Positions 1 to 64,000 are shown, counted from the stretch's first letter. The stretch: 64,000 nucleotides of DNA from an uncultured Fidelibacterota bacterium (GCA_902526795.1 CABZMF010000001.1:350622-414621), one strand, 5' to 3'. Program-made: numbers and translations. The notes: generated by a model from the letters alone, not told the origin.

Positions 1-2
1 GA

Positions 3-1133
3 GCTGAAAAATTGTGGCAAATGTTGCATAACGAAGACTATGTAAATTGTCTAGGAACTTTAACAGGTGGTCAAGCAGTACAAGGAGTTAAGGCCGGAGC
101 AAAAGCAATTTATGTATCAGGATGGCAGGTTGCAGCTGATAACAATAGTGCTGAGTCAATGTATCCCGATCAATCATTGTATCCAGTAGATTCAGTTCCG
201 TCTTTAGTCAAAAGAATAAATAGTTCATTTAAGAGAGCAGATCAAATCGAATGGATGACATCAAATGGCAAACCTAAATTTGACTTTTTCACTCCAATAG
301 TTGCTGATGCTGAAGCTGGATTTGGAGGTGTTTTAAATGCTTTTGAATTGATGAAGGCTATGATAAAAGCTGGTGCTGCTGGAGTACATTTTGAAGATCA
401 ATTAGCTAGTGTAAAAAAGTGTGGACATATGGGTGGAAAGGTGCTAGTTCCTACTCAAGAAGCTGTTAACAAGTTAGTAGCAGCAAGACTTGCAGCGGAT
501 GTATTAAATGTTCCAACTTTATTAGTTGCTAGGACTGATGCAAATGCAGCTGAACTTCTTACTTCAGATATTGATGAAAGAGATGCCGAATTTGTTACAG
601 GTGAAAGAACTTCAGAAGGTTTTTATAGGGTTAAAGCTGGAATCCATCAAGCAATTTCAAGAGGTCTATCATATGCTCCATTTTCTGATTTATTATGGTG
701 TGAAACTGGAAAACCAAATCTTGAGGAAGCAAAATTATTCGCTGAATCAATTAAAAAAGATCATCCAGAGTTATTACTCGCATATAATTGTTCTCCATCT
801 TTTAATTGGAGAAAACATTTAAATGATTCAACTATTGCTAAATTTCAAAGAGAATTAGGTGCAATGGGTTATAAGTTTCAATTCATAACACTCGCAGGAA
901 TTCATTCTATGTGGCATGGCATGTTTGATTTGACAAAAAAATACGTAAAATCAGGAATGACCGCATATGTGGAATTACAAGAAAAAGAATTTGCAGATCA
1001 AGATAAAGGATATACTTTTTCATCACATCAACAAGAAGTTGGAACAGGTTATTTTGATGCTGTAAATAATTGTATTGTGGGAGATCCTTCAACAAGTGCA
1101 ATGGAAGGTTCTACTGAAGAAGAGCAGTTTTAA
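3..1133 (+). CDS. aceA: Isocitrate lyase (5' end truncated by window edge)
   Basis: KKCGH catalytic signature, [17 protein letters not shown] and HQQEVG motifs; frame is open to the window start. Confidence 0.97.
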
Positions 1134-1186
1134 AGTTTTTTGAAATAAAGTACTGAAAAAGTCACAAATTTTTATAAATTAATCTG

Positions 1187-1579
1187 GTGAAAAAAATTTC
1201 AGAATTTTCAGAATTAGTACAACCTACTCATATTAATACTGCAGGTACTCTTTTTGGTGGATATATGCTTTCATGGTTGGACCTAGCTGCAGCAAAAGCA
1301 GCATCTGAATTTTTGGAAGAAACTGATGCTTGGGGTTCAGTAACAAGAGCTCTTGATAAGGTTGAATTCAAAGAACCAGTTTATCTTGGTGATTGGGTGA
1401 AATGTAAATCAACAATCATCGGTGCTGGAAACTCATCAGTAAAAGTTCAAGTTCAAGCATTCGCAGAAAGTAAAGATCATGGAAAAAGACTAGCATGCAC
1501 AGCTGACATAACATTTGTTGCCGTCATCAAAGACAAAAATGGCAAGCTAGTAAGCTTTAAACATAACTTAATTTTATAG
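1187..1579 (+). CDS. Acyl-CoA thioesterase (hot-dog fold, YciA-like)
   Basis: HINxxGTLFGGxMLSWLD motif, FKEPVxxGD, GxSSVxV. Confidence 0.9.
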   Translation: MKKISEFSELVQPTHINTAGTLFGGYMLSWLDLAAAKAASEFLEETDAWGSVTRALDKVEFKEPVYLGDWVKCKSTIIGAGNSSVKVQVQAFAESKDHGKRLACTADITFVAVIKDKNGKLVSFKHNLIL

Positions 1580-1587
1580 AGGAAAAC

Positions 1588-3027
1588 ATGGCACATATTA
1601 ATAATCTAAAGTTTTTAAAAAATCATAAAGAACTCATTGATGAAAATTATGGAATGGTAGCTGTACCAACATTTTCAGACAAAATGGATAAAGATTTAGC
1701 AAAATTATTCAAATCACAAAATAAAACAGGAAAAGTTGGTGAACTTGTATTTGAAATAGATAATAATTCAAGAATTGTTTACTATGGTCTTGGAAATTCT
1801 TCTGCAAAAACACCAGAAAATTTTAGAAGAGCTGCTGGAGAAGTCGTTGGTTATGCATTAAAGCATAAATATAGCGATATTGCTGTAGAATGCCCTGTTT
1901 CAAACGAAGGAGATTATTTCTGTCAAGCATTTGCTGAAGGTCTGATTCTTTCTAGTTATAGATTTTTAGATTATTTTACTGACGAAAGAGGTCAATATCA
2001 TTTAAAAAGCATAACAATGGTTGACGCATGCAATGAAAATTCAGCAAAAAAAGGTGCAATTATTGCAAGCGCAGTTTGTGATTCGAGAGATCTTGGTAAT
2101 CATCCTGGAAATGTTACAACTCCAACTAGGCTGGCAAATTTTGCTAAAGAGGTTGGTAAGAAGGGCAATATGAAAGTCACCGTATTTGATAGAGAAGAAT
2201 TTACCAAAATGGGTATGGGCTCTTTTGCAGGAGTTGCACAGGGAACAAATGAACCTCCAAAATTTATTATTATGGAGTATTTTGGAGGAATGAAAAGTGA
2301 AAAACCAGTTCTACTAGTTGGTAAAGGACTAACCTTTGATACTGGTGGAGTTTCACTTAAACCTGGCTTAAATATGGACCAAATGAAATTTGATATGTGT
2401 GGTTCTGCTGTTGTTTTCGGTGTAATGAATGCAATAGCGGAATTACAACCAAAAATGAATGTTGTTGCTATTGTACCTTCAACTCATAATATGTTAGGAG
2501 GTTCAGCTTATAAACCTGGAGATATTTTGACTGCATATAATGGTAAAACTATTGAAGTTTTAAATACTGATGCTGAAGGCAGATTAATTCTTGCTGACGC
2601 GTTAGCATATGCAAGCAAGCATTATGATCCTGAATATATGTTAGATTTTGCAACATTAACAGGAGCAGTCGTGATTACACTTGGACATATTGCTACAGGG
2701 TTAATGAGCAATAATGAAGCTTTAGTAGATAATATTAAAGTTTCATCTGATAATACTGGAGAACATGTATGGCAGTTGCCTTTGTGGGATGAGTATTGTG
2801 ATCAAGTAAAATCTGAAGTAGCAGACGTAAAAAACTTGGGTTCACCAGGACAGGCAGGAACTATTGCTGGGGCAGCATTTTTAAAAGCTTTTGTGAGGGA
2901 AGATATTCCATGGGCACACTTCGATGTAGCAGGAACCTCATATCATGTTGAAAACAGAAGTTATATCCAAAAAAACAGTGCTTCTGGTCAAGTAATAAGA
3001 TTAGTTCTTGATTTACTCGGCGCATAA
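1588..3027 (+). CDS. pepA: Leucyl aminopeptidase (M17)
   Basis: VGKGLTFDTGG, MKFDM and NTDAEGRL signature. Confidence 0.96.
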   Translation: MAHINNLKFLKNHKELIDENYGMVAVPTFSDKMDKDLAKLFKSQNKTGKVGELVFEIDNNSRIVYYGLGNSSAKTPENFRRAAGEVVGYALKHKYSDIAVECPVSNEGDYFCQAFAEGLILSSYRFLDYFTDERGQYHLKSITMVDACNENSAKKGAIIASAVCDSRDLGNHPGNVTTPTRLANFAKEVGKKGNMKVTVFDREEFTKMGMGSFAGVAQGTNEPPKFIIMEYFGGMKSEKPVLLVGKGLTFDTGGVSLKPGLNMDQMKFDMCGSAVVFGVMNAIAELQPKMNVVAIVPSTHNMLGGSAYKPGDILTAYNGKTIEVLNTDAEGRLILADALAYASKHYDPEYMLDFATLTGAVVITLGHIATGLMSNNEALVDNIKVSSDNTGEHVWQLPLWDEYCDQVKSEVADVKNLGSPGQAGTIAGAAFLKAFVREDIPWAHFDVAGTSYHVENRSYIQKNSASGQVIRLVLDLLGA

Positions 3028-3251
3028 TGAATAAGCTGAAAGCAATTAATATAGTACAGTTTTCTTTTCAACTTATAACAGCATTATTGCTACTCTATTT
3101 TACTATAAATTCAGGTACTCCTGATCGTATCATTATTCCAATTTTACTACTATTAGGGTGGTCTCTGGGTTTCTTTCAAAGAAGGGTGACTAGAAGGCAA
3201 ATAAAAAGGCTTAGAGGCTCAAAAAATAAAGCTGTTCTTCTCGAAGGTTAA
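3027..3251 (+). CDS. Small two-TM membrane protein with basic tail
   Basis: Start overlaps pepA stop (TAATG); two hydrophobic segments followed by an Arg/Lys-rich C-terminus. Confidence 0.7.
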   Translation: MNKLKAINIVQFSFQLITALLLLYFTINSGTPDRIIIPILLLLGWSLGFFQRRVTRRQIKRLRGSKNKAVLLEG

Positions 3252-3253
3252 TA

Positions 3254-3970
3254 ATGAATGAATTGTTTAAAAATGATATATCCTTAGATCAAAAAAATCA
3301 CAAATACATTCTCAATAACAATCCTGAATTTAAATTTTCTAGTGTAACCGAATTTATACACTTTTTCTTTGAAAAATTTGATCAAGAAAGAGTAGCTAAA
3401 AAGTTAATTAATACAAATCCAAAGTATAGAGGTAAAACTGTAAGCGAGGTTCTCCTTAATTGGGGAAAAGGTGCTAAAAGAGGAACAATTGTTCATAATG
3501 AATTGGAAATGTTTATTAAGGAAAAAGCTATTCCAAAACATCAAATGTCAATTACTGGTGCAAGATGGTTAAAAGAAAAACAAAAGAATGAACATAATAC
3601 GTTTTTTTCTGAAGTAATCGTATATACTAAAGAATTAGGCATAGCCGGAACTATAGATTTACTTGTTTATAATAGTGAGCAAAATATGTATCACTTGGTT
3701 GATTGGAAAACAAATAAAAGAATTGACAAAAATTCATTTAGAAATAAAAAAGGTATCCTTCCTTCATCTCAGCATTTAGATGATTGTAACTTTACACACT
3801 ATTCCTTACAGCTATCATTTTATAGATATATTCTTGAACGTTATTATGGATTAGAAATAGGTAGTCAAACCCTATTTCATTTAAAAGAAGATGATAGTTA
3901 CGAAATTTATAATGTAGAATATCGCAGTGAAGATTTGATAAATATGCTAAGAGAAAAAGAACTAATTTAG
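3254..3970 (+). CDS. PD-(D/E)XK nuclease family protein (RecB/phage exonuclease-like)
   Basis: SVT, RGTxVH, E..GxxGTIDLL, VDWKT and LQLSFY motifs. Confidence 0.85.
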   Translation: MNELFKNDISLDQKNHKYILNNNPEFKFSSVTEFIHFFFEKFDQERVAKKLINTNPKYRGKTVSEVLLNWGKGAKRGTIVHNELEMFIKEKAIPKHQMSITGARWLKEKQKNEHNTFFSEVIVYTKELGIAGTIDLLVYNSEQNMYHLVDWKTNKRIDKNSFRNKKGILPSSQHLDDCNFTHYSLQLSFYRYILERYYGLEIGSQTLFHLKEDDSYEIYNVEYRSEDLINMLREKELI

Positions 3971-4552
3971 TACGAAATGAAAAATATCAATTATTGTGTA
4001 CAGAAATAAGTAACCAATAACTTCCAAAAGAACACCATTAATCCTACTTATTTTAACTAACACTTTTTCACCTGGTTCTGGCTTTTTATATTTAAAAATA
4101 TTTGGTATCAATCGAGGAGTAGTTTTAATATATTTCTCAAATTTATCTCCATGGTTTGACCTTAATTTCTTTTCTTCATTTGCTATAGTAGGTATATGAA
4201 AAACAATAAAAATGATTAGTAAAGATAATGGAAGGTAAATCGACTTTAAAGCTAGACAAAATCCTAAAATAATAATTAAACTAAAAAAATATAATGGATT
4301 TCTAACCATTGAAAAAGGCCCTGCTGTAACTAAATTTTTTGTTTTATTTCCTTCAATATATAGAGATGCCCAAATTCTTCCAAAACATCCAAAAACAACC
4401 AAAATAAAACCAAAAATACTCATTTGTAAAGACTCTAAGGTACTTATCTCAAGGGTGTAAGCTCTGAAATTATCATTCGTGATTGACAAAATTATAAGAA
4501 TAACAATGGATGCTCTTAAAAAATACATCCGATACTTGGCTAGTAGTCTCAT
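3962..4552 (-). CDS. Isoprenylcysteine carboxyl methyltransferase / PEMT family membrane methyltransferase
   Basis: LVTAGPFSMVRNPLY, EExxL..xG..YxxxTPRxIP motifs; multiple TM segments. Confidence 0.88.
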   Translation of the reverse strand: MRLLAKYRMYFLRASIVILIILSITNDNFRAYTLEISTLESLQMSIFGFILVVFGCFGRIWASLYIEGNKTKNLVTAGPFSMVRNPLYFFSLIIILGFCLALKSIYLPLSLLIIFIVFHIPTIANEEKKLRSNHGDKFEKYIKTTPRLIPNIFKYKKPEPGEKVLVKISRINGVLLEVIGYLFLYTIIDIFHFVLN

Positions 4553-4557
4553 TATAT

Positions 4558-5049
4558 TTATTTAATAGTGATTCTTTTTTCTTGAATTAGCTCGCAGCCT
4601 GGAATATCTTCACCGTTTTTAAGTGACTCTTTAACTTTATCTTTATTTAAAACTTTTGCTTCCTTTAAATGAAAAAATTTTTCAGGTATTTTATTTTCAT
4701 CTAAAATATTTACTTTTACAGGATTTTTATACATAGCAATAACAATATCATCATTTTCGATTTTTTCGGTATTAGTTCTCTCAAAATTGAAGCGTAAATA
4801 ATCTTTTAGTTTTATAATTTTTTTTTCTAGGGAGACCCTTCTATTTTTTTGATTATTTTCAACTTCTTTAATACCAGCTGCCAGATGTTCAAGATTTCTA
4901 ATGTATTTGGCTACATTTGCTGACTTTGATTTGAATTCACCCTCAATTGATTCTATTTCTTTTATCAAATCAGAGTCATCATGATCTAAAAGATTATCTA
5001 ATAATTTTTCAAACTCATTTGTTATATCATAAAGAGTTGATTTTGACAT
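4558..5049 (-). CDS. Siphovirus Gp157 family protein
   Basis: TLYDIT start, coiled-coil KxxNxAxYIRNLE..E.xxxxRR, V.I.DE.xIPxxF, KxxxKExLKxGExIPGxxL C-terminus; typical ~160 aa length. Confidence 0.85.
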   Translation of the reverse strand: MSKSTLYDITNEFEKLLDNLLDHDDSDLIKEIESIEGEFKSKSANVAKYIRNLEHLAAGIKEVENNQKNRRVSLEKKIIKLKDYLRFNFERTNTEKIENDDIVIAMYKNPVKVNILDENKIPEKFFHLKEAKVLNKDKVKESLKNGEDIPGCELIQEKRITIK

Positions 5050-5077
5050 GATTTAATATAGAAAAAAAATAAGAAAT

Positions 5078-6427
5078 TTATAATTCTTTTACTTCTTTGA
5101 GTAAATCATTTAGCATTTCCTTAGCATCACCGAAAACCATGATAGAATTATCATATCCAAATAATTCATTTTGAACACCTGCAAAGCCAGGATTCATACT
5201 TCTTTTATTGATGATAACAGTTCTTGACTTATCAACATTTAAAATTGGCATACCATAAATAGGGCTTGACTGATCATGTCTAGCAGCAGGATTAACAACA
5301 TCATTAGCACCAAGAATAAGGGCAACATCACAATCTTCAAATTCAGGATTGATTTCATCAAGATCTTTAAGAACATCATAAGAAACATTCGCTTCGGCAA
5401 GAAGAACATTCATATGACCTGGCATTCTACCTGCAACAGGGTGGATTGCATATAGAACAGTTTTGCCCATAGATTCTAATGATTCAGCAACTTCACGAGC
5501 AACATGTTGCGCTTGAGCAACAGCCAATCCATAACCAGGGACAATTATAATTTTTTCTGCTGCATCAAGTATCATTGCTGCTTCAGTTGTAGAATAACTC
5601 TTAATATTCATTTCCTTACCATCAGAGCTTCCACTCGAAGTTTCAGCTCCAACTGCACCAAATATTACATTCGCTAAAGATCTGTTCATACCTTTGCACA
5701 TAATATTTGTTAGTATTAATCCCGAAGCTCCAACAAGTGATCCACTGATTATCAATGCCTGATTATCTATTAAAAAACCTGTTGCTGCTGCAGCAATACC
5801 AGAGTAAGAATTAAGAAGTGAAATTACAACGGGCATATCTGCTCCTCCAATAGGAATAGTTAACCCTACTCCGAGCAGAAACGCTAATAGAACAACAAAA
5901 TAAAACGAATTGTTCGCTTGAATAAAATCAAAATTATTTATTGAAACTAATATAATTATTGTACTGAAAAATAATATGTTAAGTATTTGCTGTCCTTTAA
6001 ATGTAATAGCTTTACCTGAAATTAATCCTTGCAACTTCCCAAATGCAATGAAGCTTCCAGAAAAAGTTAAAGTTCCAATAAATACACTCACACAAATAAT
6101 AAAACTTAAATCATTTATCTTAAAAAATTCAGAAGACGCCACAAAAGCAGATGCGGCTCCTCCAAGACCATTAAATATAGCAACCATTTGTGGCATTTCT
6201 GTCATTTGAACTCTAGTAGCAAATAACAGGCCAATAACTGAACCAATACCAACACCAAGAGCAATTAATTTGAAATCTAATACATTTGAAGATGCTAATG
6301 TTGCAGCAATTGCAATTAGCATTCCTATGGCTGCTAAGAAATTACCACTTCGAGCGGTTTTAGGATGTGATAGACGCTTGAGTCCTAAAATGAAACAAAT
6401 AGCTGATAATAAGTAAAATAAATTCAT
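5078..6427 (-). CDS. pntB: NAD(P) transhydrogenase beta subunit
   Basis: MPQMVA, GGADMPVVISLLNSYSG, IHPVAGRMPGHMNVLLAE. Confidence 0.97.
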   Translation of the reverse strand: MNLFYLLSAICFILGLKRLSHPKTARSGNFLAAIGMLIAIAATLASSNVLDFKLIALGVGIGSVIGLLFATRVQMTEMPQMVAIFNGLGGAASAFVASSEFFKINDLSFIICVSVFIGTLTFSGSFIAFGKLQGLISGKAITFKGQQILNILFFSTIIILVSINNFDFIQANNSFYFVVLLAFLLGVGLTIPIGGADMPVVISLLNSYSGIAAAATGFLIDNQALIISGSLVGASGLILTNIMCKGMNRSLANVIFGAVGAETSSGSSDGKEMNIKSYSTTEAAMILDAAEKIIIVPGYGLAVAQAQHVAREVAESLESMGKTVLYAIHPVAGRMPGHMNVLLAEANVSYDVLKDLDEINPEFEDCDVALILGANDVVNPAARHDQSSPIYGMPILNVDKSRTVIINKRSMNPGFAGVQNELFGYDNSIMVFGDAKEMLNDLLKEVKEL

Positions 6428-6693
6428 TTTTTCTTAAACATTTTTAACATTCTGTCAGTTACTAAAAAACCACCCACAACATTAATGGTAGCACAAACTA
6501 GAGCAGCCAATCCTAGATAAGTACTTATTTCACCATTTGTACTAATTGCTAAGAGAGCTCCAACAATTGCAATTCCTGAAATTGCATTTGAGCCAGACAT
6601 AAGTGGAGTATGCAGAGTTGGAGGAACTTTATTGATTATCTCATTTCCAACAAAAATTGCTAAAATAAATATGGTAATTAAGTTAACGTCCAT
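6424..6693 (-). CDS. pntAb: NAD(P) transhydrogenase alpha subunit part 2 (membrane part)
   Basis: LHTPLMSGSNAISG, GGFLVTDRML; ATG at 6693 overlaps the upstream stop. Confidence 0.95.
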   Translation of the reverse strand: MDVNLITIFILAIFVGNEIINKVPPTLHTPLMSGSNAISGIAIVGALLAISTNGEISTYLGLAALVCATINVVGGFLVTDRMLKMFKKK

Positions 6694-7814
6694 CAAAATG
6701 CCTCTCGCGTTGGTTCATGTCTTACTTCACCCTTTTCGATGAAAAGCATTCCATCAATTATTTCATCTTCCTTATCAAGTTTGAAACCTTGTTCTGTATG
6801 ACAATGGTCAATAATTGCTTCTATGTTTTTTGAAAAAAGTTGGCTAGAATGAAATGCCATTGTGCTTGGTAAATTCGAATTTCCATCAATTAAAACTCCA
6901 TTATGACTTACAATTTCGTCTACTTTTGTGAGCTCACAATTTCCACCATTTTCAGATGCTAAATCCATAATTACAGATCCTGGAGCCATTGATTCAACCA
7001 TACTTTTAGGAATTAACATTGGTGCAGGTCTGTTAGGTATTAAAGCAGTTGTAATAACAATATCTGATTTACCGACTCTTTCTCTCATTAATTCTTGTTG
7101 CTTTGCTTTATAATCATCGCTTGTTTCAGAAGCATATCCTCCGGATCCAACTCCATCATTCGAGTCACTTTCAACCTCAACAAATTTAGCTCCAAGACTT
7201 TCAACTTGTTCTTTTACTTCAGGTCTTACATCAAAAGCTTCAACCTGAGCTCCAAGTCTTTTAGCAGTTGCTATAGCCTGTAACCCTGCTACTCCTGCTC
7301 CAAGAACAAGTGTTCTTGAAGGAGAAATTGTTCCAGCTGCGGTCATTAAAAGAGGCATGTATTTCCCGATATGATTTGCTCCAATCAAAACGGCTTTATA
7401 CCCAGCAATATTTGCTTGAGAACTTAAAACATCCATTTTTTGTGCTAAAGTTGTTCTGGGTAAAAGGTTTAAAGAAAAAGCAGATACTTTTTTCTCTTTT
7501 AATTTTTTAACACAATCAACTTCTTTTATTGTTTGTAACAAGGAGATTAAAAGTGTACCAGCATTTAAGGATGATACTTCTTCATCTGATGGAGAATTGA
7601 CTTTACAAATTAATTCACAATTAAATATTTCTTTTTTATCAACAATTTTTGCCCCAGCATTTTTGTAATTATCATCTGAGTAGTTTGATTCTAACCCTGC
7701 ATTAGATTCTATGAAAAACTCATATCCTTTTTTGATTAAAGCAGAAATAGTTGATGGAACGATAGCCACCCTTTTTTCTCCAGTTTTTTGCTCTTTTAAA
7801 ATTCCAATTTTCAT
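6693..7814 (-). CDS. pntAa: NAD(P) transhydrogenase alpha subunit part 1 (dI); start moved to ATG 7814 (MKIGILKE)
   Basis: KE..ExRVA, GAGVAGLQAIATA, FDVRP, ITTALIP, DLAxxNGGNC. Confidence 0.96.
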   Translation of the reverse strand: MKIGILKEQKTGEKRVAIVPSTISALIKKGYEFFIESNAGLESNYSDDNYKNAGAKIVDKKEIFNCELICKVNSPSDEEVSSLNAGTLLISLLQTIKEVDCVKKLKEKKVSAFSLNLLPRTTLAQKMDVLSSQANIAGYKAVLIGANHIGKYMPLLMTAAGTISPSRTLVLGAGVAGLQAIATAKRLGAQVEAFDVRPEVKEQVESLGAKFVEVESDSNDGVGSGGYASETSDDYKAKQQELMRERVGKSDIVITTALIPNRPAPMLIPKSMVESMAPGSVIMDLASENGGNCELTKVDEIVSHNGVLIDGNSNLPSTMAFHSSQLFSKNIEAIIDHCHTEQGFKLDKEDEIIDGMLFIEKGEVRHEPTREAF

Positions 7815-7903
7815 AACTATAAAATAGAGGTAAAAATTACGCATTTTAGAATATTCATCAAGAACTTTATGCATATTAAATTTTTTTTTAGCTAAATTGA
7901 TTA

Positions 7904-8848
7904 GTGGAATTATATCCTAAGGCAAAAGTTTTTAATTCTTTCAATTTAAAAGTTTCCGAATTGCATACCATTTTCATTGAAGAATCAGGTAATAAAAATG
8001 GAAAACCAGTTATTTTTTTACATGGTGGTCCAGGAGGTGGAATTAGCTCAAATTATAGGCAATACTTTAATCCTGACGAGTGGAGAATTATTATGTTTGA
8101 TCAGAGGGGATGTGGTAAAAGTACACCTTTTGCCGAGCTTGATGAGAATACTACATGGGACTTAGTGTCAGACATAGAAAAAATTAGAAATCATTTACAA
8201 ATAGAAAAGTGGGTAGTTTTTGGTGGAAGTTGGGGAAGTACGCTTTCATTAGCTTACAGTCAAAAACATCCAAATGCGTGTAAAGGATTAATTTTGAGAG
8301 GTATTTTTTTAGTTCGTAAGAAAGAAATTGATTGGTTTTATCAGTCTGGAGCTAGCAATGTATTTCCAGATAAGTGGGAATCATTTTTAGCTCCAATACC
8401 TAAGAATAAAAGAAATAATTTGCTTGGTGCTTATTATGATATTTTGACAGGAGATAATCAAGAAAAGAAAATTGCCGCTGCAAAAGCTTGGAGTACATGG
8501 GAGGGTAGTACTGTAAGGCTCATTTTAGATGAAAATTTTATTTCTGATTTTGGAGAAGAAAAGTTTGCTGAAGCATTTGCTCGTATTGAATGCCATTATT
8601 TTATGAATAAGTGTTGGTTTCCAACAGATAATTACTTAATTGAGAATATTGATAAAATAAGACATATACCATCAGTAATTGTTCATGGAAGGTATGACAT
8701 AATTTGCCCTGTAGTCCAAGCTTGGGATTTGCATAAAGCGTGGCCAGAGGCTGATTTACATATAATACCTGATGCTGGTCATTCTATCTATGAAGAGGGT
8801 ATTAAAAATAAATTATTAGAGTATACAAATAGATTTCTAAATCTATAG
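7904..8848 (+). CDS. pip: Proline iminopeptidase (S33)
   Basis: HGGPG, DQRGCG, GGSWG nucleophile, GRYD, AGH. Confidence 0.96.
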   Translation: MELYPKAKVFNSFNLKVSELHTIFIEESGNKNGKPVIFLHGGPGGGISSNYRQYFNPDEWRIIMFDQRGCGKSTPFAELDENTTWDLVSDIEKIRNHLQIEKWVVFGGSWGSTLSLAYSQKHPNACKGLILRGIFLVRKKEIDWFYQSGASNVFPDKWESFLAPIPKNKRNNLLGAYYDILTGDNQEKKIAAAKAWSTWEGSTVRLILDENFISDFGEEKFAEAFARIECHYFMNKCWFPTDNYLIENIDKIRHIPSVIVHGRYDIICPVVQAWDLHKAWPEADLHIIPDAGHSIYEEGIKNKLLEYTNRFLNL

Positions 8849-8849
8849 T

Positions 8850-9452
8850 TTAAAGAAAGCTTCCAACTAAAGCAATCAATGCTCCAGCTGCAAATGAAGA
8901 TGAATTTGAAATATCTACAGCAGAGATAATCAATCCCCCTATTATGATTAAAACATTATTAAAGTTAGACTTTTGTTCAATTTCATAGATAATTTCTTTT
9001 TCTTCAGGTTGTATTTCCTTGGCTTGAAAATCATCAATGATATTAGCACCAGAAATACTTTTTTTAGATATTAATTGACTATTTCTTAGAAAAAACTGCA
9101 AAGCTTTTCTTTTCGGAGTATTTATTTCAAAGGATTCAATTTCAGAAAATAATTGAAGAGCAATTTGTGTTGACTCAATACTATTAGAAACTTCTATACT
9201 TTTTAAAGCTTCATTTTTATAGTTTGATAAAGATAAACTGTCAGTATTTGCTCCATAAATTGTAATATAAAACCATTCTGAAGAATACCATGCAGTAACA
9301 TCTTCGAGATTTATTTTTTTGTTTAAATCAAAATTAATAATAGTGCCGTTATTTTTAGAATCAACTTTTAAATCCTTAATTTTTAAATCTTGCGATATGA
9401 GCAAGGAGCAGGAAAACAAAAATAAAATAGTTACTAATAGATTATTTTTCAT
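8850..9452 (-). CDS. Exported/membrane hypothetical protein, possibly AMIN-like beta domain with C-terminal hydrophobic anchor
   Basis: N-terminal signal peptide, beta-rich middle, two C-terminal hydrophobic stretches. Confidence 0.6.
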   Translation of the reverse strand: MKNNLLVTILFLFSCSLLISQDLKIKDLKVDSKNNGTIINFDLNKKINLEDVTAWYSSEWFYITIYGANTDSLSLSNYKNEALKSIEVSNSIESTQIALQLFSEIESFEINTPKRKALQFFLRNSQLISKKSISGANIIDDFQAKEIQPEEKEIIYEIEQKSNFNNVLIIIGGLIISAVDISNSSSFAAGALIALVGSFL

Positions 9453-9499
9453 CAATTGAATATATTATTTGTTTAGATTCATATGAAACAATTTTATCG

Positions 9500-12040
9500 A
9501 TGAAAAGTTCACAAATTAGAGAATCGTTTATTAGCTTTTTTGAAAGTAAACGCCATTCACGTGTAACAAGCGCACCAGTTCTTCCTATTGGAGATAAATC
9601 ATTATTATTTACCAATGCAGGAATGAACCAATTTAAATCAATTTTTTTAAATACTGAACAACCTAAACATTTAAGAGTAGTTAACAGTCAAAAATGTATT
9701 AGAGTTAGTGGAAAGCATAATGATTTAGAAGAGGTTGGAAGAGATGGATTTCACCACACTTTTTTTGAAATGCTAGGTAATTGGTCATTTGGTGATTATT
9801 ACAAAAAAGAAGCTATAACTTGGTCTTGGGAACTCTTTACAAAAGTTTGGAAATTAGATAAGTCCAAACTGTGGGTTACTGTTTTCGAAAAGGATAATGA
9901 GGCTTTTGATTTATGGAAAAATCATACAGATATTGATCCAAATCGAATTATTCGTTCTGGTGCCAAGGATAATTTTTGGGAAATGGCTGAAACAGGGCCT
10001 TGTGGTCCATGTTCTGAAATTCATTATTATGTTGGAGATAACCCAGAAGAACAAAAAGCTGAAATGATTAATAACTCCCCAGAATATTGGGAATTATGGA
10101 ACCTAGTTTTCATTCAATTTAATCGTCTAAAAGATGGAACTATGGAGGATTTGCCAAAAAAACATGTAGATACTGGCGCAGGACTTGAAAGAATTTGTTC
10201 AGTACTTCAAAACAAAGATTCCAATTATAAAACAGATTTGTTTTCAAAAACAATTAAAGATTTAGAAAATTTTTCTAGCACTAAATATCAAGATTTTGAA
10301 ATTTCATATAATGTTATTTGTGATCACATAAGAATGCTATCATTTGCAATTGCTGATGGAGTTGTTCCATCAAATGATGGTAGAGGGTATGTTGTTAGAA
10401 GAGTGTTGAGAAGAGGTTCAAAATTTGCTATGAATCTAGAAATTAAAGAACCTATTTTATATAAGTTGGTTGGTTCAGTGGTTTCGACGATGTCTTCCCA
10501 TTATCCTGAGCTAAAAGAAAAACAAAAATACATCGAGCAAACTATTCTTTTGGAAGAGCAGTCATTCTTAAGAACGTTAGAAAATGGAGTTATTCAATTT
10601 GAAAAAATTATACGCAATACATCTAGTACAGAAATACATGGAAAAGATGCATTCAAGCTTTATGATACTTATGGATTTCCACTTGATTTAACTCAGCTTA
10701 TGGCTGAAGAAAGAAAGATGACTGTTGATATACATGGTTTTGATGTTGAAATGAAAAATCAAAAACAATTAGCTAAATCTGGTCAAAAATTTGAAATGGA
10801 GAATCTTGATTTGCAATGGAATTTAGATACTAAAAGCAGTCATTCGATCTTTGTAGGTTATGATAATGAAAGTATTTCTTCAAAAATTATAAATTATGCT
10901 TATAGCGGAGATAAATTAATTATTGTTCTAAAAAATACACCTTTTTTTTCAGAGTCTGGAGGTCAAATTGGTGATACGGGTATAATTAAGAATGATGACT
11001 TCTCAGCTAAAGTTAATGATACTCAAAAAAATGGAGATTATGTTCTACATATATGCACACTTTTAAAAGGATCTATTGGAAAAAATTTTCTTGTAGACTG
11101 TATTATAGATGTTGATAGAAGAAATTATATTAAAATGAATCATACAGCAACTCACTTACTTCATCAATCACTAAAAGAAGTTTTAGGTAATCATATTAAC
11201 CAAGCAGGATCTTTAGTTCATCCAGAATATTTAAGATTTGATATTTCCCACCCAAACAAAATTTCAAAAAAAGAATTAGATGATATTGAGCTCATTGTAA
11301 ACCAAAAAATTGATGAGGATATTGTTGTTGAAACAAGCACTAAGAACTTAGTGGAAGCTAAAAAGGAGGGTGCAACTGCTTTATTTGGTGAAAAATATGG
11401 TGAAAAGGTCAGAGTTGTTACAATGGGCAAATTTTCCAAAGAATTATGTGGCGGAACTCATGTTTTGAACACAGGAAAAATAAAAAAATTTAAAATCAAG
11501 CATGAAAAAGCAATTTCTTCTGGAATTAGAAGAATACATGCCATTACTAATGATTATGTTGATTTGTACTTGAAGGATAAATCTGACGAACTAGGATTGC
11601 TAAAGAAAGCTAAACAAAAAAAAGAAGAAGAAAAGCAAAGTCAATCCATCTTACTTAATAGTGTAGATATTGATTCAATAATCAATAATTCAATAATGGA
11701 TTTTGATGGAATTGATTTATTGTTTAGTAAAGTTGACCTTGGAGTTGCTTCGGATTTGAAGATTTTAAATAAAAAAATTAAAAATAAAGTAAATTCGTCA
11801 ATTATATTTTTGTACACTGAAATTGAAAAAAAAATGACAATTTCAATTGGAATTTCTGAAGATTTAATTGAAAAATCTTTTCATGCTGGAGAATTAGTTA
11901 AATTTCTCGCTTACGAACTCAAAGGTCAAGGTGGCGGAAAAGAAGATTTCGCAATGGCTGGTGGTATATCTTATATACATGCAGGAGATCTTAAGCTTGT
12001 TGTCTTAAAACTTGTTAAAAGATTTTTAGAAAAAAAATGA
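9500..12040 (+). CDS. alaS: Alanine--tRNA ligase
   Basis: LLFTNAGM, HHTFFEMLGN, GPCGPCSE, editing HTATH and ELCGGTH, C-terminal GGG (DHHA1). Confidence 0.98.
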   Translation: MKSSQIRESFISFFESKRHSRVTSAPVLPIGDKSLLFTNAGMNQFKSIFLNTEQPKHLRVVNSQKCIRVSGKHNDLEEVGRDGFHHTFFEMLGNWSFGDYYKKEAITWSWELFTKVWKLDKSKLWVTVFEKDNEAFDLWKNHTDIDPNRIIRSGAKDNFWEMAETGPCGPCSEIHYYVGDNPEEQKAEMINNSPEYWELWNLVFIQFNRLKDGTMEDLPKKHVDTGAGLERICSVLQNKDSNYKTDLFSKTIKDLENFSSTKYQDFEISYNVICDHIRMLSFAIADGVVPSNDGRGYVVRRVLRRGSKFAMNLEIKEPILYKLVGSVVSTMSSHYPELKEKQKYIEQTILLEEQSFLRTLENGVIQFEKIIRNTSSTEIHGKDAFKLYDTYGFPLDLTQLMAEERKMTVDIHGFDVEMKNQKQLAKSGQKFEMENLDLQWNLDTKSSHSIFVGYDNESISSKIINYAYSGDKLIIVLKNTPFFSESGGQIGDTGIIKNDDFSAKVNDTQKNGDYVLHICTLLKGSIGKNFLVDCIIDVDRRNYIKMNHTATHLLHQSLKEVLGNHINQAGSLVHPEYLRFDISHPNKISKKELDDIELIVNQKIDEDIVVETSTKNLVEAKKEGATALFGEKYGEKVRVVTMGKFSKELCGGTHVLNTGKIKKFKIKHEKAISSGIRRIHAITNDYVDLYLKDKSDELGLLKKAKQKKEEEKQSQSILLNSVDIDSIINNSIMDFDGIDLLFSKVDLGVASDLKILNKKIKNKVNSSIIFLYTEIEKKMTISIGISEDLIEKSFHAGELVKFLAYELKGQGGGKEDFAMAGGISYIHAGDLKLVVLKLVKRFLEKK

Positions 12041-12051
12041 GGATTCCTTGA

Positions 12052-12498
12052 ATGGTTGAAACTAATAAAATAAATAATTTTCTTAATTCCTGGATAAATG
12101 GAATAATTCAAATAGGTAAAGTCTTTTTGGAAAATAAAGATTATAAAGAAAGCGCCAAAAAATTCATTGAATCACACTACGCGTTTGATAGTGAATCAGT
12201 ATTATTCAAGCCGACATTTACAAAAGAGGTTATTTTCAGAAATTCTAAAGATATGGCTTTATCATATTTTATCGGAGGAAGTATAGACGAAGATCATGGA
12301 TTTGCTTTAAAACCATGGAAGAACATATCAATTGACGAGCTAAATATTTTAGAAGAAAACAAACTATTAATTGCAATGGGTATTCTTAAGCTTAAGCCTG
12401 TCAATGCAGATAAGATTACTTCAGTTGCATTTACTTTCGTCTTCACTGAAACAAATAGTGGTTTAAAAATAAAAGTTCATCATTCATCTCCGATCTAA
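12052..12498 (+). CDS. COG4337-like NTF2/SnoaL-fold protein, candidate iota-class carbonic anhydrase
   Basis: VLFKPT, FR...ALSYFIGG, EDxGFALKPW and C-terminal HHSS motif. Confidence 0.75.
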   Translation: MVETNKINNFLNSWINGIIQIGKVFLENKDYKESAKKFIESHYAFDSESVLFKPTFTKEVIFRNSKDMALSYFIGGSIDEDHGFALKPWKNISIDELNILEENKLLIAMGILKLKPVNADKITSVAFTFVFTETNSGLKIKVHHSSPI

Positions 12499-12516
12499 CC
12501 AATTAAAGGAGTTATT

Positions 12517-12879
12517 ATGCAAAAATTAAAATCACCAAACCCAGTTGGACCGTATTCAATGTTTAGAGAATTGCCTTCAGGAGGTTGGATAACTTCAGGT
12601 CAAATTCCAATTGATCCTGAAACGGGCAATCTGAATAATAAAAGTGTAAAGGATGAGGTTGTACAAGTGTTTGATAACCTTGAAGCTGTTTTGTTGGAAA
12701 ATGGAAAATCTTTTCATGATGTAAAGAAATTTTTAGTTTTTTTAACAGATTTAACAATAACTCCTTTGGTAAATACAGAAATTAAAAAAAGATTAAAAGA
12801 GCCATTTCCTGCAAGATCAACGATTCAAGTCGTAGGTTTACCAATGGGTGCAAATGTTGAAGTAGAATGTTTGGGATAA
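12517..12879 (+). CDS. ridA: RidA/YjgF family imine deaminase
   Basis: GPYS, SGQIP, FPARS, LPxGAxVExE. Confidence 0.9.
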   Translation: MQKLKSPNPVGPYSMFRELPSGGWITSGQIPIDPETGNLNNKSVKDEVVQVFDNLEAVLLENGKSFHDVKKFLVFLTDLTITPLVNTEIKKRLKEPFPARSTIQVVGLPMGANVEVECLG

Positions 12880-13304
12880 TAAAAAATATTTTTATTTTTG
12901 TTGTCTTTATATCTTTAATATTTGCACAACAAAAGATGGATTTTAGGACTGAAGATGAGCGAGCAAAGAATCCAAATATTGCACTAAAAAAATCTCTAAT
13001 TTTCCCTGGAGTAGGTCAATTGTATAATGATCAAAAAATTAAGGGATATACATTAATTGCAGCTGAGCTTTTTTCTCTATATAATTTTAATGAGAATAGA
13101 AAAAAATATAAAGATTTCAATGAAAGTTATGGAAAATCTCAAGATTATTATTTAAGAGAGAGAAATCGTTTTGCTTGGATAGCAATTGGATTGTATTTTT
13201 ATGGAATTCTAGATTCTGTTGTTGAAGCACATTTAGATGATTTTGATAAAATAGTAAGAGAAAATGACCCATTATTAGATACGGGAGATATTGATGGAGA
13301 ATAA
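12867..13304 (+). CDS. DUF5683-like membrane protein
   Basis: KxPxxAxxxSLIxPGxGQLYN, D.xVxAHL motif. Confidence 0.7.
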   Translation: MFGIIKNIFIFVVFISLIFAQQKMDFRTEDERAKNPNIALKKSLIFPGVGQLYNDQKIKGYTLIAAELFSLYNFNENRKKYKDFNESYGKSQDYYLRERNRFAWIAIGLYFYGILDSVVEAHLDDFDKIVRENDPLLDTGDIDGE

Positions 13305-14692
13305 TAGAGAGCAATGGAGTTCAAAAGCTAGTTTTATTTTGGCAGCTGCTGGATCAGCAGTTGGTCTTGGAAATATTTGGAAGTTTCCATACATAGCTGG
13401 TGAAAACGGTGGCGCAGCATTTCTTTTTATATATTTGATATGCATAATTGTAATTGGTTTGCCAATTCTTAATATTGAAATTTTATTAGGAAGAGCTACT
13501 AAAAAGAATCCTGTAGGTGCATTTACAGCTCTTACTAAAAATACATTTTGGAAATACGTTGGTGCCTTAGGAGTTTTAGCCAGTTTTACTATACTTTCTT
13601 TTTACAGTGTTGTTGGAGGGTGGTCAATCGCTTATACTTATGAAGCTTTGGTTGGAACTTTTGGTACCGCTGCATTTGAAAATCCTTCGACAGCTGGAGA
13701 ATTTTTTAATTTAAAAAATAGTAACCCTCTTTGGGTACTAGGTTATCACACATTATTTTTTGTCCATTGTTGTATATATTCTTTTATCTGGAGTAAGAGC
13801 TGGTCTTGAAAAAGCAAGTAAATTCCTTATGCCAATTCTAATATTAATTTTAATGATATTAGTTGTTCAAGGGCTAGTACTTCCAGATGCTAATAAGGGT
13901 GTTTCTTTTCTTTTTCAACCTGACTGGACAAAAATTGATGGACAAACGATTTTATTGGCTTTGGGACACGCATTTTTTACTCTAAGTTTAGGAATGGGAG
14001 CAATGATGACTTACGGAAGTTATTTATCTGACAAAGATGATATTGTAAATGCATCCTATTTGGTTGCATTTTTAGATACAGTTATAGCTATTTTTGCAGG
14101 AGTTGCTATCTTTACTGTAGTTTTTTCATCAGGATATGATCCCACTGCAGGTCCTGGATTAGTATTTCATGTATTGCCTCCACTTTTATCAAATTTAGTG
14201 GGAGGATATATCTTTGCACTTCTTTTCTTTTTACTTCTTTCAATTGCAGCAATAACATCTGGAATTTCGATTCTTGAAGTAAGTGTTGCTTATTTAGTTG
14301 ATGAAAAGAATTTTTCAAGAAAGAAATCTGTTTTAATTATGGCTTCTCTTGTTTATATAGCGGCAATTCCTTGCGCTCTTTCTTTTAATATATTATCAGA
14401 TTTTACATTTGATATTCAAGGCAAACCATTTACTTTTTTTGATATTGCAGATTATTTAGCTTCAAATATACTACTGCCTTTTGGAGGATTCTTTTTAGCA
14501 GTCTTTGCTGGATATGTATGGGGTATTGATGAAGTAATAAGAAATCTGTTAATAGGAGAATCAAATTCGATTTATTTTGGTAATAGTATAGTTAAATCAA
14601 ATCTCTTTAAAGCTCTCTTTAGCTTTACTATAAAATATGTATGTCCGGTACTTATTTTCTTTGTATTTTTATATTCAATTGGTTGGATTTAA
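13291..14692 (+). pseudogene. Sodium-dependent transporter (NSS/SNF family) split by a 1-nt frameshift at T6 run 13756-13761 (true pseudogene or sequencing error)
   Basis: N half has GSAVGLGNIWKFPY..GENGG; C half has GLEK, FFTLSLGMG.M.TYGSY, GPGLVF; removing one T fuses the halves. Confidence 0.8.
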
Positions 14693-14697
14693 TTTAA

Positions 14698-15456
14698 ATG
14701 ATTAAACGGCTTTTTCCTCAAGATTCAAAACAATTCAATACTTTAAAAAGTTTTTTTAGTTCATTTAAAAAAGATTCCATTGATAGAATAGAAATGTTTT
14801 TTCCTATGTGGTGCATGCTTGCTTTTCAACACTATTTAGTTAAATCTTTTGAAATAGGAATCTTTAATTCATTAAATATTACGATAAATAAGAATTATTT
14901 GTTTTCATTTATGATGGAAGACTTGATTGGTATATTTAATATTACTTTTCATACAGTATTATTTTTATGGTTAATGAACAGGTTTAATTTTTTTGGTTTT
15001 TTTAGAACAGTTAAATCTGATCTTCAAATAAACTTTTTATTATTTCTAGTAACATTTGCTTTATTTGATACTTTATTGTTTGGAAAAATGATGTTCGGAT
15101 TTTTTTTAATTAATGTTGTATTATATATTATTTATAGGTCAAATAGCATTTTAACTCAATCACTATCATTGATATTAGTGATTATTGCATTATTATTTTC
15201 AATTAATTTTAATGAGCCTATAGTAGCTACAAGTTGTGCGATTTATCTTCCTTTTTTAATCTCTTCTTTAATTTTCAAATCAAAAAATTTAATAGTTTAT
15301 TCTCAAAAATTTCTACCACTGATTATTTTTATTTTCATTTCTACAAAAGAACTATGGTTTGGATTTATTGGGCTCTCATATTTTCTATTTTTTAATATGT
15401 ATCATTATTTTGTTTTCAAAAAAAAGTATGACTTTCTAAGACTTGATTTAACTTAA
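14698..15456 (+). CDS. Hypothetical polytopic membrane protein
   Basis: 252-aa Phe/Ile/Leu-rich ORF filling the operon gap. Confidence 0.7.
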   Translation: MIKRLFPQDSKQFNTLKSFFSSFKKDSIDRIEMFFPMWCMLAFQHYLVKSFEIGIFNSLNITINKNYLFSFMMEDLIGIFNITFHTVLFLWLMNRFNFFGFFRTVKSDLQINFLLFLVTFALFDTLLFGKMMFGFFLINVVLYIIYRSNSILTQSLSLILVIIALLFSINFNEPIVATSCAIYLPFLISSLIFKSKNLIVYSQKFLPLIIFIFISTKELWFGFIGLSYFLFFNMYHYFVFKKKYDFLRLDLT

Positions 15457-15497
15457 TATTCTACTGGTTTTTTTTATCTTTTTTATTAAATTGTCCA

Positions 15498-15587
15498 ATG
15501 TTGACCTTAATAAAAACTTTTTATTCTAAAAAGTTGGTTACACAAACCATTCCACTTCTTGCGTCCGGAGATAAATATGTCAAATAA
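15498..15587 (+). CDS. Candidate 29-aa upstream ORF (MLTLIKTFYSKKLVTQTIPLLASGDKYVK) overlapping the guaB start
   Basis: ATG 5 nt after TAAATT (15487-15492); open to TAA 15585-15587. Confidence 0.3.
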   Translation: MLTLIKTFYSKKLVTQTIPLLASGDKYVK

Positions 15588-17040
15588 TATTGAAAAGAAA
15601 TTAACATTTGATGATGTCTTGTTAGTTCCAAGAAAATCATCTGTTTTACCAAAAGAAGTAGATTGTGCTACTAAGCTTACCAAAAATATTACACTAAATA
15701 TTCCTATTATGAGTGCTGCCATGGATACTGTAACAGAATCAGATATGGCTATTGCTTTGGCTAGACAAGGTGGAATAGGAGTTATTCATAAAAATCTAAG
15801 TATAGAAGATCAGGCTTTAATGGTTGACAAAGTTAAAAGATATGAAAGTGGTATGATTAGAAATCCTATAACTTTGGATGACCAAAAGACGGTTAGAGAT
15901 GCAAAACAGCTTATGGATCAATACTCCATTGGAGGGTTGCCAGTTCTATCAAAAGGAAAGCTAGTTGGGATTATAACAAAAAGAGATATTAGATTTGAGT
16001 CAAATCTAAATACTCTTGTAAAAGATCGAATGACGTCAAAAAATCTCATTACAGTTAATTCAGACACAAGCAATGAAGATGCTAAAAAAATTCTTCAAAA
16101 ACATAGAATTGAAAGACTGTTGGTTGTAGATAAGCAGAATAATCTTGATGGTTTAATAACTGTTAAAGATTTAACAAAAAAAGAAGAATTTCCCTTATCA
16201 ACTAAAGATAAAAATGGAAGATTAAGAGTTGCAGCTGCAATAAGTGTTCGAGAAGACTGGAAAGATAGAATCAAAGCTCTTATTAAAGTTGGTGTTGATG
16301 CAATTGTAATAGATACTGCTCATGGACATTCTCAATTTGTTCTTAATTTAGTAAAAAAAATAAAAAAAGAATTTCCTTCAATAGACTTAATTGCTGGAAA
16401 TGTCGCTACTGCTGAAGCAACAGAAGATTTAATAAAGTCTGGTGCTGATTGTGTAAAAATTGGAATTGGTGCAGGATCAAGTTGCACAACTAGAATAATT
16501 GCTGGTGTAGGAGTTCCTCAATTATCTGCGGTCATGGATTGCGCACAGGTTGGAATAAAGCATAATACTCCAATCATTGCAGATGGAGGAATTAGGTACA
16601 GTGGTGATATTGCCAAATCATTAGCTGCTGGTGCAAATGTTGTAATGCTGGGAGGTATGTTGGCTGGGATGGATGAGAGCCCAGGTGAGACTATTGTGTA
16701 TGAAGGTAGAAGATATAAGTCATATAGGGGTATGGGTTCATTAGCTGCTATGAAAGAAGGTGGTGGAGAAAGATATTTTCAACAAGAAAAAGATGAGCTT
16801 AAGTTAGTACCAGAAGGAATTGAAGGAATGGTTCCTTTTAGAGGTCCAGTTAACAACACAATCTTTCAATTAATTGGAGGACTTAAATCTTCAATGGGTT
16901 ATTGTGGTGCAAAGGATTTAAAATCTTTCTTCAAGCATAAAAAATTCATAGAAATTTCAGCAGCTGGAATTAAGGAAAGTCATCCACATGAGGTAAGTAT
17001 TATAAAAGAAGCACCCAATTATCAGGGTCATGATAAATAA
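15577..17040 (+). CDS. guaB: IMP dehydrogenase (start moved to ATG 15577 after GGAG)
   Basis: LTFDDVLL, CBS pair, DTAHG, GIGAGSSCTTR catalytic Cys, YRGMGS. Confidence 0.98.
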   Translation: MSNNIEKKLTFDDVLLVPRKSSVLPKEVDCATKLTKNITLNIPIMSAAMDTVTESDMAIALARQGGIGVIHKNLSIEDQALMVDKVKRYESGMIRNPITLDDQKTVRDAKQLMDQYSIGGLPVLSKGKLVGIITKRDIRFESNLNTLVKDRMTSKNLITVNSDTSNEDAKKILQKHRIERLLVVDKQNNLDGLITVKDLTKKEEFPLSTKDKNGRLRVAAAISVREDWKDRIKALIKVGVDAIVIDTAHGHSQFVLNLVKKIKKEFPSIDLIAGNVATAEATEDLIKSGADCVKIGIGAGSSCTTRIIAGVGVPQLSAVMDCAQVGIKHNTPIIADGGIRYSGDIAKSLAAGANVVMLGGMLAGMDESPGETIVYEGRRYKSYRGMGSLAAMKEGGGERYFQQEKDELKLVPEGIEGMVPFRGPVNNTIFQLIGGLKSSMGYCGAKDLKSFFKHKKFIEISAAGIKESHPHEVSIIKEAPNYQGHDK

Positions 17041-17044
17041 CTAA

Positions 17045-17299
17045 CTACTTTAAAGTATTTAAATGATTAGTAATCTTTGATTTTTGTCTGGCTGCATTAT
17101 TTTTATGAATTAGGTTTTTGCTAGCCATTTTATCTATAAAAGAAACTGCACTCGAATAATGTTCATCAGCAGATTTTTTAGAATCGGCCGCTAATACACT
17201 TTTAATAAGTGTACGCATTTTAGACCTGTTTTGAGAATTAATTTCTCTTCTCTTTAAGTCTTGTCTATCTCTTTTTATTTGCTGTTTGTGTCTATCCAT
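17045..17299 (-). CDS. rpsT: 30S ribosomal protein S20
   Basis: KR.RQ...R...N...RSKMRTxIK and IHKNxAARxKS motifs. Confidence 0.93.
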   Translation of the reverse strand: MDRHKQQIKRDRQDLKRREINSQNRSKMRTLIKSVLAADSKKSADEHYSSAVSFIDKMASKNLIHKNNAARQKSKITNHLNTLK

Positions 17300-17391
17300 A
17301 AAATTCGTTTGCAACTTATTCTATTAAGAATTAGATGTCAATAATTTTCTAATTTGATTATGGTTTTAAGTTTTATCTTTTAAATTATGCT

Positions 17392-18333
17392 ATGTCGACA
17401 AAAAAATTAAAAGAAATAGTAGGCAAGGCTAAAAAAAATGATTTCATTTCAATTTCAGAGCTTATGACCGGAATTGAAAACAATATTTTCACAAGAAAAG
17501 AGGTTTCTGAGCATATTTTTAAGGAATCTCATGAATCTTTAAAAATTGGTATTACTGGTCCTCCAGGAGCTGGAAAAAGCTCTTTAATGAATAAGCTTAT
17601 CCCTTTAATTAGAAAAGAAAATTTATCTGTCGGTGTGATTGCAATAGATCCTTCAAGTCCTATCACTGGTGGATCATTTTTGGGCGACAGAGTAAGAATT
17701 AATAACGCTGTTAATGATGACAATGTATTTGTTAGAAGTATGGGATCTAGGGCAGAATTGGGTGGAGTAACTGAGCTTGCTGAAGACTTTAGTGATATTT
17801 TAGCTTTTAGTGGTAAAGAAATAATTTTTATTGAAACAGTTGGAGTTGGCCAATCAGAATATAGTGTTTCAGAAATAACAGACTTAACTACACTTGTCTT
17901 TGTTCCTGAATCTGGAGATGAAATTCAGCTTTTAAAAGCTGGAATATTAGAATTAGCAGATATATTTATTGTAAATAAGTCAGATAGGAAAGATTCAAAT
18001 TTATTGGTTAAATCAATTAATAATATTTTATCTTCAACTAAGAATAATACAAAAAAAATTCCAATTTTTAAAACTAGCTGTAAGACAGGTGAAGGTATAG
18101 AAGAATTTGCAATTTCAATTGTTTCATATTTTAAATCTATGCATGAAAATAAAAATATTCAAAAAAAGCAAATTTTAAGATATAATAGAAGGATAAAATC
18201 TATTATTGAAAAAGATATTTTGAATAAATTTTGGAACAATCAAAGATTAACTCAACTTGAGGACATAAATAATTCCTCCATAAAGACAAAATCTCCATAT
18301 GTACTTGTAGATGAAATAAAGGGTAAAAAATGA
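17392..18333 (+). CDS. meaB: MeaB/ArgK methylmalonyl-CoA mutase-associated GTPase
   Basis: GITGPPGAGKSS, DPSSPxxGGSxLGDRxR, ETVGVGQSE, NKSD. Confidence 0.92.
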   Translation: MSTKKLKEIVGKAKKNDFISISELMTGIENNIFTRKEVSEHIFKESHESLKIGITGPPGAGKSSLMNKLIPLIRKENLSVGVIAIDPSSPITGGSFLGDRVRINNAVNDDNVFVRSMGSRAELGGVTELAEDFSDILAFSGKEIIFIETVGVGQSEYSVSEITDLTTLVFVPESGDEIQLLKAGILELADIFIVNKSDRKDSNLLVKSINNILSSTKNNTKKIPIFKTSCKTGEGIEEFAISIVSYFKSMHENKNIQKKQILRYNRRIKSIIEKDILNKFWNNQRLTQLEDINNSSIKTKSPYVLVDEIKGKK

Positions 18334-19058
18334 GCAACAAGGATATGTCTTTATTTGATCATCTTGAAGAGTTAAGATGGAGAATCTTAAAATCTTTAGC
18401 TTCAATAATTATTATGTCTATTTTAACTTTTAATTTTGCTAATTATCTCGTTGAAATATTAATAAAGCCTGCTACACAAATTAATTCTGATTTAAACCTT
18501 CAAGTTTTGACAATTCAAGGCATGTTCCTTTTAAAATGGAATTTGTCTATAATTTGTGGAATTATCCTTTCACTTCCAGTAATAACAGTTCAAGTATGGA
18601 AATTTTTGTCTCCTGGTTTATATAATAAAGAAAAAAAAATACTAGTTCCATTAATTCTAACAGCGTTTATTTGTTTTATATTAGGAGGAGTTTTTTCGTA
18701 CAAAGTAATTTTACCATTCTCTTTAGATTTTTTTGCATCAATGATAACAGCAGATATTCAAAATAATTTTTCAATAAATTATTATTTTAGTTTTGTCTTA
18801 ACATTAATGATTGGGGCAGGGTTGATATTTGAGTTACCAGTTGCATCGTTCTTATTTTCTTCTATTGGCATAATAAATCCTGAATTTTTAAGAACTTATC
18901 GAAGAGAAGCAATTGCTGTGACAATTATTTTATCAGCTATAATAACGCCTCCTGATCCAATAAGTTTAATTATTATGTCAATTCCAATCTTAGTTTTATA
19001 TGAGATAAGTATTGCAGTCTCCTGGTTTGCTAATAAATTATTTGATAATGAAATATGA
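18330..19058 (+). CDS. tatC: Twin-arginine translocase subunit TatC
   Basis: MSLFDHLEELRxR, FxxPGL, FELP, AIITPPD. Confidence 0.96.
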   Translation: MSNKDMSLFDHLEELRWRILKSLASIIIMSILTFNFANYLVEILIKPATQINSDLNLQVLTIQGMFLLKWNLSIICGIILSLPVITVQVWKFLSPGLYNKEKKILVPLILTAFICFILGGVFSYKVILPFSLDFFASMITADIQNNFSINYYFSFVLTLMIGAGLIFELPVASFLFSSIGIINPEFLRTYRREAIAVTIILSAIITPPDPISLIIMSIPILVLYEISIAVSWFANKLFDNEI

Positions 19059-20056
19059 AAAAAATTCTAATTATTAGAATGAGCTCAATTGGTGATATTG
19101 TCCTTGCGACCTCATTTTTAAAATCAGTTAAACAAAGATATCCAGATGAGGAAATACATTTTCTTATAAAAAAAGAGTTCTCTGAATTAGTTAAAAATCA
19201 TCCTTCGATTGATAAATTGATTTCATTTGATAAAAAATTGGGATTAAAAGAGCTCTTTAGGATGGGAAAATTTCTAAGAAATAATAACTACGACATAATC
19301 TATGATATTCACAGCGTCTTTAGAACTAGAATACTTTCACTTTTTTTAAGAAAAAATCTATTTAAACAAATTAAAAAACCTAGATTGAGGAGATTTCTTC
19401 TTTTTTACGGATATCAAAATTTTTTTGAGAAAAGTTTTAGTCACATAAAGATGTATCATACTTTGTTAAATCAAGATAAAACTTTTCCTCCAACAAACTT
19501 ATTTATTGAAGAAAAAGAAAAAAAAGAAACCAAAAAATTTTTGGCAAAAAATAATATTGGTGATAATTATATAGCAGTTGTTCCTGGGGCTGCCTGGAGC
19601 CAGAAGCAGTGGTCAATAGATAATTATAATAATCTGATGACCAGATTGATAGAGTCTTTCAATTCAAAGATTGTCATATTAGGTGCAACAAATGACATTA
19701 TTTGTGATCAAATTATCAAAGATGATAGAATAGTCAACTTAAAAGATAAAACATCACTTAGAATGGCGATGGGTATAGTTAAGTATGCTCAACACACTTT
19801 GGGAAGTGATACAGGACTTCTACATATTTCCGAAGCAATGGGAACCCCAGTTACTATGATTTTAGGACCAACTTCTAGTGAAACAGGTGCAAGAGTAACA
19901 CTTAGTAACTCCAAAGTAATTGAAAATAAAGATTTATGGTGCAGACCATGCTCGCAAAATGGAAGTAGACCGTGTTATAGAAAAGAACAATATTGTATGT
20001 CAGAAATTAATAGTGAAAAAGTTTTTGATAATGTTAGTAAGGCTTTAAGAAAATGA
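19055..20056 (+). CDS. Glycosyltransferase family 9 (ADP-heptose:LPS heptosyltransferase-like)
   Basis: KILIIRxSSIGD, PGAxxxxKxW, DTGLLH, CxPC. Confidence 0.92.
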   Translation: MKKILIIRMSSIGDIVLATSFLKSVKQRYPDEEIHFLIKKEFSELVKNHPSIDKLISFDKKLGLKELFRMGKFLRNNNYDIIYDIHSVFRTRILSLFLRKNLFKQIKKPRLRRFLLFYGYQNFFEKSFSHIKMYHTLLNQDKTFPPTNLFIEEKEKKETKKFLAKNNIGDNYIAVVPGAAWSQKQWSIDNYNNLMTRLIESFNSKIVILGATNDIICDQIIKDDRIVNLKDKTSLRMAMGIVKYAQHTLGSDTGLLHISEAMGTPVTMILGPTSSETGARVTLSNSKVIENKDLWCRPCSQNGSRPCYRKEQYCMSEINSEKVFDNVSKALRK

Positions 20057-21291
20057 TTTTTCTATTAATTTTATATAATCTTTTGGTGCTTCCTATGTTT
20101 ATAATTTTGTCTCTAATATTATCAATATTTGATAAAAAGGTTAGAAAAGGGCTTTTGGGAAGAATTAATTCTTTTTCAAGATTGAAATCATTTAATAAAG
20201 ATAAATTTTCAGAAATATACTGGTTTCACTCTGCATCTTATGGAGAATACCAACAGGTTGAAACATTAATTAGCGAAATAAAAAGAAGAGATAAAAATAT
20301 TGGAATTATCGCATCATTTTTTTCACCATCTGGATTTGAAAACGTAGAAGATAGAAATATTGATTTAAAAATCTACTTACCATTTGATTTTATCTTTACA
20401 CATTACAAAGTTTTAATGTTGATTAGACCTAAAAAAATATTTTTTTCTTCGAGTGATTTTTGGCCAAGTTTTTTGTTTGTTGCAAATAAATTAAATATTA
20501 CAACCATTTTAACCTCAGCAAGGTATAGAAAAACATATTATATATTCTTGAAAATGTTTGATAAAATTTTTTGTATTAGTAACACTGATTTTAAATTAAT
20601 AAAAAAAAATATTTCTAGTGAAGTATATGAAGCAGGGAATCCCCGCTACGATAGAATTTTAAACAATTTACCAAAACACAAAAGTAAAGCTGGTCTTACA
20701 AAAAAAACAAAAAATAAAAATTTAATTTTGGCAAGTATGTGGAATGAAGATAATATCATTTTTGAAAAATTAATGAATTCACGCTTAGTAAATATTTTTA
20801 ATAAAATAATCATTGTTCCACATGAAATATCTTTTAGATATATCAATTATTATTGCACAGCATTAGATAAAAAAAAATACTCATATAAACTAATTAGTGA
20901 ACATAAGAACTTTGATAATATAACTGAAAAGTTTATTATTATTGACAAAGTTGGTTTTCTGTCAAAATTATATTTACAGACATCTATAGCATATGTTGGA
21001 GGAGGTTTTTCTACAAATGGAATTCATAATATTATTGAGCCTGCTGCAGCTTCAAACCCAGTAATTTTTGGTCCAAATTTTTTAAATTCAAATAAATTTG
21101 ATGCTGATGGATTGATAAATGTTTCAGGAGGTTTTTCTATAAAATCGTATGAAGTATTTGAGCAAAGAATAAACTGGCTTTTGGTTGAAAAGAACTATCA
21201 ATTTTCCTCGTTAAATTGTAAATCTTTTGTTGAGAAATTTTCGGGATCTACAAAGAAAATCCTAGAGATCATTTATGATAAAGATATTTAA
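20053..21291 (+). CDS. waaA: 3-deoxy-D-manno-octulosonic-acid transferase
   Basis: WFHxASxGE, YLPFD, VPH, YVGGG..HNIIEPA..GP. Confidence 0.88.
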   Translation: MIFLLILYNLLVLPMFIILSLILSIFDKKVRKGLLGRINSFSRLKSFNKDKFSEIYWFHSASYGEYQQVETLISEIKRRDKNIGIIASFFSPSGFENVEDRNIDLKIYLPFDFIFTHYKVLMLIRPKKIFFSSSDFWPSFLFVANKLNITTILTSARYRKTYYIFLKMFDKIFCISNTDFKLIKKNISSEVYEAGNPRYDRILNNLPKHKSKAGLTKKTKNKNLILASMWNEDNIIFEKLMNSRLVNIFNKIIIVPHEISFRYINYYCTALDKKKYSYKLISEHKNFDNITEKFIIIDKVGFLSKLYLQTSIAYVGGGFSTNGIHNIIEPAAASNPVIFGPNFLNSNKFDADGLINVSGGFSIKSYEVFEQRINWLLVEKNYQFSSLNCKSFVEKFSGSTKKILEIIYDKDI

Positions 21292-21817
21292 ATTTAGAGA
21301 CATTTTTTTAATACCAAACCTAATTACTATTCTTAGATTTTTTTTAATTGCTCCCATGATTATAACATATAAAAATGGAATGCAATCTTATTTTTTAATT
21401 ATACTTTTCGTATCCTTATTAAGTGATTTTTTAGATGGGATTGCAGCAAGAATGCTTAATCAAAAATCTGAGCTTGGTAAGACTCTTGATCCAATAGCTG
21501 ATGGAATTACATTATTTGCTTTTATCATTTTATTTAACAGAGAAGGATTTATTACGAATTGGTTTATGATTTTTTATTTTTTACGACAACTTACTATTCT
21601 AGTATTTTCCCTATGGTACTTACCTAAGTTAGAAACTGTATATGGTTCAAATATTTTAGGTAAAACAGGCGTTTGTTTCCTTGGTGGCGCATTATGTATT
21701 TTTGCTTTAAAAATTCAGGATATATATTTTATTACCCCAACCCTCTTAAATGTTTCTGCTGTTTTACTTTTTATTAGCCTTCTAGACTATTTAAGATTCT
21801 TTTCAAATCTTAAATAG
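21275..21817 (+). CDS. CDP-alcohol phosphatidyltransferase (PgsA/CRLS-like)
   Basis: IPNLITxLR and DxxDGxxAR...GxxLDPxAD signature. Confidence 0.92.
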   Translation: MIKIFKFRDIFLIPNLITILRFFLIAPMIITYKNGMQSYFLIILFVSLLSDFLDGIAARMLNQKSELGKTLDPIADGITLFAFIILFNREGFITNWFMIFYFLRQLTILVFSLWYLPKLETVYGSNILGKTGVCFLGGALCIFALKIQDIYFITPTLLNVSAVLLFISLLDYLRFFSNLK

Positions 21818-21878
21818 ACCTAATTGGCATACAAACTTATTTACATTTTCGTTCATAACAATTAAATTATTAGTCATT

Positions 21879-23870
21879 ATGGCAGACTTTAAAGTAGAAT
21901 CAAAATTTTCTCCAGCAGGTGATCAACCCTCTGCAATATCTGAACTATCTAACGGACTAAAACAAAATACATCTCACCAAACTTTACTTGGAGTAACCGG
22001 TTCTGGAAAAACCTATACTGTTGCCAAAGTTATTGAAGAGGTTCAAAAGCCAACACTTGTCATTTCTCATAACAAGACATTAGCTGCTCAATTGTATGGT
22101 GAATTTAAAAATCTCTTTCCAAATAACGCTGTAGAATATTTTATAAGTTATTATGACTATTATCAACCTGAATCATATATGCCTATAACAGATACATTCA
22201 TTGAAAAAGATTTTTCAATGAATGAAGAAATTGATCGATTAAGATTAAAAGCTACGAGCTCACTTCTCCAAAGGAATGATGTTATAGTTGTAAGCTCTGT
22301 TTCATGTATATATGGTCTTGGGAACCCTAAAGAATGGAAAAAACAAGTTGTCCATCTTCAATTAGATAAAGAAATAAGTAGGAGCAGTTTAACAGAATTC
22401 TTGGTTGATATTTATTATCAAAGAAATGATCAAGTGCTTGAAAGATGTAACTTTAGAATTTTAGGTGATATTTTTGAAATTTTTCCTGCTTATGAGGAAA
22501 AGGCAATTAGAGTAGATATTTTTGATAATGCAATTCAATCCATTGTTTCTTTCGACCCGCTAACTGGAGAAGAGTATTCTGAGCACGAAGAATTTTATTT
22601 ATATCCTGCAAGACATTTTATTTCAGACAAGGAAAAAAATGATGCGGTTATCAAAGAAATAAGAAGAGACTTGAAAAACAGAACCAAATATTTTAGTAAA
22701 AATAAAAAATTCTTAGAAGAACAAAGAATTGGGCAAAGAACAAATTTTGATATTGAAATGATTGAAGAAATCGGATACTGTTCAGGAATAGAAAATTATT
22801 CTAGGTATTTTGATGGAAGAAAAGAAGGGGAAAGACCATTTACATTAATTGATTTTTTCCCTGATAATTTTTTAACAGTCATTGATGAATCACATGTTAC
22901 TTTACCTCAAATACAGGCAATGTATGGAGGAGACAGGAAGCGAAAAGATAATTTAATAGATTATGGATTCAGGTTACCATCAGCATACGATAATAGACCA
23001 CTAAAATCTAACGAATTTGCATCGCTTCAGAATCAAGTTATATATGCATCAGCAACACCGTCTCATAGAGAATTAGAATTATCTCAAGGTGCTGTCACAG
23101 AGCTAATAAATAGACCAACTGGCTTAGTTGATCCTGAATTGATAATAAGACCCTCTGCAGGTCAAATTGATGACCTAATTTCAGAAATTAAAATTAGAGC
23201 AAATAAGGATGAAAGATGCTTGGTGACAACATTAACAAAAAAAATGGCTGAAGACCTATCTGAATATTTAAGCTCTGTTGGGTTAAGAGTAAGATATTTG
23301 CACTCTGAGGTAAAAACTATTGAAAGAGTTAAGATTTTAAGAGATCTAAGGTTGGGAGATTTTGATGTTTTAGTTGGAATTAATTTATTGAGAGAGGGTC
23401 TTGATTTACCTGAAGTATCTTTAGTAGCAATTTTAGATGCAGATAAAGAAGGATTTCTACGTTCAAAAAGCTCACTTGTTCAAACTGCTGGAAGAGCAGC
23501 AAGGCACGAGCAGGGTAAAGTAATTTTATACGCTGATAAAACTACAGATTCGATGAAATATCTTATTGATGAAACTGAAAGAAGAAGAAAAATTCAAATT
23601 TCATATAATAAGGAAAATAATATTATACCAAAAACTGTAAAAAAGTCAGTTGAAGAGATTATGCAAACAACTAGGGTTGCTGAATCTCATAGAGAAAGTG
23701 AAATTGAAGTCAAAAGAGATATTTTGACGGATAAGTTCTTAAATGAAGATAAAAAAATTGTGGTTGAAATGATTAGAGAAGAAATGCTAGATGCAGCTGA
23801 GAATTTAGAATTTGAAAAAGCAGCAACTTTGAGAGATGAAATGAACAAATTAGAAAAGGAAATCTTATAA
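21879..23870 (+). CDS. uvrB: Excinuclease ABC subunit B
   Basis: GVTGSGKT, YYDYYQPE, DESH, GINLLREGLD, C-terminal FEKAAxLRD. Confidence 0.98.
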   Translation: MADFKVESKFSPAGDQPSAISELSNGLKQNTSHQTLLGVTGSGKTYTVAKVIEEVQKPTLVISHNKTLAAQLYGEFKNLFPNNAVEYFISYYDYYQPESYMPITDTFIEKDFSMNEEIDRLRLKATSSLLQRNDVIVVSSVSCIYGLGNPKEWKKQVVHLQLDKEISRSSLTEFLVDIYYQRNDQVLERCNFRILGDIFEIFPAYEEKAIRVDIFDNAIQSIVSFDPLTGEEYSEHEEFYLYPARHFISDKEKNDAVIKEIRRDLKNRTKYFSKNKKFLEEQRIGQRTNFDIEMIEEIGYCSGIENYSRYFDGRKEGERPFTLIDFFPDNFLTVIDESHVTLPQIQAMYGGDRKRKDNLIDYGFRLPSAYDNRPLKSNEFASLQNQVIYASATPSHRELELSQGAVTELINRPTGLVDPELIIRPSAGQIDDLISEIKIRANKDERCLVTTLTKKMAEDLSEYLSSVGLRVRYLHSEVKTIERVKILRDLRLGDFDVLVGINLLREGLDLPEVSLVAILDADKEGFLRSKSSLVQTAGRAARHEQGKVILYADKTTDSMKYLIDETERRRKIQISYNKENNIIPKTVKKSVEEIMQTTRVAESHRESEIEVKRDILTDKFLNEDKKIVVEMIREEMLDAAENLEFEKAATLRDEMNKLEKEIL

Positions 23871-23884
23871 TTAATGGAGATACA

Positions 23885-25087
23885 ATGAATATAGATTTAG
23901 TAAAACAAAAAGCTGGGATTGTGGGAGAAAGCGACGCTATTAATCAAGTCTTAGAAATGATTTCCCAGGTATCTAATGTTGATATATCAATCTTAATAAA
24001 TGGTGAATCTGGTACTGGTAAAGAGTTGGTTAGTAAAGCATTACATTTAGGAAGTAAAAGGTCCTCTAATGAGCTTGTAATAGTTAATTGCGGGGCAATA
24101 CCAGAAGGTATTATTGAAAGTGAGCTCTTTGGACATAAAAAAGGCGCATATACAGATGCTAGCGAAACAAGAAAAGGATACTTTGAAACTGCTAATAAAG
24201 GAACAATTTTTCTAGATGAAATTGGTGATATGCCAATGGAAACGCAGGTAAAAGTATTAAGAGTTTTAGAATCTGGTGAATTCATGCGTGTTGGTGATTC
24301 TGAAACTAAAAAAACTGATGTTAGAGTTGTTGCAGCAACTAATAAAGATTTAGGAAAACTTGTTCAAGAAGGAAAATTTAGACAAGATTTATACTACAGG
24401 TTAAAAACAGTAACAATAAATATACCTCCCTTAAGGCAAAGAAAAAGTGATATTAGACTTTTAGTAGACAGATTTGCATTACAATTTAGTAGATCAAATG
24501 ATATTAAATACAAAGGTTTTACTCCAGAAGCAATAAAAGAAATGCATGAACATCATTGGCCAGGAAATGTAAGAGAACTCAGGAACTTTGTTGAAAGTAT
24601 TTTAATTCTACAAAAAGGTGAAAGAATATCTTCTGAAATGGTAATTAATCAATTATCAGGTGATAAACTTGAACAAATAGATTCTAATAGTTCATTACCA
24701 GTAGTAATGAATAGAGACCCTGATCAGGCTGAAAGAGAGTTAATTCTTCGTCAATTACTTTTTTTAAGGCAAGACATAGAGGATTTAAAATTAATGATGA
24801 AAGAATCTAGTTTTTCTGAATTAAATTCGTCAAAAAGTATAAATCAATCATTTGAAAGAACATTTGAAAATAATGAGATTTTTACCAAAGATGAAAATCT
24901 TATTAAAGGTGAGATGATTGGTGCATTTAATACAAAAGATCTTGAAAGAGAAATGATTATAAGAACTTTGGAGCATTTTAATAACAATAGAAGAGCAGCA
25001 GCTAAATCACTTGATATGAGCGAAAGAACTCTTTATAGAAAAATAAATGATTATGGAATTGAAAAAAAAATTAAAAAAGATAACTAA
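23885..25087 (+). CDS. Sigma54-interacting AAA+ regulator with Fis-type HTH, no N-terminal sensor domain
   Basis: GESGTGKE, ESELFGH, GAYTDA loop, FLDEIG, WPGNVREL, C-terminal HTH. Confidence 0.93.
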   Translation: MNIDLVKQKAGIVGESDAINQVLEMISQVSNVDISILINGESGTGKELVSKALHLGSKRSSNELVIVNCGAIPEGIIESELFGHKKGAYTDASETRKGYFETANKGTIFLDEIGDMPMETQVKVLRVLESGEFMRVGDSETKKTDVRVVAATNKDLGKLVQEGKFRQDLYYRLKTVTINIPPLRQRKSDIRLLVDRFALQFSRSNDIKYKGFTPEAIKEMHEHHWPGNVRELRNFVESILILQKGERISSEMVINQLSGDKLEQIDSNSSLPVVMNRDPDQAERELILRQLLFLRQDIEDLKLMMKESSFSELNSSKSINQSFERTFENNEIFTKDENLIKGEMIGAFNTKDLEREMIIRTLEHFNNNRRAAAKSLDMSERTLYRKINDYGIEKKIKKDN

Positions 25088-25622
25088 CATTCTTTTTATT
25101 TTTTGTTTGGTGGGATGCAGTTATTATTCAATGGCTGGATCAATTCCCGCTAACATTAATAATGTCTATATTCCATTAATACAAAATGATACTGTTGAAT
25201 TTGAAATTGCTGAAAATCTCACATCAAAAATCACACAAGAAATAGCAATTCAGAATATTCTAAAAATAACAAATAATGAAAAGAGCGATAGTTCTATTTT
25301 AGGAGTTATTTCTAGTGCAAATGACGGTCCATTTTCTTTCGACAGCAATGAACAAGTTGATGAGTACAGATTTTCAATAAATGTACAAATTGTTTGGGTT
25401 GATAATCAGAATGAAAAAAATTTGATAGAAAAAACTTTTACGGGTTTTGGAAATTATAGTATTAATAATGATCCCTCATCTGATGGAATTGACAATGATA
25501 ATGATGGAATTTTGGATGAAAATGATGATGATGAATTTGGTGATTCTAGAGAGCTGGCAATTAATATTGCAATTAACAAAATTGCATCAGATATTGTAAA
25601 TTCAATCCTTTCTACATGGTAA
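25047..25622 (+). CDS. lptE: LptE-like lipoprotein with acidic DxDxDG insertion (exact start uncertain)
   Basis: Lipobox LVGC then YYS.AGSIP; follows the sigma54 regulator as in FCB-group genomes; C-terminal helix ending in W. Confidence 0.75.
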   Translation: MIMELKKKLKKITNILFIFCLVGCSYYSMAGSIPANINNVYIPLIQNDTVEFEIAENLTSKITQEIAIQNILKITNNEKSDSSILGVISSANDGPFSFDSNEQVDEYRFSINVQIVWVDNQNEKNLIEKTFTGFGNYSINNDPSSDGIDNDNDGILDENDDDEFGDSRELAINIAINKIASDIVNSILSTW

Positions 25623-26914
25623 AAATGGAAAATATATCTATAAAAAAACTTAAAAATTTTATTGGCAAAGAAGTTCAATTAAATGGATGGATTTACAATC
25701 TTAGGTCCATTGGAAAAATTTGGTTTGCTATTGTTAGAGATGGTACAGGATTTGTGCAGTGTGTTGTAACTAGTAATGATGTTTCTAGTGAGGTATTTCA
25801 ACTTGACTCATCACTGACACAGGAATCATCTATAAGGTTGAAAGGTGTTGTTCAAGAAGATTCTCGTTCTGATTTAGGAGTTGAAATTTTAGTTAAGGAT
25901 ATGGAAGTAATTCACATTGCGGAGGAGTATCCGATAGCTTTAAAAGAACATGGTGTAAGTTTTTTAATGGATAACAGACATCTTTGGCTTAGATCAAAAA
26001 AACAATATGCTATCATGAAAGTACGTCAGAACATAATTAAATCTATAAGAGATTTTTTTGATAACAGAGACTTTGTATTAATTGACTCTCCAATGTTTAC
26101 AGGAAATGCTGTTGAGGGCACTACAACATTATTTGAAACTGAATACTTTAATAGATCAGCTTATTTAACTCAAAGTGGTCAACTTTATCAGGAAGCAGGA
26201 GCAATGGCATTTGGAAAAACATATTGTTTTGGTCCATGTTTTAGAGCTGAAAAATCTAAAACAAGAAAACATTTAACTGAATTTTGGATGGTTGAGCCTG
26301 AAATGGCATTTTATGATCTACATGATAACATGGATTTAATAGAAGAATTTATTATTCATATTGTTTCTCAATGCATTGAAAATTGTAAGGAAGAATTAAG
26401 AATTTTAGAAAGAGATGTCTCTAAGCTTGAAAAGATAAAATCTCCATTTCCTCGCTTAACTTACGATGAAGCAGTAAAGTTATTAAAAGATAACGGTAAA
26501 AAATTTGAATATGGTAGCGACTTTGGATCACCAGATGAAGAATTAATTGCTTCAAAATTTGATTGCCCAGTGATGATTCATAGTTGGCCTCACGAAACTA
26601 AGGCTTTTTATATGAAAAGAGATGATTCTGACAGACTCGCTTTAGGAGTTGATGTAATTGCTCCTGAAGGTTACGGTGAAATTGTTGGTGGTGGTCAAAG
26701 AGAAGATGATCACGATACATTAGTTAAAAGAATTGAAGATCACGGATTACCCTTAAGCTCATTTAAGTGGTATTTAGACCTAAGAAAATATGGTTCAGTT
26801 ACTCATTCTGGTTTTGGTTTGGGACTTGAAAGAACTGTTTCATGGATTTGTGGTATCGATCATGTTAGACAAACTATACCTTTCCCTAGAACAATGGGGA
26901 GATTGGAGCCGTAA
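25616..26914 (+). CDS. asnS: Asparagine--tRNA ligase
   Basis: OB fold RDGTG, RHLWLRS, YLTQSGQLY, FRAEKSKTRxHLxEFWMxEPE, GFGLGLER. Confidence 0.96.
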   Translation: MVKMENISIKKLKNFIGKEVQLNGWIYNLRSIGKIWFAIVRDGTGFVQCVVTSNDVSSEVFQLDSSLTQESSIRLKGVVQEDSRSDLGVEILVKDMEVIHIAEEYPIALKEHGVSFLMDNRHLWLRSKKQYAIMKVRQNIIKSIRDFFDNRDFVLIDSPMFTGNAVEGTTTLFETEYFNRSAYLTQSGQLYQEAGAMAFGKTYCFGPCFRAEKSKTRKHLTEFWMVEPEMAFYDLHDNMDLIEEFIIHIVSQCIENCKEELRILERDVSKLEKIKSPFPRLTYDEAVKLLKDNGKKFEYGSDFGSPDEELIASKFDCPVMIHSWPHETKAFYMKRDDSDRLALGVDVIAPEGYGEIVGGGQREDDHDTLVKRIEDHGLPLSSFKWYLDLRKYGSVTHSGFGLGLERTVSWICGIDHVRQTIPFPRTMGRLEP

Positions 26915-27372
26915 TGAAATTTGATGGGAGAATTGCTGTATTTGGAGGGAGATTTATATCTGAAAAAATTTATAATGATACCGTTGAAATTGGAAAAATG
27001 ATGGCCAAAAAAAATTGGCTTGTTTTTTGTGGCGGAGGTGAAGGAGTAATGGAAGCTATCGCTAAAGGAATATCACTTGAAGGAGGAACCTGTATTGGAA
27101 TTTTAAAAGATAAAGATTTCAAAACTGGAAATGAATATCTCAGTATTCCGATTTCAACTGGAATGGATATTACTAGAAATGCTTTAATAAGTTATAATTG
27201 TGATGTAGGAGTTGCAATATCTGGAGCTTATGGTACTCTAAGCGAGATTGCATTCACATTAGCTCAAGAAAAGCAATTAATTGCTTATTATAGCTGGGAT
27301 ATTCCAAAATCAATCCAAGTTCAAAATATAGATTCATTAATTGAGGAAGTAGATAAATGTCTCAAAAATTAA
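26914..27372 (+). CDS. LOG/TIGR00725-like Rossmann-fold nucleotide-binding protein
   Basis: CGGGxGVMEA, GxxxxRN, GxYGTLSE. Confidence 0.85.
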   Translation: MKFDGRIAVFGGRFISEKIYNDTVEIGKMMAKKNWLVFCGGGEGVMEAIAKGISLEGGTCIGILKDKDFKTGNEYLSIPISTGMDITRNALISYNCDVGVAISGAYGTLSEIAFTLAQEKQLIAYYSWDIPKSIQVQNIDSLIEEVDKCLKN

Positions 27373-28943
27373 ATGTTGCGATTTGTCAAATAAATCCCAC
27401 GCTAGGAGATTTTGAAAAGAATATTGATAATATTTCTTCAAATTACAATCAAGCTTTAGAAGAAGGTGCAAATTTGGTGATATTTCCTGAGATGGCAATT
27501 ACAGGCTACCCTCCCCAAGATTTATTGAATAATCAAAATTTTATTAATCAAAATATTAACTCTTTGAAAAATTTTTCAAAACAAGTTACGGTTCCATGCA
27601 TTATTGGTTTTGTTGATTTTGATAATGGTAAAAAATTTAATGCTGCAGCAATTTGTCAAGATGGAAAAATAATTTGTAAATACCATAAAATTCATCTTCC
27701 AAATTATGATGTTTTTGACGAAAGAAGATATTTTAAAAACGGAGATTCTGTAGGAATTTTTGATTTATGTATTAATAAGAATAATTATAAAATTGCGCTT
27801 CAAATTTGTGAGGATTTGTGGGAAGACGAATATGATAGAAAAATATCAAATGAGATTATTGACCACAACCCTGATCTGATTGTAAATATATCCGCATCTC
27901 CATTTGCTAAAGATAGAAAAAATGATAGGATTGAATTAATTCAAAGTAAGTATGCTAATGCGAATTGTCCATTTATATATTGCAATCTGGTTGGTGGTCA
28001 AGATGAATTAATTTTTGATGGTTTTTCTATGGTTTTTGATAGTGATTTAAACTTAATTAATATGGCAAATGGCTTTAAAGAAGAAATATTATTTTCAGAT
28101 CTTTCATCAAAATCTTTGATAGTTAATACTTCATCAAATGAACAGCTCTTTAGAGCGTTATCTTTAGGTGTTAAAGATTATTTCAAAAAAACCGGACATA
28201 ATAAAGCTGTTATTGGATTAAGTGGAGGTATAGACTCTGCTTTAGTTGCCTGCATAGCTGTTGATGCTTTAGGTTCGAATAATGTCACTTTAATTTCAAT
28301 GCCATCAAGATTTTCTAGCGAACATAGTAAGGTTGATGCTGAAGTACTAGCTGAAAATCTAAAAGCTAAATTTAAAAGGATAGATATTGATAATTTGTTT
28401 CAAACTTATTTAGATGTAATGAGCGTTCATTTTGAAGGGCACGCTCCAAATGTAGCCGAAGAAAATATTCAGTCAAGAATTAGAGGCAATATACTAATGG
28501 CATTTTCAAATAAGTTAGGATCTTTGGTTTTGTCCACAGGTAACAAAACCGAATTAGCTCTTGGATATTGTACTTTATATGGTGACATGAGTGGTGGATT
28601 ATCTGCTATTGGTGATTTAAACAAAAGTGAAGTATATAATCTTTCAAAATGGATAAATAAAAATAATGAAATAATTCCACAAAGCACTTTAGATAAAGAA
28701 CCTTCAGCAGAACTGGCTCCAAATCAGGTAGATCCTTTCGATTATGAGCGAATTAGCCCAGTTGTTGATGATATTATTTTTGGAAATAGCCAAAAAAATG
28801 TCAATGAAGAGTTTTTAAATTTAAAAAAGAAAGTAAATATTAATGAGCATAAAAGAAGGCAGGCGGCTCCAGTTCTTAGAGTTAGCAAAAAAGCCTTCGG
28901 AATTGGAAGAAGAATTCCGATCGTAAATCATTTCCATGAGTAG
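27357..28943 (+). CDS. nadE: Glutamine-dependent NAD+ synthetase
   Basis: Nitrilase domain FPE/K/ICED plus SGGIDS, ENIQSR, TGNKTE, YGD. Confidence 0.96.
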   Translation: MSQKLNVAICQINPTLGDFEKNIDNISSNYNQALEEGANLVIFPEMAITGYPPQDLLNNQNFINQNINSLKNFSKQVTVPCIIGFVDFDNGKKFNAAAICQDGKIICKYHKIHLPNYDVFDERRYFKNGDSVGIFDLCINKNNYKIALQICEDLWEDEYDRKISNEIIDHNPDLIVNISASPFAKDRKNDRIELIQSKYANANCPFIYCNLVGGQDELIFDGFSMVFDSDLNLINMANGFKEEILFSDLSSKSLIVNTSSNEQLFRALSLGVKDYFKKTGHNKAVIGLSGGIDSALVACIAVDALGSNNVTLISMPSRFSSEHSKVDAEVLAENLKAKFKRIDIDNLFQTYLDVMSVHFEGHAPNVAEENIQSRIRGNILMAFSNKLGSLVLSTGNKTELALGYCTLYGDMSGGLSAIGDLNKSEVYNLSKWINKNNEIIPQSTLDKEPSAELAPNQVDPFDYERISPVVDDIIFGNSQKNVNEEFLNLKKKVNINEHKRRQAAPVLRVSKKAFGIGRRIPIVNHFHE

Positions 28944-30717
28944 TACAAAACTGATAAGAAATTTCTGTATTATTGCACATATAGATCATGGTAAGTCTAC
29001 ACTTGCTGATAGACTTTTAGAGTATACTGGAACTATTTCGAAAAAGAAAATGCAAGATCAAGTTTTAGATAATATGGAGCTTGAAAGAGAGAGAGGTATT
29101 ACTATAAAAAGTCATTCAATTCGAATTGATTATAATAGTCATATTTTAAACCTAATTGATACACCGGGCCATGTAGATTTTACTTATGAAGTTTCTAGAA
29201 CATTATCTGCTAGTGAAGGTGCATTACTAATTGTAGATGCTGCCCAAGGAATTGAAGCGCAAACTGTAACAAATTATTTACTTGCTATTGATAATAATTT
29301 AGAGATTATACCTGTGATAAATAAAGTTGATTTGCCTAATGCTGATATTGAAAATGTTTCTAATCAAATTATTGAATTGGTTGGTTGTTCAAAGAATGAT
29401 ATTTTACTTGCCAGTGCAAAGACTGGAGAGGGAATTGAAGATATTCTTGACTCTGTAATAAATAAAATACCTTCACCCTCAGAACCAAAAAATGAAGAAT
29501 TCAAAGGTCTCATTTTCGATTCAATTTATGATCGTTATCGTGGTGTTGTTGCTTATGTAAGGGTTTATGAAGGTTCCTTAAAGAAAGGAAGTAGAATTAA
29601 GTTTTTTGCTCATGATATCCACTATGATGTCGATGAGGTTGGACATTTTATTATTGATAGAAAAAAAGCAGATACTCTTAAAGCGGGTGAGGTAGGATAT
29701 ATCATTGCTAATGTAAGAGATATCGAACATGTTTTAGCAGGTGACACTGTTACTAATTTTAATAAGCCTTGTAAAGAACCAATGCCAGGATTCCAAAAAA
29801 TAAAACCCATGGTTTTTTCAGGTCTTTTTCCATCAGATGCTGGAGAATATGATGATTTAAGGACAGCTTTGGAGAAGCTTAAACTTAATGATGCATCTTT
29901 ATCTTTTGACCCTGAAGTCAGTGATGCATTAGGTTTCGGATATAGATGTGGATTTCTGGGATTATTACATATGGAAATCATTCAAGAAAGGCTTGAGCGA
30001 GAATTTAATCTTTCAATAGTTACTACTAGTCCAAATGTAAAATATTTAGCTAACCTTAAAGATGGATCGCAGGTGGAAGTACAACGTCCAGCTCTACTTC
30101 CCGAACCAAAATATTTAGAAAGTTTAATGGAGCCAATTGTAACTGCAGAAATTTTAACACCAGTTAATTATATTGGAAATGTTATGAAGATATGTGAAGA
30201 AAAAAGAGGTAAGTATAAATCAACTCAGTATTTATCTGAAACTAAGGTTCAACTAATATATGATCTACCTTTAGGAGAAATTCTTTTTGACTTTTATGAT
30301 AGAATTAAGTCTGGTTCAAAGGGATATGCTTCTTTTGATTATACGTTTAAAGAATACAAAACAAGTAAGTTAGACAAACTTGACATATTAATTAATAAAG
30401 AACCTGTTGATGCTCTATCAATGATTTGCGCAAAAAAAGATTCCTATCATAGAGGTCTAGCGTTATGTCAAAAATTAAAAGAACTAATTCCTAGGCATCA
30501 GATTCAAATACCAATTCAAGCTTCTATAGGTTCTAGAGTGATAGCTAGAACAAATATTGCACCCTTTAGAAAAAATGTTACTGAAAAGCTTTATGGTGGA
30601 GATGTTACAAGGAAAAATAAACTCTTACAAAAGCAAAAGAAAGGTAAAAAGAGAATGCGTATGATCGGAAGAGTCGAAGTTCCTCAAGAAGCTTTATTAG
30701 CGGTTCTTAAAATCTAA
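28936..30717 (+). CDS. lepA: Elongation factor 4 (LepA)
   Basis: AHIDHGKSTLADR, DTPGHVDF, NKVD, GFLGLLH, YGGDVTRK. Confidence 0.98.
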   Translation: MSSTKLIRNFCIIAHIDHGKSTLADRLLEYTGTISKKKMQDQVLDNMELERERGITIKSHSIRIDYNSHILNLIDTPGHVDFTYEVSRTLSASEGALLIVDAAQGIEAQTVTNYLLAIDNNLEIIPVINKVDLPNADIENVSNQIIELVGCSKNDILLASAKTGEGIEDILDSVINKIPSPSEPKNEEFKGLIFDSIYDRYRGVVAYVRVYEGSLKKGSRIKFFAHDIHYDVDEVGHFIIDRKKADTLKAGEVGYIIANVRDIEHVLAGDTVTNFNKPCKEPMPGFQKIKPMVFSGLFPSDAGEYDDLRTALEKLKLNDASLSFDPEVSDALGFGYRCGFLGLLHMEIIQERLEREFNLSIVTTSPNVKYLANLKDGSQVEVQRPALLPEPKYLESLMEPIVTAEILTPVNYIGNVMKICEEKRGKYKSTQYLSETKVQLIYDLPLGEILFDFYDRIKSGSKGYASFDYTFKEYKTSKLDKLDILINKEPVDALSMICAKKDSYHRGLALCQKLKELIPRHQIQIPIQASIGSRVIARTNIAPFRKNVTEKLYGGDVTRKNKLLQKQKKGKKRMRMIGRVEVPQEALLAVLKI

Positions 30718-30718
30718 A

Positions 30719-31408
30719 ATGGTAGCTGATTATTATTTTAAATCCAAATCCTTATTTTATAGTCTTATAATAACTTTTCCGCTTTTTATTTTTTATGAAA
30801 TAGGTATTTTTTACATGTTTCAAGCAAATATTCCTTATTCAAAAAATGGAGCTGATGTTCTAATTGAAGAATTCATAAACATGTTAGGTCTAAATGGATA
30901 CTATGCTGCTAGCTCCATACTTTTTATTGTATTTTTTTTAATTTTATATTTTCAAAGAAAAAATTTTAAAACGTTTAAGATTTCATCTAAATATTTATCA
31001 CTGATGATAATGGAATCATTTTTATATGCTATGTTATTAGTATTACTTCTTCAAAACATATATTTATCTCAAGGCGTAAATATGAACAATTTAAATAATT
31101 TCATTTTGTCAATTGGTGCTGGGTTGTATGAAGAATTAATATTTCGATTCTTTCTCTTATTTTTTTTATCTAAATCATTCATTTTTATATTTAAAATGAA
31201 GGAATTTTCGTCACTTTTATTATCAATTATTGCAAGCTCAGTATTATTTTCGTTATTTCATTATATTGGTCAAGAGTCATTTAACTCTTATTCATTCACT
31301 TTAAGATTTATTGCAGGAATTTATTTATCTTTGATTTACATAAATAGAGGATTTGGTATAGTTGCGTTAACTCATGCATTTTATGATTTATTTGTTATTT
31401 TTCGGTAA
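30719..31408 (+). CDS. CPBP (Rce1/Abi) family intramembrane glutamic protease
   Basis: EExxFR, FxxxH and HxxYD motifs in a polytopic membrane protein. Confidence 0.88.
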   Translation: MVADYYFKSKSLFYSLIITFPLFIFYEIGIFYMFQANIPYSKNGADVLIEEFINMLGLNGYYAASSILFIVFFLILYFQRKNFKTFKISSKYLSLMIMESFLYAMLLVLLLQNIYLSQGVNMNNLNNFILSIGAGLYEELIFRFFLLFFLSKSFIFIFKMKEFSSLLLSIIASSVLFSLFHYIGQESFNSYSFTLRFIAGIYLSLIYINRGFGIVALTHAFYDLFVIFR

Positions 31409-31417
31409 ACTTAGTCT

Positions 31418-32143
31418 ATGAAAAAAATATTTTTTTATTTAATTATTTTTAGCCATGTATTTAGTCAATCTACTATTGATACTCTTTCAGTAACAATTTA
31501 TCCTGAATTTTCATATCCAGGGGTTGCAATTGAATATAAATTTGATAAACTAGGAGATGATGAACTATCTTTTCCAATACCTTCAACCATAGATTCAGTC
31601 CTTTATACTATTACTGGTGATGGAATTGATTTTGAGCAAATTTTGAGAACTGATAAAAATTCTTTTACAGCTATAAATGAAAATGGAAATCACACAATAT
31701 ATCTTTTTCTGGATAAATTTATTAAAGATCCAGGGCCAAGAAAGTTTTCATATTCTTTTAAATCTCAAGAAAATATAAATACTGTAATTTTAGGAGTTCA
31801 AATCCCTTTTGCGTCAAAGGATTTTAATGTAAACGCAGAGGGTTTTTCATTGGAAAGAGTTAGAGATCAAAATGGTTTAACTTTTTTGCAGGGTATAGTA
31901 AGTAATTTTACTCCATCTTCTTTTTCACAAATTGATTTAAGTTATTACAATCCTCATGGAAATACTTCAATTGAATATGCAGCAAATATTAGTACTCAAG
32001 ATACAGTGGTCGAGCCAACTCCTTTTGCTAACGAGCGTTATGTGAGATATCCTTTTCTTACATGGGAGCCAATGGTAATTTTTATTTTATTATCAATTAT
32101 TTTGATTATGATTTATGAATTTAGAAGAGAGAATAATGCCTAG
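31418..32143 (+). CDS. Exported protein with C-terminal TM anchor
   Basis: Signal peptide, beta-rich body, C-terminal hydrophobic helix followed by RR. Confidence 0.7.
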   Translation: MKKIFFYLIIFSHVFSQSTIDTLSVTIYPEFSYPGVAIEYKFDKLGDDELSFPIPSTIDSVLYTITGDGIDFEQILRTDKNSFTAINENGNHTIYLFLDKFIKDPGPRKFSYSFKSQENINTVILGVQIPFASKDFNVNAEGFSLERVRDQNGLTFLQGIVSNFTPSSFSQIDLSYYNPHGNTSIEYAANISTQDTVVEPTPFANERYVRYPFLTWEPMVIFILLSIILIMIYEFRRENNA

Positions 32144-33122
32144 AATTTTAATATTTCTTTTTTTATTTATATTGTCATCTTGTGATTATAAGAGTGATTC
32201 TATTGGGGGTAACGATGATATTATTGTTCTTGCAGCAAAGGAAGATAGGGAAAAAGTTTTATCCTTATTATCTGTAGTTTTTAATGACACACTTTTAACT
32301 CCGTCACCGGAAACATTTTATAACATAAAGTTTGCTGAACCAGAAAGTTTTTCAGCGCTAAAGACTCAAACTAACCTTATAATTGCATCTATAGGAGATT
32401 ATGAACTTAATCCTGCAACAAAGTTGGCTAAGGAACTATTGGGTCAGAGAATATTTAATAATACTCTTAGCGGAGATCCTTTAATATTATCTAGAAATCA
32501 ATTTGCAAAGAACCAACTATTTATGATATTAAGTGGAAATAGCTACGATCAAATAAATGATTATCTAATCCAAAATAAAAGTTTTATAAAAGAGCAGTTT
32601 GATAACAATTTTTTTGAAAAACAGACTAAATATTTCTTGGAAAATGAAAGACAAGAAGAATTAGAAGTAAAACTTTCATCTAATTATGATTGGACAATGA
32701 AAATACCTTGGGGCTGGGAACTAATTAAAAATGAAAGTGATAAATCTTTTTTTTGGATTGGACAAGAATTACCTTTTCGGTGGATTGCTGTTCATTGGAG
32801 AAAAGGAAACTTTTTTAGCAAAGAGGATGCCTTAGAATACGCTCAAGATTTTCCTCAAAATTATTTTGAATCCATTAGGTACAATCCTGATTACCTTCAA
32901 ATAGAATTTGATGATTTTAATTCTGAATCCGCATATAGAATTTTTGGACTATGGGAATCTATAGAGGATGCAAAAGGAGGACCATTTCAAGGTTATCTGT
33001 TTTATGATTATGAAAACGATAGAACATTTTATATCAGTTACATAGTTTTCAACCCCGGAGGCAAAAAAGCATTTTATTTGAGACAGATGGAAATGATTGC
33101 AAAAACAATTAATATTAAATAA
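32136..33122 (+). CDS. DUF4837-like lipoprotein
   Basis: Lipobox LSSC; PxPExxY, GLW....GGPF, PxxxK..xRQ.E motifs. Confidence 0.7.
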   Translation: MPRILIFLFLFILSSCDYKSDSIGGNDDIIVLAAKEDREKVLSLLSVVFNDTLLTPSPETFYNIKFAEPESFSALKTQTNLIIASIGDYELNPATKLAKELLGQRIFNNTLSGDPLILSRNQFAKNQLFMILSGNSYDQINDYLIQNKSFIKEQFDNNFFEKQTKYFLENERQEELEVKLSSNYDWTMKIPWGWELIKNESDKSFFWIGQELPFRWIAVHWRKGNFFSKEDALEYAQDFPQNYFESIRYNPDYLQIEFDDFNSESAYRIFGLWESIEDAKGGPFQGYLFYDYENDRTFYISYIVFNPGGKKAFYLRQMEMIAKTINIK

Positions 33123-33832
33123 TGAAAAATCTTATAATACTTCCAACTTATAATGAATCAAAAAATATTGTTAAAACTATAGAATTAATTTTAAAACAAG
33201 ATGATAATTTGAATATTTTAGTTATTGATGATAATTCCCCAGACGGTACTGCAAGTATCGTAAAAAACCTAAAAAGTGATAAAATTTTTATTATAGAAAG
33301 GAATTCTAAAAAAGGCCTAGGATCTGCTTATGTTGAAGGATTTTCATGGTCAATAAAAAATAATTATCAAAATATTGTTCAGATGGATTCAGATTTATCA
33401 CATGATCCTAAAGAAATTTTACCTATGATAAACTTACTAAAAACTCACGACTTAGTAATTGGCAGTAGGTATAAAGGTGGCTTGAGAGTTATTAATTGGC
33501 CTGTTAGAAGATTATATATCAGTTATCTTGCTAATCTTTATGCCAGAATAATTACAGGAGTTCCTGTAAAAGATCTTACAGCAGGATTTAAGGCATGGAA
33601 GAGTGATACTTTAGAAAAAATAAATTTTGATCAATGTTCATCTCAGGGATATTGTTTTCAAATTGAAACATCGTTCAGGGCGTTTCAAAAAGGTTGTAAA
33701 TTGATTGAACATCCAATAGTTTTTACTGATAGAACTGTTGGAGAATCTAAAATGAGTAAGAATGTAATGATTGAAGCTGTATTTAAAGTATGGCTTTTCG
33801 GTTTTTGGAGACTATTTAGGTTAAAAAGATGA
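33122..33832 (+). CDS. Polyprenol monophosphomannose synthase (GT2, DPM1-like)
   Basis: PTYNE, DDNSPDGT, GLGSAY, MDSDLSH, IGSRY, GYxFQIE. Confidence 0.93.
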   Translation: MKNLIILPTYNESKNIVKTIELILKQDDNLNILVIDDNSPDGTASIVKNLKSDKIFIIERNSKKGLGSAYVEGFSWSIKNNYQNIVQMDSDLSHDPKEILPMINLLKTHDLVIGSRYKGGLRVINWPVRRLYISYLANLYARIITGVPVKDLTAGFKAWKSDTLEKINFDQCSSQGYCFQIETSFRAFQKGCKLIEHPIVFTDRTVGESKMSKNVMIEAVFKVWLFGFWRLFRLKR

Positions 33833-34773
33833 AAAGACATTACCTAACATTCGAAAAGTCATTAAAAGATTTAGACTTTGAAATTGAAAAATTAACCAAA
33901 AATGAATCCGATAATAATAAACTCAATGATTTAGTAAATGAAAGAATAAAGCTAGAAAAAGAAATTTTTTCACAACTTACCTCATGGGAAACAGTTCAAC
34001 TGGCAAGACATCCAAACAGACCATATACACTCGATTATATAAATGCTTGGTGCGATAATTTTACTGAGTTGCATGGCGATAAAGCTTTTTCAGACGATAA
34101 TGCAGTAATAGCAGGAATTGGAATTATTGACCACATGAAAGTAGCAATAATTGGTCAACAAAAAGGAAGGAATACAAAAGAAAATATTTTTAGAAATTTT
34201 GGTATGATGAAACCTGAGGGTTACAGAAAAGCGTTGAGAGTAATGAAGTTAGCAGAAAAATTCAAATTACCAATAGTTACTTTAATTGATACACCAGGCG
34301 CAGACCCTGGAATAGGAGCTGAGGAAAGAGGTCAAGGCTATGCCATTGCTAATAATCTTTTTGAAATGGCATCTATAGAAACTCAGATTTTATCAATAGT
34401 GATTGGAGAGGGTGCCAGTGGTGGAGCTTTAGGAATAGGTTTATGTGACAAAATGATCATGTTAGAGCATACATGGTTTTCTGTTATAAGCCCGGAAGGT
34501 TGTGCATCAATTTTATGGAAAGATTCATCAAAAGCTCCAGAAGCAGCTGAATCTTTAAAACTTACTCCGAAAGATTTAGTAGAGCATGATATTTGTAATA
34601 TGATAGTTTATGAACCACCAGGTGGAGCACATAGACATTTTGATGAAACTGCTGATATATTGAAAAAAACTATTTTGAGTGAAATAAAAGATTTGAAAGA
34701 AAATATAAATAATAATTTTCTTGATAACAGAGTTTTAAGATATGATAAGCTTGGGATTTTTAGAGAAGATTAA
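33829..34773 (+). CDS. accA: Acetyl-CoA carboxylase carboxyltransferase alpha
   Basis: ARHPxRP, RNFGM, GYRKALR, GEGASGGALG, SVISPEGCASILW. Confidence 0.97.
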   Translation: MKRHYLTFEKSLKDLDFEIEKLTKNESDNNKLNDLVNERIKLEKEIFSQLTSWETVQLARHPNRPYTLDYINAWCDNFTELHGDKAFSDDNAVIAGIGIIDHMKVAIIGQQKGRNTKENIFRNFGMMKPEGYRKALRVMKLAEKFKLPIVTLIDTPGADPGIGAEERGQGYAIANNLFEMASIETQILSIVIGEGASGGALGIGLCDKMIMLEHTWFSVISPEGCASILWKDSSKAPEAAESLKLTPKDLVEHDICNMIVYEPPGGAHRHFDETADILKKTILSEIKDLKENINNNFLDNRVLRYDKLGIFRED

Positions 34774-36623
34774 TAAAAATCATATCTATAGTCTTTCAAT
34801 TCAGATTCATCTCTTAAGGCTTGAAGCCAATTAGACCATAACATATTTTGTCGCTGAATTAGTAAACTAAATTTAATAGAATCTTTTTTCTCATCGAAAT
34901 CAGATGGATTTATTTCATCAATTTCAATTATTTTGATAAATGCTTGCCCCCTTAATGTCGGAAGAGGTCCAAAAATATCACCGGTTTCTGAATTTGCTAT
35001 AGCGCCAACCACATAATTACTTTTACCTATTGATTCAAAGCTTCCTATAAGGTTAGAACTAGCTTCTGCAACATATTCAAATTTAGGATTTTCTTTTGCT
35101 ACATCAGCAAAATTAAAATCGTTTTTGTTTTTTTCTTCAACTGATAGAGCTAATGATTTGATATAATTTTTTTTGAATTCAGTTAAAAATTCATTTTTTA
35201 GATCATCTTTAACATCATTGTAGGTTAAAGTAGTTTTTTCTTCAACTGAATCAAGGAAGAAAACTCCAAAAAAATTATCATTTTTGATGACATCAGACGT
35301 TGTTCCTTCCACATTATTAAAAGCAAAATTAACTGCACTTCGTCCAACACCAAAATTTTCAATAAATATTGATTCTTTTCTTACAGAATTTGAATTAAAA
35401 ACTTCAAGCTTCAACGAATCGGCAAGTGCAAAAAAACCGTATTCATTCGATTCTAGTGCAAAAATACTTGCAGTATCCTTCAATTGATTTTCTGTACCTC
35501 TGCCAGGTTGAATAGTTAAAAGGATATGAGATGCATTAACTTGTTCATTATTCTCCACAATCCTTTTTTCATTCACTTTTATTACATGAAATCCATATTC
35601 AGTCATGATTGGGCCAACAATATCACCTTCATTTGCATCAAAAGATGCAACCTCGAATTCAGGAAGTAATTGCCCTCTGTTAAACCATCCTAAATTTCCC
35701 CCTTTTAATTCTTGAGGATTTGCACGATTACTAGGATCTTCGCTATACATATTGGCTAGCTCAGCAAAATCTTCACCATCATTTATTCTAAATATTAAAT
35801 CTTCTGCTTCAAGTTTAACTCTTAGGGTATCATTTGCATCTGAAATAATTGCCCATTTTACAAATTTTAAGTTTCTTAATTCAGGTTGATTATAATCTTT
35901 AATATTTTGATTATATAAATTACTTAACTCATCTTCTGAAGGCCTATTTAATAATAATTCGTTGTAAATATTTTGATCTATTGCTTTATCTGTTATATGA
36001 AGAATTTCAATCTTATGGTTTACAAATCTTTTTTTATAATCTTCTAAAACTTCTCCAGAACTAATTGCAGCTGCATTTGTTATATATTGTTGTAATTTAT
36101 AGTTTGGTAAATAAATATTTTGCATGAAGTCTTCAATCGGCTTCCAATCTATTTGATCAGGATTCAAAACAGCATCAAGATATTTCTCTAAATCAAATCT
36201 ACCAAAAGATTGAAAAGCTTCAGAATTTTGTAAAAAAGGAGGGGGGTTATTCTTCATTTGAAAAAGTACTTCTTCGGGTCCAACAACAACTTTGTTTTTT
36301 TTAATTTGTTCTTGAATTATTAAGTCTGCTATTAATCTTTCCCAAACAACTGCTCTAATATATTCTCTCTCTTCATCTGAAACTGGACGGCCAGATTGGG
36401 CATCAGCTCTATTAATTTCGTTTGATACTAGTTGATTGAAATCTTCAAAGAGAATTGGGTTACCATTTAATGAGCCAATTTCATTACCTTGTCGTTGGCC
36501 AAAAATATCTGAAATACTAGCACCGCCAACTAGTCCACCAATAGCCATACTAGTAACAAAAAGGACCAATATAGTCCACATAACTACTTGCATTTGACTT
36601 CTCATATTTGTTATAACACCCAT
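34770..36623 (-). CDS. PpiD/SurA-like membrane-anchored peptidyl-prolyl isomerase
   Basis: N-terminal TM anchor, SurA_N-like region, parvulin motifs FxxLAxxYSED, GGxLGW, GPxxTxYGxH. Confidence 0.9.
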   Translation of the reverse strand: MGVITNMRSQMQVVMWTILVLFVTSMAIGGLVGGASISDIFGQRQGNEIGSLNGNPILFEDFNQLVSNEINRADAQSGRPVSDEEREYIRAVVWERLIADLIIQEQIKKNKVVVGPEEVLFQMKNNPPPFLQNSEAFQSFGRFDLEKYLDAVLNPDQIDWKPIEDFMQNIYLPNYKLQQYITNAAAISSGEVLEDYKKRFVNHKIEILHITDKAIDQNIYNELLLNRPSEDELSNLYNQNIKDYNQPELRNLKFVKWAIISDANDTLRVKLEAEDLIFRINDGEDFAELANMYSEDPSNRANPQELKGGNLGWFNRGQLLPEFEVASFDANEGDIVGPIMTEYGFHVIKVNEKRIVENNEQVNASHILLTIQPGRGTENQLKDTASIFALESNEYGFFALADSLKLEVFNSNSVRKESIFIENFGVGRSAVNFAFNNVEGTTSDVIKNDNFFGVFFLDSVEEKTTLTYNDVKDDLKNEFLTEFKKNYIKSLALSVEEKNKNDFNFADVAKENPKFEYVAEASSNLIGSFESIGKSNYVVGAIANSETGDIFGPLPTLRGQAFIKIIEIDEINPSDFDEKKDSIKFSLLIQRQNMLWSNWLQALRDESELKDYRYDFY

Positions 36624-36725
36624 AGACAGCAAATTTATAACAGCATCAATGTTTATGCAAACCTATTAAAAAATTGATAATACAATCTTAAAAAATGCTT
36701 TAAATTGATACGATTTCAAAAGATT

Positions 36726-38453
36726 ATGAGTGATACAATAAAAAAAATACAATCCTTTTTAAGTTTAAGAAAGCCTTCGAATAAGGATGATGAAAAATTT
36801 ATCTCTGGAATCGATTCTCCATATCAAGCTGCAAAATTACGAAGCGCCTCAAAAGACAAAACAGTTGATAATTTTCATTCTCCTGTAAGTTTTTCATGGA
36901 AATCATTTTGGAAGTCATTTATTTATGAAAATTTACCCCCAGTCATTTTTTCTCCCCTCGCGGCTATTTTTCTTGAGGGATCACTTTCCAGGGCATGGCA
37001 TGTATCTCAAAATAGACAGTTAATAGCTATATCTAGAAAACATCATTCTTTAACAACAATCCGTAATAATTGGTTAATCATTTATCCTGCATCATGGTTG
37101 ATGAATATTGGATTATTTTTAGCATTATTTTCCGACAAACAATTAATAATGAATATTGATCCTTTCCACATGATTTTGGCTTACTTACTTCTATTTTTTA
37201 GGAGATTAATTATTGCTACAAAATATGGATATTTTAGACCAGAAGACTTAGAGCGATTGTGTTTACCTGCTCCTGATTGGGACGATAATAAAACTGTTAG
37301 AAGATTAATAGCTCAAGGCTGGATGCGACCGTGGGAATTTCCTGGATTGATGGAAGATGAATTAACAATAGCAATGGATGAGAATGATATTTGTCTTCAA
37401 GGAATTCCGTTTGAACCGGGGAAAAAAACAAGAGAAAAACTAATAGATGAGTCAAATAGCGAATTATTTCCATCAACAACAAGTTCAACAAAAGAAAATG
37501 AGCTTCCATCAGGATTCATTTTATATAGTATTATTAATTCCGTTTACAGATTTCCTGCTTTACCATACATGCAACAATTGACATATTTTTGTATGTTGTT
37601 GTTGCCCACAGCAGCATTTTTATCAAAGTATATTTATGGAATAACTTTATTTGGAATTACTCCTCAGGAAAAAATTATTTCAGTTGCTACATTTTTGGGA
37701 TTTTTTAATGGTTTTCAACTTATGATGTTTGGAATGGTTTGTGCGGCTGACTATCAAAGAAGGTATGAAACATCCAAGAAATTAGGTGAATTGGTATCTT
37801 ATCCAGGACTTAAACTTTCCTCAATATTTAAAAGTTTTTATAAAAAAGATAAAGAGGACAAAATTTTTATAGATTTACAAAAAAGAGTAAATGTTTTTGC
37901 GTGGATGAATATGAGGAATGTTTTAAGATCTTTTGGAGAAACATATTATCTTAGAATTCAAGGCTACACATCTATTTTAATTTTTTATTCACTTTTATGC
38001 GTTGGAATTTTAAATCTAATTGTTTGGACTGGTATGAAGCATCATATATCAACAGTATATGTAATTGGAACAGTTATTACTGCTGTCTCAATTATATGTT
38101 TATTTGCAATTTCAAAAGCAATTCAACTTCAATCTTTAAGTGCAAAACATAGAGATTTTATTAGAAATGAGCTTTTTATAATTGAAGAGGAAATTTGGGA
38201 GTTAAAACTTGCAGGAAATGATAAAAATAAGATTACCGATCTTTCAAGTGCAAGAGCACTATTGCAGCAAGTAGATGAATCCATTAATTATAAAGAACTT
38301 GTCTACAAGCCGACAACAATTTTTGGCTACGCAGCAAATAATGGAGTAATGGGCTCTGTATTAGGTTTAGTTCTTACTGGAGTTTTGTTTGCTATTCAAG
38401 GATTTGTTTCAGTTGGAATTATTTATGATTCTATGGGATGGTTTATTCCATAA
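36726..38453 (+). CDS. Multi-pass membrane protein with candidate 7TMIC (Gr/Or/DUF3537-like) architecture
   Basis: About 8 hydrophobic segments; TM hairpin, long amphipathic helices, then PTTIFG...SVLGLVLTGVLFAIQ terminal TM; the ORF is solid but the family call is inference. Confidence 0.6.
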   Translation: MSDTIKKIQSFLSLRKPSNKDDEKFISGIDSPYQAAKLRSASKDKTVDNFHSPVSFSWKSFWKSFIYENLPPVIFSPLAAIFLEGSLSRAWHVSQNRQLIAISRKHHSLTTIRNNWLIIYPASWLMNIGLFLALFSDKQLIMNIDPFHMILAYLLLFFRRLIIATKYGYFRPEDLERLCLPAPDWDDNKTVRRLIAQGWMRPWEFPGLMEDELTIAMDENDICLQGIPFEPGKKTREKLIDESNSELFPSTTSSTKENELPSGFILYSIINSVYRFPALPYMQQLTYFCMLLLPTAAFLSKYIYGITLFGITPQEKIISVATFLGFFNGFQLMMFGMVCAADYQRRYETSKKLGELVSYPGLKLSSIFKSFYKKDKEDKIFIDLQKRVNVFAWMNMRNVLRSFGETYYLRIQGYTSILIFYSLLCVGILNLIVWTGMKHHISTVYVIGTVITAVSIICLFAISKAIQLQSLSAKHRDFIRNELFIIEEEIWELKLAGNDKNKITDLSSARALLQQVDESINYKELVYKPTTIFGYAANNGVMGSVLGLVLTGVLFAIQGFVSVGIIYDSMGWFIP

Positions 38454-38496
38454 ACTATTGGATTATTTTCACCAAAATTTTATATATTTACAAAAT

Positions 38497-40734
38497 ATGA
38501 GACATAAATATTTAATTTATACTTTAATTTTCAGTGCGATCTTTGCACAGAATGACATTTCTCTAGAAAGTGTTCTTGATGGTACATTTAGAACTGAATC
38601 AATTGGTAGATATGACTGGAAAAATAGTTCCGATGCTTATTTTTTTTCCAAAAAAGGTGATGAAGGTTTAGATTTTTATGAATACAATATTGTATTAGAT
38701 GATACTTTAAAAGCATTTTCAATAGAAGAAGATGTTATTAGCGATTTTTCATATACATTTAGTCCTGATCAAACAAAATTATTGTTAAAAAAGAATTCGG
38801 TAAGACTTTGGAGGCATTCATCATATGGTTCATACTATGTCTATGATATTAAATCAGAATCATTGACACCAGTTACAAGCGATCCAGATAGTCTAAGGAA
38901 TGTGAAATTTTCTCCAAACTCAAATACGTTAGCTTTTGTTCGAAACGATAACAATTTATATCTATTTGATTTGACAGATAGCAAGGAAGAACAACTTACT
39001 TATGACGGAAGTAAAGATATTCTCAATGGACATTTTGGCTGGGTTTATGAAGAAGAATTTGGTACTTATGATTCATATAAATGGAGTCCTAATAGTCAAT
39101 ACATAGCATTTATAAGGGAAGACCAAACCTATGTTAAGGAGTATGCTTTAGTTGATTATGAAGCACAATATCCTGTAGTTAAATATATTAGATATCCAAA
39201 AACAGGTGAAGACAATCCTATTGTTTCTATAAGTGTATTAGATCTAGAAAACAAAGAATACAGATCAGTTCATCTACCAGAAACAGCATATTATATTCCA
39301 GATATTATCTGGCAAGTAAATTCATCTAATCTTTATTTTGCAACTTTGAACAGGAAGCAAAACGATTGGAATCTATACAAATACGACTTTGATACAAATA
39401 GAGGTGATTTAATTCTTAATGATTCTAATGATTCTTGGATTGATCGAGATCCTTTCACTGTTCCAGGAGAAATAGGAACTTGGACTACTAAAGGTGGATT
39501 TAGTTTTGCCATTTTGGAAAATGGAGAGATACTTTGGCTATCTGAAAAAGATGGATTTAATCATATTTACAGAAATAGACCTGATGGAAGACCTATTAAT
39601 CAAGTAACAAGAGGAAATTGGGAGGTTAATAACATAAGTGCAATTGATACTGAGAATGAAATTATTTATTTCTCAGGCAAAAAAGAGACAGAAACTGAAA
39701 ATCATCTTTACTCTATTAAATTCAATGGTTCAAGACTTAAAAGACTTACGAAAGAGAAAGGTTCACACTCATCATCTTTTTCTCCAACATTAAATTATTT
39801 TATTAATTCTTATTCAAGTTTTACAGTTCCACCCAAGACTTTCTTAAGACGAGATAGCGGAAAGATTGTAAGAGTTCTTTCAGAAACAGATAGATCCCAA
39901 TTTGATGCATATGGTTTAACTTATCCACAATTAATAAATATTTTTTCAGATAATGGTACAAGACTTAATGCTTTAATTACTTACCCTCATAACTTTGATC
40001 CAATGAAACAGTATCCTGTTATTTTATATAATTACGGTGGCCCAGGTTCTCAACTAGTTCTAAATAGATGGGGTTCAGGAAGTCATATTTTCCACCAATT
40101 TTTTGCGAGTAGAGACTTTATCATTTTTTCATTTGATAATAGAGGTACCGGAGGAAGAGGTAAGGCATTCAAAGATTTAGCTTATGGAGATTATGGAAAA
40201 TATCTTATTAAAGACCACATTGCTGCTGCAAAATATTTGCAAGGATTAACTTATGTTGATGCTGAAAATATTGGAATCTGGGGATGGAGTGGAGGTGGTT
40301 ATCTAACGAACATGTGCATGACACTTGCTAGCGACTATTACAAAGCTGGTATTTCTATTGCTCCAAACGTTGAACCATTACTATATGATACCATCTGGAC
40401 AGAAAGATATATGGGTTTGGTTGAAGAAAATCCTGAAGGTTATAAAAATGCTTCTGTTATTACTCATGTTGAAAAAGCTAAAGGACACTTATTACAAATT
40501 CATGGTAATGCGGATGATAATGTTCACCATCAACATTCAATAAAGCTAGCTAAAGCTTACGCCGAACATGGAAAAGACATGGAGATGTTCATTTACTCCA
40601 ATGCAAACCATGGAATGTATAATAATAACTTTTTAAGTCTAGAGAACCCTGCCGATGGTTGGAAAAATAGATATCATCTTTATAAAAAGATGACGGATTT
40701 CTTTTTGAAGCATTTAGTTTCAGATAGTTTTTAA
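38497..40734 (+). CDS. Dipeptidyl peptidase IV (S9B), exported; start at MRHKY
   Basis: GWVYEEE, YPKxG, YGGPG, GWSGGG nucleophile, DDNV, NHG. Confidence 0.95.
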   Translation: MRHKYLIYTLIFSAIFAQNDISLESVLDGTFRTESIGRYDWKNSSDAYFFSKKGDEGLDFYEYNIVLDDTLKAFSIEEDVISDFSYTFSPDQTKLLLKKNSVRLWRHSSYGSYYVYDIKSESLTPVTSDPDSLRNVKFSPNSNTLAFVRNDNNLYLFDLTDSKEEQLTYDGSKDILNGHFGWVYEEEFGTYDSYKWSPNSQYIAFIREDQTYVKEYALVDYEAQYPVVKYIRYPKTGEDNPIVSISVLDLENKEYRSVHLPETAYYIPDIIWQVNSSNLYFATLNRKQNDWNLYKYDFDTNRGDLILNDSNDSWIDRDPFTVPGEIGTWTTKGGFSFAILENGEILWLSEKDGFNHIYRNRPDGRPINQVTRGNWEVNNISAIDTENEIIYFSGKKETETENHLYSIKFNGSRLKRLTKEKGSHSSSFSPTLNYFINSYSSFTVPPKTFLRRDSGKIVRVLSETDRSQFDAYGLTYPQLINIFSDNGTRLNALITYPHNFDPMKQYPVILYNYGGPGSQLVLNRWGSGSHIFHQFFASRDFIIFSFDNRGTGGRGKAFKDLAYGDYGKYLIKDHIAAAKYLQGLTYVDAENIGIWGWSGGGYLTNMCMTLASDYYKAGISIAPNVEPLLYDTIWTERYMGLVEENPEGYKNASVITHVEKAKGHLLQIHGNADDNVHHQHSIKLAKAYAEHGKDMEMFIYSNANHGMYNNNFLSLENPADGWKNRYHLYKKMTDFFLKHLVSDSF

Positions 40735-42323
40735 TTTTTTGATTTCATTGCAATGTTTTGAAATTTTTTCATTGCAGTTTCATGACTAGATGTAATATTA
40801 ATAAGGTCATTTGCCCAAGAAATATCCTCATTACCAACTAAGTTTTTTAATCTATCAATACTATGCGTAAACATTTTAGGAAGAAATGTGGGTGTTGGCG
40901 ATCCTCCCGTTCCTTTAGATTTAGTTTGATTACGATAAGGATCTGGAGCTTTAAGTATATAAAAAACAACCATTTTATAATGATCTATTCTATGTTGAAT
41001 TATCCAACGAACTGCACTAGCTAAAAGTTTTTTATTGTCATTATCTGATTCAATTTTTGAAAAATAATTAGAATTTTGTATTGCATTTCTGATCTTAACA
41101 ATCATTGCATGATGTGCTGGCGGTCTGTATCCAACCCTAAATGATTTTAAAAGTTTTGTTAATGAATCAACCTCAATATTGTTTGGTAAATCTTCAGAGC
41201 TAACGAACCCTTTTTCAAGCACTCCTTTTATCATTGCTTTATCAATAATTTTATCTGCTATATATGCATGAGTATGATCTCCTACACCTGTAATTTCATC
41301 AGCAATAGGATGGTATGAGCTATTTGCTCCAGTTTGGCCATGCAAGTTTGATAAATAACAACCTTCAGAAGAGTAATCATTGTCAAAATCTTCTCCACAA
41401 TTTTCAAAAAATAAACCCTTATCTGGGTACATACCGCCTTGATTTCCAAATAATCCTTGAATGAATATTCTAACTTCTTTGTTATATAATGACGGTTCAC
41501 TTACTTTCCACATTGCATTAAATAATTGATTTGATTGTTGAGTAGCTAATTCAATTTTTTCAAGATTTTCTTTAATATTTTTGTTTTTTATAGCCAGTAG
41601 TGCATTTCCAATCATCATATTAGATGTTCTTTCCATTGCAAGATGAGTCATCCTAAATCCTTGTTCATTTCCATCAAAATCGTGAAAAGCAACCACAGGC
41701 TTTATTGATCTTATATAATCAACATTTTTTTTGACATCATCATAGTTGTCTAACTCTTGATCAGGAAGGATGCCTGAGCGAAGGACATAATCTGCAGCAT
41801 ACTCAAATTCAGGCTGTTGACCTATTATTCTTGATGATAGGAGTAGTAATCCTGATAGTGGCCATGGAATGAATGCACATGCTGCATTTTTTCCATTAAA
41901 AATAGGTTCAATTTTTATACCATTGGCCAGCCATGAACACCAACATCTCACATCCGCAATTAATTCAGCTGATTCTTTTGTAGGATTAAGAATATGACTT
42001 TGCACTTCTAGAATGAATTTATCCATCAGACCATCATCTATTAATTTTACTTCTTTTAAAAGTGCATTTTGTCCAATTAAACCAATTTTTGAATCATTCT
42101 GTACAGTCATTTCAAGTGCAATATCTGATAATATTGTATACGGAGATGGAAGTTTTTTAAGAGGAGTGAAAGGTAAGGTTGAATTTGGTTTCCATATTAG
42201 CTCAGATGTTTTGTGAATTAAATTAGCATCAAACTCTAATCCAAATAGATGTTCTTTAAATTCAATTCCATTTCCAAAATATGGGAAATGATTATCTGTC
42301 GAAATTAAAATATTAGATTTCAT
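40731..42323 (-). CDS. Indoleamine 2,3-dioxygenase-like heme protein
   Basis: ExGFxxxH, RIFIQG, GQTGANSS, YRPPAH, HRxxHxxxVxxYI (proximal His) and KGTGGS motifs in IDO order. Confidence 0.8.
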   Translation of the reverse strand: MKSNILISTDNHFPYFGNGIEFKEHLFGLEFDANLIHKTSELIWKPNSTLPFTPLKKLPSPYTILSDIALEMTVQNDSKIGLIGQNALLKEVKLIDDGLMDKFILEVQSHILNPTKESAELIADVRCWCSWLANGIKIEPIFNGKNAACAFIPWPLSGLLLLSSRIIGQQPEFEYAADYVLRSGILPDQELDNYDDVKKNVDYIRSIKPVVAFHDFDGNEQGFRMTHLAMERTSNMMIGNALLAIKNKNIKENLEKIELATQQSNQLFNAMWKVSEPSLYNKEVRIFIQGLFGNQGGMYPDKGLFFENCGEDFDNDYSSEGCYLSNLHGQTGANSSYHPIADEITGVGDHTHAYIADKIIDKAMIKGVLEKGFVSSEDLPNNIEVDSLTKLLKSFRVGYRPPAHHAMIVKIRNAIQNSNYFSKIESDNDNKKLLASAVRWIIQHRIDHYKMVVFYILKAPDPYRNQTKSKGTGGSPTPTFLPKMFTHSIDRLKNLVGNEDISWANDLINITSSHETAMKKFQNIAMKSKN

Positions 42324-42945
42324 TTTCTCCGATTAAGCTATCAATAAATGCAAAAACAGATTCATCGTTCCAAAAAGCAGTTCCTAAATCTTTAACTAAC
42401 ACTTCACCATTCGAATCAATTATAAAAGTTGTAGGAATACCAGAAGTTGCAAAAAATTCATCATCAGTAATAATTTTATATGTTGGAAGTCTTTGAAGAT
42501 TATTATCTTTCGGTATATAATTTTTAATAGTTTTTAATTCTTCTCTAGACAAAAATAAGAAAATAATATCTTCTTCATTTTTGTATTCTTCATAAAGCTC
42601 AACCATATATGGCATTTCAGCTAAACACGGATTACACCAAGTTGCCCAAAAATTTATAAAAAGATTTTTTCCTTCAAATTTTTGAATATTAAAAATATTA
42701 TTATCTAAATCAGAGAATTGTAACATATTATCTTCAAAGTCGATGGTTGTTACTTTCATCTCTGCTAAGGATGGTTTTTCAAGCTTAGGAGCTTCAATTA
42801 CTTCATTTAAATACATAATTGATAAATCTTTGTAGTACTCTTTATATTTTCTTAAATCGTTATTTACTACATAAAATTTGTATGACAAAAGAGTAATACA
42901 AATAGTCATTCCAGCAATGATAATTTTGAATAATTTTGGACTCAT
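42313..42945 (-). CDS. Membrane-anchored TlpA/ResA-like thiol-disulfide reductase
   Basis: N-terminal TM, NFWATWCNPCxxEMP, IPTTFIID. Confidence 0.92.
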   Translation of the reverse strand: MSPKLFKIIIAGMTICITLLSYKFYVVNNDLRKYKEYYKDLSIMYLNEVIEAPKLEKPSLAEMKVTTIDFEDNMLQFSDLDNNIFNIQKFEGKNLFINFWATWCNPCLAEMPYMVELYEEYKNEEDIIFLFLSREELKTIKNYIPKDNNLQRLPTYKIITDDEFFATSGIPTTFIIDSNGEVLVKDLGTAFWNDESVFAFIDSLIGENEI

Positions 42946-42998
42946 TTTTTTTGATATTATTTAGTTATTAAGAAGAAAATACTTAAATTTTAATACTT

Positions 42999-43109
42999 AT
43001 GAAATGTTTAAAATGTAAACATTCTTGGGTAAGAACCAAGTGGTACGAGTATATTAGTTTTCTTGCAAAATGTACTAAATGTGGCAGTAGATTTATTTTA
43101 AGATACTAA
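42999..43109 (+). CDS. Unannotated 36-aa zinc-ribbon microprotein MKCLKCKHSWVRTKWYEYISFLAKCTKCGSRFILRY
   Basis: CxxC-x18-CxxCGS; ATG 42999 to TAA 43109; ends 3 nt before the ogt ATG; below the ORF-track cutoff. Confidence 0.8.
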   Translation: MKCLKCKHSWVRTKWYEYISFLAKCTKCGSRFILRY

Positions 43110-43112
43110 GTA

Positions 43113-43607
43113 ATGAATCAGAAAATATTTCAAGTCAAAAATCTCCATTTTTATTTCCGAATTATTTTTAATGATAATAAGCTATATAACTTATCATTTT
43201 CTGATAACAAAAATGATTTACTGGAAAGTCAGCTTTCTTTAAAAATCGTAAATAATACTGACTCAAAATTTGGTAACGAGGTCAAAAATCAATTGAATGC
43301 ATACTTTAATAAAAAGTTAAAAAAGTTTGATGTTCCAGTTCATATTAAAGGTTCGAACTTTTCAATGAAAGTTTTTAAAGAAATGTCAAAAATTCCTTAC
43401 GGAAAAACGAAAAGCTATAAGGATATAGCAAAGAAAATTAATGAACCTAAATCAGCTAGAGCAGTAGGAAAAGTTAGTGGTTCAAATAAAATCCCAATAA
43501 TTATTCCATGTCACAGAATTGTTGGTAGTAACGGAGAACTCGTTGGCTACAGTGGTGGAGGTGGATTACTTTTTAAATCATATTTACAGTTATTAGAAAA
43601 AAAATGA
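43113..43607 (+). CDS. ogt: Methylated-DNA--protein-cysteine methyltransferase
   Basis: IPYG, ARAVG, PCHR active site, LLE C-terminus. Confidence 0.95.
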   Translation: MNQKIFQVKNLHFYFRIIFNDNKLYNLSFSDNKNDLLESQLSLKIVNNTDSKFGNEVKNQLNAYFNKKLKKFDVPVHIKGSNFSMKVFKEMSKIPYGKTKSYKDIAKKINEPKSARAVGKVSGSNKIPIIIPCHRIVGSNGELVGYSGGGGLLFKSYLQLLEKK

Positions 43608-44584
43608 AAAAATTATTCTTACTCTTATTTTATTCACTATTGTTACCACAAGAACCATTTAAAGAAACAATTATTTTTGAAAGCGCAAATCCATTTTCAT
43701 TTGAAGAAATAATTACTGATCTTGATAACCAAGAAAAACAAAGTGTTTTTGGAATTTTAACTTTTCCAGATAATTTTGATAAAGAAAGTAAATATCCAAT
43801 CATTGTTGGAGTAGCAGGAAGTCTAAATTGGGGTCCACATCATTTGAAATATTTAGAAATGTATCTTGAATTGGGTTTTGCAACATTCCAATTACATAGT
43901 TTTGATAGTAGAGATATTGATACTACTGTTGGAAGTCAATTAGAAGTAACTACCGCAATGATGATTCTTGATAGTTATATTGCTCTTGAAACATTATCCA
44001 AGCATCCAAATATTAATATTAAACAAGCTGGAATTACAGGGTGGAGCTTAGGAGGAGCTGTATCATTATATTCTGCATGGACTCCATTAATTAATTCAAT
44101 TAATAACGGAAAATATAAGTTTGCTGCACACCTACCAATTTATCCTGGATGCCTAATATACCCTTTTCCGGAAGAGGCAATGATCTTTAGTCAAGCACCA
44201 ATTCATATTCTTTTTGGTGAATTGGATAATTGGGTACCTGCTTCTGCATGTTCAAATTTCATTGACAAGTTAGATCAAAGTGGATTGCATCATAATATTG
44301 ATATTACTATTTATGAAAATGCACACCATTCTTTTGATAGAGAGATGGATTTAACTAAATTAGAACATGGCTACACGCTTGGTGATTGCTTCTTTCCAAT
44401 GAATAATCAAGGTACTGTTTTTTTTACTGAATTCTGGAAAATTCCTATCAATAATCCAACAATGCAAAAATTGGCATTGTTAACTTGTGCTGGTAGAGGA
44501 CCAATCATGGGTGGAAATGATGAAGCTAGAGAAAAATCTTTCAAGTTTGCTGCCGATTTTTTTACCAATCATTTAAAAAATTAA
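43604..44584 (+). CDS. Dienelactone hydrolase-family alpha/beta hydrolase, probably exported
   Basis: GWSLGG nucleophile, GELD, YxxAxHSFD. Confidence 0.85.
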   Translation: MKKLFLLLFYSLLLPQEPFKETIIFESANPFSFEEIITDLDNQEKQSVFGILTFPDNFDKESKYPIIVGVAGSLNWGPHHLKYLEMYLELGFATFQLHSFDSRDIDTTVGSQLEVTTAMMILDSYIALETLSKHPNINIKQAGITGWSLGGAVSLYSAWTPLINSINNGKYKFAAHLPIYPGCLIYPFPEEAMIFSQAPIHILFGELDNWVPASACSNFIDKLDQSGLHHNIDITIYENAHHSFDREMDLTKLEHGYTLGDCFFPMNNQGTVFFTEFWKIPINNPTMQKLALLTCAGRGPIMGGNDEAREKSFKFAADFFTNHLKN

Positions 44585-44721
44585 CTTAATTTAATCACAA
44601 TATCTATTTTACTTAAAAATATTAAGTCATTAATTATTTTATACTTAAAAATTTATTTCCATTGTCTTTTTTACTTTATTTTATTTAATTTTATTATAAT
44701 AAATAAATGCGGGGGTATTAA

Positions 44722-45954
44722 TTGAATTCATTAGAACTTTTCACAGTAAATAATTTATGGATGCTTGTTGCAACAATTTTAGTATTCATAATGCATTTAG
44801 GTTTTTCGGCACTTGAAACAGGATTAACAAGAACTAAAAACACTGTTAATATTTTGTTTAAAAATGTAAGTATAATTTCTATTGGTATATTAACATATGC
44901 TCTTTGTGGTTTTAATTTAATGTATCCTGGAGATTTTTCTTTTGGCCAATTCTTTGGTTTTGCTGGTTGGGGTCTAAATGTTCCAGTTGGAAATGCTGGA
45001 CTTATTGAATATGCTAATGGACAATACACCTATTATACGGATTTTATTTTTCAAGCAATGTTTGCTGCTACTGCAGCAACAATTGTTTCAGGTGCAGTAG
45101 CTGAGAGGATTAAACTAAATTCATTTTTATTATTTTCTTTCTTATATGTTGCTTTCGTATACCCAATTGCTGGTTCATGGAAATGGGGTGGAGGATTCTT
45201 ACATCAAATGGGTTTTTACGATTTTGCTGGCTCCACATTGGTACACAGTGTTGGCGGTTGGGCTGCCTTGATTTGTGCATATTTACTTGGACCAAGAATT
45301 GGTAAATATACCAAAGTTGGATTAAAACCAATAATGGGACATAATATGCCTCTTGCAGCTATTGGAGTATTTCTTTTATGGTTCGGTTGGTATGGATTTA
45401 ATGGTGGTTCGGTACTCTCAGCTGATCCTGGTGCAGTCTCTTATGTTTTTGTAACAACATCTTTGTCTGCTGCAGCTGGAATTGTTGGTTCTTTATTGAC
45501 TTCTATTTTTTATTTAAAAACCAATGATTTATCAATGATTTTAAATGGCACATTGGCTGGATTGGTAGGTATAACTGCCGGTGCAGACGTTATATCTCCA
45601 ATGAATGCAATATATATAGGTTTTATATCGGGTATCTTGGTCGTTTTTTCTATTATTTTCTTTGATAAAATTAAAATTGATGATCCTGTTGGAGCAATAT
45701 CTGTTCATCTTGTGTGTGGTATATGGGGTACGTTAGCAGTTGGAATATTTTCAACAAGCTATTCTTTTGTTATTCAGCTCATAGGCATATTATCGTATGG
45801 ATTTTTTAGTTCTTTATCTGCTTTTTTAATTTTTTACACAATAAAAGTTTTAATAGGTGTAAGAGTTACTGAAGAAGAAGAAATAATTGGTTTAGATATT
45901 GCTGAACACGAAATGGAGTCATATTCAGGATTTCAAATTTTTACAGTTGAATAA
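44722..45954 (+). CDS. amtB: Ammonium transporter (TTG start after GGGGGT SD)
   Basis: FQxMFA, SGAVAER, WxWGGG, DFAGSxxVH, GWYGFNGG, DDPVGAxxVH. Confidence 0.97.
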   Translation: MNSLELFTVNNLWMLVATILVFIMHLGFSALETGLTRTKNTVNILFKNVSIISIGILTYALCGFNLMYPGDFSFGQFFGFAGWGLNVPVGNAGLIEYANGQYTYYTDFIFQAMFAATAATIVSGAVAERIKLNSFLLFSFLYVAFVYPIAGSWKWGGGFLHQMGFYDFAGSTLVHSVGGWAALICAYLLGPRIGKYTKVGLKPIMGHNMPLAAIGVFLLWFGWYGFNGGSVLSADPGAVSYVFVTTSLSAAAGIVGSLLTSIFYLKTNDLSMILNGTLAGLVGITAGADVISPMNAIYIGFISGILVVFSIIFFDKIKIDDPVGAISVHLVCGIWGTLAVGIFSTSYSFVIQLIGILSYGFFSSLSAFLIFYTIKVLIGVRVTEEEEIIGLDIAEHEMESYSGFQIFTVE

Positions 45955-45965
45955 AGGAGAGGAAA

Positions 45966-46310
45966 ATGAAATTAATAATTGCAATTGTTCAACCAGAAGA
46001 GCTTCCTGAAATTAAAGAAGAGCTTCTAAAAAGAAAGATTTTCAAGTTCACTGTGTCAAATGCATTAGGCCAAGGAAAAGAAATACCTCTTCAGGAGGTA
46101 TACAGAGGAATTGCACACGAAATAACCCTTTTGAAAAAAGTTAGACTTGAAATAGCTGTAAATGACGACTATGTAGATGCTGCAGTGGAGGCCATTTGCA
46201 AAGTTGCAAATAAATATCAGGAAAAAGGTAGGGGTAAAATTTTTATTTTACCAATTGAGGAATGTATTCGCATAAGAACTAATGAAAAAGGTAAAGAAGC
46301 TATTGGATAA
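45966..46310 (+). CDS. glnK: PII family nitrogen regulator (divergent)
   Basis: AIVxP, YRG, KVRLEIAV, GKIF, RIRTxExG; directly downstream of amt with AGGAGAGG SD. Confidence 0.9.
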   Translation: MKLIIAIVQPEELPEIKEELLKRKIFKFTVSNALGQGKEIPLQEVYRGIAHEITLLKKVRLEIAVNDDYVDAAVEAICKVANKYQEKGRGKIFILPIEECIRIRTNEKGKEAIG

Positions 46311-46362
46311 AATCTTTATATAAATCTATTAAACTATTTCATTTTTTTTCTTACTTTCAAGC

Positions 46363-48759
46363 ATGGGGAAAGTCTATAAAATTATTTTATTTGTATTCAC
46401 TTTCATCATTCTAATTAATTTTTTTGTCAATGCTTTCTTAAAACCAACTGATGTTGAGTATGATGGTATTAATCAAGAATTATCCTTGGAAAATGATGTT
46501 GAAGTAATATTTGATAATTATGGTGTACCTAGTGTATTTGCTCTAAACGACTCTGATATGTTTAAAGTAGCAGGTTATTTGGGTGCTAGAGATAGATTGT
46601 TTCAAATGGCCTTTTTAAAATATGCATATAAAGGTCAACTCAGTGCTGTAGTTAATGATACACTTTTTACAGAAGATCGTTTTTTAAGAACACTTGGTTT
46701 TGAAAAAATTGCTCAGAAAACTTTGAACAAAGTACCTTTAGATATTCTCGCACACTTAGAAGACACGTGTTATGGAATAAATACCTATGTTCAAAGTCTC
46801 TCTCCATCAGAATATCCGCTTGAATTTAAATTATTACAAATAGATGAACTCCCTACTTTTGAACCTCTTGATATTGTTGCATTAAGTACAATGATGGCTT
46901 GGGAATTGCAAGGAGGATGGGATTCTGAATTATTTTTTGGAGCAATAAATGAACAACTTGGTCCAGACTATTTATCAGAAATTTTACCATCTTATGATCC
47001 AAATTTTGTTACTATTTCTTCAAATGACGTGTTACTAAAATCATTCAAGCAGTATGCCAGTGATACTGAAAATTTGAGAAATTTATTAAAAACTGATAGA
47101 GATGGTTACGGTTCTAATGCATGGGCAGTTTCTGGAACAAAAACCAAATCTGGTAAGCCTTTACTTGCTAATGATCCACATTTAGCATACAATTTACCTC
47201 CTTGGTGGTATGAGATTCGTTTAAAAAGTGATAATTATAATTTTGGAGGTTATGGATTGTATGGTATTCCATTACCTGTTATTGGACATAACGAAAATAT
47301 TGGATGGGGCTTTACTAATGTCATGACAGATGATATGGATTTTTATATTGAATTATTAAATGAAGAACAAACACAATATTATGTCGATGGTAAATGGAGA
47401 AATTTAAAAATTGAAGAAGAAGAACTTGTTCTAAAATCAGGCTCTAAGCGTAAAATTATTATTAGATCTACGCATAGAGGTCCTATCATATCAGATATAC
47501 ACCGAGATGCAAAAGCTATTAATAAAGCAATATCTTTTAGATGGACAGAATTCGATGCATTCGATGAAACTACTGGTTTATTTATGCTTGCAAAAGCGTC
47601 AAACTGGGAGGATTTTAATGAAGCTTCAAAATTATTTGGAGCACCTGGGCAAAACTGGACCTATGCTGATAAAGAAGGAAATATTGGATGGAGACCAAGC
47701 ACAAAGATTCCTATTAGACTTGATGCTGATAAACTTGTCCCTTTTGACGGAACAACAACAAAGCATGATTGGCAAGGTTATATTCCTTTTGATGAAATGC
47801 CATACTCTTTTAATCCTGAAAAAGGATATATTTCAAATGGTAATAACAAGATTGTAGGCGATGAATACCCATATTATATATCCAAATATTGGGCTGACCC
47901 AAGTAGAGCTACTCAAATTGATAAAAGATTGAAGACGGATACAAAATTGTCTTCTGAAGATATGAAATCAATTTTAAATGAAATCACTGCTCCCTTTGGC
48001 CAACAATACGCTCCCCTTTTTGTTCAAAATTATTCAACAGGTTTTTCTGATAACGCAGATAAAATTCATGAAATGCTTAAAGATTGGGATGGTATTGAAT
48101 CATTAGATTCAACTGGGGCTGTTGCATTTCATGCAATTTACATTCATCTTGTCCAAAATATATTTCAAGATGAGTTACAGAGCTTTGGTAGTGGATCATT
48201 TGATACATTTTATAGTCTTAAATATATAAGGACACAAGCAATTAGAAGCATTTTTGATGGTAGTGCAAATCTTTGGGTAGATAATGTTACAACTTCTGAT
48301 AAAGAGACACTTAATGATATTGTGAATAAGTCTTTTGAAGACGCATTTAATTTTTTAGAAAATAAATATGGAAATCCTTTAGAACTTGTTTGGGGAGATA
48401 TTCATCAAGTTACTTATGAACATAGATTGGATGCAGATCCATTAGTAAAGAGATTAATTAATTTTAGTGTTGGACCATTCCCAATGTCAGGCTCAGAAAT
48501 GACTCCTAGAGCTGCAAGCTATTCTGTCAGTAAGCCTTTTAATGTTCGAGCAGGTTCATCAATGAGAAGAATAATTGATTTTTCAAATTTTGATAATGGT
48601 TTTAGCATCCTTCCAACTGGTCAATCTGGACTGTTTAGATCAAAACATTATAGCGATCAAACAGATATGTATAATAGGGGAGAATTCAAACCATTTATGT
48701 TTTCTTACGATGCTGTAAATTCTTCTAAATCTTCAAAATTAGTTTTTAAATCAAAATAA
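46363..48759 (+). CDS. Penicillin acylase family Ntn-hydrolase (S45), membrane anchored
   Basis: DxYGVP, DRLFQM, GSNAW (N-terminal nucleophile Ser), ANDPHL, GQSG. Confidence 0.93.
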   Translation: MGKVYKIILFVFTFIILINFFVNAFLKPTDVEYDGINQELSLENDVEVIFDNYGVPSVFALNDSDMFKVAGYLGARDRLFQMAFLKYAYKGQLSAVVNDTLFTEDRFLRTLGFEKIAQKTLNKVPLDILAHLEDTCYGINTYVQSLSPSEYPLEFKLLQIDELPTFEPLDIVALSTMMAWELQGGWDSELFFGAINEQLGPDYLSEILPSYDPNFVTISSNDVLLKSFKQYASDTENLRNLLKTDRDGYGSNAWAVSGTKTKSGKPLLANDPHLAYNLPPWWYEIRLKSDNYNFGGYGLYGIPLPVIGHNENIGWGFTNVMTDDMDFYIELLNEEQTQYYVDGKWRNLKIEEEELVLKSGSKRKIIIRSTHRGPIISDIHRDAKAINKAISFRWTEFDAFDETTGLFMLAKASNWEDFNEASKLFGAPGQNWTYADKEGNIGWRPSTKIPIRLDADKLVPFDGTTTKHDWQGYIPFDEMPYSFNPEKGYISNGNNKIVGDEYPYYISKYWADPSRATQIDKRLKTDTKLSSEDMKSILNEITAPFGQQYAPLFVQNYSTGFSDNADKIHEMLKDWDGIESLDSTGAVAFHAIYIHLVQNIFQDELQSFGSGSFDTFYSLKYIRTQAIRSIFDGSANLWVDNVTTSDKETLNDIVNKSFEDAFNFLENKYGNPLELVWGDIHQVTYEHRLDADPLVKRLINFSVGPFPMSGSEMTPRAASYSVSKPFNVRAGSSMRRIIDFSNFDNGFSILPTGQSGLFRSKHYSDQTDMYNRGEFKPFMFSYDAVNSSKSSKLVFKSK

Positions 48760-48763
48760 GTAT

Positions 48764-48792
48764 TTGCAAAATTTTATTTTATGTTATAATAT
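48764..48792 (+). promoter_or_regulatory. Putative promoter of trp leader
   Basis: TTGCAA at 48764; TGnTATAAT at 48782-48790 overlapping TAATAT at 48787-48792, which lies 6 nt before the leader GTG. Confidence 0.6.
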
Positions 48793-48798
48793 TTTCTC

Positions 48799-48858
48799 GT
48801 GAAAAATAGTTTAAAAACATGGAAATGGTATTTTCAAGTCGGGGGATCTGTCTTGTAA
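48799..48858 (+). CDS. trpL: trp attenuator leader peptide MKNSLKTWKWYFQVGGSVL
   Basis: 19-aa ORF with W-K-W-Y-F upstream of a terminator and trpE. Confidence 0.88.
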   Translation: MKNSLKTWKWYFQVGGSVL

Positions 48859-48883
48859 GCCTTTTCTACGTTAACAAGATTCT

Positions 48884-48910
48884 AAAACCCCGTTAATCGG
48901 GGTTTTTTTT
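48884..48910 (+). terminator. trp attenuator intrinsic terminator
   Basis: AAAACCCCG-TTAAT-CGGGGTTTT stem-loop with T8 run, 7 nt before the trpE ATG. Confidence 0.92.
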
Positions 48911-48917
48911 ATATATA

Positions 48918-50399
48918 ATGAAAAATAAATTAACAAAAAAAGATTTTAATTTGCTTGCAAAAGATGGAAGAAAGGTTGTTCCTTTTTTCAAAAGAATAAT
49001 AGCAGATACTATTACACCTATTGCAGCTTGGGCGAATTTATCAATGCATTCCCATTATGGATTCATTCTTGAATCCGTTGAGAAGGCAAAGAAAAATGGT
49101 AGATATTCTTATGTTGGTATAAATCCATCAAGGGTTTTTGAATATGAGCAGAAGACTTTATTTGAGGTTGTAAATGGTGAGCGAAAAAAGATAAATGCTA
49201 ATTTATTTGATTTTTTAAAAAATTTAAATGATTCATATAAAAGTCAAAAACTGGATCATCTTCCACATTTTACAGGAGGTATTGTTGGTTATTTTGGATA
49301 TGAAATGATTGACTTTTTTGAAAATGTTCCAGTAAAAAAAACCAAATATTTACAGATACCTGATTCAAAATTTATGCTTTTTGAAGACATTATTGTTTTT
49401 GATCATTTAAATGGTGATGCTATAGTAGTATCAAACATCACTCTTAACAGAGATGAAAATTTAAGTGTTCTTTTCGATGAAGCTAATTCAAGAGTTGATT
49501 CTATTGGAAATTTACTACATTCAAATCATGAATTTAGAACTCCACTAGTAACAAAATCATTTCCTACAACCTCTAACTTTAAAAAGAGTGAATTTGAGAA
49601 AATTGTAAATAAAGCAAAAAATTATGTTAAGTCTGGCGATATTTTTCAAGTTGTCTTAAGTCAAAGATTTGAACGTAAAACCTTGTCAGAACCTTTGAAT
49701 GTTTACAGAGCATTAAGGTCTATTAACCCTTCACCATATATGTTCCATTTGAAAATTGATTCATTCGATGTTATAGGTGCTTCTCCTGAGCTTATGATAA
49801 AAGTACAAGAAGGTGAAGTTGAAATTCGTCCAATTGCTGGTACTAGATTGAGAGGTAAAAATTCTGTTGAGGACAAAAAAAATGCTCAAGATTTGTTAAA
49901 TGACAAAAAGGAGTTAGCTGAACACTTAATGTTACTTGATTTAGGAAGAAATGATGTCGGAAAAGTTTCTGAATTCGATAGCGTTAAAATTAAAGAAAAA
50001 ATGAATATAGAGATGTATTCACATGTTATGCATATTGTTTCAGATGTTAGAGGAAAACTTATGAAAGATAAAAATATTTTTGATGCTTTAAAAAGTGGTT
50101 TTCCTGCTGGGACAGTTTCAGGAGCACCAAAAATTAGAGCAATGGAGATAATTAATGAATTAGAAAATGATAGTAGAGGTGTTTTTTCAGGAGCTATTGG
50201 TTTTATAGATTTTAATGGGAATTTAAACACTTGCATTTCAATAAGAACTATGATTTTAAAGGACGGAATTGCATACTTTCAAGCTGGAGCTGGTATTGTT
50301 TATGATTCTATTTCATCAAAAGAGTATGACGAAACTGTAAATAAAGCAAAAGTCATGAATGCTGCAATTGATCTTGCTGAAAATGGGTTGATTAAATGA
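48918..50399 (+). CDS. trpE: Anthranilate synthase component I
   Basis: ILES, GRYS, GDIFQVV, NPSPYM, ASPE, PIAGT, EHxMLxDLGRND, GTVSGAPK. Confidence 0.96.
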   Translation: MKNKLTKKDFNLLAKDGRKVVPFFKRIIADTITPIAAWANLSMHSHYGFILESVEKAKKNGRYSYVGINPSRVFEYEQKTLFEVVNGERKKINANLFDFLKNLNDSYKSQKLDHLPHFTGGIVGYFGYEMIDFFENVPVKKTKYLQIPDSKFMLFEDIIVFDHLNGDAIVVSNITLNRDENLSVLFDEANSRVDSIGNLLHSNHEFRTPLVTKSFPTTSNFKKSEFEKIVNKAKNYVKSGDIFQVVLSQRFERKTLSEPLNVYRALRSINPSPYMFHLKIDSFDVIGASPELMIKVQEGEVEIRPIAGTRLRGKNSVEDKKNAQDLLNDKKELAEHLMLLDLGRNDVGKVSEFDSVKIKEKMNIEMYSHVMHIVSDVRGKLMKDKNIFDALKSGFPAGTVSGAPKIRAMEIINELENDSRGVFSGAIGFIDFNGNLNTCISIRTMILKDGIAYFQAGAGIVYDSISSKEYDETVNKAKVMNAAIDLAENGLIK

Positions 50400-50959
50400 T
50401 ACTTGTTATTGATAACTACGATAGCTTTACTTACAATCTTGTGCAATATATTGGTGATATAAAGAAAGATATTGTTACCAAAAGAAATGATGAAACATCC
50501 TTAAAAAACATCAAAGAAATTAATCCTTCCCATATAGTTATTTCTCCTGGACCTGGAAGACCTGAAAATTCAGGAAATATTGTTGAAGTCATTCAACATT
50601 TTTATAAAAAAATTCCAATATTAGGTGTTTGTCTTGGACACCAGGCAATTGGATGTGCTTTTGGTGGTGAAATTGTTCAGGCAAAAAAAATTATGCATGG
50701 TAAGGTTTCAAATGTAAATCATTTTGGCTCAAAATTATTTAAAGGTATTAATGATAATTTCAATGCCACTAGATATCATTCACTGATTGTCGACAAAGCT
50801 TCTTTACCTACTTGCTTAAAGGTAATTGCTGAAACTGATAACAAAACCATTATGGGTCTTAAACACAAGACTTCAAATCTTTATGGAGTACAATTTCACC
50901 CTGAATCGATTGCTACAAAAGACGGAAAAGTCATAATTAAAAATTTTTTGGAGATATAA
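50396..50959 (+). CDS. trpG: Anthranilate synthase component II
   Basis: IDNYDSFTYNL, SPGPG, GVCLGHQ, RYHSL, QFHPES. Confidence 0.96.
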   Translation: MILVIDNYDSFTYNLVQYIGDIKKDIVTKRNDETSLKNIKEINPSHIVISPGPGRPENSGNIVEVIQHFYKKIPILGVCLGHQAIGCAFGGEIVQAKKIMHGKVSNVNHFGSKLFKGINDNFNATRYHSLIVDKASLPTCLKVIAETDNKTIMGLKHKTSNLYGVQFHPESIATKDGKVIIKNFLEI

Positions 50960-51955
50960 ATGATTGATTTAATAAAAAAGGTTGTAAAAAAAGAAAACTT
51001 AAATGAAAAAGAAGCTTTTGAAATTATGTTTGATTTAATGAAAGGAAATTTAGATGATATTCAAATTACAGCTTTATTAGTTGGTTTAAGGTCAAAAGGA
51101 GAAACAGTTGATGAAATCACTGGTTTTGCTAAAGCAATGCGAAAAACTATGATTGGATTAAATCTTGATTTTCCTGCTATTGATATGTGTGGTACTGGTG
51201 GAGATTATTCTGGAACATTCAATATTTCAACTGCATCATCAATAGTTGTAGCTGGAGCAGGAATAAAGGTAGCCAAGCACGGTAATAGATCTATGACATC
51301 AAAGTCAGGTTCAGCTGATGTTCTTGAAGCATTAAACGTGGATATAAATAAATCAATTGAAAACTGTATTCGAAGTTTAGAAAAAAATAATATCTGTTTT
51401 ATGTTTGCTCCGAATTTCCATCCAGCTGTAAAAAATGCTATGAATGTTAGAAGTACGTTAAAAATTAAAACAGTTTTCAATATTTTAGGACCATTATGTA
51501 ATCCTGCAAATGTTAAAAATCAGGCAATGGGAGTGTTTGAACCATCATTGACTGAAATTCAAGCAAAAGTTTTAAAAAATTTAGGTTCAAAAAATGTTAT
51601 GGTTTTTAATGGAGATGATGGTCTTGATGAGCTAACTACAACTTGTGATTCTAATATTACTTACTTTTTAAATGATAGTAAAATTGTCAACCTCAAATTT
51701 GATCCAAAGTCCGTAGGAATTTCACTATCAAAACTTGAAAATTTAAAGGGTGGTACTTCAAATATTAATGCAAAAATTATTTTGGATATTTTAAATGGAA
51801 AAAAAGGTCCTAACAGAGATATAGTTTTGCTAAATGCTGCTGCAGGAATTATGGTTGGAGGTAAAGCAAAATCTATAAAAGAAGGTTATTTTATAGCAGA
51901 AGAATCAGTTGATTCCTTGTCGGCTCTAAAGGTACTTAAAGGTATACAAAAGTGA
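50960..51955 (+). CDS. trpD: Anthranilate phosphoribosyltransferase
   Basis: CGTGGD, NIST, KHGNR, GSAD, GLDE. Confidence 0.97.
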   Translation: MIDLIKKVVKKENLNEKEAFEIMFDLMKGNLDDIQITALLVGLRSKGETVDEITGFAKAMRKTMIGLNLDFPAIDMCGTGGDYSGTFNISTASSIVVAGAGIKVAKHGNRSMTSKSGSADVLEALNVDINKSIENCIRSLEKNNICFMFAPNFHPAVKNAMNVRSTLKIKTVFNILGPLCNPANVKNQAMGVFEPSLTEIQAKVLKNLGSKNVMVFNGDDGLDELTTTCDSNITYFLNDSKIVNLKFDPKSVGISLSKLENLKGGTSNINAKIILDILNGKKGPNRDIVLLNAAAGIMVGGKAKSIKEGYFIAEESVDSLSALKVLKGIQK

Positions 51956-52710
51956 ATATTCTAGATAAAATTTTGAGTCATAAAAAGACAGAAATTGAGA
52001 AAATTCCTGAAATACATTTTGAAAGCTCCAACTTTAAAAGACTCAGTTTAAAAAAAGCTTTAAAAGGAGGCAAAATATCTATTATTGCAGAAATAAAATT
52101 TGCATCACCCAGTGAAGGGATAATTCTTAAAAAGGGTCAACACATTCAAATTGCTAAAGATTATGAAAATGCTGGTGCTGCAGCTATTTCTGTTCTTACT
52201 GATAGAAGATTTTTTAATGGTGATATTAAATTTTTAAAGGACATTAAAAACGCAGTGAACATTCCTGTAATGCAAAAAGATTTTATCATAAGTAAAAAAC
52301 AAATTTTTCAAGGAATGAGCCATGGTTCTGATGCTTTTCTATTAATTACTGAAGCCTTGAACTATAATGACTTGATAGACCTATATAACCTTGGATTAAC
52401 TGAGAAATTGGAATCATTAGTAGAAATTCATGATAGAGAAAATCTTTTAAATATTAATGAGCTTAATCCAATGATCGTGGGTGTTAATTGTAGAAATTTA
52501 AAAAAAATGGAACTTGATTTTTCAAGATTTGAAAGATTTTATCCAAAACTCCCTAAGGATTCGCTTAAGGTTGCAGAAAGTGGTTTTAAAAGTACCAAAA
52601 GAATAAAAATTGTTGAACAACTGGGATATGATGCCATACTTATGGGGACGACTTTGATGAAAAGTAAAAATCCTGGAAAAAAACTAGAAAGAATTATCAA
52701 AGAGTTATGA
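51952..52710 (+). CDS. trpC: Indole-3-glycerol phosphate synthase
   Basis: IAEIKxASPSxG, ISVLTD, KDF, GVNxRNL, AESG. Confidence 0.95.
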   Translation: MNILDKILSHKKTEIEKIPEIHFESSNFKRLSLKKALKGGKISIIAEIKFASPSEGIILKKGQHIQIAKDYENAGAAAISVLTDRRFFNGDIKFLKDIKNAVNIPVMQKDFIISKKQIFQGMSHGSDAFLLITEALNYNDLIDLYNLGLTEKLESLVEIHDRENLLNINELNPMIVGVNCRNLKKMELDFSRFERFYPKLPKDSLKVAESGFKSTKRIKIVEQLGYDAILMGTTLMKSKNPGKKLERIIKEL

Positions 52711-53339
52711 TAGGCTTCAAAATTTGTGGTATAACTAATTACAAAGATGCTTTACATGCTCAAACTGCAGGAGCATCTGCTATTGGCATGATATTTTATG
52801 ATAAAAGCCCAAGGTTTATTGAAATTGAAAATGCAAAGAAAATAATTAGATACACTTCAGGAATAAAAAAAGTTGGAGTTTTTGTAAATGAGAATAAAAA
52901 TATTATTAATGATGTTATAAATGAATTAAATCTTGATGCAATTCAGCTACATGGAGATGAAACACCCGAATTTTGTAACAATTTTAATATTCCAGTTATT
53001 AAAGCCTTATCTGTTTCAAAAAAAAGTGATTTAAATATTATTAATAATTATAATGTACACGCAATCCTCCTTGATAATAAAATAAATGATCAATTTGGAG
53101 GAACTGGTAAAATCTTTAATTGGAAAATAATTGAAAATGCACAATTCAATCTCCCAATTATTTTATCTGGAGGGTTGAATAAGGAAAATATTTTAGATGG
53201 TATTTATCAAATTAATCCTCATGCAGTTGACATAAATAGTGGTGTCGAAAAAAGTCCTGGATTGAAAAGTAAATCGAAAATCTTAAGGATTGTAAAAATT
53301 TTAAAAAAAACAAAAAAAAAGGAGTTTAGTTTTGGATAG
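52707..53339 (+). CDS. trpF: Phosphoribosylanthranilate isomerase
   Basis: KICG, SPR, QLHGDE, GGTG, SGGL, DINSGVE. Confidence 0.95.
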
Positions 53340-54540
53340 TTTAGTAAAAAAGTACAGTATGCCTGATAAAAATGGTCATTTTGAAGAATTTGGTGGAAAA
53401 TATGTTCCTGAAACTCTAATTCCAGCATTGGACGAATTAGAGCAGGAGTACTTAAAGTGTAAAAACGATAAAGATTTTAAAAAAGAATTCTTTAATTTGC
53501 TCAAACATTACGGAGGTAGACCAACTCCATTATACTTAGCTAAAAATATTTCTAAAGAACTAGGTTTTCATGTATGGCTAAAAAGGGAAGATTTAAATCA
53601 TACAGGTGCACACAAAATTAATAATGCCCTTGGACAAATTTTATTAGCTCATAGAATGGGAAAAAAGAGAATCATTGCTGAAACAGGAGCAGGACAACAT
53701 GGTGTGGCAACTGCAGCCGTTGCTGCTAAATTTGGTTTAGAATGTATTGTTTACATGGGAGAGGAAGATATTGAGCGTCAAAAGCTCAATGTGTTCAAAA
53801 TTAACTTAATGGGGGCAAAAGTAATTCCAGTCACATCTGGATCTAAAACTTTAAAAGATGCTACAAATGAAGCAATAAGGGATTGGGTAACAAATGTAGA
53901 AAATACATTTTATATTATTGGTTCTTCTGTTGGACCTCATCCATATCCAATGCTGGTCCGTGATTTTCAATCTGTAATTGGTACTGAAACAAAAAAACAA
54001 TTTAAAGATATAACAAATAATGAATTACCTGACAGGCTTGTAGCATGTGTTGGAGGTGGATCTAATGCTCTTGGTTTATTTTATCCTTTTATTGACGACG
54101 ATGTAAAAATAGTAGGAGTTGAAGCTGCAGGAAAAGGGATTGATACCAATCAACATGCTGCCACCCTTACAAAGGGAGAGTTTGGTGTGTTGCATGGTGC
54201 AGCATCAATGTTACTCCAAAGTATTGATGGTCAAGTTGCTTTACCATATTCCTTATCTGCAGGTTTAGATTATCCAGGAATTGGTCCAGAGCATAGTTAT
54301 CTTCAAAAAACTAAAAGAGTTGAGTATTCATCAGCAACTGATAACGAAGCGCTAGAAGCGTTTAAGTGGTTATCAGAAAAAGAGGGAATTATTCCAGCTT
54401 TAGAAACTGCACACGCTGTTGCTTACTTAAAAAATAAAAAAAATAATATCAAAAAAAATGAACATGTTATTTTGAATTTATCTGGAAGAGGAGATAAAGA
54501 TATAAATACTATAGCAAAGGAATTAGGTATTGAATTATGA
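53332..54540 (+). CDS. trpB: Tryptophan synthase beta
   Basis: HTGAHKINN (PLP Lys), [29 protein letters not shown]. Confidence 0.98.
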
Positions 54541-55298
54541 ATAGAATAAAAGAACTTTTTTCAAAAGATTCTAAAAAATTAATTGTATTTATCACTGCAG
54601 GTTTTCCAAATAAGGACAGCACGAAGGATTTAGTTATGGAAGCTATAAAAGGTGGTGCTGATATGATTGAGATAGGTATTCCTTTTTCAGATCCGCAAGC
54701 AGATGGTCCAGTTATTCAAGCAGCAAATGAAATCGCTTTGAAAAATGGGATTACTCTTCTTGAAATTTTTGAACAGGTGAAAGAGATAAGAAGCCAAACT
54801 GATATCCCTATTGCGCTTATGGGTTATTATAATCCAATTCTAAAAATGGGTACAATGGATTTCATAAAAAAATGCAATGATGCGGAAATAGATGGGGTTA
54901 TTCTTCCAGATTTACCCCTTGACGAATCAGTAGAATTTTGTAATAATTTGAAGGATAAAAATATATCTCCAATACTTTTAGTAGCACCAAATACTTCAAA
55001 AGAAAGAATTAAGAAGATTTCTAATCTTGCAGGTGAACTCATTTATGCAGTAAGTATTTTAGGTATTACGGGGAATGATCTTAGTTCAAAAAATAATTTG
55101 GAAAACTATTTAGCAAAAGTAAAAGAAAATAGTGAAACACCATTTATGGTAGGTTTTGGTATAAGTTCGAATAAGGATGTTAAATGGTTTAATAATTTTT
55201 CAGATGGGGCTGTTGTTGGATCTGCAATTATAAAAAAAGTACTAAAAGATAGAAAAAAGGGTGTTGTTGAAAATTTTGTAAAAAATCTTAAAAAATAA
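54537..55298 (+). CDS. trpA: Tryptophan synthase alpha
   Basis: [17 protein letters not shown], MGYYNP, PDLP, GITG, GFGI, VVGSA. Confidence 0.97.
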
Positions 55299-55339
55299 TT
55301 TTTGTTTTTCTATTAGATTTTTATCACTAATATGCTTTG

Positions 55340-55399
55340 ATGAAAAATTTTAACTACTATTATTTCTATTTTAGATGCAAGGGGACTATAGGCGCCTGA
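55340..55399 (+). CDS. Tyr/Phe-rich attenuator leader peptide MKNFNYYYFYFRCKGTIGA
   Basis: 7 of codons 4-11 are Tyr or Phe; lies upstream of a terminator and the shikimate/Phe/Tyr operon; TAATAT 6 nt before the ATG. Confidence 0.9.
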   Translation: MKNFNYYYFYFRCKGTIGA

Positions 55400-55425
55400 T
55401 AGAATAATTATATCACAAACTATAG

Positions 55426-55458
55426 AAACCCTAGCAGAAAATGTTAGGGTTTTTTTTT
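55426..55458 (+). terminator. aro/phe/tyr attenuator intrinsic terminator
   Basis: AAACCCTAGCA-GAAAA-TGTTAGGGTTT stem-loop (one G:U) with T9 run, immediately followed by GGAGG SD. Confidence 0.92.
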
Positions 55459-55467
55459 GGAGGAATT

Positions 55468-55731
55468 ATGATCGAAATAAATGAAGAAAGAAAAAATATT
55501 GATAATATTGATGACATGGTTTTTGATCTTTTAGTAGAAAGGTTAGATCCTGTTATGAAAATTGGTGAAATAAAATCTAAAAATAACTTACCAATCGAAG
55601 ATTCAAAAAGAGAAAATTCTATCTACGCTAAAATAGATGCAAAATTTTCTGAAAAAGAAGCAAAATATTTAAAGGAAATATACCACAGTGTAATTTCTGC
55701 TTCTAAAAAAGTTGAAGGGAATGAATTATGA
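55468..55731 (+). CDS. Stand-alone chorismate mutase (AroQ class, 87 aa)
   Basis: RxxIDxxD..LLxxR...IGxxK..D.xRE; GGAGG SD at 55459 fixes the start at 55468. Confidence 0.9.
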   Translation: MIEINEERKNIDNIDDMVFDLLVERLDPVMKIGEIKSKNNLPIEDSKRENSIYAKIDAKFSEKEAKYLKEIYHSVISASKKVEGNEL

Positions 55732-57068
55732 GTAAGTGGACTAAAAATTCTTGGGAAAATTTTACTGTTAAACATATTCCTGAATACAAAGATAAAAGTG
55801 CTTTAAAAAAAGCATTAAAAAAAATTGAAAAGTTTCCTCCATTAGTTTTTGCTGGTGAATGCAATAGTCTCAAAGATAAACTTGCTTTAGCAGTTGAAGG
55901 AAAAGCTTTTCTAATTCAAGGTGGAGATTGTGCTGAAAGTTTTAAGGAATTTAATGCCAATAACATTAGAGACACTTTTAGAGTCATTTTACAAATGAGT
56001 GCTATTTTTACCGCAAAAATGAAGGTTCCTGTAATTAAAGTGGGAAGAATTGCAGGTCAATTTGCTAAGCCTAGATCTTCAGACTTTGAAACAGTTGACG
56101 ATAAAACATTACCCAGTTATTTTGGTGATTCGATTAATAGTATTGAATTTTCAGAAGAAAAAAGAGAACCTAATCCTTCAAGGCTTTTAAGAGCATATTC
56201 ACAATCAGCATCTACACTTAATCTAATTAGATCTTTTGCCCAAGGAGGGTTTGCAAATCTAAGAAAAGTAAATTCTTGGAATATGGGTTTCGTTAAAGCT
56301 ACACCAGAGGGAAAAAAATATGAAAAAATAGCTAACCAAATAAATGAATATCTAGATTTTATTGAGGCAATTGGAGTCAATACCTCTTCTGTTGATTATT
56401 TAAATTCCGTTGATTTCTACACTAGCCATGAAGCATTACATTTACCATTTGAATCTGCATTAACAAGAACTGATTCAATTTCTGGTATGACCTTTGCTAC
56501 ATCAGCGCATATGGTATGGATTGGTGATAGAACTAGATTTGTTGACAGCGCCCATGTTGAATATTGTGCTGGAATTAATAATCCTATTGGAATCAAGTGT
56601 GGTCCTAGTCTTGATCCTGAAGAGCTTATAAAGATTATTGATAAAATAAATCCAAACAATGAGCCTGGAAAAATATCTCTAATTTTTAGATATGGTGAAA
56701 ATAAAGTCCATGAAAATTTACCCGGATTAATTGACATCATAAAAAAGCATAGAAAAAAAGTTCTATGGATTTCAGACTCAATGCATGGTAATACTGTAAA
56801 ATCCTCTTCAGGATTAAAAACTAGAGATTTTAGTGCTTTATTAAATGAAACCACAACAGCGATAAAAATTTTAAGAGATAAAGGTTGTCATTTAGGAGGA
56901 ATTCACTTAGAAATGACTGGACAAAATGTTACTGAATGTACAGGTGGAATTTATAAGCTTAGTGATGATGATCTTAATTCAAGATATCATACTCATTGTG
57001 ACCCAAGACTTAATGCAAATCAAGCATTAGAACTTTCTTTTAATATAGCAGAGGAACTAAAAAAATAA
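55728..57068 (+). CDS. Class II (plant/actinobacterial type) DAHP synthase
   Basis: QGGDCAE, GRIAGQFAKPRS, WIGDRTR, GIKCGP, MHGNT, HLEMTG, CDPRLN. Confidence 0.96.
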   Translation: MSKWTKNSWENFTVKHIPEYKDKSALKKALKKIEKFPPLVFAGECNSLKDKLALAVEGKAFLIQGGDCAESFKEFNANNIRDTFRVILQMSAIFTAKMKVPVIKVGRIAGQFAKPRSSDFETVDDKTLPSYFGDSINSIEFSEEKREPNPSRLLRAYSQSASTLNLIRSFAQGGFANLRKVNSWNMGFVKATPEGKKYEKIANQINEYLDFIEAIGVNTSSVDYLNSVDFYTSHEALHLPFESALTRTDSISGMTFATSAHMVWIGDRTRFVDSAHVEYCAGINNPIGIKCGPSLDPEELIKIIDKINPNNEPGKISLIFRYGENKVHENLPGLIDIIKKHRKKVLWISDSMHGNTVKSSSGLKTRDFSALLNETTTAIKILRDKGCHLGGIHLEMTGQNVTECTGGIYKLSDDDLNSRYHTHCDPRLNANQALELSFNIAEELKK

Positions 57069-58319
57069 ATGAAATTTGTTGGAACATTACAACTTCCAGG
57101 TGATAAATCTATTTCACATAGGGCTATTATGCTTTCAGCAATTGCAGATGGAGTAAGTTATGTAAGAAATTTAAATGATGGAGCGGACTTACAATCAACG
57201 ATTAACATTTTAAAACAATGTGGTGCCTCAATTGAGCAAAGAAATAATGAAATAATAATAGATGGAAAAGAACTTCAATCTCCTACAAAAGAACTTGATT
57301 GCGGTAATTCAGGAACTACTACTCGACTCATTGCAGGGTTATTGGCCTCGCAAAAATTAACATTTTCATTAATTGGAGATGAATCATTATCTAAAAGACC
57401 AATGGAAAGAATTATTAGGCCTTTAAAAGAGATGGGATGTAAAATTTCTTCAAATAATGGATTATTACCTTTATCAATAGATGCTTCAGGCGGTATAAGT
57501 TCTTTAGATTTTGATATGAAAATTGCAAGTGCTCAAGTTAAATCGAGTATACTTTTTTCAGCTTTAGGTGGAAACAATGTATCCAGTATTAATGAAATTA
57601 TTCCGACAAGAAATCATTCAGAAATCATGTTAAATAACATGGGAGCATTAATAGAAAGAAAAGGAGATAAAATTGTAGTTCATCCTCTCAAATCAAAATT
57701 AAAATCTATTGACATTTCTGTCCCATCTGATCCTTCTTCTTCAGCTTTTTTTGCTGGTTTGGCCGTTATTAGTAATAATTCAAAATTAAAGTTAACAAAC
57801 GTATTACTAAATGAATCAAGAATAGGGTTTGTTGAGGTTCTAAAAAGAATGAATTGTTTGGTCAAAAAATCAAATGAGTCAATTCATAATGGTGAAAAAG
57901 TAGGAGATTTAACTTTCAGATCATCTAATCTTAAAGCAATAGAAGTCGAGTCTAAAATAATACCATCAATTATTGATGAAATACCAATTTTAGCAGTTAT
58001 TGCAGCTTTTGCAAAAGGAACAACGGTTTTCAATAATGTTGAAGAATTAAAATATAAAGAATGTGATAGATTAAGTGCAATTATACATAATCTAAAAGCT
58101 TTTGGAATTAAGACATATGAGAATAATAATAACTTATTTGTTGAAGGAGGAAGGATAAAAAAAATGGCTGAGATAACCACATTTGACGACCACAGAATTG
58201 CTATGGCCTTCACAATTTTAAGCCTTAATTCTTTCAAAAAGTATAAGCTTGATAACAAAAAATGTGTTGATATTTCATTACCAAATTTTTTTAAATATCT
58301 TGGTGAGGTAACCAAATGA
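57069..58319 (+). CDS. aroA: 3-phosphoshikimate 1-carboxyvinyltransferase
   Basis: PGDKSISHR, CGNSGTTxRL, SAQVKS, DEIP, KExDR, DHRIAM. Confidence 0.96.
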   Translation: MKFVGTLQLPGDKSISHRAIMLSAIADGVSYVRNLNDGADLQSTINILKQCGASIEQRNNEIIIDGKELQSPTKELDCGNSGTTTRLIAGLLASQKLTFSLIGDESLSKRPMERIIRPLKEMGCKISSNNGLLPLSIDASGGISSLDFDMKIASAQVKSSILFSALGGNNVSSINEIIPTRNHSEIMLNNMGALIERKGDKIVVHPLKSKLKSIDISVPSDPSSSAFFAGLAVISNNSKLKLTNVLLNESRIGFVEVLKRMNCLVKKSNESIHNGEKVGDLTFRSSNLKAIEVESKIIPSIIDEIPILAVIAAFAKGTTVFNNVEELKYKECDRLSAIIHNLKAFGIKTYENNNNLFVEGGRIKKMAEITTFDDHRIAMAFTILSLNSFKKYKLDNKKCVDISLPNFFKYLGEVTK

Positions 58320-59134
58320 GATTTGCTGTAATAGGAAACCCAATTGATAAAAGCTTAAGTCCACAGCTCCATGAAATACTTTATAAAAAATTAAATATTT
58401 TAAATTGCTCTTTCGAAAAAATTCTTATTGAAAATGATAAGTTAGATAATTTTTTTAATGATGATTTTGATTCATTTAATGGTATTAATGTTACTATACC
58501 ATTCAAAAGTAAAGTGGTAAAGTTTATAGATGTTATTGATGATGAGGCAAAAATCTTAGGAAATATAAATTGTATTTCAAAATCGAATAATAAGATTTTT
58601 GGATTTAATACTGATAAGTACGGTTTTGATATGTTGTTAATTAAAAATGATATAAATATTAGAGACAGAAGATGTATTATTTTTGGGGCAGGATCATCTG
58701 CGAAAACAGTAGTTAAATGTTTAATTGATAAAGGAGTCGATAAGATTATTATTAAAAATAGATCAATTAATAATGCTCGTAATCTTCAAAATTTTTCAAA
58801 TGAATTAGGCTTTAATAATATAGAACTATTTAATTCTGATCATTTAAATTTTGATATTGCAATTAATACTACTCCAATAGGAATGTATAAAGATGATATA
58901 AATAATTTTTTTGATATTTCATTAAATAAAAATACAATATTAATAGACCTAATATATACATCAAAAGAAACTCTATTTTTTAAAAATTTTGATAAATGCT
59001 CTCAAAAAATTAATGGCATTGATATGTTTATTTTTCAAGCTTTAAAGTCTATTGAAATTTGGAGAGAAACTAATTATAATTTGGATTCACAAATTGAATC
59101 CGTGAGAAAAAAATTGGAGAAAATAAAATGTTAA
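58316..59134 (+). CDS. aroE: Shikimate dehydrogenase
   Basis: GNPxxxSLSP, NVTIPFK, NTD, GAG, NR, NTTPIGM, DLIY. Confidence 0.93.
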   Translation: MRFAVIGNPIDKSLSPQLHEILYKKLNILNCSFEKILIENDKLDNFFNDDFDSFNGINVTIPFKSKVVKFIDVIDDEAKILGNINCISKSNNKIFGFNTDKYGFDMLLIKNDINIRDRRCIIFGAGSSAKTVVKCLIDKGVDKIIIKNRSINNARNLQNFSNELGFNNIELFNSDHLNFDIAINTTPIGMYKDDINNFFDISLNKNTILIDLIYTSKETLFFKNFDKCSQKINGIDMFIFQALKSIEIWRETNYNLDSQIESVRKKLEKIKC

Positions 59135-60288
59135 AAAAAATATCATATATGACTGCTGGCGAATCCCATGGAAAGGGTTTAATTGGTATAATTGAAGGAA
59201 TACCAGCAGGCTTAGAGCTTACAGAAGAATACATTGCAGTTGATCTTTTAAGAAGAATGCAAGGACATGGAAGAGGCGGAAGAATGAAAATCGAAAAGGA
59301 TTTTGCAGAGATCTTTTCAGGGGTGAGACATGAAAAAACTTTGGGTTCTCCAATTTCACTTATCATTAAAAATTTAGATTGGGTTAATTGGGAAGACAGA
59401 ATGGCAATTGGAAAGCCAAAAAAATTACATAAAAAAATAACAATGCCAAGACCCGGACATGCTGATCTTGCAGGAATGATGAAGTATGATTTTGATGATT
59501 TACGAAACGTTTTGGAGCGTTCTTCTGCAAGAGAAACAGCTATGAGAGTTGCAATTGGTGCTATTTGTAAAAGGCTATTAGAAGAGGTTGGAATAGGTAT
59601 TGGTAGTAGAGTTTATCAAATTCATGATATTGTTGATGAAACTCCAGTTTTATCATCCATGTCATTAAAAGATTTAAATCATAACGCTGATAGTTCTCCA
59701 GTTCGATGTCTTAATAAAAAAATCGAAGATAAAATGATAAAAGTAATTGATACAGCAAAGCGTAATGGAGACTCTGTTGGCGGATCATTTGAGGTAGTAG
59801 CATCTGGATTGCCATATGGATTGGGTTCATACATCAATGCAGATGGAAAGCTCCAAGCTAGAATAACTCAAGCTATGATGTCTGTTAATGCTTTTAAAGG
59901 TGTAGAGCTTGGTGCAGGTTTTGCTTCGAGTGCAGCTTTTGGAAGTGAATTACATGATGAAATTCTTATAGAAAATGATAAAATTGTTCGTTCAAGCAAT
60001 AATGCTGGCGGAATTGAAGGTGGTATGAGCAATGCACAACCAATTCATGTTAAGGTTAGCATGAAACCCCTTTCAACATTAGTAAAACCTTTAAAATCTA
60101 TTGATTTAGAAACAATGGAACCAGTTCTTGCTCACAAAGAGAGATCCGATTCTTGTGCTGTTCCAGCTGCATCTATAATAGGAGAAAGCATGCTTGCAAT
60201 CGTACTTGCGGATGCATTATTGGAAAAATTTAGTGGAGATAGTGTTAAGCAATTAAAAAAACATATTGAAAGCAGTGGAAAATATTAA
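59128..60288 (+). CDS. aroC: Chorismate synthase
   Basis: TAGESHG, PRPGHAD, ERSSARET, NNAGGIEGG, ERSD. Confidence 0.97.
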   Translation: MLKKISYMTAGESHGKGLIGIIEGIPAGLELTEEYIAVDLLRRMQGHGRGGRMKIEKDFAEIFSGVRHEKTLGSPISLIIKNLDWVNWEDRMAIGKPKKLHKKITMPRPGHADLAGMMKYDFDDLRNVLERSSARETAMRVAIGAICKRLLEEVGIGIGSRVYQIHDIVDETPVLSSMSLKDLNHNADSSPVRCLNKKIEDKMIKVIDTAKRNGDSVGGSFEVVASGLPYGLGSYINADGKLQARITQAMMSVNAFKGVELGAGFASSAAFGSELHDEILIENDKIVRSSNNAGGIEGGMSNAQPIHVKVSMKPLSTLVKPLKSIDLETMEPVLAHKERSDSCAVPAASIIGESMLAIVLADALLEKFSGDSVKQLKKHIESSGKY

Positions 60289-60787
60289 TCAACTTTACCT
60301 TATTGGAATGATGGGTTCAGGTAAGTCATCTATTGGAAAGTCTCTTTCTTTAAGCATGGGATGGAATCTCATCGATATTGATGATGAAATTTGTAGTCGA
60401 TATAATACATCAATAAATGATTTATTCTTGAAAGGGGAAGAAAATTTTAGAGAAATAGAGTACATTGAGCTTCAAAAGCATATTTTAAAAGAAAATACAA
60501 TTATTGCTGTAGGTGGAGGGGCCGTCACATTTCAGGATAGTTATGACTTTTTAAGTTCAAAACATTGCATTTATCTAAAAACATCTAAAAAAGTATTAAT
60601 TGAAAGACTACAAGGTGACAATTCAAGACCGTTATTGAATGTTCATAATAAAGAAGATGCTTTAGAAAAGATTATGCATGAAAGGTCAAAAAAATACGAA
60701 GAATTGTCAAATATTGAATTAATTACAGATAATAAATCAATTGAGGATAATTGTAATAAAATTATTGAGATGATAAATGTCCAATAA
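60266..60787 (+). CDS. aroK: Shikimate kinase
   Basis: GMMGSGKS, DxD, GExxFR, GGG, RPLL. Confidence 0.94.
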   Translation: MKAVENINQLYLIGMMGSGKSSIGKSLSLSMGWNLIDIDDEICSRYNTSINDLFLKGEENFREIEYIELQKHILKENTIIAVGGGAVTFQDSYDFLSSKHCIYLKTSKKVLIERLQGDNSRPLLNVHNKEDALEKIMHERSKKYEELSNIELITDNKSIEDNCNKIIEMINVQ

Positions 60788-61844
60788 AATAAAAGTTGAT
60801 TTAGGAGATAACAGCTATAACATTAGCTTTGTTGAAGATTTTAAAGATTCAATTGTTAAGTTTGCATTATCAACAAAATCTCAGTGCTTATTGATCACAC
60901 AAGAAAAAATTTTTAATCTACACAAACAAAAATTTGATAAGATTTCTAAGACTCCGAATATTAATATTTTAATGATTAGTGACGGAGAACAAGCAAAATC
61001 ATTTGAATCAATTAATTCCATTGTGAGTGAAATGGCTAAAAATAACTTTGATAGATCCTCTTTAGTTTTTGCAGTTGGTGGAGGAGTAGTTGGAGATGTA
61101 GCAGGTTTTGCTGCATCAATTTTTATGCGAGGCATAAAATATGTTCAATACCCCACAACTTTACTATCAATGGTTGATTCATCTATTGGTGGAAAAACGG
61201 GCATAAATTTAAAAGATGGAAAAAATTTAGTAGGAAGAATATATCAACCTATAGCGGTAGAAGTCGATACAAATTTTTTATCAACTTTACCTAAAAGAGA
61301 CTTCAATGCTGCTTTTGCAGAAGTTATTAAATATGGATTTATTTATGATAAAGATTTATTTGATTATTTAAGCGAAAATTTATCAAATATTAAAAATAAT
61401 GATCTTAATGTTATTAAAAAGATTATAACTCAATGTTGTGAAATAAAAAGTGATATTGTCAGTGAAGATGAAAATGAAAATGAGCTTAGAATGATTTTAA
61501 ATTTTGGACACACCGTTGGACATGCAATTGAGTCTTATACGAAATATGAAGAATTGCTTCATGGTGAAGCGATTTTTTATGGAATGAAATGTGCATTATT
61601 CATATCTAATAAATTTGGAAATTTAAATAAAGATGAATATAAAAAATCTCTTCAATTATTATCAAAATTTGATTTACCAAATCTGAGCATCGATAACAAA
61701 GATATTTTTATTAACTTTGTTAAGAATGATAAAAAATTCAGAGGTAAAAATATTAGATTTATTTTACTAGATGAAATTGGTAAATCCAGAATCAGTAAAG
61801 ATATTACATTTGAACAAATAAAAAAAAGTTTGAGTGTCTTATGA
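60777..61844 (+). CDS. aroB: 3-dehydroquinate synthase
   Basis: GGGVVGDxxGF, PTTLL, DSSIGGKTG, LNFGHT, HGEA. Confidence 0.96.
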   Translation: MSNKIKVDLGDNSYNISFVEDFKDSIVKFALSTKSQCLLITQEKIFNLHKQKFDKISKTPNINILMISDGEQAKSFESINSIVSEMAKNNFDRSSLVFAVGGGVVGDVAGFAASIFMRGIKYVQYPTTLLSMVDSSIGGKTGINLKDGKNLVGRIYQPIAVEVDTNFLSTLPKRDFNAAFAEVIKYGFIYDKDLFDYLSENLSNIKNNDLNVIKKIITQCCEIKSDIVSEDENENELRMILNFGHTVGHAIESYTKYEELLHGEAIFYGMKCALFISNKFGNLNKDEYKKSLQLLSKFDLPNLSIDNKDIFINFVKNDKKFRGKNIRFILLDEIGKSRISKDITFEQIKKSLSVL

Positions 61845-62269
61845 AGTTGATAATTGTTAATGGACCAAATCTTAATTTACTTGGTGAAAGAGAGCCTGAA
61901 ATTTATGGAAGAGAGAGTTTAGAGCAAATTAATACATGGATAAGAAATCATGAATTATGTAAAGATTTAGTAATTGATTTTTTTCAATCTAACTCGGAGG
62001 GAGAAATTATTGATTTTTTACACTCAAAAAGAAATATAGTAGATTATTGTGTTTTAAATGCTGGGGCTTTAACTCATTATTCATATGCATTAAGAGATGC
62101 AATTGTTTCTTCTCAAATTCCAACTGTTGAAGTACATCTATCAAATATTTACAAGCGAGAAAATTTTAGGAAAAATTCGGTTATAAAAAATGTTTGTATG
62201 GAGCAATTTTACGGAGAAGGAAAACAAAGCTATATTAATGGTATCAAGCATATTTTGGAGAAAAAATAA
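61841..62269 (+). CDS. aroQ: Type II 3-dehydroquinate dehydratase
   Basis: NGPNLNLLGxREPxIYG, QSNxEG, THYS, EVHLSN. Confidence 0.97.
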   Translation: MKLIIVNGPNLNLLGEREPEIYGRESLEQINTWIRNHELCKDLVIDFFQSNSEGEIIDFLHSKRNIVDYCVLNAGALTHYSYALRDAIVSSQIPTVEVHLSNIYKRENFRKNSVIKNVCMEQFYGEGKQSYINGIKHILEKK

Positions 62270-62835
62270 TGATAGTCGGCATTCAAGGAATTGAGGGTAG
62301 TTTTAGCGAAGAAGCAGCTAAATCATTTTGTAAAAAGTTTGGAATTAAAAATTTTAAATTTAAATATTTAATTAGCTCTATGAATGTACTCAACAGTGTA
62401 TCAGATAGAACAATTGATACTGGAATATTTGCTATGGAGAATGCTCAAGGAGGAGTCGTAATTGAAAGCGTTGAAGCATTAGCAAAAAACCAGTGTGAGA
62501 TTGTGGATATGTTTTATGTCGAAATAAGTCAAAATTTATTGGCATTAAAGGGTGTTTCTCTAGGAGAGATTGATCAAATTCATTCACACGAGCAAGCATT
62601 AAAACAATGTAAAGATTATCTAGCTGAGAGATTTTGGTCAAAAAAGTTAATTGAGGAAGATGATACTGCAAAAGCCGCCCAGGATTTAGCTGAAGGTAAT
62701 TTGCCTAGAAATGCAGCAGTTATTGCTAGTAGGTTTTCTGCTGAAAAGTATGATTTAAAAATTCTTGATAATGATATTCATGATTTGAAAAGAAATTTAA
62801 CATTATTTTTAGCTGTTAAAAGGCTGGATTTATGA
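62269..62835 (+). CDS. pheA: Prephenate (or arogenate) dehydratase, catalytic domain only
   Basis: QGxxGSFSE, ENxxxG, SHxQALxQC, TAxAA, NxTxF; no ACT domain. Confidence 0.88.
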   Translation: MIVGIQGIEGSFSEEAAKSFCKKFGIKNFKFKYLISSMNVLNSVSDRTIDTGIFAMENAQGGVVIESVEALAKNQCEIVDMFYVEISQNLLALKGVSLGEIDQIHSHEQALKQCKDYLAERFWSKKLIEEDDTAKAAQDLAEGNLPRNAAVIASRFSAEKYDLKILDNDIHDLKRNLTLFLAVKRLDL

Positions 62836-63545
62836 AAAAAGTAAGTATAATCGGTTTTGGTAGATTTGGAGCAATGCTTCACAACTTACTTTCGAAAGGA
62901 TTTGAAGTTGAGGTTTATGATAAAAATCCCATAAATAATTTAGAAGTAAATGAGGTTTCTCTAGATCAGGTGCTAAAAAATGAAACAATTTTTGTTTCGG
63001 TACCAATTAGGGACTTTAAAGATTTAATTATAAATATTTCAAATAAAATAAATCCTGGAAAAACTATCATTGATGTTTGTTCAGTAAAAGTGTTTCCAAA
63101 GAAGGTAATGGTTGAGAATTTGTCGAGAAAAACTGATATAATTGCAACTCATCCATTATTTGGTCCTGATTCATTAAGAGATAGTGGTTCTGTTATGACA
63201 ATGGAAGCTGTTAGGAATTCCTACGAGAGATATGACTTTTGGAAAAATTATTTTGAAAGCCAAAATATCACTATTGAAGAAATTTCTGCTGAGGAGCATG
63301 ATATGATGGCTGCAAGATCACAAGGTTTAACTCATTTCGTTGGGCGAGTTATTGATGATTTTGGAACTAATCAAACAAAAATTGATACGGAAGGTTATAA
63401 GGCTTTGCATAAACTTGTAAACCAAACGTGTAATGATACATGGGAATTATTTGAAGATATACAAAATTATAACCCATATACGGAAAAAATGATTTCAGAA
63501 TTAAATGGAAGTTTCAAAAAAATTAGCGAAATTATAGAAAAATAA
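62832..63545 (+). CDS. tyrA: TyrA prephenate/arogenate dehydrogenase (plant-like clade)
   Basis: GFGRFG, DVCSVK, THPLFGP, HDxxAAxSQxxTH. Confidence 0.9.
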   Translation: MKKVSIIGFGRFGAMLHNLLSKGFEVEVYDKNPINNLEVNEVSLDQVLKNETIFVSVPIRDFKDLIINISNKINPGKTIIDVCSVKVFPKKVMVENLSRKTDIIATHPLFGPDSLRDSGSVMTMEAVRNSYERYDFWKNYFESQNITIEEISAEEHDMMAARSQGLTHFVGRVIDDFGTNQTKIDTEGYKALHKLVNQTCNDTWELFEDIQNYNPYTEKMISELNGSFKKISEIIEK

Positions 63546-63555
63546 GGAGAGAATT

Positions 63556-63918
63556 ATGGATAATATTTTTAATAAAATAAGTATTAGTTTAATCATTTTA
63601 GGTATAGCATTTTATGCTTTTGCTATGACATTTACTGCACTAATTCCATCAATTTTGGGTTTGCTAATGCAAGTTGTTTTATTTTTTGGAAGAACTTTTC
63701 CAAAGTTTCATAAAATCTTTGCACACGTCAATGTTCTAATACTAATTCTTGGAGTTGGAGCAACTTATGGTTCAGTTTTAGATTTAGGAAGTTATCTTTT
63801 TAATGGTAACGAATTAGCCAGACCTTTAGCAACAATTGAGCAATTTACAACTTTTGTTTTATGTTTAGTTGGAACAATTATGGCAATTCAATCATTCATC
63901 AATGCTCGAAAAAGTTAA
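63556..63918 (+). CDS. Small four-TM membrane protein
   Basis: AGGAG SD; TALIP motif, hydrophobic segments, SFIxARK end. Confidence 0.75.
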   Translation: MDNIFNKISISLIILGIAFYAFAMTFTALIPSILGLLMQVVLFFGRTFPKFHKIFAHVNVLILILGVGATYGSVLDLGSYLFNGNELARPLATIEQFTTFVLCLVGTIMAIQSFINARKS

Positions 63919-63977
63919 ATTGAAACTTTTTCTTAAATGAATTGTTGAAATAGAAAGATTAATAATCAGGAGTAATA

Positions 63978-64000
63978 ATGAAATATATACTATTTATAAC
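63978..64000 (+). CDS. Start of a CDS cut by the window edge (MKYILFI...)
   Basis: AGGAG SD at 63968-63972 followed by ATG and a signal-peptide-like start. Confidence 0.55.

Follow-up and report, generated by a model that had tools for sequence, protein, structure and literature searches.

How does a Marinimicrobia (SAR406) bacterium with a genome of about 0.9 Mb control its genes for tryptophan, tyrosine and phenylalanine? We analysed a 64,000-nucleotide stretch of DNA (the window) from an uncultured Fidelibacterota bacterium (GCA_902526795.1, CABZMF010000001.1:350622-414621), in which one short cassette heads trpEGDCFBA and a second heads chorismate mutase–DAHP synthase–aroAECKBQ–pheA–tyrA (Table 1). 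Both cassettes are very probably ribosome-mediated (leader-peptide) transcription attenuators, and together they appear to correspond, in split form, to the lone Trp/Tyr/Phe leader at the head of the aromatic supraoperon in larger relatives.

Two cassettes in the aromatic gene block

A first-pass annotation had described a shared geometry for the two leaders: TAATAT-N6 before an RTG start, Met-Lys-Asn at the N terminus, 19 codons plus a stop, GGG at codon 15, AAACCC at +86, and GGG followed by eight or nine T. Every one of these details was recovered when we recomputed them, as were the inner stems TCTTGT/ACAAGA and CTATAG/CTATAG. No start upstream of 48799 is possible for the trp leader because of an in-frame TAA at 48787-48789.

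We compared these elements with the rest of the genome. We counted 50 occurrences of TAATAT-N6-RTG over 1.83 million genome positions; Met-Lys-Asn also begins 24 of 891 long ORFs, trpE included. At least seven Tyr or Phe codons within eight codons were present in 2 of 3,747 ATG-started ORFs of 15–25 codons; these two are the aro leader and an ORF antisense to coding sequence. In a combined scan for the hexamer, a short ORF and a terminator, the sensor codons singled out these two cassettes alone.

Table 1. Features of the two cassettes and the genes behind them (positions in the window)
Feature	Position	Strand	Details and basis
-35-like hexamer TTGCAA, trp-leader promoter	48764..48769	+	17 nt 5′ of the -10; TTGCAA-17-TAATAT common to 8/8 distinct genus trp leaders
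-10-like hexamer TAATAT, trp	48787..48792	+	6 nt 5′ of the GTG start
trp leader ORF	48799..48858	+	GTG start, 19 codons + TAA (48856-48858): MKNSLKTWKWYFQVGGSVL; GGG GGA = codons 15-16
trp sensor codons	48820..48834	+	Trp8-Lys9-Trp10-Tyr11-Phe12
trp 5′ hairpin (1:2)	48816..48872	+	Trp-codon region pairs just 3′ of the stop codon, enclosing the antiterminator 5′ arm; prefix folds
trp antiterminator	48840..48892	+	CGGGG..TCTTGT (48840-48856, ends in the stop codon) with ACAAGA..CCCCG (48874-48892); fold without terminator 3′ arm
trp intrinsic terminator	48884..48910	+	9-bp G+C-rich hairpin (48884-48906) + T8 (48903-48910), 7 nt 5′ of trpE ATG; AAACCC from 48885 (+86)
trpE, trpG, trpD, trpC, trpF, trpB, trpA	48918..55298	+	NCBIfam equivalogs
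-10-like hexamer TAATAT, aro	55328..55333	+	6 nt 5′ of ATG; 30 nt past the trpA stop
aro leader ORF	55340..55399	+	ATG start, 19 codons + TGA (55397-55399): MKNFNYYYFYFRCKGTIGA; GGG = codon 15
aro sensor codons	55349..55372	+	Phe4, Tyr6-8, Phe9, Tyr10, Phe11
aro antiterminator	55376..55436	+	GGGG..CTATAG (55376-55391) with CTATAG..CCCT (55420-55436); folds, 27-sequence pairing
aro intrinsic terminator	55424..55458	+	hairpin + T9 (55450-55458, after GGG); AAACCC from 55426 (+86); also first terminator 3′ of trpA; folds, 27-sequence pairing
chorismate mutase, class II DAHP synthase, aroA, aroE, aroC, aroK, aroB, aroQ, prephenate dehydratase, prephenate dehydrogenase	55469..63545	+	chorismate mutase ATG at 55469, preceded by GGAGG

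Probable attenuation by leader peptides

Each leader is rich in codons for end products of the genes that follow it: Trp8 and Trp10 with Tyr and Phe before trpE, and seven Tyr or Phe in eight codons before chorismate mutase–DAHP synthase. A terminator hairpin with T8 or T9 lies between leader ORF and first structural gene, and in silico the antiterminator shares the 5′ arm of the terminator and depends on ribosome position. We folded 16 leaders under three ribosome positions and found that, in these thermodynamic predictions, a ribosome on the sensor codons gave the antiterminator and one on the stop codon gave the terminator in all 16. The trp antiterminator, folded without the terminator 3′ arm, has a predicted energy of -19.5 kcal/mol; the 1:2 hairpin reaches -13.5 to -16.1 kcal/mol in prefix folds, and forms in relative L003 too, where its 3′ strand differs. 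Across 27 aro leaders, 98.5% of terminator cells and 90.4% of antiterminator cells were paired, with three and two pairs, respectively, changed on both sides; sliding the pairing partners by 1–3 columns as a control left 24–69% paired.

From the sequence we infer the stalling logic, transcription start and amino-acid response of both cassettes. As we read it, each unit has four parts: a promoter of the sigma-70 type, the leader ORF of 19 codons, an antiterminator helix with its 5′ arm over the final leader codons and their stop codon, and, just ahead of the first structural gene, an intrinsic terminator. With ample charged tRNA, the ribosome would reach the stop codon and mask the G-rich 5′ arm, the C-rich segment would form the terminator, and transcription would stop. 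A shortage of Trp-tRNA (cassette 1) or Tyr/Phe-tRNA (cassette 2) would stall the ribosome at the sensor codons, the G-rich arm would pair with the C-rich terminator arm, and polymerase would enter trpEGDCFBA or chorismate mutase–DAHPS–aro–pheA–tyrA. Not all aromatic codons may act as sensors, because stalling at Tyr11 or Phe12 in the trp leader would leave the ribosome over part of the G-run.

Both leaders are widely kept. The trp leader is present at all 12 genus loci and all 8 order-level trpE loci; its 8 distinct genus sequences share WxWYF, 19 codons and the T-run at +104. All 27 genus loci with enough upstream sequence carry the aro leader, which there has 18–19 codons and a T-run at +107 to +111 from a start 6–8 nt past the -10 hexamer. 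Order-level leaders are longer (21–25 codons, T-run at +119 to +129); the fixed spacing expected of orthologous leaders therefore holds within the genus but not across the order.

Could the hairpins instead simply end or insulate operons, and could the short ORFs have arisen by chance in A+T-rich DNA, with no amino acid sensed? At 30% G+C, the genome is rich in Tyr, Phe, Asn and Lys codons, and the aro terminator is also the first one past trpA. However, ORFs, frame and aromatic runs are retained in relatives at 75–93% and 52–62% protein identity, G+C-richer genomes included, and the sole indel within the genus aro leader ORFs is of 3 nt. W8 and W10 are invariant in the 8 distinct genus trp leaders beside variable neighbours (codons 2, 3, 4, 5, 7, 9 and 16), the aro-leader composition is as rare as the short-ORF count above shows, and a terminator placed between promoter and genes would silence its own operon. 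We regard chance ORFs with plain terminators as extremely improbable. Hardly more probable is that a trans-acting factor, whether a TRAP-like or other RNA-binding protein or, in T-box fashion, an uncharged tRNA, chooses the hairpin in place of the ribosome. Searches for TrpR, TRAP (TrpBP) and T-boxes found none in the 92.6%-complete genome, with controls positive in the expected species, which agrees with the earlier description of the control as repressor-free; GAG/UAG repeat arrays are absent from both leaders; and sensor-codon content follows operon content.

This last correspondence is supported across the order. A single Trp/Tyr/Phe leader heads one trp-phe-tyr-aro supraoperon in larger relatives: leaders with Trp, Tyr and Phe codons precede trp-pheA-tyrA-DAHPS-aro operons (G033, G031, G032, G035 and G060), and Tyr/Phe leaders precede pheA-tyrA-DAHPS-aroA clusters without trp genes (G025, G040, G067, G037 and G075). 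In two other families, positionally homologous leaders lack the former Trp codons. Conservation and the match of sensor codons to operon content thus uphold the proposal that both cassettes are leader-peptide attenuators. The sensor codons, described earlier as swapped, are not cleanly so, because the trp leader retains Tyr-Phe right after its Trp codons.

Leaderless or internal initiation

On balance, we favour translation of the leader ORFs from leaderless or nearly leaderless mRNA, because each start follows a -10 hexamer at a distance of 6 nt and lacks a Shine–Dalgarno (SD) sequence. The predicted geometry is TTGCAA-17-TAATAT-6-GTG for the trp cassette and TAATAT-6-ATG, without a -35, for the aro cassette. 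Of 53 distinct leaders, 47 show the pattern TTGnnn-(16–19)-TAnnnT-(4–11)-start, among them all trp leaders and the 23 aro leaders from trp-less genomes of the genus, which have TTGnnn-17/18-TAAACT or TAATAT-6/7/8-ATG. The trp-leader -10 hexamer is kept at N5-6 in the genus, and all 8 order-level trp leaders carry TAATAT, TAAGTT or TAAATT at N7-9.

It is rather unlikely, by comparison, that the same attenuators are not leaderless, with transcription starting further upstream and the leader ORFs translated by SD-independent internal initiation, which is seemingly common in this genome. The aro cassette sits 41 nt past trpA, and no terminator separates them; read-through from the trp promoter may thus supply most of its transcripts, in which case it would not be leaderless. 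It is also one of the 6 of 53 leaders without a TTG -35, which is absent at 16–19 nt from this cassette and its three nearest relatives (4/4 sequences of the trp-carrying clade). For the trp cassette, an RNA-library contig (X3 record 17, 48689-48845) crosses the predicted start at 48799 and would therefore reflect upstream-gene read-through or DNA in the library; metatranscriptome contigs are sparse. In addition, just 151 of 723 long ORFs (21%) have an SD-like core, trpE has none, and TAnnnT stands at N5-9 upstream of 172 of the 723, so the missing SD sequence is weak evidence. Against an upstream start stand the full promoter, with its hexamer 5–10 nt before the start, in those 47 leaders, the -10 hexamer as a conserved island in GC-richer relatives, and its retention (TAATAT or TAAAAT) at N6 in the aro leaders of the trp-carrying clade itself.

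Leaderless leaders occur elsewhere. The aroR leader of Corynebacterium glutamicum is reportedly leaderless. Published work describes 14 leaderless leader peptides in Deinococcus deserti, one on the trpEGD mRNA with a transcription start site (TSS) at -1 (PMC4007540), a leaderless ilvB leader in Corynebacterium diphtheriae (PMC5784534), and mycobacterial poly-Cys leaderless short ORFs that act on translation by SD sequestration (bioRxiv 10.1101/834739); in these accounts, transcription begins no more than 1 nt away from the first base of the sensory ORF. The TSS was mapped there, whereas here it is predicted from promoter geometry, and unlike the poly-Cys ORFs as so described, our cassettes carry an intrinsic terminator.

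Known attenuators and the descent of the pair

Attenuators of this kind are already known, as trpL/pheL in E. coli, trpL/aroR in C. glutamicum and leaderless leaders in Deinococcus. The cassettes share with E. coli trpL/pheL (Yanofsky model) a short ORF with end-product codons, antiterminator and terminator helices that exclude one another, a further 5′ hairpin spanning the sensor codons (here in the trp cassette) and a position directly before trpE or a chorismate-mutase gene. By contrast, there is no sequence or Rfam-level match to them: the window gave 0 Rfam matches at the gathering threshold, the best being Phe_leader (RF01859) on the trp cassette at 24.7 bits versus 55 needed, and Trp_leader (RF00513) had no match in the window at E up to 10. 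The cassettes also differ from the E. coli leaders in their -10 hexamer 6 nt before the start with no SD sequence, in that no TrpR was found, in the Tyr and Phe codons added to the Trp leader, and in a second leader that would govern the common pathway together with the Phe and Tyr branches. In C. glutamicum, according to PMC11802643 (summarising Neshat et al. 2014), trpL, a Trp leader, precedes trpEGDCFBA and aroR (Phe-Tyr-Phe) precedes the DAHP synthase operon; aroR responds to Phe, not Tyr, and the repressor LtbR is used additionally. By that account, this species likewise has two aromatic leader-peptide attenuators, but at unlinked loci and in a different phylum, whereas those described here are in tandem. 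A literature search found no description of such a leader family in this lineage, which fits the suggestion that the family is undescribed there, although the kind is known elsewhere.

The closest counterparts are in larger Marinimicrobia relatives. A covariance model (R2) made from 9 order-level Trp/Tyr/Phe leaders, with no genus sequence included, matched both cassettes full length, at 34.8 bits (48797-48911) and 32.2 bits (55338-55458), with E of about 1e-6 for each, values that are rough because calibration was shortened. These were the top two matches in the genome; the next best scored 12.4 bits in the window and 21.2 bits, in coding sequence, in the genome. E. coli trpL scored 14.5 bits, from its terminator only, and pheL was not matched. 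The relatives' leaders thus belong to the same RNA family; there, one leader of 20–25 codons covers all three amino acids ahead of 16–20 genes, whereas here two shorter leaders divide the codons, the chorismate mutase has moved behind the second leader, and pheA-tyrA to the end.

The first-pass annotation expected further copies before other operons. Scans by motif, profile HMM and R2 found none in the window's genome, where hisG, leuA and ilvB were not found either. In larger relatives, His leaders of like design precede hisG at 10 of 10 loci and an Asn leader precedes asnB in one case, but ilv/leu operons had no such leader.

Did one module give rise to both cassettes by duplication and re-programming, as had been proposed? 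The R2 matches support common descent, although the cassettes do not detect each other directly. Profile HMMs of the trp and aro leaders do not find one another at E up to 100; ungapped identity between the cassettes is 39% versus a background of 28 ± 4% and is concentrated in functional motifs; and model R1, built from aro leaders, reaches just 20.6 bits (E 0.41) on the trp cassette. On these data, duplication, lateral copying and convergence are not told apart. These same results favour separate origins, with the equal geometry (19 codons, +86) arising from ribosome-footprint constraints and genome streamlining, which we consider a little short of an even chance. The His and Trp leaders of G028 and G026 point the same way, being near-identical in length (23–24 codons, T-run at +123/124) even though R2 does not match the relatives' His leaders. 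Separate origins fit less well with R2 recognizing both cassettes but no more than a terminator in E. coli, with R1 scoring up to 40.9 bits on order-level Trp/Tyr/Phe leaders, and with the two other families in which leaders at homologous positions have lost their Trp codons.

Taking these observations together, we tentatively propose, as possible rather than probable, that one leaderless all-aromatic attenuator gave rise to two specialised copies (Trp versus Tyr/Phe) when a supraoperon of about 17 genes split in this streamlined SAR406 genus. Sensor codons would be readily re-programmed with operon content, as in at least three families where departure of the trp genes was followed by loss of Trp codons, and the trp module would have become expendable and been lost by most of the genus. 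If this proposal is true, transcripts escaping the trp attenuator in the tandem layout would reach the aro leader untranslated and could favour its antiterminator, so that a shortage of Trp would increase expression of the common pathway as well.

Anatomy and predicted function of the two cassettes

The host assembly comprises 914,868 bases in 14 contigs, is 92.6% complete and has about 30% G+C. The first-pass annotation had claimed that two leader cassettes in the window share an identical geometry, and this was confirmed at every position named. In both the trp cassette (before trpE) and the aro cassette (before the chorismate mutase–DAHP synthase operon), TAATAT lies 6 bases upstream of the start codon, GTG or ATG, the ORF opens with M-K-N and runs for 19 codons, codon 15 falls within a G-run, and AAACCC begins at +86 from the first base of the start codon, with GGG followed by T8 in the trp cassette and by T9 in the aro cassette.

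Leader ORFs of the window and the genes downstream of them
Feature	Start codon	Position	Codons	Reads	Placement
trp leader ORF	GTG	48799 (start)	19	MKNSLKTWKWYFQVGGSVL	
aro leader ORF	ATG	55340 (start)	19	MKNFNYYYFYFRCKGTIGA	
trpE, G, D, C, F, B, A		48918-55298			downstream of trp leader
chorismate mutase, class II DAHP synthase, aroA, aroE, aroC, aroK, aroB, aroQ, prephenate dehydratase, prephenate dehydrogenase		55469-63545			downstream of aro leader

Within 48903-48920, the ATG of trpE lies 7 nt past the terminator T-run and has no Shine-Dalgarno sequence; chorismate mutase has GGAGG. The gene upstream of the trp leader (46363-48759) encodes a 798-aa protein whose similarity to PvdQ-type acylases is only weak (42 bits). 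The DAHP synthase of the window (55728-57068) carries DSMH in a conserved motif, versus DPMH in 41 relatives.

We then asked which of the shared features stand out from the genome. TAATAT-N6-RTG occurs 50 times in 1.83 million genome positions. The M-K-N opening is uninformative, because 24 of 891 long ORFs, trpE included, begin in the same way. At least seven Tyr/Phe within eight codons are found in 2 of 3,747 ATG-started ORFs of 15–25 codons genome-wide, including the aro leader. The second of these ORFs is a poly-Phe run that is followed by neither a terminator nor a gene and appears to lie antisense to coding sequence. A genome scan for TAnnnT, 5–9 nt, a start codon, an ORF of 9–40 codons and a terminator gave about 60 candidates, and sensor-like codon runs were present only in the two cassettes.

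Folding of 16 leaders gave the same result in each. When the 3′ arm of the terminator was omitted, or a ribosome was placed on the sensor codons, an antiterminator paired, in which the G-rich end of the ORF and a short inner helix engage the C-rich 5′ arm of the terminator; with the ribosome on the stop codon, which lies inside or adjoins the 5′ arm of the antiterminator, the terminator alone formed. Because stalling on the last sensor codons would leave the ribosome over part of the G-run, sensing probably depends on the aromatic codons upstream of them. In prefix folds, the Trp-codon region of the trp cassette also pairs with sequence after the stop codon in a 5′ hairpin of −13.5 to −16.1 kcal/mol, which one relative retains although its 3′ strand differs; the counterpart in the aro cassette is weak (−7.3 kcal/mol). 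If the trp leader were left untranslated, this hairpin would favour termination, as in E. coli trpL.

From sequence and folding, we infer that both cassettes act by attenuation, in a way like that of E. coli trpL and pheL. Neither belongs to an Rfam leader family: a search over the window returned no family at gathering score and, at E values up to 10, weak terminator-driven matches only. In this streamlined 0.9-Mb genome, ribosome sensing alone appears to control the whole of aromatic amino-acid synthesis, and no known repressor was detected.

A promoter geometry in which TTGnnn lies 16–19 nt before TAnnnT, and TAnnnT 4–11 nt before the start codon, was present in 47 of 53 distinct leaders (16/16 trp, 23/27 aro and 8/10 His). 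A hexamer 5–7 nt before the start codon would place the expected transcription start on that codon or immediately beside it, and one 8–10 nt before would leave 2–4 nt. The absence of a Shine-Dalgarno sequence is weak evidence for leaderless translation, because only 151 of 723 long ORFs have a core of this kind. The four aro leaders lacking a TTG −35 element are the window's own and those of its three closest relatives, and in these genomes trpA and the aro leader are separated by 41 nt that contain no terminator. The aro promoter may be weak here and transcription may come partly from the trp operon.

In five RNA runs from two studies, available as assembled contigs, the share of sampled words recovered was no higher than 0.19, and the four that were mapped covered the window patchily. 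One marine metatranscriptome contig of 157 nt (X3, record 17) matches 48689-48845 exactly, across the predicted transcription start at 48799, and so takes in the last part of the acylase-like gene, the predicted promoter and 47 nt at the start of the trp leader. Leaderless leader peptides are reported in other bacteria: 14 in Deinococcus deserti, one of them on the trpEGD mRNA with its transcription start at −1 (PMC4007540), one at ilvB of Corynebacterium diphtheriae (PMC5784534), and others in mycobacteria (10.1101/834739).

Conservation and origin of the pair

The trp leader was found upstream of trpE in 12 of 12 genus loci fetched (8 distinct sequences). All of these leaders have 19 codons, the run WxWYF, TAATAT at N5-6 and the T-run at +104; their Trp codons are invariant, and codons 2, 3, 4, 5, 7, 9 and 16 vary. 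Each of the 27 genus loci whose upstream sequence is long enough carries the aro leader, a count that leaves out three loci that are partial or cut by contig ends. This leader has 18–19 codons with Tyr/Phe only as sensors, and the sole indel within the ORF is exactly 3 nt. In the 27-sequence alignment, the aro terminator was 98.5% paired, with three pairs changed on both sides, and the antiterminator 90.4% paired, with two such pairs; sliding the partners by 1–3 columns lowered pairing to 24–69%. An aro leader scoring like those of the genus (133.9 bits with R1, a covariance model built from the genus aro leaders) lies in a 2.4-Mb genome of another family, f8 (L178, G113:C76:80507-80621), reflecting either a mis-binned contig or a recent transfer.

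Order-level relatives, whose TrpE is 51–58% identical, have a leader before trpE in 8 of 8 cases. These leaders are 21–25 codons long, with the hexamer at N7-9 and the T-run at +119 to +129, and mix Trp, Tyr and Phe in runs such as YYSWYWFF, QYYWWYF and FFSYFWYF. The fixed geometry that had been proposed therefore holds within the genus, where the trp leader keeps 19 codons and a T-run at +104, but not across the order.

The same annotation had proposed that one module was duplicated and re-programmed. Compared directly, the two cassettes give little sign of this: without gaps they are identical at 39% of positions, where random windows give 28 ± 4% and 0.7% of them reach 39%, with matches concentrated in the hexamer, start codon, G-run, AAACCC and T-run, and nhmmer searches with an HMM of either leader did not match the other at E values up to 100. 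R1 scored the trp cassette at 20.6 bits (E 0.41), its best non-self match in the window, and the order-level Trp/Tyr/Phe leaders at up to 40.9 bits. A second covariance model, R2, built from nine such order-level leaders only, matched both cassettes from end to end and in register, at 34.8 and 32.2 bits (E roughly 1e-6). The next R2 match in the window reached 12.4 bits, and the two cassettes were the top matches genome-wide; three weaker genome matches lie in open coding frames and were rejected. In E. coli, R2 found the trpL terminator only (14.5 bits) and nothing at pheL. Because of this comparison through ancestral-type leaders, we assign both cassettes to one lineage-specific aromatic-leader family.

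The duplication claim is thus partly supported: the R2 matches to both cassettes speak for it, but the low direct identity and missing nhmmer cross-hit do not bear it out. On these sequence comparisons, common descent, as a tandem or a lateral copy, seems somewhat likelier than convergence, to which we would give a little under even chances. In favour of convergence, Trp and His leaders of the same genome can be near-equal in length (24 codons and +123 versus 23 and +123 in the relative G028), so that equal geometry alone is no proof of copying.

Leaders of other operons

Further copies had been predicted at the head of other amino-acid operons. In the host genome this was not the case: two pattern scans, three profile HMMs and R2 returned only the two cassettes. 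Searches of the genome (92.6% complete) detected no hisG or leuA, and for ilvB no more than a fragment-like match of 76 bits (contig C9); the full aromatic pathway is retained. This leaves little else to regulate and suggests auxotrophy for His and for the branched-chain amino acids.

In larger relatives, the prediction held for his and for one asnB, but not for ilv/leu. All ten order-level hisG loci (L116-L125) have a His-rich leader ORF of 19–25 codons with 3–7 His, a G-rich tail and a strong terminator (for example MRHNHHHHHPVH... and MTQRHHIHHHHC...), and eight of the ten show TTGnnn-18-TAnnnT-9/10-ATG. R2 does not find these His leaders. A leader of 33 codons directly precedes asparagine synthase B on the minus strand of locus L164 in G060 (reverse-complement coordinates about 3667-3830); it has four Asn codons in a row (...FNNNNMSGGEAL), TTGATT-17-TAAGAT-5-ATG and a terminator, and scores 18.4 bits with R2. 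We know of no asparagine leader-peptide attenuator described to date. No branched-chain leader was found within 1.5 kb of nine ilvB loci, nor in up to 8 kb upstream of the ilv/leu clusters of five genomes; leuA lies downstream of ilvB in the same cluster in these relatives.

Sensor codons and operon content

Four order-level relatives and G060 have chorismate mutase, then a single Trp/Tyr/Phe leader, then trpEGDCFBA-pheA-tyrA-DAHPS followed by genes that include aroA, E, C, K, B and Q. The terminator of this leader is the only strong one found on that strand in 18 kb. Coding sequence directly precedes DAHPS in 15 of 17 order-level loci, and in the 10 loci checked by tblastn this sequence is tyrA; no leader was found before DAHPS, or in eight regions upstream of chorismate mutase in order-level relatives. 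Aromatic clusters without trp genes (in G025, G040, G067, G037 and G075) have, at the same position before pheA, a leader of 17–19 codons with a Tyr/Phe run. There is no Trp in these runs, and G075 has one Trp inside the G-run. The absence of Trp codons from the runs of trp-less clusters indicates that sensor codons follow operon content. On a quick DAHPS tree (41 of 47 loci, the window's own row excluded; family-level branching not settled), the lineages with Tyr/Phe-only leaders do not form a single group, and the starred branches force at least two changes. No intermediate genera were found, as the family is represented by only this genus in the genome collection.

Of 25 genus genomes searched for trpE, 5 contained a match, and several of those without one are 95–99% complete; DAHPS was found in 33 of 38. 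The acylase-like gene that precedes the trp leader in the window lies immediately before the aro leader in trp-less genus genomes; its orthologue is the conserved upstream neighbour in most of those shown, and the four loci L090-L093 have different neighbours there. The leader and trpEGDCFBA therefore occur, or are missing, together as a single block. On the quick DAHPS tree, the clade that carries trp is sister to the 22 trp-less rows (SH-aLRT 95), which fits one loss, or one gain, of the block within the genus. In one trp-carrying relative, the DAHP synthase region (G020:C1:263823-265147) matches in three frames with many stop codons, which points to either a degraded gene or a poor assembly.

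The literature search agreed with the view that nothing of this kind had been described in the lineage: it found nothing linking Marinimicrobia with leader peptides, no account of gene regulation in Marinimicrobia, nothing relevant on tryptophan auxotrophy in this group, and nothing on comparative genomics of leader-peptide attenuation of tryptophan genes in Bacteroidetes. Working as a pair, the cassettes resemble trpL and aroR as presented in a report on C. glutamicum (PMC11802643). Their membership among leader-peptide attenuators is well supported, and what is new is the tandem arrangement in which the leader is split and the sensor codons are divided between the two parts, the series of relatives that shows sensor re-programming, the promoter geometry across 53 leaders and the connection with trp-operon loss in most of the genus.

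Marinimicrobia (SAR406) are abundant, uncultured ocean bacteria. Their leaders form a natural series, from a three-amino-acid leader, through leaders without Trp codons once the trp genes had left the operon, to a split pair. This series is a useful case of the evolution of attenuator specificity and supplies ready-made predictions for codon swaps. The split also marks the genus members able to make tryptophan, which makes it relevant to surface-ocean auxotrophy and cross-feeding.
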